From a virus (lineage: Duplodnaviria > Caudoviricetes), in the IMG/VR virus record IMGVR_UViG_3300044675_004382, positions 1 through 34,137 of that record: 34,137 bases of DNA. One strand, 5' to 3'. Below are positions 1-34,137 of the stretch, in pieces (the first letter of the stretch is position 1; the number at the start of each line of letters is the position of its first letter). The notes under the pieces were generated by a model. That model saw only the letters and a program-made list of their open reading frames with translations, ran no database searches and was not told the DNA's origin. A program made the translations under genes and the position numbers.

Positions 1-2
1 CT

Positions 3-398
3 TGTCGCTTTGCTTATACGCTTAGAACATTTGCCGAGCAAGATGGATTATTTGCACAAGGTAGAACAAAGCCTGGTCCAATAGTTACAAACGCACGTGG
101 CGGTTCTTCATACCATAATTACGGATTAGCTATTGATATTGTTTTGTTAGTAGACAAAGATAAAAACGGCACTTTTGAGACTGCGAGCTGGGATTTAAAA
201 ACTGACTTCGATGGTGATGGTAAAAGTGACTGGCAAGAGATTGTGGCTATTTTTAAAAGATATGGCTACGAGTGGGGTGGCGACTGGAAATTCGTAGACG
301 CTCCACATTTCCAAAAAACATTTGGCAAGTCTATTGCAGAATTAAAAGCGTTACATAATGCGGGCAAAGTTGACAAGAATGGTTTTGTTTTAATCTAA
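3..398 (+). CDS. Endolysin, M15 family L-Ala-D-Glu peptidase (5' truncated)
   Basis: Frame is open from the window edge: RTFAEQDGLFAQGRTKPGPIVTNARGGSSYHNYGLAID...WGGDWKFVDAPHFQ, matching CwlK/Ply500-type Zn motifs (SxHxxGxAxD, DxPH). Confidence 0.92.
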   Translation, partial: CRFAYTLRTFAEQDGLFAQGRTKPGPIVTNARGGSSYHNYGLAIDIVLLVDKDKNGTFETASWDLKTDFDGDGKSDWQEIVAIFKRYGYEWGGDWKFVDAPHFQKTFGKSIAELKALHNAGKVDKNGFVLI

Positions 399-399
399 G

Positions 400-444
400 C
401 TTTAAAGCAAACGGCCCACAAAGAAAACAAACCTTGCGAGCCGT
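400..444 (-). terminator. Intrinsic terminator of the leftward operon
   Basis: Minus-strand 13-bp stem ACGGCUCGCAAGG/CUUUGUGGGCCGU (411-444), fully paired using G-U only on this strand, followed by UUGCUUU; lies between convergent genes. Confidence 0.7.
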
Positions 445-464
445 GCGTAATGCTAGCGGGGGAA

Positions 465-827
465 TTAGCTACTTATAGTATGTAAGATAGTCGAATGATT
501 ACGATTTAAATATCTTGCTATTTCTGTGGGCCTAAAGCCCTCAAAGTATGCTTGCTTTATGTAAGCGTTGCGATCGTCTACAATTTCTTGCAATCTTCTA
601 CTTTGGCTTATATATTCGTATGTGGTGTTATTTTCTTTAAAGTATTTTTCGCTCCATTCTACTAAAGTTATTTTAGGCCTTGGCTTGCGCTTAACGAACT
701 TTTCTACATGAATAATTTTTTCTACCACCACGGGTTGAAGTCTTGGTTCAAGTATTGCCTCAATGCGTTTAAGGGCGTGTTCGTTGCAACCGGTATATAG
801 TTTTATATAATTAAGAATTTCCTTCAT
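465..827 (-). CDS. DnaA C-terminal-domain-like HTH DNA-binding protein
   Basis: C-terminus SRRLQEIVDDR...TEIARYLNRNHSTILH resembles the DnaA domain IV signature (IGxxFxxRDHxTVxH). Confidence 0.7.
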   Translation of the reverse strand: MKEILNYIKLYTGCNEHALKRIEAILEPRLQPVVVEKIIHVEKFVKRKPRPKITLVEWSEKYFKENNTTYEYISQSRRLQEIVDDRNAYIKQAYFEGFRPTEIARYLNRNHSTILHTISS

Positions 828-993
828 TATTGATTTTTACCTCGTTAAACAATCCAAGCAATTCGCTTGCTAAAACCCAATTTTTCATAGCTTTAAAGCT
901 ATCCAGGTCGTTTTGTAAAAGGTGGGTAACCTTACCTACTAAATCAATTTTTTCTATAATAGTAAGTTCTTGCCATTGTTGATGGTTTGCCAT
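811..993 (-). CDS. Hypothetical protein (60 aa)
   Basis: ATG ORF packed in the operon, overlapping the next gene. Confidence 0.7.
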   Translation of the reverse strand: MANHQQWQELTIIEKIDLVGKVTHLLQNDLDSFKAMKNWVLASELLGLFNEVKINNEGNS

Positions 994-995
994 TG

Positions 996-1112
996 TTAAA
1001 AGTTTTTAAATTTTGATATAAGCGTTGCCGTTAAATACAACGTAATTGCTAAGGGAACCGATACTAACATAAAAAATGTTAGTTCAAAAATAAAGGTTAA
1101 GTATGGCCTCAT
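996..1112 (-). CDS. Small membrane protein (38 aa; not in ORF track)
   Basis: MRPYLTFIFELTFFMLVSVPLAITLYLTATLISKFKNF; ATGA overlap with the upstream stop; fills the gap exactly. Confidence 0.65.
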   Translation of the reverse strand: MRPYLTFIFELTFFMLVSVPLAITLYLTATLISKFKNF

Positions 1113-1237
1113 AAGTTTTGCATTATAGCGGTTACTAAAAAAGCAACGCATACAATGATAAACGCATACATTGGCTTGATACTTTCTTGAGCGTAGCGCT
1201 CGTTTGCTTTTTGTTGGGGAGTTTTTAACTTGTTCAT
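1109..1237 (-). CDS. Small membrane protein (42 aa; start moved to ATG 1237)
   Basis: MNKLKTPQQKANERY...YAFIIVCVAFLVTAIMQNL with a C-terminal TM helix; this start avoids overlap with 1278-1511. Confidence 0.65.
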   Translation of the reverse strand: MNKLKTPQQKANERYAQESIKPMYAFIIVCVAFLVTAIMQNL

Positions 1238-1277
1238 AATTAAATATGCGTTGAATAGACGCACCCCTATTTTTTGT

Positions 1278-1511
1278 TTATGATTGGTATAGTGAAACAA
1301 TTGCGTCTTGTAAGTTCTCAACAAATACTCCGTTTAATTCTGCAACTTTAACTTCATTTACTCCGCGTAAAGTGTAAGCTTTAACATTGTAAAGATCATT
1401 AACTAAAGTAATGTCTACAAAGCGGTTTCTATTACAAACTAATTTTGTAAAGTTTTCAGCCATTACTTGAAATTTAAATCCGATTTTGATTTTAGTTGAT
1501 AATGTTGTCAT
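1278..1511 (-). CDS. Hypothetical early protein (77 aa)
   Basis: ATG ORF directly downstream of a TAnnTTTG promoter. Confidence 0.75.
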   Translation of the reverse strand: MTTLSTKIKIGFKFQVMAENFTKLVCNRNRFVDITLVNDLYNVKAYTLRGVNEVKVAELNGVFVENLQDAIVSLYQS

Positions 1512-1533
1512 AGTTATTTCGTTTTTGATAAAT

Positions 1534-1574
1534 CAAAGATAGTCTTTTATCATTAATAAAAAAATATTTTTAAT
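1534..1574 (-). promoter_or_regulatory. Bacteroidota primary-sigma promoter for the small-gene cluster
   Basis: Minus-strand TATCTTTG (1534-1541) fits the TAnnTTTG -7 consensus, 22 nt before ATG 1511; AT-rich imperfect palindrome upstream. Confidence 0.7.
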
Positions 1575-1623
1575 AAATTTTTTTAAATTAATTTAAAGTA
1601 ACTGAAAATCAACGAGTTATGAC

Positions 1624-2850
1624 CTAAAATAATTTCTTAAAATGACTCAAAGTGAAGTCTTTTTTGTTTTGTACCATGCTATAAATGCGGTCTTCAATGC
1701 CGCCTTTGGTAAAAATCCAATACACTTTTGACGCCTCGGTGCGGTCTTTGGTTTGCATCCTAGCCCTACTTTGCCAATAACTTACGGCGCTAAAGTCTAT
1801 ATTATACATAACCAAGGCATCGGCCGTGCTTAGGTTTATACCCTCCCGCCCGCTTTGTATTTGGCTTATAAACACCGCGTCGCCGCTTGCCTCGTTAAAA
1901 GCCATAGGATCCTCAATAATACGGCCGGCAAACTCAACCCTTAGTTGCATACCCTCGGCAATGTACTTGTAAAAAATAGCTATCTTTTGCCCTTTAAAAC
2001 GTTCTTTAATAAACTTGGCTTTAGTATTGTCAAACATTAGGGCGTTGCCGTCCTCGGTCTTTACCGATCCGCTACAAATTTGGTGTATCTTTTGCATTTC
2101 CTTAACGGAGGTATCGGCTAATACCACCGCGCCGTCCTTGGTTTTAAATAGCTTGTCCTTCTTTATTTTATCCACGGCCCATTTAACCTTGTCCGACATG
2201 GGTACATAAAGAATTATTTCTTCAACTAAAGATTCAAATCCGGCCTCTTCTTGAGTATAGGTTAGCATTAAGTGCTGGATTTCCGTTTGGATCCTTTCTT
2301 GCTTTACATGCGTATAATCCGGCACTTGCATATTATATAAGAACTTTGTCTTAGGTATGCCGTAGTCTTTGTGCCATGCATAAAAGTTTTTATATTCTTT
2401 AAACGGACTATAACTACTTACATAAAATTGATGGTAAAATTGCGCGTAAGTTTCCGGACTTGGCGTGCCGCTTAAATAAATTATAGGCTTACCTAAACAT
2501 ATCTTTTTTAAATCCGTTACCCGATTGCTTGGCTTTGGAAATTGTCCTAAAGCATGCGCCTCGTCAACTATAATTAAATCGTAAGCGTGCGTAATTTTAT
2601 GTAAACTTTCATAGTTTATAACAAGTAAATCGTATAAACAATTAGATTGCTTGAAATCGTCTTCGATGCTGCTTATAGCTTTTTTCTTGGTTACAAATAA
2701 AACCTTCTTGGCACCATATAAACTAGCAATGTGCAAGCTAGTGATTGTTTTCCCAGTGCGGACTTGCATAGCTAAATAAACAAGCTTAAATTCTTTTAAG
2801 ATGTCAATTGCTTGCTCGGCAATATCTACTTGATAGTCTCTTAATTGCAT
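1624..2850 (-). CDS. SF2 (SNF2/DEAD-like) helicase
   Basis: LRDYQ Q-motif, RTGKT Walker A, DEAH, SGTP, GREGINL, QSRARM. Confidence 0.9.
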   Translation of the reverse strand: MQLRDYQVDIAEQAIDILKEFKLVYLAMQVRTGKTITSLHIASLYGAKKVLFVTKKKAISSIEDDFKQSNCLYDLLVINYESLHKITHAYDLIIVDEAHALGQFPKPSNRVTDLKKICLGKPIIYLSGTPSPETYAQFYHQFYVSSYSPFKEYKNFYAWHKDYGIPKTKFLYNMQVPDYTHVKQERIQTEIQHLMLTYTQEEAGFESLVEEIILYVPMSDKVKWAVDKIKKDKLFKTKDGAVVLADTSVKEMQKIHQICSGSVKTEDGNALMFDNTKAKFIKERFKGQKIAIFYKYIAEGMQLRVEFAGRIIEDPMAFNEASGDAVFISQIQSGREGINLSTADALVMYNIDFSAVSYWQSRARMQTKDRTEASKVYWIFTKGGIEDRIYSMVQNKKDFTLSHFKKLF

Positions 2851-3001
2851 GTCAAAAAGTTAAAATATTGACTTATGTTTATGTAATATGTGTCAAAAAG
2901 ATAAGGCCGACATATCCCTAATTACTATAATTATTTCTATTATTGTTATTTTTGCCGGCCTTTTGCCTAATCATATTTAATTGGTCAAAGGCAATCCAAT
3001 T

Positions 3002-3274
3002 CTATATTAAGCCGTCTTGTAGAGGCTCGTCTTCTTTTTGATCCACACGTCTGTAACCCTCTTTCCAAAGGATGCGTGTAAGCATGACCGAGTTTTTAAC
3101 TATGGTAGCTTCCGAGTTGCGAGGATAAAGCAAGTGCAATACCTCATGTATTAAAATTTCCAAGTGCTTTTTCCCTTTAAGGCGTTCGTCTATTTCTATA
3201 ACGCCGTCGCTACTAGCAAGGCCATGCGCTTGCTCGCGTCCAAGCTTACGATATATTATTTTTATCTTAAGCAT
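3002..3274 (-). CDS. Small HExxH metallopeptidase-like protein
   Basis: ILIHEVLH motif preceded by a G...IEID strand (zincin/ImmA-like). Confidence 0.6.
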   Translation of the reverse strand: MLKIKIIYRKLGREQAHGLASSDGVIEIDERLKGKKHLEILIHEVLHLLYPRNSEATIVKNSVMLTRILWKEGYRRVDQKEDEPLQDGLI

Positions 3275-3464
3275 CTTTTTTTAGTTCCAATTCATCAAGC
3301 CTATCTATTTCATCGCTTGGGGTAAATATAACTTGACCGCCTCGCACCTTGGCTAAGTAGCGTCTTATTTCTTGTTCAATGCCATGCACTTCCGCTAGCT
3401 TACTTGTAAGCCACATTTCTTGCTCATATAGTTTCATCTTGTTAAAAGATTTTGGTAGTTTCAT
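3267..3464 (-). CDS. Hypothetical protein (65 aa)
   Basis: ATG ORF overlapping both neighbours. Confidence 0.7.
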   Translation of the reverse strand: MKLPKSFNKMKLYEQEMWLTSKLAEVHGIEQEIRRYLAKVRGGQVIFTPSDEIDRLDELELKKDA

Positions 3465-3681
3465 ACTCTAGTTGAATTAAAAGTTCTAAGTAATGTTTTG
3501 CTTTTTTTAAATCTTCAAGCCCATTTTTTTGTCTATGCCTTACAATATATTTTATAATGTTTCCTTCTATAAAAGGTATATTGTTAGCATGTATAAACTC
3601 GGTAGGTTGTATCTTTAAATCCTTGTAATGTGATCCGCCTACTTGTCCGTCTTTCGGTGAAATTTCCCACACGTTTTGCAT
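3442..3681 (-). CDS. DUF3310 (SaV-like / T7 gp1.7-like nucleotide kinase) protein
   Basis: QVGGSHY...GNIIKYIVR...KNGLEDLKKAKHY signature. Confidence 0.85.
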   Translation of the reverse strand: MQNVWEISPKDGQVGGSHYKDLKIQPTEFIHANNIPFIEGNIIKYIVRHRQKNGLEDLKKAKHYLELLIQLEYETTKIF

Positions 3682-4370
3682 TTGTAAATTATTTTAATAG
3701 TTCCGCTTGCTAAAATTTGTCTACTATGTTTTTGTATATCATCCGATCCACACTCCGGACAAGTGCCTTTGTACTCGCCAAAGATAACGCCAAAGTGCGT
3801 TTTAGCCGGTATGTGATTATTCAAAAGCTTATGGACTTTTTCTAAAAGTATTACATCCATTTTGCAATACTTAACCATTTTATCTAAGGCCTTTTGATCG
3901 TTCTTTAACGCGATGTCCTTCCATAAATCAAACTCGGTTTTAATCTTTTGTCCGATTCCTAAGTACTGCGCAATATAATTAAGCTTATTACTATTAAACT
4001 TAAACTTTGATCGTGCAACTTTTAAAGTGTCAATCGTTGTATAGCTTGGAAACATATCGATGCCGTGAAATAAACAACGTGTGCGCACCCAGGCAAGGTC
4101 AAATTTATCGCCGTTGTGTCCTATTGTCTCGTCGGCGGTGTTTAAAACTTTGATAAAGTCTTGGAGCATCTTTTTATCATTTTGCTTTTTATCCCAAGTA
4201 AGGGCGTGGGTTTCTTTTTCGTCCTCCCACTTATAGCAAATGCAAATAATCGCACGCTCTTTAATAATATTTTGTGGCCCGATATTTAATTTAAACCCAC
4301 TCTGCCAAAAGAAACCGATGTTTGCACTGGTCTCAATGTCAAAGTACAATCGTTTTCTTTTGGTATTCAT
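3639..4370 (-). CDS. RNase H-fold 3'-5' exonuclease (DnaQ/YprB-like) with C-terminal Zn ribbon
   Basis: FDIET, HNGDKFD and YCKMDV exonuclease motifs I-III; CPECG...CKTCG. Confidence 0.85.
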   Translation of the reverse strand: MNTKRKRLYFDIETSANIGFFWQSGFKLNIGPQNIIKERAIICICYKWEDEKETHALTWDKKQNDKKMLQDFIKVLNTADETIGHNGDKFDLAWVRTRCLFHGIDMFPSYTTIDTLKVARSKFKFNSNKLNYIAQYLGIGQKIKTEFDLWKDIALKNDQKALDKMVKYCKMDVILLEKVHKLLNNHIPAKTHFGVIFGEYKGTCPECGSDDIQKHSRQILASGTIKIIYKCKTCGKFHRKTDK

Positions 4371-4383
4371 GGGGTAAAGTTAA

Positions 4384-5133
4384 TTACTTTTTATGAGAAA
4401 GTTGATAACTAAATTCTTTTGGCTTATCATCCTCATGCTCGGCGTGCCATAATTGCTGGACGGCTTGGAATAATGACCACTGCTTTGATGTGTCCATCTC
4501 AGTCACCATCTGCCATCCTGGCCCTTGTATTACTCCATTTTTGCCATAAGTTCTAGTCTTGGCATTAAGCCATAAAATAGCCACGCCATCAATTTTAGGC
4601 ATAATATCGGCCTTGCCTATCGCGGCGGTATATAGCTCGCGGTATGCGGCTAGTTGTAACCAATAGCTATTATAAATGCCGTTGCTTGTCTTAATGTCTA
4701 AAATATAAGTCTTGCCCTCAATTGTGCAAACGCGGTCAATGGTGCCGGCAAAGCCTAAGCCACTATTTATAAATGTTTGTTCAACTAATAAATGCTCCGG
4801 CTTATGGTTGGTGCTAAATTCTACGTAACGCTCAAACATAGCCCATTCGTCAAGACTATATTTAGGCTTGCCGTATTCGTCAAGTAAAGTACACTCGGTG
4901 CCGTAATCATAATCTTCGGTAAGTTGATGCACCGCCGAGCCACGCTTACCGGCGGCGTCTCTAATTTCGTCGGCTTTTGATCCTACCTCTTTCATCCACA
5001 TAATTAATTGCGCCGGCTTTGGGTATGCCTCAAGCAATGTGGTTGCGCTTGGGAAGTAGTTGCCATTTTCATCGGTATAAAAACGGCCGTCCTTAAAAGT
5101 TAGTTGGTTGGATTGTAGGTTTTTAATTAACAT
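4384..5133 (-). CDS. PD-(D/E)XK exonuclease (RecB/Cas4/YqaJ-like)
   Basis: PSATT, RGSAVH, GTIDRV, LDIKTS, LQLAAY. Confidence 0.85.
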   Translation of the reverse strand: MLIKNLQSNQLTFKDGRFYTDENGNYFPSATTLLEAYPKPAQLIMWMKEVGSKADEIRDAAGKRGSAVHQLTEDYDYGTECTLLDEYGKPKYSLDEWAMFERYVEFSTNHKPEHLLVEQTFINSGLGFAGTIDRVCTIEGKTYILDIKTSNGIYNSYWLQLAAYRELYTAAIGKADIMPKIDGVAILWLNAKTRTYGKNGVIQGPGWQMVTEMDTSKQWSLFQAVQQLWHAEHEDDKPKEFSYQLSHKK

Positions 5134-5318
5134 ATAATTTCTTTTATGGTTATTTCATCGGTTTTTTCTTTACCTCCGTTGGCTGCTATTTGTTGGGCCA
5201 CCTCTTCGGCTTTTTCTAGGGTTGAAAATCCTTGTATAAACTTGCCGTCAATACGGATAAAATACCTTGTCTCGTTGTGAAGTAAATTTGTTTCGCTAGT
5301 TATTTTTACTACTGGCAT
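5127..5318 (-). CDS. Hypothetical protein (63 aa)
   Basis: ATG ORF overlapping the downstream gene. Confidence 0.7.
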   Translation of the reverse strand: MPVVKITSETNLLHNETRYFIRIDGKFIQGFSTLEKAEEVAQQIAANGGKEKTDEITIKEIIC

Positions 5319-5337
5319 AAAATTTTATTTATTGGTT

Positions 5338-5370
5338 TAAAAAAGTGTGGCTTTTTGTACGGAAGCCACA
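5338..5370 (-). terminator. Intrinsic terminator after the SSB-like gene
   Basis: Stem TGTGGCTT/AAGCCACA (5346-5370) followed on the minus strand by CUUUUUU. Confidence 0.7.
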
Positions 5371-5393
5371 AACCGCTAACCAATAATCACCAA

Positions 5394-5981
5394 CTAAAAA
5401 GGGGTTTCCTCGTCAAGAACGGGGTTATTATCGTTTGCATCGGCAAATAGTTTAAATGCCATTTGCTCTAGGAATTGCATCATATCGGAATCGTCCCATT
5501 GCTCCTTGCCTTTAACCTTAATCTTTACCATTTGAGGTAAGCCGTTAGGGTTTTCCTTAGTGTAAGCCGGTGCGATTTTTTCTCCGTCTTGGTACAAGGT
5601 AACGCCGGTAATTGTTTTAGTAGCGTCTTGCTTGTCCTTCATAGCCCACGGCATAAAGCGTAATTCTTTACTTACGTCAACGTTTGGCAAAGCTTTTAAG
5701 AAGCTAGAAGAGTAACGGCTAGAGTATGGCAAGCTTACTATATAAGTAGCGTCGCCATCCGTAAATTCTAACTGCCACTGCGTGCCGTACTCGTTAGTAC
5801 GCGTAGTAATATTTTCTAGCTTTGCGGTAAGATCTTTAAATCTTTCCTCAAAGACTAGCTTGCCGGTTTTTGTTAAGCGCTCCGTTGTGCGCTCCGTTGC
5901 TTGTTTGTGTTGGCGTACTAAGTTGCCGTCCGCAACACTGAGGTAAGTTGTGTTTGTACCTCCTAAATTTGATAAAGCCAT
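5394..5981 (-). CDS. Putative single-stranded DNA-binding/recombination protein
   Basis: Beta-rich core with an acidic tail ending DEETPF (SSB-like C-terminus); next to exonucleases; first gene of the arm with its own terminator. Confidence 0.55.
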   Translation of the reverse strand: MALSNLGGTNTTYLSVADGNLVRQHKQATERTTERLTKTGKLVFEERFKDLTAKLENITTRTNEYGTQWQLEFTDGDATYIVSLPYSSRYSSSFLKALPNVDVSKELRFMPWAMKDKQDATKTITGVTLYQDGEKIAPAYTKENPNGLPQMVKIKVKGKEQWDDSDMMQFLEQMAFKLFADANDNNPVLDEETPF

Positions 5982-6014
5982 AATTAAAACGTAGTTTGTT
6001 TTAGACTACAAGGA

Positions 6015-6077
6015 CAAAGCTAAAGTATTTATTTTAAATAAAAAAATTTTTTTATTAATTTTTTTTTAGTATGTTTG
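6015..6077. promoter_or_regulatory. Divergent Bacteroidota promoters with a central 20-bp palindrome
   Basis: Minus TAGCTTTG (6015-6022) and plus TATGTTTG (6070-6077) both fit TAnnTTTG; perfect palindrome AATAAAAAAATTTTTTTATT at 6037-6056. Confidence 0.75.
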
Positions 6078-6093
6078 CAGCAAATCAATAATT

Positions 6094-7071
6094 ATGAAAC
6101 ACGGATCTTTATTTAGCGGAATAGGTGGCTTTGACCTTGCCGCCGAATGGGCCGGATGGGAAAACGTATTTCATTGCGAATGGAATCCTTTTGGACAAAG
6201 AGTTTTAAAGCACCATTTCCCAAAATCAATATCATACAATGACATTACTAAAACAGACTTCACTATTCACAAAGGAAACATTGACATTCTTAGCGGAGGA
6301 TTCCCATGCCAACCATACTCAACGGCCGGGCTTAGAAAAGGAAAAGAAGACGAACGCCATCTATGGCCGCAAATGCTTAGAGCAATTCGAGAAATTAAAC
6401 CAAGTTGGGTTGTGGGCGAAAACGTTCGCGGGCTTATTAATTGGGGGGGGGGATTGGTATTCGACGAGGTGCAAACTGACTTGGAAGCTGAAGGGTACGA
6501 AGTACTCCCGTTTCTACTTCCAGCTTGCGCCGTCAACGCTCCGCACCGAAGAGACAGAGTTTGGTTTATTGCTTACGCCAACAACAAGGGAGGAAGTACA
6601 AGATCTGGTAAAGTTCAAAGCCAGAATGGAGAAATATCCGAATGGTACAACGATGCCGAATCTTGCGACGCAAGTAGTAAAAATGCTTCCAACCCCAACA
6701 GCATCGGACAGCCCAGAAAAGAATACGGGAAAATTGAATCAGGACGGATTACAAAAGAGGGCAAGAAATGGATTACTACCGACACCGACATTGCAGGAAT
6801 ACACGAACAGCACATTACCTCCAAGTCAAATGAATCGAAACAATATAGCGGGCCATCTTTTGAGGCAAGGAGTTTCGGCTGCTTCCCAACTAAACCCCCA
6901 GTTTGTGGAGGAAATGATGGGATTTCCAGAGAACTGGACGGAATTACCTTTTCTAAATGGCGAAACGAATCAATCAAAGCATACGGAAACGCAATAGTTC
7001 CGCAAGTAGCATACGAAATTTTTAAAACCATAAAACAAATAGAACATGAAAAAAGAAACACGAGGCCGTAA
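6094..7071 (+). CDS. C5-cytosine DNA methyltransferase (alpha chain: motifs I-VIII and X)
   Basis: LFSGIGG (I), GGFPCQPYS (IV), ENVRG (VI), PHRRDRVW (VIII), AYGNAIVPQVA (X). Confidence 0.93.
   Translation: MKHGSLFSGIGGFDLAAEWAGWENVFHCEWNPFGQRVLKHHFPKSISYNDITKTDFTIHKGNIDILSGGFPCQPYSTAGLRKGKEDERHLWPQMLRAIREIKPSWVVGENVRGLINWGGGLVFDEVQTDLEAEGYEVLPFLLPACAVNAPHRRDRVWFIAYANNKGGSTRSGKVQSQNGEISEWYNDAESCDASSKNASNPNSIGQPRKEYGKIESGRITKEGKKWITTDTDIAGIHEQHITSKSNESKQYSGPSFEARSFGCFPTKPPVCGGNDGISRELDGITFSKWRNESIKAYGNAIVPQVAYEIFKTIKQIEHEKRNTRP
6239..6997 (+). CDS. Nested +1-frame ORF, putative methyltransferase beta chain (repeats plus motif IX)
   Basis: 252 codons open inside another gene; three L(L/P)TPT repeats and QLNPQFVEEMMGFPENWT, resembling motif IX that is missing from the main frame. 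Confidence 0.7.
   Translation: MTLLKQTSLFTKETLTFLAEDSHANHTQRPGLEKEKKTNAIYGRKCLEQFEKLNQVGLWAKTFAGLLIGGGDWYSTRCKLTWKLKGTKYSRFYFQLAPSTLRTEETEFGLLLTPTTREEVQDLVKFKARMEKYPNGTTMPNLATQVVKMLPTPTASDSPEKNTGKLNQDGLQKRARNGLLPTPTLQEYTNSTLPPSQMNRNNIAGHLLRQGVSAASQLNPQFVEEMMGFPENWTELPFLNGETNQSKHTETQ
6443..6452 (+). repeat. G10 homopolymer inside both methyltransferase frames
   Basis: ttGGGGGGGGGGattgg in an AT-rich genome. Confidence 0.9.
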
Positions 7072-7186
7072 AGCCTTACCCGCAAAAGAAAAAAAGCAAC
7101 CATTATACATAATGGTAAAGCAAAAGTTTATTAAAGAAGTTAACCCTAAACTTAAAGAACTTGAGAGAGAGTATTCTACAAAGTAA
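7046..7186 (+). CDS. Small basic DNA-binding-like protein (46 aa; not in ORF track)
   Basis: MKKETRGRKALPAKEKKQPLYIMVKQKFIKEVNPKLKELEREYSTK; overlaps both neighbours; AT-hook-like RGRK. Confidence 0.7.
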   Translation: MKKETRGRKALPAKEKKQPLYIMVKQKFIKEVNPKLKELEREYSTK

Positions 7187-7409
7187 AGTTATCCGACATT
7201 TTGAATTGCTAGGCTGGTACGTTGTAAAAATAATACAATGCAATAAGAATGGCATGCCCGACCTTATGCTTTTAAAAGACGGAAAAACTTTCTTTATAGA
7301 GTGCAAGGCCGAGAAAGGCCGGCTTAGTGAATTGCAAAAGTACCGGCATGAGCAACTACAAGAACTAGGATTTGAAGTAAGAACAATTTATAAAATGCAA
7401 GAAATTTAA
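7161..7409 (+). CDS. VRR-NUC domain nuclease / Holliday junction resolvase
   Basis: GMPDL...FIECK...GRLSELQ...GFEV. Confidence 0.88.
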   Translation: MRESILQSKVIRHFELLGWYVVKIIQCNKNGMPDLMLLKDGKTFFIECKAEKGRLSELQKYRHEQLQELGFEVRTIYKMQEI

Positions 7410-7412
7410 CCA

Positions 7413-9908
7413 ATGATTAAAGCAGCCAACTATTACGCAAAGCAAGGATTCTCCGTTATACCAATCGGGGAAAACAAACGCGCAGTCTTTCCTTGGACGG
7501 AGTTTCAAACCAGCATCATGAGTGATGCAACTATTAAGGCCCAATTCAACAATGAAAGGTGCAAGAACATTGCCATAATAGGTGGCGGTGTTTCCGGAGG
7601 CCTAGAAATTATTGACGTGGATCTTAAGTACGATGTAAGCGGAAACCTTTGGTCGCGCTTACAAGAAGCACTTGCCGACCTTATGCCATTACTTTACGTG
7701 GTGCAAACTAAGTCCGGCGGGTACCATCTTTACTACCGATGCGAAGAGGTTGAGGGTAACCAAAAACTTGCCATGCGCCACGCTACCAAAGAAGAACTTA
7801 AAGAAACACCACACTCCAAAGAAATAGTTTTAATAGAAACTAGAGGCGAGGGCGGTTATGTATTAGCACCGCCAAGCGAAGGTTATACTAAGCAAAAGGA
7901 GTTTAGTGTTAATGTTATTACGATTGAGCAACGCGAATCAATACTATCTATTTGCCGTAGTTTCAACGAAGTGATCAAAGAGGTGCGCCAGCAAGTAGTG
8001 GCCGACAATGATAACTTTGCCGTGACTCCGTGGGATGACTACAACGCAAAGTGCGATGTGGTAGCCCTACTAGAAAAATACGGCTGGACATGGATTGAAC
8101 GCCGTGGCGAACGCGACTACCTTAAAAGACCTGGGAAAACGGACTCACACATTTCGGCCGATTATCATAGTGGCCTTGGCTTGTTTAAAGTATTTAGCAC
8201 CAGCACCGAGTTTGAAACCGGCAAAGGCTACAAGCCATTTGCTATTTATGCAACGCTTGAACATAACGGAAACTTTAGCGAAGCCGCTAAGCAACTAATT
8301 AAAGATGGATTTGGTGAGCAACGCAATAGAGTCAATGGTAATATCAAAAAAGACTTTGTAGCTAAAAAAGATGAAGGCATCGACAATGATAACATAGCAG
8401 CGTTCATAAGTCAAAAACATAAGCTTGACATTAAGAAAGCTAAAAAATTAGTTGAAGACCTAGACAATGATAACGATACACAACTAAACACATTTTGGAA
8501 TGTGGTCAAAGGTGTTATAAATATTGATAGGTATAAACTTATAAATGTTTTAACTAGCGAAGGTGGGTTTTATCTTTACTATTACGATAAAAAACTAAAC
8601 TACCAACTGGTGCGCATAGTTGACAACTTTGTAAGCGAGACCAACATGGAGCAAGTCAAGAAGTTTGTTATTAATTATATTGATGCACTACCCTACGAAA
8701 ACTTTGACGGCATTAATAAAGCCAAGCTGCGTGAAGTAATTTATAAAGGTGCCGACGCATATTTTAATAAAGGACTATTTGAGTTTATGCCTAATATAGA
8801 CCTTAAGCTTTTAAAACATACTAAAGACTCGGCCTACTTCCCGTTCCTTAACGGCGTGGTGCATGTAACTAAAGACAAAAAAGAATTATTAAAATACGGA
8901 TCTATTAATATGCACGTGTGGAAGGATCAAGTCATACAATATAAAATAGATGTCGACCAAGACTTAGACTATGAGAACGTACAATACACTAAATTCATTA
9001 ATAAAATTAGCGATAGCAATAGCCAACGAGAGGCCTACGCAATCAGCCTCATCGGGTACTTGCTCCATACTTATAAAGATCCGACGAAGTCCTATGCCGT
9101 TATCCTCGCCGAAGAAACCGAAGACGAAAGTGCTGGTGGAGGTGCGGGTAAGGGATTATTCTTTAAAGCAATAGGCAAGCTTATAAACGTTGTAAGTATT
9201 GACGGCAAGAACTTTAAGCTAGATAAGTCCTTTGCATTTCAAAGAGTTGAGTTAAGCACCCAGTTAATTATCATTGAGGACTGTCGCAAGAACGTAGACT
9301 TTGAAGGATTTTATAGCAAGATAACCGAGGGCGTAACCATAGAAAAAAAGAACAAAGACGAGGTTTATATATCTTACGAGGACTCCCCAAAGTTTGGGTT
9401 TACTACAAACTATACTATTAACTATTCTGGTGGGCATGGTAAGCGTCGCGTTAAGGTAATAGAGTTTAGTTCGTTCTTTAACCATCGCAATACACCGCTT
9501 GACTTCTTTGGTGGCAAGGCATTGTTTAACGACTGGGATAAAGACGAATGGAACCGATTTTATAACTATATGATTGAGTGCGTGCAAATATACCTAGATG
9601 CCGGAATACCCGCCCTAGATAATAGCGAAACCATTAATCGTAAGAATATTAAGCTTAACTTTGGCGAAGACTTCCTGGACTATTTTGACGCCCTAGAGCG
9701 TGACAAATGGCTAGACTTTAGTAACGAGTACCTTAACTTTTTGAATACTAACGACATGGATAAGAAAGATTTTAGCAAGGTAAAGTTTAAAAAAGCACTT
9801 AAAACAAGTGCCGAGTTATACGCCGGAAGCTTCACCACATTAAGAAACCATCAAAATAACATGAAAAGTGAGTTTAAAATTATACTTGGATCCGATAGCA
9901 GCTTTTGA
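7413..9908 (+). CDS. Bifunctional primase-polymerase fused to a P-loop helicase
   Basis: N-terminal Prim-Pol (GFSVIP, IDVD, TKSGGYHLYY, RGEGGYVLAPPS); C-terminal GGAGKG Walker A, IIED Walker B, FTTN motif C. Confidence 0.9.
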   Translation: MIKAANYYAKQGFSVIPIGENKRAVFPWTEFQTSIMSDATIKAQFNNERCKNIAIIGGGVSGGLEIIDVDLKYDVSGNLWSRLQEALADLMPLLYVVQTKSGGYHLYYRCEEVEGNQKLAMRHATKEELKETPHSKEIVLIETRGEGGYVLAPPSEGYTKQKEFSVNVITIEQRESILSICRSFNEVIKEVRQQVVADNDNFAVTPWDDYNAKCDVVALLEKYGWTWIERRGERDYLKRPGKTDSHISADYHSGLGLFKVFSTSTEFETGKGYKPFAIYATLEHNGNFSEAAKQLIKDGFGEQRNRVNGNIKKDFVAKKDEGIDNDNIAAFISQKHKLDIKKAKKLVEDLDNDNDTQLNTFWNVVKGVINIDRYKLINVLTSEGGFYLYYYDKKLNYQLVRIVDNFVSETNMEQVKKFVINYIDALPYENFDGINKAKLREVIYKGADAYFNKGLFEFMPNIDLKLLKHTKDSAYFPFLNGVVHVTKDKKELLKYGSINMHVWKDQVIQYKIDVDQDLDYENVQYTKFINKISDSNSQREAYAISLIGYLLHTYKDPTKSYAVILAEETEDESAGGGAGKGLFFKAIGKLINVVSIDGKNFKLDKSFAFQRVELSTQLIIIEDCRKNVDFEGFYSKITEGVTIEKKNKDEVYISYEDSPKFGFTTNYTINYSGGHGKRRVKVIEFSSFFNHRNTPLDFFGGKALFNDWDKDEWNRFYNYMIECVQIYLDAGIPALDNSETINRKNIKLNFGEDFLDYFDALERDKWLDFSNEYLNFLNTNDMDKKDFSKVKFKKALKTSAELYAGSFTTLRNHQNNMKSEFKIILGSDSSF

Positions 9909-9996
9909 GAAATGGCTAAAAGTTAACCCAAAAGGGGGTATATTTGTATGGAAAGGGCAAAAGTTTAAGATTTCTAACAAAAGTTACACGAATTAA
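9868..9996 (+). CDS. Possible small protein (42 aa, GTG start; not in ORF track)
   Basis: MSLKLYLDPIAAFEKWLKVNPKGGIFVWKGQKFKISNKSYTN; overlaps the end of the primase gene. Confidence 0.4.
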   Translation: MSLKLYLDPIAAFEKWLKVNPKGGIFVWKGQKFKISNKSYTN

Positions 9997-10137
9997 CACG
10001 AGTTGCTTTTGGTTTATAATCAATGTAGGCTTAGCTATAACACGAGTTACATACTTTTTATTACTTTTTAAGGGGGGGGGGGGTAAAAAAATAAAGAAAA
10101 GTATATAGGTAAGAATAAAACGCTAAAAAGCGTGTAA
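9984..10137. repeat. Iteron-like repeats plus G12 tract, candidate replication origin
   Basis: TTACACGAATT 9984, TAACACGAGTT 9994 and 10038, inverted CGTGTAA 10131, tandem TACTTTTTA x2 (10052, 10062), G12 at 10072-10083. Confidence 0.6.
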
Positions 10138-10142
10138 ATTTG
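10135..10142 (+). promoter_or_regulatory. Host-type -7 promoter element for the sigma gene
   Basis: TAAATTTG fits TAnnTTTG, ending 5 nt before ATG 10148. Confidence 0.5.
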
Positions 10143-10147
10143 TGATA

Positions 10148-10669
10148 ATGGATAAAAACCAAATAATAGAATTTGTCTACATGCATCCGGATATTAACCG
10201 GCTAATCAATTTAGTCGATCCAGAGCATTTAAGAGACGATTTAAGGCAAGAAATGGCTTTGGCCTTACTATCTATTCCAGAAGAAAAGATAAGCGAAATT
10301 TGGGCTTCTAATGGCTTAATAGGATTTAGTATTAAAATAATTACTAATATGGCATTTAGTAGCACTTCACCATTTTATAAGAAGTTCCGCAAGAATGACT
10401 ACCAAAAAGCCCTAGAATATTACCGCAGCCAAATTAAACTACCAGAATTAAATACTAACTTTGCTAACATAGCTAAAAAACATTTAGCCAATAAATACCA
10501 AGAAGACGAATTACAAGCACACGAAGCCATATTATTCACCAAGTACGTAGAACTAAGAAGCTGCAAAAAAGTAGCGGACTTTTACACCATACCCGAAAAA
10601 CATGTTAAAGACATAATCCGTAAAACAAAACTTGAATTAAAGAACCTTTGCTTAAACCAAAATAAATAA
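10148..10669 (+). CDS. Phage sigma70/ECF-like late transcription factor
   Basis: Region 2-like DDLRQEMALALL; region 4-like HTH SCKKVADFYTIPEKHVKDIIRKTK; positioned at the early/late junction. Confidence 0.72.
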   Translation: MDKNQIIEFVYMHPDINRLINLVDPEHLRDDLRQEMALALLSIPEEKISEIWASNGLIGFSIKIITNMAFSSTSPFYKKFRKNDYQKALEYYRSQIKLPELNTNFANIAKKHLANKYQEDELQAHEAILFTKYVELRSCKKVADFYTIPEKHVKDIIRKTKLELKNLCLNQNK

Positions 10670-10670
10670 T

Positions 10671-10910
10671 ATGATAACCATTGCACTAGCGGCTTTTTTC
10701 TTTGCTTATTACTTTGTGGAAGTGGCGCGGATAATTTACTTTATTAAAAAGGTATGGCAAATCCCGTTTGAAAAAAGGATCAAGCCTTTTGACTGCGTGA
10801 CATGCTTAAGCGTTTGGATGGCGGTGGTATTTTATTTCTTGCCGTTTGAGTTGGTGCAATTTATTTGTGTTATATTTGGTGCGGGATTCCTAGGACAAAA
10901 AATTAAATAA
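10671..10910 (+). CDS. Small membrane protein with CxxC (DUF1360-like)
   Basis: Hydrophobic helices around KPFDCVTCLSVW. Confidence 0.7.
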   Translation: MITIALAAFFFAYYFVEVARIIYFIKKVWQIPFEKRIKPFDCVTCLSVWMAVVFYFLPFELVQFICVIFGAGFLGQKIK

Positions 10911-10912
10911 TT

Positions 10913-11146
10913 ATGCAGCCAGTAGTACTACCGATACTTTGCCACAATAGCGATACCATTTTATTTAGCGAACTAGGTGTTGATTATAAATTTACGGATT
11001 TAGAAGAAGTTGAGTTTATATTTTTTAACATAGACTTTGCGTGTGGTAATATTAAGCAAGGCAAAGAGTACACCGAAATTGTGTGCGATGGCGAAGCCTA
11101 TGTAGTTAACTTACCTTTTACAGAGTTTAAACAATTATTTATATGA
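10913..11146 (+). CDS. Hypothetical acidic protein
   Basis: ATG ORF tightly packed in the operon. Confidence 0.7.
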   Translation: MQPVVLPILCHNSDTILFSELGVDYKFTDLEEVEFIFFNIDFACGNIKQGKEYTEIVCDGEAYVVNLPFTEFKQLFI

Positions 11147-11340
11147 TTAATCTATTGCATAGATTACTTTTTTTAATTTTACTAATACCTTTGGGTTTTT
11201 TATTAATATTTGAAATTGTAATTAAATTATTCATTCAATTTATTAAATGGGTAATATTTGGAAATTTTAATGATGACTTTATTTTAAATCTTTATACTAT
11301 GAAAATAATAGATATATTTAACTTTGATAAATTTTTATAA
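11143..11340 (+). CDS. Hydrophobic membrane protein, very AT-rich
   Basis: ATGA and TAATG overlaps with neighbours; long hydrophobic N-terminus. Confidence 0.6.
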   Translation: MINLLHRLLFLILLIPLGFLLIFEIVIKLFIQFIKWVIFGNFNDDFILNLYTMKIIDIFNFDKFL

Positions 11341-11465
11341 TGGCAAAAGCAAAAACAAGCGACGCCCGAAAGGTTACCTTTGGCAAACGCAAAACCGGAA
11401 GGGCAAAGAAAAGCTACAACAAGCATTCACCTAAACCAAAAGATTATCGTGGACAAGGCAGATAA
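11340..11465 (+). CDS. Small basic protein ending YRGQGR (41 aa; not in ORF track)
   Basis: MAKAKTSDARKVTFGKRKTGRAKKSYNKHSPKPKDYRGQGR; TAATG coupling; this C-terminus recurs among aquatic phage small proteins. Confidence 0.8.
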   Translation: MAKAKTSDARKVTFGKRKTGRAKKSYNKHSPKPKDYRGQGR

Positions 11466-12474
11466 CATAATACAAGTACTAGGCATAACGCAAAAGGTAA
11501 GCGGGTGCGGGTGGCATAGGGTTATGCTACCTTTGGCATTTATGCCCGATGCTTACAACCATATTTGCAACGTACCAACCGAAGAAATACTTAAAGAGCG
11601 TGGCTTTGATTTATTGCTTTACAATAGATTTAGTCCTTTTGACAATGCATGGAAAGAAACCAAGAAGCACTTTAAAGTTGTAATGGACTTAGACGATGAC
11701 TGGGAGCTACCATACAACCATCCTTTATTCCCATTCTATGAGCCACAAAAGAAGCGCGTTGTAAATAACATTTTTAACGCGGACTTGGTTACTTGCACCA
11801 ACGAACGCATTGCCGATAAGGTAAGCAAATACAATAAAAACATTTTGGTATTACCTAACTGTATTCCACTAGGCGAACAACAATACACCGAGTTTAGACA
11901 CGATAGCGATAACGTGCGCATCTTTTGGGCGGGCGGTAGTACACACATGGACGATATTAAAATACTTAACGGCCCATTCAAACGTTTAATAGGCATGAAA
12001 GGTATTGAGTTAGTCCTGGGCGGTTATACCGACACCGACGAGAATAGTAAATATTATTGGGATAAGTTATGGCACCTATTTACCAACGGCGGACGCATAC
12101 CAAATAGAAAGCTAAACGGAACCTTGCCGAATGAATACATGACCCACTATGAACACGCCGACATTATGGTAATACCTTTAGAGGATAGCCCATGGCATGC
12201 TTGTAAAAGTAACCTTAAAATTCTTGAGGCGGCAAGCAAACGCATTGCCGTAATATGTAGCGACGTTGAACCTTACAACAAAGACAAAGACGCACCAGTG
12301 CTTTGGGTTAAAAAGCAAGGCGACTGGTTTAAGCACATACATTTTTTAGTTAACAATCCGCAAGAAAGGATCCGCATGGGTAATGACCTTTACGAGTGGG
12401 CAAAAACAAAATACAACTATGAGTCAATTGGAGCCACTAGACGCCAAGCATTTGGCGACCTTATTAAAGCATAA
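11380..12474 (+). CDS. GT-B (GT4-like) glycosyltransferase; start uncertain (TTG 11380 or ATA 11467)
   Basis: SGCGWHR, MDLDDDW, FWAGGSTH, ADIMVIPL, KSNLKILEAA...ICSDVEPY. Confidence 0.85.
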   Translation: MANAKPEGQRKATTSIHLNQKIIVDKADNIIQVLGITQKVSGCGWHRVMLPLAFMPDAYNHICNVPTEEILKERGFDLLLYNRFSPFDNAWKETKKHFKVVMDLDDDWELPYNHPLFPFYEPQKKRVVNNIFNADLVTCTNERIADKVSKYNKNILVLPNCIPLGEQQYTEFRHDSDNVRIFWAGGSTHMDDIKILNGPFKRLIGMKGIELVLGGYTDTDENSKYYWDKLWHLFTNGGRIPNRKLNGTLPNEYMTHYEHADIMVIPLEDSPWHACKSNLKILEAASKRIAVICSDVEPYNKDKDAPVLWVKKQGDWFKHIHFLVNNPQERIRMGNDLYEWAKTKYNYESIGATRRQAFGDLIKA

Positions 12475-12661
12475 ACACTTTTACGACTTGTTTAAAACAA
12501 GCGGCGAACTTGTAGGTTTTACGCATGAAATACAAAACGAACTTTTAGAAGTCATGCGCACTAAAGACCCACTTTACCAATACAACGGGCGCTGCGGTGC
12601 TTGCGTAGGAAACTTTTTAGCTAACGTTTATAATACATTCAATGAGCAACTTCATTCATAA
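12419..12661 (+). CDS. Hypothetical protein with CxxC
   Basis: CGAC near the C-terminus; ATG 12419 chosen as the likelier start. Confidence 0.65.
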   Translation: MSQLEPLDAKHLATLLKHKHFYDLFKTSGELVGFTHEIQNELLEVMRTKDPLYQYNGRCGACVGNFLANVYNTFNEQLHS

Positions 12662-13127
12662 AACTGCAATAGTAGGGCCAAACGTAACCCTTGGCGACAA
12701 TGTTTATATTGGGCCTTATTGTGTAATAGGCGAACCAGCCGAGCATAAGTTATTTTGGAAGGCACCAATAGGCGAAGTAGTAATTGGTGACGACTGCGTA
12801 ATAACGGGCCACGTAACTATTGACGCCGGCACTATTGATAAAACAATTATAGGCGCCGGAACTTGGATGCTAAAGCATAGCCACGTCGGGCATGACTGCA
12901 TTATAGGTAATAACGTGACAATAAGCTGCGGCGCAAAGATAGGCGGACATACTAGGATTGGTAATGGGTGTAATATAGGGCTTAACGCGGTGATTCATCA
13001 AAAGCAAGTAATTGCGCCAGGATGCATGATTGGTATGGGTGCCGTAGTTACACGTAAGCTTTATACTACGCACGCTACTAAGTATGCCGGCAACCCAGCA
13101 AAGGAAATAGGTAAAAACATAGTGTAA
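12642..13127 (+). CDS. Hexapeptide-repeat (LpxA-like) acyl/acetyltransferase
   Basis: Left-handed beta-helix repeats (IGPYCV, IGDDCV, IGNNVT, IGNGCN); HVGHDC resembles the LpxA catalytic His motif; YAGNPAK. Confidence 0.88.
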   Translation: MSNFIHKTAIVGPNVTLGDNVYIGPYCVIGEPAEHKLFWKAPIGEVVIGDDCVITGHVTIDAGTIDKTIIGAGTWMLKHSHVGHDCIIGNNVTISCGAKIGGHTRIGNGCNIGLNAVIHQKQVIAPGCMIGMGAVVTRKLYTTHATKYAGNPAKEIGKNIV

Positions 13128-13750
13128 TGAAAGTACTAATAGCCGGTCTTGCATACGGGAATAGGCCAAAAAATATTTTAAACGATAACCTAACTAAAGC
13201 GGGTTACCCTTATACTTATATTGAAATAAACACCGAAGGCATTGCCAACGCTATGAACGAAGCTATTGACATAGCCGGAGTTGATGGCTACAATGCCATT
13301 GCTTATTTGGCGAACGATATAATCGAGCCGGATAATTGGCTAGCAAAAAAGGTTGAGGCCTTGCAAACATATCCCAGCGCGGGCATTGTTTCTAGTAGTT
13401 TAGATCAAGTTAGGTTTACAATACAATGCGAGCATATTATTTGCAACTGGCTTTTAAGCATGGACGTAGTTGACAAGATAGGCATCTTTAACGAGTCGAT
13501 GTTTCCTTATGGGCCAATAGACCTGGACTACTGCGAGCGGGCCAACCTAGCGGGTTTTAATACTTACTATGTAAAGGAATGCCAAGCATTTCATCAAGGG
13601 AGCCACGCCACCGGTAATGAATACGGATGGGATAAAGGCGCTTTAATTGACAAATATTGGAAACAACACGTTGAGGATGTTTACTTATACCGCAACGGAT
13701 TAAAAGATTTAAAACATGGAAATAAGAGAACACGTGACAAGAAAGTTTAA
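13127..13750 (+). CDS. GT-A (GT2-like) glycosyltransferase
   Basis: GIANAMN, YLANDI, VVDKIGIFNE...YGPIDLDYCERA..AGF. Confidence 0.78.
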   Translation: MKVLIAGLAYGNRPKNILNDNLTKAGYPYTYIEINTEGIANAMNEAIDIAGVDGYNAIAYLANDIIEPDNWLAKKVEALQTYPSAGIVSSSLDQVRFTIQCEHIICNWLLSMDVVDKIGIFNESMFPYGPIDLDYCERANLAGFNTYYVKECQAFHQGSHATGNEYGWDKGALIDKYWKQHVEDVYLYRNGLKDLKHGNKRTRDKKV

Positions 13751-14144
13751 AGACATAGACGAAGAAAAACTTATGGACTTAGCCTTTGCCTATTGCGATA
13801 ATTGCATGGAAGGACAAAAGCAAGTGGCAACCGGTAGCGGTAAGATTGTAGAAATACGCGACCGCTTTGTGCCAACGATTGATTATTTCCTGGATCATTG
13901 GTTGCGTAAGCATGACTTTGAGTTTTATACAAAGATGGGTTTATGGAAGGTAAGGCAAGACCCTACGCACCCTTATCATGAGGTGGCTAATAGAATTGTA
14001 TTTATGTTTAAGTCTTTGGCTATTGATATTGTAGCCAACGAAGGCAAAGCTATTTTCTACGCAAAGAATGCCCTAGGCATGACCGACCGCGCACAAACCG
14101 AGAACACAAACATAGATACGATTACAATAAGGTATGAATCTTAA
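13716..14144 (+). CDS. terS: Putative terminase small subunit
   Basis: Directly upstream of and overlapping terL; AIFYAKNALGMTD C-terminal motif. Confidence 0.7.
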   Translation: MEIREHVTRKFKDIDEEKLMDLAFAYCDNCMEGQKQVATGSGKIVEIRDRFVPTIDYFLDHWLRKHDFEFYTKMGLWKVRQDPTHPYHEVANRIVFMFKSLAIDIVANEGKAIFYAKNALGMTDRAQTENTNIDTITIRYES

Positions 14145-15300
14145 TATAGATTTAAAAAAGCCACACCCAGCACAAAAGCAAGTATTGGATAGCGATGCTC
14201 GTTTTAGGGTTATGATGTGCGGGCGACGTTTTGGCAAAAGTTTAATTAGTCAAAACATATCTATTGAAACCGGAATTAAAAGGCAACATGTAGCTTATAT
14301 TACGCCAACGTATCAACTAGGCAAAATGTTCTTTAAGGAAATATGTAAGCTATTGCCGGATAAGATTTTTAAAAAGAACGAGACCGATTTACTTATCGAC
14401 TTTGTAACCGGTGGCTCGGTTAGGTTTTATACCGGCGAGCGCTTAGACGCAATGCGTGGTACTAAGTTCCATTTGGTTATAATAGACGAGGCCTCATACA
14501 TACCTAACCTAGAAGAGGGATGGAATAATTCCATAAGACCTACCTTGACCGACTACAAAGGCAAGGCTATATTTTTAAGCACGCCACGTGGCAAGAACTA
14601 TTTTTATAGCTTGTTTATGCGTGGCGGTGAGCCGGACTGGCAAAGCTTTAAATTCTCAACTTACGACAACCCACACATAGACGCCTCGGAAATTGATGCC
14701 GCTGCGGCGCAATTGCCGGCGGTAGTATTCAAGCAAGAATACATGGCCGATCCTATGGAGAATGCCGCCAACCCTTTTGGCTCCGAGTTTATTAATGCAT
14801 GCACCAAAGAAACGCAAGGCATGGCTGCTTACTATGGTATTGACTTAGCTAAGTCCGTCGATTGGACTGTTATTATAGGCATGGACAAGCAAGGCAACGT
14901 GGTACATTTTGAGCGCTTTCAAAAAGACTGGATGCAAACCAAAGAGACAATATTAAGGCTACCTAAGAACCTACCGATAGTAATTGATAGCACCGGCGTA
15001 GGTGACGCCATTGTAGAAGACCTACAAAAGAAGTTTAACCAGATGCATGGCTTTAAGTTTACTAGCGTAAGCAAGCAGCAATTGCTTGAGGGCTTAAGCA
15101 GCGCAATACAAACTAAGGCGATAAGTTATCCGGATGGCCCGATTAAACAAGAACTAGAAGTCTTTGAGTACACCTTTACACCTACGGGCGTAAGATACTC
15201 GGCACCGCAAGGCTTTCATGATGACTGCGTTATAGCCTTGGCCTTGGCTAATAAGTGCCGTGTTGAGCATAAACAAGTAGGTAAGTACCACGTTATTTAA
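14134..15300 (+). CDS. terL: Terminase large subunit
   Basis: GRRFGKS Walker A, IIDEA Walker B, STPRG, GIDLA and HDDCV nuclease motifs. Confidence 0.95.
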   Translation: MNLNIDLKKPHPAQKQVLDSDARFRVMMCGRRFGKSLISQNISIETGIKRQHVAYITPTYQLGKMFFKEICKLLPDKIFKKNETDLLIDFVTGGSVRFYTGERLDAMRGTKFHLVIIDEASYIPNLEEGWNNSIRPTLTDYKGKAIFLSTPRGKNYFYSLFMRGGEPDWQSFKFSTYDNPHIDASEIDAAAAQLPAVVFKQEYMADPMENAANPFGSEFINACTKETQGMAAYYGIDLAKSVDWTVIIGMDKQGNVVHFERFQKDWMQTKETILRLPKNLPIVIDSTGVGDAIVEDLQKKFNQMHGFKFTSVSKQQLLEGLSSAIQTKAISYPDGPIKQELEVFEYTFTPTGVRYSAPQGFHDDCVIALALANKCRVEHKQVGKYHVI

Positions 15301-15313
15301 AAAGTATATTTAT
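15283..15313 (+). promoter_or_regulatory. Putative late promoter 1
   Basis: AAGTAC-N17-ATATTTAT, 6 nt before ATG 15320. Confidence 0.6.
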
Positions 15314-15319
15314 AATAGT

Positions 15320-15958
15320 ATGAAGCTAACAATTGACAAATTCCAAAGGCTGCAAGCCATTGCCACGCTAGATAGCGAGGAAATAGAAAAGGCAAGCCGT
15401 TTAGTGCAAGTATTGCTTGAAAAAAGCGAAGCCGAAGTAGACGCTATGCCTTTAAAAAAGTTTGCTAAACTTTGTGATAAGCTAAAAAAAGCATTTGATT
15501 TAACAATAGACGCGGCTACAATGAGCAAGCCTAAAAGTATTATTGTGGCAAATGGTAACGTCTATAATTTAAACTTTGACATAAAGCCTCCGTTTAACAC
15601 TGGGCGATATATTGAGGTTTTAACTTTTAGCAAGGATGATCCTATTATGAACATGCATAATATCTTGGCTAGTATTTGTACGCCTATGCGTTGGAGCTGG
15701 CGTAAGTTTAACTATGTTAAAACCGAATACGATGCGCTAAAGCATGAAGACTACGCCGAAGATATGAAGCAAGCAGATTTTAGACATGGATACTATGCAA
15801 TGGTTTTTTTTTATTCGTTATTAACCAATTCAACGGGAGGTACCATGGACTCTTTAATAGCGCAGATGAACTTGAGGAAGGTGAACAAAAAAAGAGTCTT
15901 ACAATTGAAGAAGGTTTTGCAGACAATTGGGGCTGGGTCTACAACGCAAAACAAGTAA
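15320..15958 (+). CDS. Tail assembly chaperone (gpG-like), unshifted product
   Basis: Contains a GTT TTT TTT slippery run at 15803-15812 with an open, protein-like -1 frame. Confidence 0.65.
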   Translation: MKLTIDKFQRLQAIATLDSEEIEKASRLVQVLLEKSEAEVDAMPLKKFAKLCDKLKKAFDLTIDAATMSKPKSIIVANGNVYNLNFDIKPPFNTGRYIEVLTFSKDDPIMNMHNILASICTPMRWSWRKFNYVKTEYDALKHEDYAEDMKQADFRHGYYAMVFFYSLLTNSTGGTMDSLIAQMNLRKVNKKRVLQLKKVLQTIGAGSTTQNK

Positions 15959-16095
15959 GCGAGTTTGAAGCAATTGCACTAGATGCGGTTTATGAATTAC
16001 CGGTAGTGCAATTTTTGAACGATTTAAGTTATTTAAAAAGTAAAAGGCAACTAGATGAGCATCAATATAAACAAAGCACAAGCGGACTTTCTTAG
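15811..16095 (+). CDS. -1 frameshift extension (gpGT-like) of the tail chaperone
   Basis: ATG-less 94-codon frame LFVINQFNGRYHGLF...FADNWGWVY...QFLNDLSYLKSK..., filling the gap to the next gene. Confidence 0.7.
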   Translation, partial: LFVINQFNGRYHGLFNSADELEEGEQKKSLTIEEGFADNWGWVYNAKQVSEFEAIALDAVYELPVVQFLNDLSYLKSKRQLDEHQYKQSTSGLS

Positions 16096-16702
16096 GGAAG
16101 GTGGCGATTTAGGCGGCACCGACATAATGGAGTTTGGTGTGGTGGCCGGAGTGCTTGAACAATATGGTGCGGACTTACTTAAGAATATTAGTTACTTTGG
16201 TAATAATAAGGGCGTAGTTGGTAGCGGTGATTTACTTAGTAGCATGGTGCCGGAAATAACAGAGGAAAAAGGGGTTACTACCTTTAGGTTAAGAATGCTA
16301 GATTATTACGATTACCCAAACCAAGGGGTTAAGGGTGTTAATAGTTCTAGCAATGCACCAGGATCGCCGTACCAATATAGAAACTACGGCATGAGTAGCG
16401 AGGGTAGGGCATCGCTTAAAAGGTATATATTAAGCGGCAAGGCAAAGATAAGGAGCGTGCAGAATGATAAGGCGCTAGGCAAGGGAGGCGAAAAGATAGG
16501 CGTGGCGTTTAGTAGTAAGAAAACCTTAATTGATAAGCAAGTAGACACGCTAGCTTATTTAATTAAGCGCTTTGGTATTAAAAAGACTAACTACTTTACG
16601 GATGCTTTTAACAAGACCTTTCAAAACTTTGAAGTTGATATGATGGAAGCGGCCGGACGAGACATAGTGATAACATTTAATAGATTAAATAAAAGACAAT
16701 AA
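16055..16702 (+). CDS. Putative tail completion/neck protein (HK97 gp10-like)
   Basis: SGDLLSS, YYDYPNQGVKG, GIKKTNYF..AF pattern; late operon. Confidence 0.55.
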   Translation: MSININKAQADFLREGGDLGGTDIMEFGVVAGVLEQYGADLLKNISYFGNNKGVVGSGDLLSSMVPEITEEKGVTTFRLRMLDYYDYPNQGVKGVNSSSNAPGSPYQYRNYGMSSEGRASLKRYILSGKAKIRSVQNDKALGKGGEKIGVAFSSKKTLIDKQVDTLAYLIKRFGIKKTNYFTDAFNKTFQNFEVDMMEAAGRDIVITFNRLNKRQ

Positions 16703-17922
16703 TGGCAATAACAAACATAGCCTTCCCTAGTGGAAGTCCAACTGTTCAAGATACCCTATGGCATATCTTTGATTCCAATATAACAAGCGGCGATTTAAAA
16801 TACGTCATGGATATATTTGTAGGCGGAACCCAACAAGTAAGGGTGAAGCTTTACCCAGAGCCAACAAGCGGCTTAGGGTATTTTGATGCTGGACCAATAG
16901 TCCGAAATACAATGACTTATGAATGGTTAACACCTAAAGAAGAGATTTTAATGTGTGAACCAAATGCAAGTGGGCAAGTAGCACAGACTTACCAATATAG
17001 AATTGGCGAAGAATATAGTGGCGTCACTTATTTAAACCTTGCTAGTGGTAACGTGGTAGCTTATAACTGGGTGCCGCCGGTATTTAAACGCAAGGTGAGT
17101 GACATAAGCACATATACAAATATGTTCTTTACAAATAGGCCTTATACTATTAAGGCAAGCCTTGGAGACAATATACACATTCCGGCTAGGAATATTAATA
17201 ACTTTTTATTTACTACTTATAATAATTTTAACCAGCTTTTGAATACCACTGTTATAAACCTTGGTGGCAATAAAAGCTTTGCGCAGTTAAATGTAGGATC
17301 TATCGCTTTAAATAAAATAGCAAACGTGATTGATGATTCTGTTAAGTATTATCAAATCCCTATTGAAGAAAGTAATTATTACAATAGGATGCTAGCGGCT
17401 GGTGCAATTGTTGAAGGCTTAACGTGCTTGATTCAAAAAAATACTTTGCTTGGTAATACTAATAACCTACAAGTTGACTTAACTTGCAACCCTAAGTACG
17501 AAAGCTTTAACTTGCATTTTATGAATAACCTAGGCATGTTTGACACTGCAAAGTTTGGGCTTGTTAGCCGTTTGAATATGGATGTAACTAGAAAAACATT
17601 TGAGACGCGTGATTATAAATACGGCGCAACTTCGGTGACTTATTTTGATGCAAATAATAAATATAACGATAGCAAAATAAACTACCTAAACAAAAAAGAC
17701 TTTACTTATAAATTAACTATGGACGCGCCAACCGATGCCGAGTACGAGTGGCTTGCCGAGTTAATTGGTAGCCCTCAAATATATATGGAAATTGATGGCT
17801 ATTATTACCCAGTTAGTTTAAAAAATACTAATTACGAATATAGCAAATACGTTAATAATAGAATGCGTGTACTAGAGGTAGAAGTGGAAATGAATCAAAC
17901 ACGTTATAGCCAATTAAGATAA
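16702..17922 (+). CDS. Tail structural protein (distal-tail-like)
   Basis: Beta-rich; FMNNLGMFD and WLAELIGSPQIY C-terminal motifs; precedes the large tail-tip gene. Confidence 0.6.
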   Translation: MAITNIAFPSGSPTVQDTLWHIFDSNITSGDLKYVMDIFVGGTQQVRVKLYPEPTSGLGYFDAGPIVRNTMTYEWLTPKEEILMCEPNASGQVAQTYQYRIGEEYSGVTYLNLASGNVVAYNWVPPVFKRKVSDISTYTNMFFTNRPYTIKASLGDNIHIPARNINNFLFTTYNNFNQLLNTTVINLGGNKSFAQLNVGSIALNKIANVIDDSVKYYQIPIEESNYYNRMLAAGAIVEGLTCLIQKNTLLGNTNNLQVDLTCNPKYESFNLHFMNNLGMFDTAKFGLVSRLNMDVTRKTFETRDYKYGATSVTYFDANNKYNDSKINYLNKKDFTYKLTMDAPTDAEYEWLAELIGSPQIYMEIDGYYYPVSLKNTNYEYSKYVNNRMRVLEVEVEMNQTRYSQLR

Positions 17923-17923
17923 T

Positions 17924-20900
17924 ATGACTAGAATATTTATAGAAGGATATGAACTAGATTTAACGCAAGGCTTAAGCAATCAAATAACTTATGCCATTGA
18001 TGACTTACAAAACTTAGATAGCAAAAGTACTGCTTTTACTAAAACAATTGTTTTGCCTGGAACTGCTAACAATAATAAGCTTCTAGGTAATATATTTGAG
18101 TTTAACAATGCTAACTTTTTTAATGAATCGGATCAAAATGTTCTAGCAAACTTTAACGCATCGGTAAGGGCAAATGCAAGAATTGAAGTCGATGGCTTGC
18201 AAATAATGAAAGGCACTTTAAGGCTTCTTGAAATTATCCACGTAGACGGAGCAATAGAATATGAGTGCGCTATATTTGGTGAACTAGGTGGCTTTATTTC
18301 TGCGCTTGGTAATTTACGCCTTGAAGATTTAGATTTTAGTGATTACAACCATAATTATACTTCGGACAATATTACTGCAAGCTGGGAGGCTAGCGGGTCT
18401 AGAGGTACAAACAATAGCGCAGCTTATGGAAGCGGTTACTACTACCCTTTAATAGATTACGGAGCCGATAGTACAAACAAGGTAGACTTTAAGCTTAATG
18501 CTTTTAGACCTTCTTTTTTTGCTAAAGAGTACATTGATAAAATGTTTCAAGATGCTAACTATACTTATACTTCTACTTTTTTAAATAGTACATTTTTCAA
18601 AAGTTTATTAATACCTAACAACCAAAAAGAATTTAGCAAAAAAAGTAGTATTGCTTTTAAAGTATTAAATGAAGGCGATTTTTATACAAACGAATCTGGT
18701 GGCAACGTGCCGATAGGATTTAGCACTACAACTACGCTAGGTAATTTTAATGTCAACGGCACTTATGATTTATTTACTTATAATACTTCAACTGTTTTAA
18801 CCGGATCGCTTAACCTTACTTTAAAAGGTAGCATTGTTTATGGAACACCTATTGGTATTGTAACTTTTAAGGTATTAAAAAACGGAGTTGTAATACATAC
18901 CCAAAATACAACCGCAACTACATTTGATTTAAGCATTGTTATAAACGAAGTTAGTTTTACTTTAAACGATACCTTGCAAATTGCATGGTCTGGCCCTTAT
19001 AGAGAAGACACATACTTTAGCGAACTAACAATTGATAGCGGTAGTGTTACAATTAATAGCGTTGCTATTTATGTACCATTTAACCATGACGATCCTATAA
19101 CTGTTAACGACACAATTCCTAAAGGTATTTTCTTAAAAGACTTCTTTACGTCGATTATGAAAATGTTTAACTTGGTAGTGTATGAAGATAAGTTTACAAC
19201 TAATAATTTAATCATTGAGCCTTATAAAGATTTTTTCACAAACGAGCGCATAGATTGGTCAAACAAATTAGATAGGTCAAAGCCTATTAAATTAAAACCA
19301 ATGAGTGAACTTAATGCAAGATACTACAAATTAAAATATGCGCAAGACAACGACTTCTATAATGAAAACTATCGCAAGGCATTTAATGAAGGATATGCTG
19401 ATAGGATATATGATACTGAATATGAATTTAGTAAAGATTCGGAAGATGTTTCCATAATATTTGCTCCAAGTGTTTTATATAAAGCAACCGGAACCGATAA
19501 AACATATCCGACTATTTACAAAAAGTCAAATAATAACGCGGTTGAGGATCGTATGGATTCTGTTATAAGAATTGGTATGGTTAAAAAAATAACCGGCGTT
19601 GCAAACTGGCGCATACAAAAACAAGATGGAAGTGGTAACTGGTCTGGAGTTTTAAATGCTTTTGGTTATTTTGGACACCTTAACGATCCTAACACGCCCA
19701 CAATAGATTTAAATTTTGGCGCACCCTTAGAAATTTATTTTAGTAATAGTAGCTACCCAAGTGCTAATTTATTTAATACTTACTATTCGCAGTATATGTC
19801 CGAAATAACCGACAAAGATAGTAGGTTATTAACCGGATTTTTTGATTTAACAAATATTGACATTTTTAATTTAGACTTTGCAAAGTATATATTTTTGCAA
19901 GGTGGCCTTTATAAATTAATAAAGGTTTATGATTATAGCGCCGAGACTAACGATACCACAAAGGTAGACTTGCTTCGTGTTATTGATGCGGTTACTGCGG
20001 AGGTAGGGCCAACAACAACTACTACAACAACAACTACAAGCACAACAACTACTACAACAACTTTAGCTACTTTCATCGCATCTTATAGCGAGGTGAGTGC
20101 TTACGATGTGTGTAATAATGTTTGTCCTAACCCAGCAAGGCCAGTAGAAACATTTACAATTTTAGCTGGTGGTAATTCGCTTTGCACTGCTACCGAGTTA
20201 ACAAGTCCTGGCATAGCTAGCGGTGATATTGGGCCAGTCTTTTGGGTAAGTGATTGTAGCGGAACTAGCAGACAATTTATAGTAATACTTGAAAGTGGTT
20301 ACTATGTAGCGATATGGGCTGAAGAGACTTGTCAAACTTGTCCAGCGGTTACAACTACAACTACTAGTACAACAACTACTACAACAACGGCTGCGCCTAC
20401 AACAACAACTAGTACGACAACTACTACAACAACGCCAGCACCGACTACAACTACAAGTACAACAACTACTACAACAACGGCTGCGACAACAACTACTACA
20501 ACAACAGCAGCGCCTACAACTACAACTAGTACAACAACTACTACAACAACTTATGCTGCAATTACATTAAGTGTTAGTCCAGGTTGTACTGGTGGAGAAG
20601 GAACCGGAACTGTTACTGCTAATGGATTTAGTGGCGGTACAGAAAGTTTTGAGTACATTGCAATAAGTTCTAGTTCAAGTAGTGATGCGCTTAGCAAATT
20701 AGACAATTCAGCAACTAGAGACTTTTTAGGAGGTGCTACCGAGTATACTTATACTATGCTTGCTAACGCAACTTATTACGTAGCAATTATGGATGACCTT
20801 GGAAATAAAGGTGTAAGTTCTGGAGCGGTTGTAAATTGTGTAACTACTACAACTACTACTACAACTACTACTACAACAAGTACAACAACTACTACTACAA

Positions 20901-21268
20901 CGGCTGCAACTACAACAACTACAAGTACAACAACTACTACAACTACTTTAGGTTATGCTTTTGTTGACATTGCTAACAACACGGCTGGTACTGACATTAC
21001 AAATATAACTGTTGGCGGAGTGCAAGTAGACGGAGCAGTTTTCCCAATAGTTGCTGGTGATGGCGCAAGTGCTACAACAACTGAAACCGGTGCATCTAAA
21101 ACCATAGTTGTATCTTACACAAATGTAGGTGGTGACTCTGTTGAGGTTATAGATACTGCATCAAATCTTAATTGTACTGGTGCTGGATCAACAAGTAGAT
21201 CCTTTGCTGGACAAGTTGTAAGCGACGGCGGTACATTATCAATCCAAATGTTTGACGGATCATGCTAA
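17924..21268 (+). CDS. Tail tip/hub protein with a C-terminal mucin-like Thr-rich extension
   Basis: N-terminal ~690 aa tail-like (FTKTIVLPGTANN, YYYPLIDYG, IMKMFNL, IDWSNKLD), then three poly-Thr tracts separated by Cys-containing domains. Confidence 0.8.
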   Translation: MTRIFIEGYELDLTQGLSNQITYAIDDLQNLDSKSTAFTKTIVLPGTANNNKLLGNIFEFNNANFFNESDQNVLANFNASVRANARIEVDGLQIMKGTLRLLEIIHVDGAIEYECAIFGELGGFISALGNLRLEDLDFSDYNHNYTSDNITASWEASGSRGTNNSAAYGSGYYYPLIDYGADSTNKVDFKLNAFRPSFFAKEYIDKMFQDANYTYTSTFLNSTFFKSLLIPNNQKEFSKKSSIAFKVLNEGDFYTNESGGNVPIGFSTTTTLGNFNVNGTYDLFTYNTSTVLTGSLNLTLKGSIVYGTPIGIVTFKVLKNGVVIHTQNTTATTFDLSIVINEVSFTLNDTLQIAWSGPYREDTYFSELTIDSGSVTINSVAIYVPFNHDDPITVNDTIPKGIFLKDFFTSIMKMFNLVVYEDKFTTNNLIIEPYKDFFTNERIDWSNKLDRSKPIKLKPMSELNARYYKLKYAQDNDFYNENYRKAFNEGYADRIYDTEYEFSKDSEDVSIIFAPSVLYKATGTDKTYPTIYKKSNNNAVEDRMDSVIRIGMVKKITGVANWRIQKQDGSGNWSGVLNAFGYFGHLNDPNTPTIDLNFGAPLEIYFSNSSYPSANLFNTYYSQYMSEITDKDSRLLTGFFDLTNIDIFNLDFAKYIFLQGGLYKLIKVYDYSAETNDTTKVDLLRVIDAVTAEVGPTTTTTTTTTSTTTTTTTLATFIASYSEVSAYDVCNNVCPNPARPVETFTILAGGNSLCTATELTSPGIASGDIGPVFWVSDCSGTSRQFIVILESGYYVAIWAEETCQTCPAVTTTTTSTTTTTTTAAPTTTTSTTTTTTTPAPTTTTSTTTTTTTAATTTTTTTAAPTTTTSTTTTTTTYAAITLSVSPGCTGGEGTGTVTANGFSGGTESFEYIAISSSSSSDALSKLDNSATRDFLGGATEYTYTMLANATYYVAIMDDLGNKGVSSGAVVNCVTTTTTTTTTTTTSTTTTTTTAATTTTTSTTTTTTTLGYAFVDIANNTAGTDITNITVGGVQVDGAVFPIVAGDGASATTTETGASKTIVVSYTNVGGDSVEVIDTASNLNCTGAGSTSRSFAGQVVSDGGTLSIQMFDGSC
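20012..20062 (+). repeat. Thr tract 1 (T9-S-T7)
   Basis: ACA/ACT codon run, in frame. Confidence 0.95.
20351..20551 (+). repeat. Thr tract 2 (67 aa; xAP-T4-S-T7 units)
   Basis: Approximately 45-nt degenerate tandem units, in frame. Confidence 0.95.
20843..20947 (+). repeat. Thr tract 3 (T12-S-T7-AA-T5-S-T7)
   Basis: ACA/ACT codon run, in frame. Confidence 0.95.
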
Positions 21269-21281
21269 TAAAAAAAACAAT

Positions 21282-22247
21282 ATGATATACATTTGCACAC
21301 AACCTAAGATAGTTTATTACGCATGGCACCTAGAAGTTATGCTCACCAACTTTAAGTCGGTGGGCATACCCGATGATAAAATTCATGTTTTATTATCGGT
21401 AAGTAAAGACCAAAACGATAGGACAAACTGGCCCGAAACAAAAGCAATGTATGAAAGGCTAAAAGAAAAGTTTAACACAATAGCTTTTTTTGAGTACACC
21501 GATACAAGGGTGATGCCTAATTACATACCAAGCGTTATTATGAATGCCGTAAAGCATCACTATAAAGCTTACCCATATCTGCAAAATGAAAATGTGTTTT
21601 TACACGATTGCGATATGATATTCACTAAGCCGGTAGACTTTACCGATTTAGAACAAGACGACACATGTTATGTAAGCGACTCTAAAAGTTTTGTTTGGAG
21701 TGATTACATCCTAGAAAAAGGACAAGACCTTTATGAAGACATGTGCGATATTGTAGGCCTGGATTATAGCGTGCCAATTAAACACCGATTACATAGCGGA
21801 GGCTCCCAGTATATATTTAAAAAAACCGACTTTAGATTTTGGCAAAAAGTAGAAAGCGATAGCGTGGCTTTGTTTGATTACTTCCAAAAGAGCGAGCCGT
21901 TAAGAGTACAAAAGAATCCAAGTTATTACGGCATCCAACAATTTACTGCGGGGATGTGGGGTATGCTTTGGAATTGTTGGTACTACGACCTAGATGTAAA
22001 AATAACCGATAGGCTTGATTTTTGCTGGGGTACCGACCCGATAGAAAAATGGAGCAAGTGCGATATTTTCCATAATTCTGGGGTGACTTACGATATTGGT
22101 AAAAATCATAATATATTCTATAAAGGAGGTTACACCGACAAATTACCTTACGATGATGTAATGAATACCGAATACAATGAGGCCTTTGGGTCTTATAATT
22201 ATACTAACCTTATAAGACAAGTAGCACAAAACACTTGTTTAAAATAA
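21282..22247 (+). CDS. GT-A glycosyltransferase resembling peptide O-glycosyltransferases (GT95/GT96-like)
   Basis: DxD motif FLHDCDMIFTKP; YYAWHLEVMLTNF; NYIPS; FTAGMW; late FHNSG; ATG 21282 after an A-rich leader. Confidence 0.7.
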   Translation: MIYICTQPKIVYYAWHLEVMLTNFKSVGIPDDKIHVLLSVSKDQNDRTNWPETKAMYERLKEKFNTIAFFEYTDTRVMPNYIPSVIMNAVKHHYKAYPYLQNENVFLHDCDMIFTKPVDFTDLEQDDTCYVSDSKSFVWSDYILEKGQDLYEDMCDIVGLDYSVPIKHRLHSGGSQYIFKKTDFRFWQKVESDSVALFDYFQKSEPLRVQKNPSYYGIQQFTAGMWGMLWNCWYYDLDVKITDRLDFCWGTDPIEKWSKCDIFHNSGVTYDIGKNHNIFYKGGYTDKLPYDDVMNTEYNEAFGSYNYTNLIRQVAQNTCLK

Positions 22248-22253
22248 TAACAC

Positions 22254-23840
22254 ATGGCAACTAAAAAGACGCAAGTAGTAGTAGAAATAAAAACCGATTC
22301 GACGCAAGCAACCGCCGAAGTCAATAAAACCAAAGACGAGGTCGCCGGTATTGGCAAGGCCGCCGCCGGTAGTATTGCCGAACTTAAAGAACTTAAAAAA
22401 GCTTTAAGAAATGCCGCCGCTGGTTCCGATGAATTTAAGCAATTATCCGCACAAATTAGAGACGTTGAAGATGGCATTGAAAATGCTAAAGTAGGCGCCA
22501 ACGATTTTGCCGGTGCTTTAGAAAATGCTGGTGGGCCGGTTGGAATGCTAGGTAAAGGAATAAGACAACTAGAAATATTTACCTCTTCATGGGGTGCCGC
22601 TTTAAAGGCCACTGGTATTGGTTTACTTGTTGGCTTAGTTGGCGCACTTGGCGCAGCGTTTGCTAAGAACGAAGACGCAATGAAAAAGCTTGATCCTATT
22701 ATTACTCAATTTGGTAGGATACTTAATGGCATTTTAAGAGCAATGGAGCCGTTAATTGATGCATTTATAAACCTTGCAGAAAAGGCTTTGCCTTATGTTA
22801 GCAAAGGTTTTGAAGTTGCATATAGCGCTTTAAGTTCATTCTTACAAGGCGTTGGATTAGTAGGCTCGGCGGTTAAAAAGTTTATAAGTGGTGACTTTGC
22901 CGGAGCATGGGATGACGCAAAAAAATCCGTTACAGAGTTTGGTACAAGATACGAAGATGCAAATAAACGTTTTATTGCCGGAACTAAAGAGCTTACCGAC
23001 AAAGAAAAAGAAGAACAAGCAACTAGACTAGCTAACCAAAAAGCGGCTGCGGAAAAACGCGAAGCGGAACTTTTAAAGGCGCAAGAAAAAGAACAAGCTT
23101 TACTTTTAAAAAGTTATGAAGATTATTTAAAACGTAGGGAGTTTGCACGTAAAAATCTAGAAGGAGTTTATAATCAAGAAATAAAAGCAAATGCAGAGCA
23201 AGACCAAATTGAAGCCGATAAAAAAAGGAATGACCAAATAAACAAAGACCTAGAATGGCAAACAAAATCAATAGCAAATGTAAGACAAACTGGTGTTCAA
23301 ATATTAGCTATTGACCAAGCAAATGCAGACGCAAGGGCAAAATTAACAAACGAAGAACGTAATTTAAGAGTTAATGCCGCTTATGATATTGCAGACGCTA
23401 GCATGGCTTTAGGTGCTATAATTGGCGAGCAAACCAAAGCTGGCAAGGCTTTAGGTGTGGCAAGTGCTTTAATAAATACTTATACTGGAGCGACCGAAGT
23501 ATTAAGAGCAAAGTCCGTATTACCGGAGCCATTCGGTACAATACAAAAAATTGCATCCGTTGCCGGTATTATTGCCATGGGTATTAGGTCGGTTAAGTCT
23601 ATTATGTCCGTGCAAGTGCCAAGTGTAAGAGGTGCAAGCGGTGGCGGTGGCTCTACGCCAAGCATTCCTACTATGAACGTAAGCGCACCTTTGATGGCGC
23701 AAGCAAGCACAACTACTTTAAACCAAGCGCAAGTTAACCAAATAGGCAACGTAGCGGCAAGGGCATTCGTAGTTGAAAGCGACGTAAGCGGTAACCAAGA
23801 ACGCATCCAAAGACTTAACCGCGCGGCTAGAATTAATTAA
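22254..23840 (+). CDS. Tape measure protein
   Basis: Ala/Gly/Lys-rich helical protein; ATGIGLLV and GDFAGAWDDAK motifs; C-terminal RAFVVESDV. Confidence 0.8.
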   Translation: MATKKTQVVVEIKTDSTQATAEVNKTKDEVAGIGKAAAGSIAELKELKKALRNAAAGSDEFKQLSAQIRDVEDGIENAKVGANDFAGALENAGGPVGMLGKGIRQLEIFTSSWGAALKATGIGLLVGLVGALGAAFAKNEDAMKKLDPIITQFGRILNGILRAMEPLIDAFINLAEKALPYVSKGFEVAYSALSSFLQGVGLVGSAVKKFISGDFAGAWDDAKKSVTEFGTRYEDANKRFIAGTKELTDKEKEEQATRLANQKAAAEKREAELLKAQEKEQALLLKSYEDYLKRREFARKNLEGVYNQEIKANAEQDQIEADKKRNDQINKDLEWQTKSIANVRQTGVQILAIDQANADARAKLTNEERNLRVNAAYDIADASMALGAIIGEQTKAGKALGVASALINTYTGATEVLRAKSVLPEPFGTIQKIASVAGIIAMGIRSVKSIMSVQVPSVRGASGGGGSTPSIPTMNVSAPLMAQASTTTLNQAQVNQIGNVAARAFVVESDVSGNQERIQRLNRAARIN

Positions 23841-23870
23841 AAGTACATAAACTAGAAAAAAGATATTTAT
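23841..23870 (+). promoter_or_regulatory. Putative late promoter 2
   Basis: AAGTAC-N16-ATATTTAT, 5 nt before ATG 23876. Confidence 0.6.
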
Positions 23871-23875
23871 TAAGT

Positions 23876-24487
23876 ATGGACTTACCTATTTACGAACTTA
23901 AGATTCAAGAAGAGTTGCAAGACGATGCCGAGGTATCTTTTATTGCACTTGTAGACAAGCCGGCTATTCAGCGTGACTTTGTGGCATTTAGCCAAGAAAC
24001 TTACGGACAAAGCTTTGCTATCCAGGACGAAGACAAACACATTATAAGCGGGCCATTGATGCTTGCTGATAAGCCTATTTATAGAAACAATAAAAAGTTT
24101 GGCGAACACTTTGTAACCTTTAGCGCCGAGACTATTAAAGACATTGCAATTAAGTTTAGCAAAAAAGGCTACCAAGGCAATGTTAACTTGATGCACGATC
24201 AAGACATGCAGCTTGACGGCTTAATTATGTTTGAAAGTTTTATTGTTGATAAAGCTAGAGGCATACAACCAATGGCGGGATTTGAAGATGCAAAAGACGG
24301 AAGCTGGTTTGGTAGCTTTTATGTAGAAAACGAACAAGCATGGAATTTAATTAAACAAGGCAAAGTAAAGGGCTTTAGCGTTGAGGGTTACTTTGAATAC
24401 CCTAGCGAAAAGAAGGCTTTAACCTATGCCGAACAAAAGCTAGCAGAACTAGCAGAGTTATTAAAAGTACCTTTAACACTTAAATAA
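23876..24487 (+). CDS. Prohead protease (XkdF-like serine protease)
   Basis: IALVDKPAI, NLMH, GSWF, KVKGFSVEG. Confidence 0.85.
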   Translation: MDLPIYELKIQEELQDDAEVSFIALVDKPAIQRDFVAFSQETYGQSFAIQDEDKHIISGPLMLADKPIYRNNKKFGEHFVTFSAETIKDIAIKFSKKGYQGNVNLMHDQDMQLDGLIMFESFIVDKARGIQPMAGFEDAKDGSWFGSFYVENEQAWNLIKQGKVKGFSVEGYFEYPSEKKALTYAEQKLAELAELLKVPLTLK

Positions 24488-24494
24488 TATATAT
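24465..24494 (+). promoter_or_regulatory. Putative late promoter 3
   Basis: AAGTAC-N16-ATATATAT, 4 nt before ATG 24499. Confidence 0.6.
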
Positions 24495-24498
24495 AAAC

Positions 24499-25083
24499 AT
24501 GGAACAAGCACAAAACATTCTAAACAAAGTTTCTATGTTCTTTGCAGAACTAGTAGGAAACGAACAAATGCCAATGCCTAGCGGCGAAGTGGCGGCTCCA
24601 GTTAAAATGATGGAAGCTAAATTAAAAGACGGAACAATAGTTGAAGTTACCGAACTAGCAGTAGGCGGTATTGTAACTATTGAAGGCGTACCGGCACCAG
24701 TTGGCGAACACACACTTGAAAGCGGTGAAGTTATTGTTTTAGGCGATAATGGAGCAATCATGGAAATTAAGCCAAAGATGGAAGAAGTAGAAGTAGAAGT
24801 TGAAGCTAAGAAAGAAGAAGAAGATATGAGCGCAAAGTTTGCTGCTTTTGAATCTGCAACTAACGAAAAGTTCACTGCTTACGAAAACAAATTTGCTCAA
24901 TACGAAGCTAAACTTGGTCAAGCAAATAAAGTAATTGAAGGCCTTATGCAAATTAGCAAGATGCTAGTTGAGGCACCTCAAAGCGCACCGGATGCTGGTG
25001 TTAAAACAAGCAACGCTTTTGCAACTGAAAAATTAGATGCTAAAGCAGAGTTCGAGAAATTTTCTAAATCAATTTGTTCATAA
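24499..25083 (+). CDS. Capsid scaffold-like protein
   Basis: Acidic, coiled-coil C-terminal half; lies between the protease and the capsid gene. Confidence 0.65.
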   Translation: MEQAQNILNKVSMFFAELVGNEQMPMPSGEVAAPVKMMEAKLKDGTIVEVTELAVGGIVTIEGVPAPVGEHTLESGEVIVLGDNGAIMEIKPKMEEVEVEVEAKKEEEDMSAKFAAFESATNEKFTAYENKFAQYEAKLGQANKVIEGLMQISKMLVEAPQSAPDAGVKTSNAFATEKLDAKAEFEKFSKSICS

Positions 25084-25100
25084 ACTAAAAATTAAATAAA

Positions 25101-26060
25101 ATGGCATTATCATTCAGCGGCATAAGTGCATATACTAAACAAGACATTGCACCCTTATTGACCGAAGCGGTTTTCTCCGCAAAAACACAAACTTTGTTAA
25201 AGCAAGGTGGTATCTTATTACCTAAAACAAAGTCTAGCGTTGCAGTACCTAAATTAGCTACTAACGCAAACTTCCAAGCTGATGCTTGTGGTTGGAACGC
25301 AAGTGGTACAACTACTTTGTCTCAAGCTACTGTTACAGTTGGTAAAATCAAAATCGAAGAAGCAATTTGCCCTAAAGATTTTGAAGCTTACTTCACTCAA
25401 GAAGCTTTAAGAGCGGGTTCTACTTACGAAGATTTTGGATGGGCTGAATTCCAAACTAAATTTGCAGAGCAAAAAAATAAGATGATTGCTAAGCAATTAG
25501 AGATTGGCTTATGGCAAGGTGATACTGATTCTTCTAGCGAAAACTTAAAGCGTTTCAATGGTTTAATTAAGTTGATTGATGCTGGTTCTCCAGTTGATGC
25601 TAACGTATCTGGTTTTGTATCTGGTGCGCCTATTTCTACTTTGACTCAAAATAACATTGTATCTGCTTTACAAGGTGTATACAAAGCTATCCCAGTTGAA
25701 ATTGTAGACGCTGACGATTTACATATTTTCGTTGGACATGATGCTTACAGATTAGCAGTTTTAGCTTACCAAGCATTAAACCTTTACAACTACCAAATTG
25801 ATGCTGATTCTAATGGTATGTTTGTTATCCCAGGAACTAACGCTAAGTTAGTAGCGGTTAACGGATTGAACGGAACTGGTGACATGTACGCTACAACTTT
25901 GTCTAACATTGCTATGGCGTTTGACTTAGAAGCAGAAGAAGACAATTACACTATCTGGTATTCTAAAGATAATAACGAAGTTCGTTATAGAGTAGCTTTC
26001 AAATTAGGTGTGAACGTAGCTTATACACAATTCTGTGTTAAGTTTAAGTCAACTATCTAA
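25101..26060 (+). CDS. Major capsid protein
   Basis: 319 aa; EEAICPKD, WQGD, FNGLIK motifs; optimised codons; followed by a strong terminator. Confidence 0.85.
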   Translation: MALSFSGISAYTKQDIAPLLTEAVFSAKTQTLLKQGGILLPKTKSSVAVPKLATNANFQADACGWNASGTTTLSQATVTVGKIKIEEAICPKDFEAYFTQEALRAGSTYEDFGWAEFQTKFAEQKNKMIAKQLEIGLWQGDTDSSSENLKRFNGLIKLIDAGSPVDANVSGFVSGAPISTLTQNNIVSALQGVYKAIPVEIVDADDLHIFVGHDAYRLAVLAYQALNLYNYQIDADSNGMFVIPGTNAKLVAVNGLNGTGDMYATTLSNIAMAFDLEAEEDNYTIWYSKDNNEVRYRVAFKLGVNVAYTQFCVKFKSTI

Positions 26061-26078
26061 TTAAATAAATAACCAAAG

Positions 26079-26110
26079 AAAGGCGGTGCAATAAACGCCG
26101 CCTTTTTTTT
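26079..26110 (+). terminator. Intrinsic terminator after the capsid gene
   Basis: AAAGGCGGTG-loop-CGCCGCCTTT followed by a T-run. Confidence 0.85.
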
Positions 26111-26122
26111 AAACTTTTTTTT

Positions 26123-26641
26123 ATGCCATGTGCAATAACTAGCGGATATACAATCGATTGCCGCGAAAATATAGGAGGATTAAAAGCAGTATTTATTGCC
26201 GAGTTTGGCAATATTTCTGGCGTTACAGAGGTAAGCGGTCTAGTTACCGGCATTACTAAGGCAACTGGTAAGCGTTTCTACAAGTTTGAGGTGCCACGTG
26301 CTACCGCAAATACTAGTTCTAATGCCACTGGATCGGAAGAAAATGGATCTTTGTTTTACACACACCAAGTAGTATTGCCTTTAAATAAAAGGGATAGCAC
26401 TACCGCTAACGTGGTACGTACTTTAGCTAAAGCTAAATTAATGGTTGTAACCTTAGACATGGATGGCAACTACCGCATGTTTGGTAAGGGTAACGGCCTT
26501 TACTTAGCTTCTACCGAGAATGGTAGTGGTACTGCGGCGGGTGATCGTAACGGATACAATATTACTTTAACTGGCGTTGAGCCGGATGATTTCTTACAAG
26601 TGTCTAATGCAGTAGGCTTGGCGCTTGAAACTGCTGGGTAA
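26123..26641 (+). CDS. Major tail tube protein
   Basis: CRENIGGLK, ENGSLFY, GTAAGDRNGYNITLTG; followed by a terminator. Confidence 0.75.
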   Translation: MPCAITSGYTIDCRENIGGLKAVFIAEFGNISGVTEVSGLVTGITKATGKRFYKFEVPRATANTSSNATGSEENGSLFYTHQVVLPLNKRDSTTANVVRTLAKAKLMVVTLDMDGNYRMFGKGNGLYLASTENGSGTAAGDRNGYNITLTGVEPDDFLQVSNAVGLALETAG

Positions 26642-26667
26642 TTCTACCTTAAGTAGTATTTAATTAT

Positions 26668-26700
26668 GCCCTACCTACTTTGTGTGGGTAGGGTTTTTTA
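26668..26700 (+). terminator. Intrinsic terminator after the tail tube gene
   Basis: GCCCTACCTAC-TTTGT-GTGGGTAGGGT followed by TTTTT. Confidence 0.85.
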
Positions 26701-26711
26701 ATTTATAACAA

Positions 26712-27083
26712 ATGTTACATATATATAAAGGCACTAACAATAACTTAATATTTACCGGCTTAGAATTGGCGACAATTACTAACCCATATTATTTATTTAT
26801 TTTCACTAGTGCTACCGAAGAAAATGTTATATTTGTAGGGACTAATATTAGCACCGATGATAGGTATCAAAAAGTCTTAGTTTTGAATAGTGTTTTTATA
26901 AATAAAGAAAGCGGGACTTGGCGTTACAGAATAAGAGAGCAAGCAAGTCCAACTAACACCAATGAGGCCTTAAGTGGCAATATAGTTGAAGAAGGTTTTA
27001 TGTATTTGCATGATGCAACTGCATTCCAACCGGTACAATATAACCAACAAGATAACGAATTTAAAACTTACAATGGTGAATAA
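26712..27083 (+). CDS. Virion structural protein (possible head closure)
   Basis: Beta-rich 123 aa, overlapping the portal start. Confidence 0.55.
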   Translation: MLHIYKGTNNNLIFTGLELATITNPYYLFIFTSATEENVIFVGTNISTDDRYQKVLVLNSVFINKESGTWRYRIREQASPTNTNEALSGNIVEEGFMYLHDATAFQPVQYNQQDNEFKTYNGE

Positions 27084-29055
27084 AGCATATAACATTATAA
27101 ACGTACAATTTGACCAAGCACAACAGCCTAGATTTGAAGAAAAGAAAGGCCGTAACTACGTCGAATTTGGCGAACGAAACAACTACCCAAACTACTTAAT
27201 TGACCTATTTGGCGAAAGTCCAAAGCACGGCGCAATTGTTAAAGGTAAAGTGAATTATATTTTTGGTAAAGGCTTTGAGGATATTGCTCAAAAAGCTAAC
27301 ACCCAAGGCGAGACCTGGAATCAAATTTTAAAGCGCTCTATTTTAGATGATGAATTACATGGCGGTTTTTACTTACAAATTATTTATAATGCGCTAGGTA
27401 AAATTAAGGATGTATTCCATATCGAGTTCCAAAAGGTGCGTGCTAACAAAGAACTAAATTGTTTCTATGTTAAAAACGACTGGACTGCTAGCGACTTTAA
27501 AGAAAAAGCGCGCGAATACCCAGCCTTTAATTTAAACGACCCAACCGGATCGCAAATATTATTTGTAAAGCAGTACAACCCTAAAAGCGATGTATATCCT
27601 TTACCAAGTTACTTCCAAGGTTTAAACTACATTGAAAGTGATATACAAGTAAGCCGACACATTCTAGGTAATGCAAAGCATAATTTTGTCGCTACTAAGT
27701 TAATTAATTTTAATAACGGCCTACCTCAAGAAGAAGAGCAAGAAGAAGTAGAACGTGATTTAAAGAATAAGTTTGCTAACCATGACGGCGACCGCGTTGT
27801 AATTGCGTTTAACCCTAGTAGGGAAAATGCCGTTGATATTGTAAGCCTTGGCGAAACAAGTTTGACAAAAGAAGACTTTACAAATGTCAACACTTTAATT
27901 ATGCAAGAAATATTTTCTTGCCATCAAGTTACAAGCCCTATGTTATTTGGTATTAAGACCGAAGGACAATTAGGTGGACGTAGCGAAATTAGAGACGCTT
28001 ACCAAATTTTCCAAAATACATACGTTAACGAGCGCCAGCAAGAACACGAGCAAACTTTTAGTAAGCTTATGAATTTAGCCGGTATCGAAGGCGAGCATAA
28101 GATAGTACCAGTTGAGCCGTTAAGCTTTGAATTTAGCGAAGCCGTAATGAGCGCAAATATGACGCGTGATGAAATTAGAGAGAAGCTAGGCTTACAAAGT
28201 GAAGTGGCAAAAGATGCAAGCGGTGCGCCGGTGGTGCAGCCAGTGCAAGCAAATGCAACTTTAACTAACTTAAGCGGACGCCAGCACCAAAACGTTATGC
28301 GCATAGTAAGACAGTTTGCTAATGGTAAGATTAACAAGGCGCAAGCAAGCTTAATGCTTAAAAATGGTTTTGGTTTTACCGACGATGATGTTAATACGTT
28401 TTTAGGCGTGGACGAAGATCCGGCAACGGAGCAAGCATTTGCAAGTATGCAAGACGAATTATTACTTAATGAGTTTGCATCATGCGGAGACGATGTTAAT
28501 GACTTTGAAGTAATAGAAACCCACGAAGCTAGAAACTACGAAAAGTTTGCCGACGAGGAAATTAACGTACTTAAAGCAAACGTGCTTGATTTAATTAGCA
28601 AAGACAAACGTGTAACGCCTGAGGTTATGGCCAAGGTGCTTAACAAAAGCGTCGAGCAAATAGATAACGCACTAGAGGCGCTAAAGATTGAGGGGTACTT
28701 AGTCCAAACCGGTATGGAAATAAGTATTTTAGCCCCTAATTATACACCGGTTGTAAGAAAGTTAACCGAGCCACTAAAGAAGATTCCAGGTGGCGACAAG
28801 GCAACTAAGACCGAGGTGCTTTTAAGATATACTTACCAAGGGCCGGAAGATAGTAAGAATAGACCATTTTGTGCGCGCATGTTACAACTAGCTAAAACAA
28901 AGCTTTGGAGCCGTAGCGACATAGAAAACATAAGCGAGCGTTTAGGCTACTCGGTATGGGATAGGAGAGGCGGTTGGTTTACGGAGCCTAACGGCAACCA
29001 TAGACCTTATTGCAGACATAGATGGGATGTTAAAATAGTAACACGTAAAAAATAA
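27073..29055 (+). CDS. Portal protein with a C-terminal MuF-like extension (start moved to ATG 27073)
   Basis: FGERNNYP, SPKHGAI, YPLPSY, HQVTSPMLFGI, MTRDEIRE portal motifs; tail YQGPEDSKNRPFC...PYCRHRW. Confidence 0.85.
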   Translation: MVNKAYNIINVQFDQAQQPRFEEKKGRNYVEFGERNNYPNYLIDLFGESPKHGAIVKGKVNYIFGKGFEDIAQKANTQGETWNQILKRSILDDELHGGFYLQIIYNALGKIKDVFHIEFQKVRANKELNCFYVKNDWTASDFKEKAREYPAFNLNDPTGSQILFVKQYNPKSDVYPLPSYFQGLNYIESDIQVSRHILGNAKHNFVATKLINFNNGLPQEEEQEEVERDLKNKFANHDGDRVVIAFNPSRENAVDIVSLGETSLTKEDFTNVNTLIMQEIFSCHQVTSPMLFGIKTEGQLGGRSEIRDAYQIFQNTYVNERQQEHEQTFSKLMNLAGIEGEHKIVPVEPLSFEFSEAVMSANMTRDEIREKLGLQSEVAKDASGAPVVQPVQANATLTNLSGRQHQNVMRIVRQFANGKINKAQASLMLKNGFGFTDDDVNTFLGVDEDPATEQAFASMQDELLLNEFASCGDDVNDFEVIETHEARNYEKFADEEINVLKANVLDLISKDKRVTPEVMAKVLNKSVEQIDNALEALKIEGYLVQTGMEISILAPNYTPVVRKLTEPLKKIPGGDKATKTEVLLRYTYQGPEDSKNRPFCARMLQLAKTKLWSRSDIENISERLGYSVWDRRGGWFTEPNGNHRPYCRHRWDVKIVTRKK

Positions 29056-29058
29056 ACA

Positions 29059-29643
29059 ATGAGTTTAAACATACTTTTCATAAACGAGACTTTAATTAAA
29101 AGCCGCACCGCAATAAGCGACGCCATAGATGGCAAGCAAATAAAGCCAACAATTAAGCTAGCGCAAGATAAATACATTTTGCCGGCTTTAGGTAGTGGGC
29201 TTTATAATAGACTCCAAGCCGGTATTGATGCCAACAACTTAACCGCTAACGAAAAGCTTTTGCTTGATGATTATGTAACCGATGCTTTGCTTTGGTTTAC
29301 AATTGGTGAAATGGTAATAGCTACAAGCTACCAATTCTTTAGCAAGGGCGTATTGCAAAAGGGCGCGGAAGAAAGTAATAACCCTAGCAAGGGCCAGCTT
29401 GAATTACTAGAGCGTAAGTATATGTCAAACGGCGAATTTTATAAGCAACGTTTAATTGATTACTTGCGTGAAAATACAGAACTTTATTTAGAATACTTAG
29501 ACTACGGAAGTGGGTTTGATGCCATTGCACCGCAAGTGCAAGCGTACACCTCACCAATATTTTTGGGCAAGCGTAGTACTAGAAGACGTGTCAGCAATTT
29601 AGATTTACCATATCCATATAATTATGAAGGTACGCAGTTATAA
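29059..29643 (+). CDS. Putative head-tail adaptor
   Basis: Helical; AQDKYILPALGSGLY, FYKQRLIDYL; follows the portal gene. Confidence 0.6.
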   Translation: MSLNILFINETLIKSRTAISDAIDGKQIKPTIKLAQDKYILPALGSGLYNRLQAGIDANNLTANEKLLLDDYVTDALLWFTIGEMVIATSYQFFSKGVLQKGAEESNNPSKGQLELLERKYMSNGEFYKQRLIDYLRENTELYLEYLDYGSGFDAIAPQVQAYTSPIFLGKRSTRRRVSNLDLPYPYNYEGTQL

Positions 29644-29678
29644 ACGCGAGTTCTTAGACAAAGTAAAACAAAAATTTA

Positions 29679-30113
29679 ATGACCTACAACCAAGTAATAA
29701 AGACAATAAAAGCAATCCTAGGGAGCCACGCAATGATAAAGAGCGTAAAGGCGGCGACACCAAGGGAATGGCTTTTCGAGGATAGCCAGCCGGTTTTTCC
29801 CGTTGCTTGCTTTGCCATGAATAGCGGAAGCTTGAACGTAGGCCGTGAGCAAGTATATAACTTGTCTTTGTGGTTTTTAGATAAGGCCGGCATGGAGCGT
29901 GAATTTGAGGATGATGTGGCATCGGATCAATTACAAATATGCGCGGACATTATAAGCGAACTACGTAACGGCGCTAACAATTGGATAATAGACGATAATA
30001 TTACTTATAGTTTAATTAGTGATAAGTTTGAAGATTATTTAGCCGGTGTTGAAATTAGTTTTAACATGACAACGTTTTCGGATTTTGATGCATGTGATAT
30101 ACCTTTAAATTAA
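29679..30113 (+). CDS. Putative tail terminator
   Basis: 144-aa acidic alpha/beta protein ending DACDIP; position in the neck module. Confidence 0.55.
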   Translation: MTYNQVIKTIKAILGSHAMIKSVKAATPREWLFEDSQPVFPVACFAMNSGSLNVGREQVYNLSLWFLDKAGMEREFEDDVASDQLQICADIISELRNGANNWIIDDNITYSLISDKFEDYLAGVEISFNMTTFSDFDACDIPLN

Positions 30114-30121
30114 TAACAATA

Positions 30122-30478
30122 ATGAGTACATATATACAACGATTTGCAAACCTTAACGGCGTAACCGATACGCAAAGCACATGGCTACAAGCTATATGCG
30201 AGGCGAACGGCATTATGAATCCGGTTAACGGAACTTGGATTGAAGCGCTTGCACGATTTGAAGGTGCAACGGATCCGGTTAACGGAACTTGGGCCGAGGC
30301 TTTAGTGCATGAAATGGGATTGACTTTAAATGGAACGTGGATGCAAACCTTAGCCGAGCAAGGTTTAATTAACTTAGTTGAGGCTACCGATTATCAAACT
30401 AGAGTACTTGCAGCCGGTGGAGTTGTTGAAGGGTTAACATGTTTTACAAACAAAATAAGATTTTTATTATATCATTAA
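30122..30478 (+). CDS. Small repeat protein, probable fibre adaptor
   Basis: Four ~18-aa (NG/QS)TWxxxL repeats; C-terminal YQTRVLAAGGVVEGLTC. Confidence 0.65.
   Translation: MSTYIQRFANLNGVTDTQSTWLQAICEANGIMNPVNGTWIEALARFEGATDPVNGTWAEALVHEMGLTLNGTWMQTLAEQGLINLVEATDYQTRVLAAGGVVEGLTCFTNKIRFLLYH
30219..30292 (+). repeat. 20-bp direct repeat ATCCGGTTAACGGAACTTGG x2
   Basis: Copies at 30219 and 30273, 54-nt period matching the protein repeat. Confidence 0.85.
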
Positions 30479-30490
30479 AATAAATAAACT

Positions 30491-32296
30491 ATGGCATCTT
30501 TTTACGATAGCGCATCAATTATAACAATCCCTAGCGGATATAAAGTAGGCACCTTGTATAGTGCCAAGCCTACCGATGGCACCGGTGATATGACATTCAC
30601 AAGAACGGGCGACACGGCGACTAGAGTTAATAGTGCCGGTATTATTGAAAGGTGTATTACTAACCTTGCTTTGCAATCAAATAACTTTAGTAATGCGAGT
30701 TGGACAAAGTCAAATACAACTATTGGAACTGGTATTACAGATCCAAATGGTGGCACTACTGCATTTTCAATGGCTGGTAGTTCAAGTACTTCTAATGTTA
30801 AAAATATTTCTCAAACTGTTTTTACTACTGGTAGTGATGCAAAAACTGTTTCTATATACGCTAAAGCAAATACACATTCTTTTATTCAAATTAGGATGGC
30901 AAGTTCTGGTAATGTTTTTGCAAATTTTGATTTAACAAATGGTACATTTTCTGCTGGAATTAGTGCTAGTGTAACTATGACAAGTATTGGAGGCGGTTGG
31001 TATCGTTGCATAGTCGCAAGTACTACAACTAATAGTATTGCAAATATTCAACTAGTTGATTCTTTAGCGGCAGTTATTAACGAATCGTCTACCACTACCA
31101 ACTCCGTTTACATTTGGCGCGCGCAAGCACAACTAGGCGACCTTGCTACAAACTATATTGATACCACAACGGCGGCGGTTACCGAAGGGCCGGTTACAAA
31201 CCTACCACGTTTGGATTATTTTGGTAGCACATGCCCTCAATTATTGATGGAGCCGACAAGGACTAATTTGATACCTTATAGCCAAATGTTTGATAATAGT
31301 GCTTGGACTAAAGATGCTGCATCTGTTAGTGGCAATGTTTTAGTAAGTCCAGATGGATACACTAATGCCGATTTATTAGTTGAAGATTCATCACTAGGCA
31401 ACCACAGAGTATTTAGGTCTATTTCATACGTATCTGGGACAACTTATGCTGCAAGTTGTTTTATAAAGCAAGGTTCTGGAACTAGAAGAATAATATTATT
31501 TTATGGTTCCACCGCTTTTGGATCAAATTTGATGGTAAATTTTAATATTCAAACCGGAGTAGTTACAACAAGTTCGGGATCTATTACTGGTAAATTAGAA
31601 AATTATGGAAATGGTTGGTATCGTTGTACTGCTATTGCCACTGCTACCATTACTGCTACTACAGCATTTGGTATATATTTAAGACAAACCGATGCAGCTA
31701 CTTCGGCTACTTACACTGGAGACGGAACTTCTAGTATGTACCTTTGGGGAGCGCAACTTGAAGCCGGCGCGTACGCTACAAGTTATATCCCAACAACCGC
31801 GGCGACTGTTACTAGGAATAATGATTTATGTTCTAGAAGTGGAATTACAAATTTATTAGGACAAACTGAAGGAACTTTCTTTATTGATTTTAATAAAACT
31901 AGTGACGTCGGAGTATCTACACAGCCGGCGGTTATTACTTTAAATGGTGGATCAATTGCAACTAGAGTACTTATTGGATACCAAGCATTCGCAAATGTCA
32001 TTGACGTTTCTCTTAGGGTTAACTCAGTAACAATATTTACTGGTAGTACTTCTGGAATTACAACTAATAGAGTAAAAGTTGCAGTAGCTTATAAAATAAA
32101 TGATTTATCTGTTTATATAAACGGCGTGCAAGTTCAAACTGCTTCTTTGTCAACTGATTTTTCAACTTATAATTTGACACAATTTAGTTTTGATAATGGA
32201 GGTGGAACAAATCAATTACATGCAAAAACAAACCAAGCTTTAGTTTTTAAAACAAGATTAACCAACGACGAATTAGCAACCCTTACAACTTTATAA
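30491..32296 (+). CDS. Fibre/spike protein with duplicated carbohydrate-binding-like domains and a LamG-like C-terminus
   Basis: Two copies of TNL..S..F.N..WTK...G.GWYRC...Y.W.AQ...G..AT.YI.TT.A.VT; C-terminal EGTFFIDF...KVAVAY...VYING. Confidence 0.75.
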   Translation: MASFYDSASIITIPSGYKVGTLYSAKPTDGTGDMTFTRTGDTATRVNSAGIIERCITNLALQSNNFSNASWTKSNTTIGTGITDPNGGTTAFSMAGSSSTSNVKNISQTVFTTGSDAKTVSIYAKANTHSFIQIRMASSGNVFANFDLTNGTFSAGISASVTMTSIGGGWYRCIVASTTTNSIANIQLVDSLAAVINESSTTTNSVYIWRAQAQLGDLATNYIDTTTAAVTEGPVTNLPRLDYFGSTCPQLLMEPTRTNLIPYSQMFDNSAWTKDAASVSGNVLVSPDGYTNADLLVEDSSLGNHRVFRSISYVSGTTYAASCFIKQGSGTRRIILFYGSTAFGSNLMVNFNIQTGVVTTSSGSITGKLENYGNGWYRCTAIATATITATTAFGIYLRQTDAATSATYTGDGTSSMYLWGAQLEAGAYATSYIPTTAATVTRNNDLCSRSGITNLLGQTEGTFFIDFNKTSDVGVSTQPAVITLNGGSIATRVLIGYQAFANVIDVSLRVNSVTIFTGSTSGITTNRVKVAVAYKINDLSVYINGVQVQTASLSTDFSTYNLTQFSFDNGGGTNQLHAKTNQALVFKTRLTNDELATLTTL

Positions 32297-32297
32297 T

Positions 32298-32552
32298 ATG
32301 CAATTTAGAAAATACGAAATGACCGAAGCCACATGGTCAACTTTAAAAGAAACTTTAGCCGAAGATGTTATCGCAATTGAACTAGGTTTTCTAGATGAAA
32401 ACTTAGCCCAAATGTATAGCATCGATATTATATGGCCGGACACCGAAGCCAAGAACTTTAGCAAATACAAAGTGTGGCCGGAGCCTATGGGTTACCATTC
32501 ATTCGGGTACGATATAGACCTTGATTATATTAACGCTTATAACAACCGATAA
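32298..32552 (+). CDS. Hypothetical protein, possible fibre chaperone
   Basis: Starts 1 nt after the fibre gene; acidic 84 aa. Confidence 0.6.
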   Translation: MQFRKYEMTEATWSTLKETLAEDVIAIELGFLDENLAQMYSIDIIWPDTEAKNFSKYKVWPEPMGYHSFGYDIDLDYINAYNNR

Positions 32553-32725
32553 TGACTCAAGATTCAAGTCAAGCTTTAATTAACACCGGCGTCTCAATGA
32601 CCGCCGCGACATTGTCAGTAACCCAAGCACAACCTTTTGTGACTTTAGTGGCCGGCTTGGTTGCTATTATTTCTGGTTTTATGGCAATAAGATATTACTA
32701 TAAAGCAACTAAAAAATATGACTAG
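32552..32725 (+). CDS. Putative holin (57 aa; not in ORF track)
   Basis: MTQDSSQALINTGVSMTAATLSVTQAQPFVTLVAGLVAIISGFMAIRYYYKATKKYD: TM segment(s) plus a basic tail; TAATG coupling. Confidence 0.65.
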   Translation: MTQDSSQALINTGVSMTAATLSVTQAQPFVTLVAGLVAIISGFMAIRYYYKATKKYD

Positions 32726-33254
32726 GTTTTTCTTACTCATATCACTTTTAGTCATTGCACTACTTTTAAGCAAATCTTACAAGGTAAGCGATCCTATAAT
32801 TATAACAACCATCGACACGCTTAAGGTTAAGCACGACTCGCTTATATATCGTAAAGGCAAAGATATCCGAAAAGATACGATTATATACGATACCATATCC
32901 GTAAGCACACCAGTTGACACCAACGCGATACTTAAAGAGTATTTCGCTAAGCATATTTATAAGGACACAATAAGCATACAAGACGGCACCATTGCCATTA
33001 CCGACACGATTAGCAAGAACGCTATCTTTGGCCGTTCGGTAAGTGCAAGCATTACGCACAAAATTATTAAAGAGGTGCGCGAAATCCGTATTCCTTACCA
33101 ACCTAAAGGAGAACTTTATATCGGAGGCAACGCTACAACTAAAGGAACTTTAGGAGCGGGCCTTATTTATAAGATGCCATACAAGGGACAAATTCAGCTA
33201 AACATAAACACAAACAAAGAATTTCAAATAGGATATTTTAAAAAGATACTATGA
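32718..33254 (+). CDS. Membrane-anchored lysis-module protein (spanin-like)
   Basis: N-terminal hydrophobic anchor, DT/DS-rich stalk, amphipathic beta-strands at the C-terminus. Confidence 0.55.
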   Translation: MTRFFLLISLLVIALLLSKSYKVSDPIIITTIDTLKVKHDSLIYRKGKDIRKDTIIYDTISVSTPVDTNAILKEYFAKHIYKDTISIQDGTIAITDTISKNAIFGRSVSASITHKIIKEVREIRIPYQPKGELYIGGNATTKGTLGAGLIYKMPYKGQIQLNINTNKEFQIGYFKKIL

Positions 33255-33520
33255 CACTACCAATGACATTTAAAGAGTTTGCCAAGAACCCAATAGTTGC
33301 GACGCTATTTTTAGTATTGCTTGCAATATCATATTTATACATTGACGTCCGTACTACGTTTAAAGACCAAATCACAATGCAGAATATAAAGGTGGAAAAG
33401 CTAGATGATAAGGTTGACGTTATGCAAGTGGCCTTAAGAAGATGCGACTCAAGCTTAGCGTCGGCAACGGCAAAACTTAGCACTTTAGAAAGTTTAGGAA
33501 AAATTCAAGCAATAAAATAA
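33251..33520 (+). CDS. Membrane protein with a coiled coil (lysis module)
   Basis: One TM (IVATLFLVLLAISYLYI) followed by a heptad-rich helix. Confidence 0.6.
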   Translation: MTLPMTFKEFAKNPIVATLFLVLLAISYLYIDVRTTFKDQITMQNIKVEKLDDKVDVMQVALRRCDSSLASATAKLSTLESLGKIQAIK

Positions 33521-33846
33521 TGAAATATCTTTTATTTATATTTTTATTTGGTTGCACGGCTACGGCGCAAATGCCAAGTGAAGACACAAAGGATGATATT
33601 GAGTTTCAAAAATTGATGGATCAAGTAAGCCAAACTAACGCCATGTCAGTAGAGGTGCAAGCAAAGGCAACTAAAAAAGAAGCGGAAATAGTAAAACAAG
33701 CCGTGGAAAAAATAACCGAATTAAAGCAAGAAGTCAATATATTAAAAACTGAATTAAACGATGTTAAACAAGCTTTGGATAGTGTTAGCAATGATACTGG
33801 TGTCAGTTTCAAGCTATTCGCAATACCCAATAATAAAGAAAATTAA
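33520..33846 (+). CDS. Putative lipoprotein with a coiled coil (spanin candidate)
   Basis: MKYLLFIFLFG-C lipobox-like signal. Confidence 0.6.
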   Translation: MKYLLFIFLFGCTATAQMPSEDTKDDIEFQKLMDQVSQTNAMSVEVQAKATKKEAEIVKQAVEKITELKQEVNILKTELNDVKQALDSVSNDTGVSFKLFAIPNNKEN

Positions 33847-34137
33847 AGAGGACTCTGTTGTAATAATGACCATAAAGCAAGGCAATGAAATAAATGCTTT
33901 GTATAAAGGGTACAATAAGACAATAGATTCTTTAAAAAATAAAAGTATAAAAGATGACTCTTTACTCAATGTCTACATTTACAAAGCTAATAAGCTTGAA
34001 AATTACAAATATCGTTACGAAGCTAACATGGAAACTTACCAAGCAAGGGAACGAGAACTTGAAAAAATGGATAAATACCATGCTTGGCAAAAAATAATAT
34101 TAATTTTTTTAATAGTTTTTCAATTCAATCAATTATG
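33761..34137 (+). CDS. Signal-peptide coiled-coil protein with a C-terminal TM (runs off the window; not in ORF track)
   Basis: MLNKLWIVLAMILVSVSSYS-QYP...WQKIILIFLIVFQFNQL; overlaps the lipoprotein gene as spanin pairs often do. Confidence 0.7.
   Translation, partial: MLNKLWIVLAMILVSVSSYSQYPIIKKIKEDSVVIMTIKQGNEINALYKGYNKTIDSLKNKSIKDDSLLNVYIYKANKLENYKYRYEANMETYQARERELEKMDKYHAWQKIILIFLIVFQFNQL

Follow-up and report, generated by a model that had tools for sequence, protein, structure and literature searches.

Why should a tailed phage place, directly after a tail-tip gene that encodes long runs of threonine, a gene for what appears to be a glycosyltransferase? The pair occurs in a stretch of 34,137 nucleotides (the window) from a virus of the Caudoviricetes, IMG/VR record IMGVR_UViG_3300044675_004382. 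An earlier, sequence-only reading proposed that the enzyme glycosylates the runs. The modelled fold, and the joint presence and absence of enzyme and tracts among genomes, give strong support to the view that a predicted GT-A enzyme is dedicated to the Thr tracts of its own phage. We consider it probable that this phage enzyme, acting in the cytoplasm, attaches O-glycans to poly-Thr tags of virion proteins. The features of the locus are collected in Table 1.

Table 1. The tail-tip and enzyme genes and their parts, in positions of the window
Feature	Positions	Strand	Basis
Tail-tip protein, 1114 aa: baseplate-hub body and C-terminal string of three small domains on Thr tracts	17924..21268	+	model, fold match
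Predicted baseplate-hub (gp27/Tal/VgrG-type) fold, aa 1-690	17924..19993	+	fold match
Predicted C1q/TNF-like jelly-roll domain, inserted, aa 238-382	18635..19069	+	fold match
Thr tract 1, aa 697-713, 17 aa (16 T + 1 S)	20012..20062	+	
Cassette domain A, Cys-rich, 96 aa, in 13/15 compared tips	20063..20350	+	
Thr tract 2, aa 810-876, 67 aa incl. 52 T, AAP/PAP hinges	20351..20551	+	
Cassette domain C, 97 aa, in 5/15 compared tips	20552..20842	+	
Thr tract 3, aa 974-1008, 35 aa incl. 31 T	20843..20947	+	
Cassette domain B, terminal, 106 aa, in 10/15 compared tips	20948..21265	+	
Predicted GT-A glycosyltransferase, 321 aa, phrog_4417 ('prophage pi2 protein 34' family)	21282..22247	+	profile match, model
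DxD motif D109-C-D111	21606..21614	+	alignments
Conserved block Q219...M225-W226	21936..21959	+	alignments
Conserved block H264-N-S-G267	22071..22082	+	alignments
Probable tape measure protein (flank)	22254..23840	+	position and composition

The tail tip and its threonine tracts

The body of the tail-tip protein, in a model of moderate confidence (mean pLDDT 66), matches many hub chains at Z 10-13, which points to a gp27-like hub fold; among the matches are the baseplates of cyanophage A-1(L) (Z 13.1, rmsd 4.3, 276 aligned) and of phage 7-7-1 (Z 12.4), and Mu gp44 (Z 11.6). The inserted jelly roll resembles TNF, C1q and BclA-CTD-type domains, and the CBD of the A-1(L) short fibre, at Z about 13. 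The sequence-only reading had placed the enzyme gene between those for the tail tip and the tape measure. The hub match bears out the tip; the tape measure did not advance beyond position and composition, its product having no match in Pfam, PHROG or NCBIfam. Elizabethkingia phage TCUEAP1 has an annotated tape measure gene, the second after that of the tip homologue.

The three tracts are as first described. They are built from T, S, A and P, and the protein contains exactly seven copies of the S-T7 unit, with AAP, PAP or AA hinges. Their Thr codons are a mixture of ACA and ACT, with no run of identical codons longer than three, and simple microsatellite slippage is thereby ruled out as their origin. 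An assembly artefact is likewise excluded, because the tracts are found again in independently assembled contigs. Outside them, no window of 12 residues with at least seven Thr occurs in any frame of the whole 34 kb.

The domains that the tracts separate are exchangeable cassettes, a point that the sequence-only reading overlooked: nine distinct domain orders occur among 15 tips, and a 98%-identical relative carries an additional domain within tract 2. (Contig joints between tracts were left out as evidence; they are short, and probably stem from other poly-Thr DNA.) In PHROG, cassette A has no match below E 0.26, and B and C have none. The terminal cassette, B, may be an adhesin, to judge from its position.

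The enzyme and its kin

The enzyme gene begins with an ATG 13 nt past the tail-tip stop, as first noticed; an in-frame TTG occurs upstream, at 21252, and full-length homologues align from the ATG. The product matches phrog_4417, a family currently without annotation, over its full length (E 2.4e-54, profile positions 1-292/293), and homologues from phages of Firmicutes and Chryseobacterium match it too. The family comprises 994 clusters at 50% identity (E up to 0.001). Neither Pfam nor NCBIfam supplies a family for the enzyme, PDB sequences gave nothing relevant, and there is no similarity to the phage's own GT2-like protein. Profile matches to TAL repeats were rejected (they span 31 residues), and a further search for homologues extended to a paralogous subfamily (P0203-P0217) and brought up no Pfam-labelled protein. 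In one lake sample, all 23 of the variant positions listed in the gene are third codon positions.

The blocks first singled out (LHDCDMIF, YYAWHLEVMLTNF, NYIPS and FTAGMW) are all present in the enzyme ORF. Within the DxD motif, D109 and D111 are invariant in 32/32 aligned sequences; among 49 divergent members D111 is again invariant, and D109 is at least 90% conserved. In the model the two residues follow the strand 105-108, the arrangement of a GT-A metal-binding motif. H264, invariant in both alignments, is presumably the third metal ligand, by analogy with GT8 chemistry.

The AF2 model of the product (pLDDT 96) predicts a Rossmann-like GT-A fold across the whole chain, the first strand, residues 2-8, lying directly at the N-terminus. 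The nearest structures belong to GT8 and GT24, as Foldseek (UGGT, E 4.7e-7; glycogenin, E 7.1e-7) and VIA-align both find: LgtC matches at Z 14.8 (rmsd 3.2, 229 aligned), glycogenin at 14.6, Skp1 galactosyltransferase at 14.1 and UGGT at 14.0. The sequence-only reading had called for such a fold. The phosphotransferases CpsY and GNPTAB match at Z about 10, and LgtC, GlyE and LARGE1, which are chain extenders, are among the nearest solved folds. LgtC, glycogenin, UGGT, pneumococcal GlyE and the PBCV-1 capsid glycosyltransferase share the GT-A fold and DxD with the phage enzyme at Z 11-15 over most of the chain, but identity to GT8/GT24 enzymes is only 8-13% and the acceptors differ. The GT8 profile, PF01501, does not match, although GT8 structures are the nearest folds. 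Nor does a shared fold fix the acceptor, because within GT8 the acceptor may be LPS, glycogen or a protein. GlyE itself belongs to the pathway of serine-rich repeat proteins; in these adhesins the first sugar is added by the GT-B enzymes GtfA/B.

For the proposed resemblance to the plant enzymes HPAT (GT95) and SERGT1 (GT96) the results diverge. The Pfam HPAT profile (PF23452) found no match by hmmscan in three sets of family members, two of them (32 and 28 sequences) scanned at E up to 10 and one (89 sequences) at E up to 0.01. HPAT does occur among ESM Atlas neighbours: the enzyme falls with a cluster in which 10% of members carry it (score 0.95), and for a relative, P0044, 22 of 30 named matches lie in the HPAT set, and one cluster has HPAT on 58% of its members (0.96). 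By these language-model features HPAT and SGT1/SERGT1 are the nearest named families (0.95-0.96), and kinship read from such similarity is a lead only. Neither an HPAT nor a SERGT1 chain came up among the fold matches, which has no bearing on the question. Both are initiators of O-glycosylation on repetitive hydroxy-amino-acid tracts, like the role proposed here. They sit in the Golgi as type II membrane enzymes and modify Hyp or Ser, whereas the phage enzyme is soluble, and has poly-Thr as its candidate acceptor; a type II anchor, with Hyp/Ser acceptors in extensin motifs, is absent, and the model begins at the first GT-A strand. The relation between the two plant families is treated in the accessible text of PMC8012813.

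Joint occurrence of enzyme and tracts

The sequence-only reading called for a test of whether enzyme and tracts co-occur, and are jointly absent in close relatives. Both hold. Of 41 close relatives in which the end of the tip is visible, 25 carry enzyme and tracts together, 16 lack the two and no mixed case occurs, in a set whose positive records were fetched using the enzyme as query and which holds about three independent changes. A quick tip tree implies at least three changes of state for the pair. One near-copy excepted, the window's nearest tip relatives (69-81% identical) lack both. In this set enzyme and tracts are adjacent, so one crossover would move them together. At the level of whole records, the enzyme occurs in 11/27, and runs of T7 codons in the identical 11; of the 19 with a completeness of 90% or more, 11 have both and eight neither. 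As a control for specificity, the GT4-like and GT2-like genes of the phage were traced: 11/11 positive and 7/8 complete negative records contain them. These genes ignore the split, and the GT4/acetyltransferase/GT2 cluster was rejected as part of the system, a decision based on its GT4-like and GT2-like genes in the negative records.

Cultured phages extend the pairing to other gene contexts. Of the Lacticaseibacillus phages, iLp84 and R9.1 carry the enzyme gene, and in them both the capsid and the tail-tube protein end in a Thr tail of 8-10 residues; five relatives with capsids 96-98% identical have neither enzyme nor tails, and in a sixth, whose visible sequence stops at the capsid gene, the capsid is without a tail. 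Thr-rich tails lie within about 2 kb of the enzyme gene at 13/13 cultured-phage loci examined; at two of them the tail is a TETQ or PTTV repeat and not a pure run. Among the hosts are Lactococcus, Lacticaseibacillus, Enterococcus, Staphylococcus and Clostridium. This wide spread, and the frequent tagging of capsid and tail tube, had been overlooked by the sequence-only reading. Its suggestion that the glycans serve as bait for SusC/D uptake systems finds no support and cannot be general, because phages of these Gram-positive hosts share the pairing.

More distant viral homologues follow the same pattern. At least nine Thr in 12 residues occur within 4 kb upstream in 47/57, downstream in 1/57 and on the opposite strand in 0/57. 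The ten loci that fail upstream comprise three with a mixed T/S tract, one with a tract on the other strand, two with a weak Thr-rich patch only and four with none in view. An unbiased scan in reverse, from poly-Thr to enzyme, finds the enzyme near 8/42 in-frame loci, 0/38 other-frame matches and 0/80 poly-Gly-pattern loci. The remaining 34/42 in-frame viral loci have no enzyme within the fetched DNA, and 11/78 control loci have a tract without it; Thr tracts thus do not require a phrog_4417 enzyme. About 14 of 33 enzyme-less poly-Thr proteins have, judged by eye, a signal-peptide-like start, and may form a separate, exported class. Just two other glycosyltransferases occur among 79 neighbours of these 33 genes.

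Some bacterial homologues also adjoin Thr runs. One lies downstream of a pinensin-family precursor that ends in a T5 run, another downstream of a GG-leader peptide bearing a T5 run; for most of 25 Sphingobacteriales matches no Thr-run peptide was seen within the short 1.5-kb flanks. These RiPP-like clusters, with adjoining precursors, some with Thr runs, recall the glycosylated RiPPs (glycocins and glycosylated lanthipeptides). Known glycocin enzymes are of the GT2 SunS type. The accessible text of a lanthipeptide survey (PMC7268733) does not describe the enzyme family. Fusions to GT2, GT6, GT25 or GT29 domains occur in part of the family.

Rival readings, proposed mechanism and significance

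The tracts could be unmodified flexible linkers whose repeat DNA provides crossover points for tip-domain swaps, with the enzyme a neighbour that travels along but has another target, for instance LPS, the phage's DNA or a receptor on the host surface. The shuffled cassettes and the domain inserted in tract 2 agree with this, as do the LPS enzymes among the GT8-like folds and the lack of the enzyme at most viral poly-Thr loci. Enterococcus phages VPE25 and VFW do glucosylate their DNA, an activity that the accessible part of PMC4999554 assigns to a separate T4-like beta-glucosyltransferase. We nevertheless regard the idea as improbable, for it leaves unexplained the end tails found only in enzyme-positive Lacticaseibacillus phages, the Thr tails on genes 2 kb from the enzyme gene, the identical pairing across unrelated gene contexts and the Thr-run precursors beside bacterial homologues; moreover, the enzyme gene lies in virion modules at most examined loci, not among replication genes.

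That another host or phage enzyme adds the first sugar, and the phrog_4417 enzyme merely extends the chain, is in our estimate quite improbable. Extenders among the nearest folds, and GT4-like and GT2-like genes in the phage, would suit it. These genes do not track the tracts, however, and the pairing persists across very different hosts; apart from a distant one in LP65, the examined Firmicutes phage loci have no other annotated glycosyltransferase adjoining, and fusion to GT2, GT6, GT25 and GT29, typical extenders, fits an initiating role for the enzyme. The group added to the tracts might instead differ from a plain O-sugar (a Stealth/GNPT-like sugar-phosphate would be an example), or the modification might be confined to the Ser of S-T7. 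CpsY and GNPTAB are structural neighbours, SGT1 acts on Ser, the window's tracts have regularly spaced Ser, and mycobacteriophage glycans are located on Ser. True transferases score 4 Z units above the phosphotransferases, however, and many Firmicutes-phage Thr runs (phiCTP1, TPWB06 tube, bIL285, 1706) lack internal Ser, and this possibility is very improbable.

Sugar-coating of the runs by the enzyme is likely because the two come and go together across related and unrelated phages. Enzyme and tip, as late genes, would be co-transcribed; the enzyme would be cytoplasmic, use a divalent metal and draw on a nucleotide-sugar of the host, transfer being probably retaining (cf. LgtC, glycogenin and UGGT), and would start an O-glycan on Thr hydroxyls of the three tracts. 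The hub, probably trimeric, would then bear three extended, hydrated stalks, holding exchangeable domains of 70-120 aa beyond the tail tip. In other phages capsid, tail-tube and small decoration proteins bear the same tag, and therefore the particle would carry a glycan coat. Its purpose is most likely physical: to keep aggregation-prone poly-Thr extended and soluble, and to shield or space surface parts. Antibody shielding is unlikely as a driver in a lake phage.

Virion glycosylation in mycobacteriophages Che8, Corndog and Myrna was reportedly described by Freeman et al. in Cell Host Microbe in 2023. Phage glycosyltransferases there modify the C-termini of capsid and tail-tube proteins, according to the accessible parts of PMC12363180 and PMC12619734, and it is precisely at these C-termini that the Firmicutes members place their Thr tails. 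As far as genes can tell, the hallmark of that system, a phage glycosyltransferase gene linked to virion genes with hydroxyl-acceptor C-termini, is found here too. The present system differs from it in the host phyla, in having poly-Thr as a dedicated acceptor tag, in its enzyme, for which one gene usually suffices, and, in the window, in a tail-tip fibre whose tracts are internal. By name, no mycobacteriophage occurs among the 75-78 cultured phages matched by the enzyme family (tblastn). A literature search over the main text of non-subscription papers found no paper on the phrog_4417 family or on phage poly-Thr tags.

We give an even chance to a broader proposal: that phrog_4417 is an undescribed family of cytoplasmic peptidyl-Thr O-glycosyltransferases that corresponds, in prokaryotes and viruses, to plant GT95/GT96 (and may have given rise to them), and a portable module of one enzyme and one tag that glycosylates any protein with a short poly-Thr tail, with which phages of Bacteroidota and Firmicutes build mucin-like coats or fibres, and which Bacteroidota reuse for Thr-glycosylated RiPPs. 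If true, virion glycosylation would extend beyond actinobacteriophages as a widespread trait that can be gained and lost, spanning lake Bacteroidota-type phages and cultured dairy, gut and staphylococcal phages. About 1,000 clusters (50% identity) now labelled hypothetical would acquire a function, and odd Thr tails on capsid and tail proteins an explanation. Glycoengineering could make use of a soluble enzyme that perhaps turns a simple tag into mucin-type glycopeptides, and an unexplored class of glycosylated peptide natural products would be indicated in Bacteroidota. The near-isogenic cultured pair iLp84 and iLp1308 opens the question to direct test.

The tail tip and its threonine tracts

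The enzyme, a predicted GT-A glycosyltransferase, and the threonine tracts of the tail-tip protein encoded directly upstream of it (the tip) are a real, well-coupled gene pair, and we think it likely that they serve to O-glycosylate virion proteins at poly-Thr tags. The sequence-only reading had described Thr tracts of three lengths and seven S-T7 units, and all items of that observation were confirmed. The tracts are encoded by mixed ACA and ACT codons, and are the sole Thr-rich stretches anywhere in the window genome. The tip is predicted to be a tail-tip hub because the model of its residues 1–692 (mean pLDDT 66) matches baseplate-hub chains along its length (A-1(L) baseplate, Z 13.1; 7-7-1, Z 12.4; Mu gp44, Z 11.6); by analogy with this fold family, it is probably trimeric. 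The C1q/TNF-like (jelly-roll) domain modelled as an insertion in the hub is a candidate for receptor binding, separate from the Thr string. C-terminal to the hub are small domains, mostly with Cys, spaced by the Thr tracts. Among 15 tips compared, 10 domain types are arranged in 9 orders (A-C-B in the window tip; A-F-C-B in its near-copy). A family match was sought for these domains and none was obtained, so the label 'adhesin' reflects their position alone.

The 34,137-bp record, an estimated complete virus genome, occurs in lake-water metagenomes and carries terminase, portal, capsid-like, primase and helicase genes. Its virion genes stand in an odd order, the majority of them without Pfam or PHROG annotation. 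The host is probably, if tentatively, a member of the Bacteroidota; the tip and capsid proteins have cultured matches only in Elizabethkingia phage TCUEAP1 (E 1e-5) and the Nonlabens phages P12024 (E 7e-6), and the enzyme's best cultured match is Chryseobacterium phage MA9V-3 (38%).

Features of the window, and of fetched loci (L) and family proteins (P)
Feature	Location	Detail
Tip gene	17924..21268 (+)	1114 aa
C1q/TNF-like insert (modelled)	18635-19069	hub residues 238-382
Thr tract	20012-20062	17 residues
Thr tract	20351-20551	67 residues
Thr tract	20843-20947	35 residues
Enzyme gene	21282..22247 (+)	begins at ATG 21282
GT4-like gene, hexapeptide acetyltransferase, GT2-like gene	11380-13750	immediately upstream of terminase; GT4-like at 11380, GT2-like at 13127
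Virion genes	14134-29643	terminase, tail genes, tip, tape measure, protease, capsid, portal
Long tip extensions replacing Thr stalks	L390, L394, L401-L403, L405, L406, L408, L416	enzyme-less
Capsid stop, in-frame short Thr tail, second stop	L378:5946-5990	Lactococcus prophage bIL285
Shifted-frame Thr-rich extension	L384:5164-5926	phage TPWB06
Shifted-frame Thr-rich extension	L035:7661-7819	phage VFW
Two enzyme paralogues side by side	L374:5048-7023	seen in some prophages
Shorter enzyme subfamily	P0203-P0217	244-291 residues
Radical SAM/SPASM gene, often 3' of enzyme or fused	L358, L362, L091; P0045	large Bacteroidota-type phages
Chromosomal homologues in RiPP-like clusters	L365, L435, L448, L375, L376	Sphingobacteriales
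Poly-Thr viral gene, then PF11397 GlcNAc transferase; GT2	L120:2881-3831, L168:7010-7897

Coupling of the enzyme to threonine tracts

Loci from close relatives were fetched in two separate searches, one with the enzyme (31) and one with the capsid protein (33). Where the end of the tip gene is visible, 25 loci carry both enzyme and tracts (the window and 24 enzyme-fetched loci) and 16 lack both; there are no mixed cases. Excluded were two enzyme loci lacking the tip body, five distant enzyme loci, one duplicate contig and 16 capsid loci not showing the tip end in order; the capsid-selected set alone is positive in 1/17. Negative tips end after the hub or bear other extensions without Thr tracts, often Cys-rich 42-residue repeats. 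Five of the long extensions tabulated were inspected and are tandem Cys-rich repeats of ~42 residues each, which look like an alternative build of an extended tip fibre. A quick tree built from 34 tip sequences places the window within a group of negative phages and requires at least three changes of state, so the independent events are few. Since close relatives do without it, the Thr module is dispensable at the lineage level.

In whole records (27 chosen: 11 positive, 16 negative), the enzyme and T7 codon runs occur in the same 11, and the 19 near-complete records split 11 versus 8 (Fisher p 1e-5, uncorrected for kinship). The link is specific to the enzyme, because the GT4-like and GT2-like genes are present in positive (11/11) and complete negative (7/8) records alike. 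Relatives retain these two genes whether or not they have the Thr system, so the pair has a different role, for instance in modifying DNA or the host surface.

The coupling recurs in unrelated phages. GenBank holds the enzyme family in 75–78 phage records; 13 were opened, and all 13 have a Thr-rich tail ~2 kb or less from the enzyme gene. The tail is borne by the tail tube (phiFL1A, VFW, 1706, phiCTP1, bIL285, PMBT8, TPWB06, iLp84 and R9.1), a capsid or head protein (iLp84, R9.1, phiFL1A, 1706 and phiCTP1), small decoration-like ORFs (iLp84, VFW, Semele, LP65 and 521B) or multidomain proteins (MA9V-3). LP65 and 521B have TETQ or PTTV repeats in place of pure Thr runs. The Lacticaseibacillus phages compared have 96–98% identical capsids: iLp84 and R9.1 have the enzyme, and Thr tails on capsid and tube; R24.2, CL1, CL2, iLp1308 and R26.9 lack both tails and enzyme in the fetched stretch; and the JNU_P10 capsid has no Thr tail. 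A single crossover does not explain this match, because the genes for tube and enzyme are not neighbours. Among 57 distant IMG/VR loci (64, minus 7 with <1.5 kb upstream), a tract lies within 4 kb upstream in 47 (28 of 35 clusters at 90% identity), downstream in 1 and on the other strand in 0.

In bIL285, the tail that follows the capsid stop resembles that of the tail tube; the stop may be read through, or the tag may have been lost recently. The TPWB06 and VFW extensions overlap the end of a tube or capsid gene, which suggests that a programmed frameshift yields a lengthened subunit carrying the tag.

The enzyme family and its kin

The glycosyltransferase identity claimed for this DxD gene is supported by a confident model (pLDDT 96) with a predicted GT-A fold. 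Its nearest structures are GT8/GT24 enzymes (LgtC, Z 14.8; glycogenin, 14.6; Skp1 galactosyltransferase, 14.1; UGGT, 14.0), and Foldseek agrees; TM-scores to GT8/GT24 lie at 0.4–0.5. The enzyme has no match in Pfam or NCBIfam, and belongs to phrog_4417, a PHROG of unknown function; its family numbers 994 representatives at E up to 0.001. D109, D111, G174, Q219, M225, W226 and H264 show complete or nearly complete conservation in the aligned family. In one lake sample, all 23 variant positions listed for the gene fall on the third base of a codon, which fits purifying selection.

The sequence-only reading had likened the enzyme to the plant families GT95 (HPAT) and GT96 (SERGT1), and its motifs may resemble those of SERGT1. 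GT95 is itself related to GT96, according to the available part of PMC8012813. In the ESM Atlas, whose placements the tool itself rates as a lead, the enzyme sits beside clusters carrying Pfam HPAT (0.95) and DUF7164, and a relative (P0044) beside HPAT clusters at 0.96 (22 of 30 named matches); against this, HMMER matched HPAT to none of 32, 89 and 28 family members. The enzyme may be a remote relative of GT95/GT96, and may work as those enzymes do, but it is not assigned to either family.

Homologues occur in 22 of 251 genomes of Pedobacter's order (Sphingobacteriales). They mostly have 490–770 residues, and some long forms have fused GT2-like domains. Mucilaginibacter locus L365 (5596-9672) has, in order, a pinensin-family precursor with a terminal T5 run, the homologue and a LanC/LanM-like gene; in L435, a GG-leader peptide bearing a T5 run lies directly upstream. 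Most of 25 Sphingobacteriales matches show no such peptide within 1.5-kb flanks, and Pedobacter peptides beside homologues have no Thr run. These neighbourhoods modestly support a peptide acceptor. The RiPP-like clusters could possibly make undescribed glycosylated lanthipeptides.

Proposed function and other poly-Thr loci

The enzyme and tip would be co-expressed, and the enzyme, dependent on a metal and a nucleotide sugar, would move sugar onto Thr in the cytoplasm before assembly. The glycosylated, extended stalks would then present exchangeable domains. Repeated Thr DNA probably also eases the swapping of domains; such exchange is compatible with glycosylation, and competes with it only if the tracts are bare. 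The benefit could, most generally, lie in solubility, spacing or shielding. The suggestion that the stalks act as glycan bait for SusC/D uptake found no support, and cannot hold for phages that infect Gram-positive bacteria.

In mycobacteriophages, capsid and tail-tube subunits are glycosylated at their C-termini by phage enzymes, as the available parts of PMC12363180 and PMC12619734 describe. Neither the phrog_4417 family nor phage poly-Thr tags are described in the parts available of PMC8012813, PMC4999554, PMC7268733, PMC6821194 and PMC9853417. The literature searched, with subscription journals and supplements outside its scope (that of Freeman et al. 2023 could bear on novelty), contained nothing on an enzyme/poly-Thr system, and on that literature O-glycosylation of poly-Thr tags would be a new form of known virion glycosylation.

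Searching by pattern for runs of Thr codons gave 126 loci, of which 80 came with flanks. In 42, the longest frame reads Thr, and the enzyme is near 8 of these (7 of 40 contigs), compared with 0/38 other-frame matches (p 0.012) and 0/80 poly-Gly-pattern loci (80 of 121 returned; p 0.0003). The enzyme nearly implies a Thr tract, yet the majority of tracts stand without the enzyme. About 14 of 33 enzyme-less poly-Thr proteins look exported, judged by eye, and some of these loci are truncated. Two enzyme-less loci have other glycosyltransferases close by (L120 and L168), and are possibly parallel systems.
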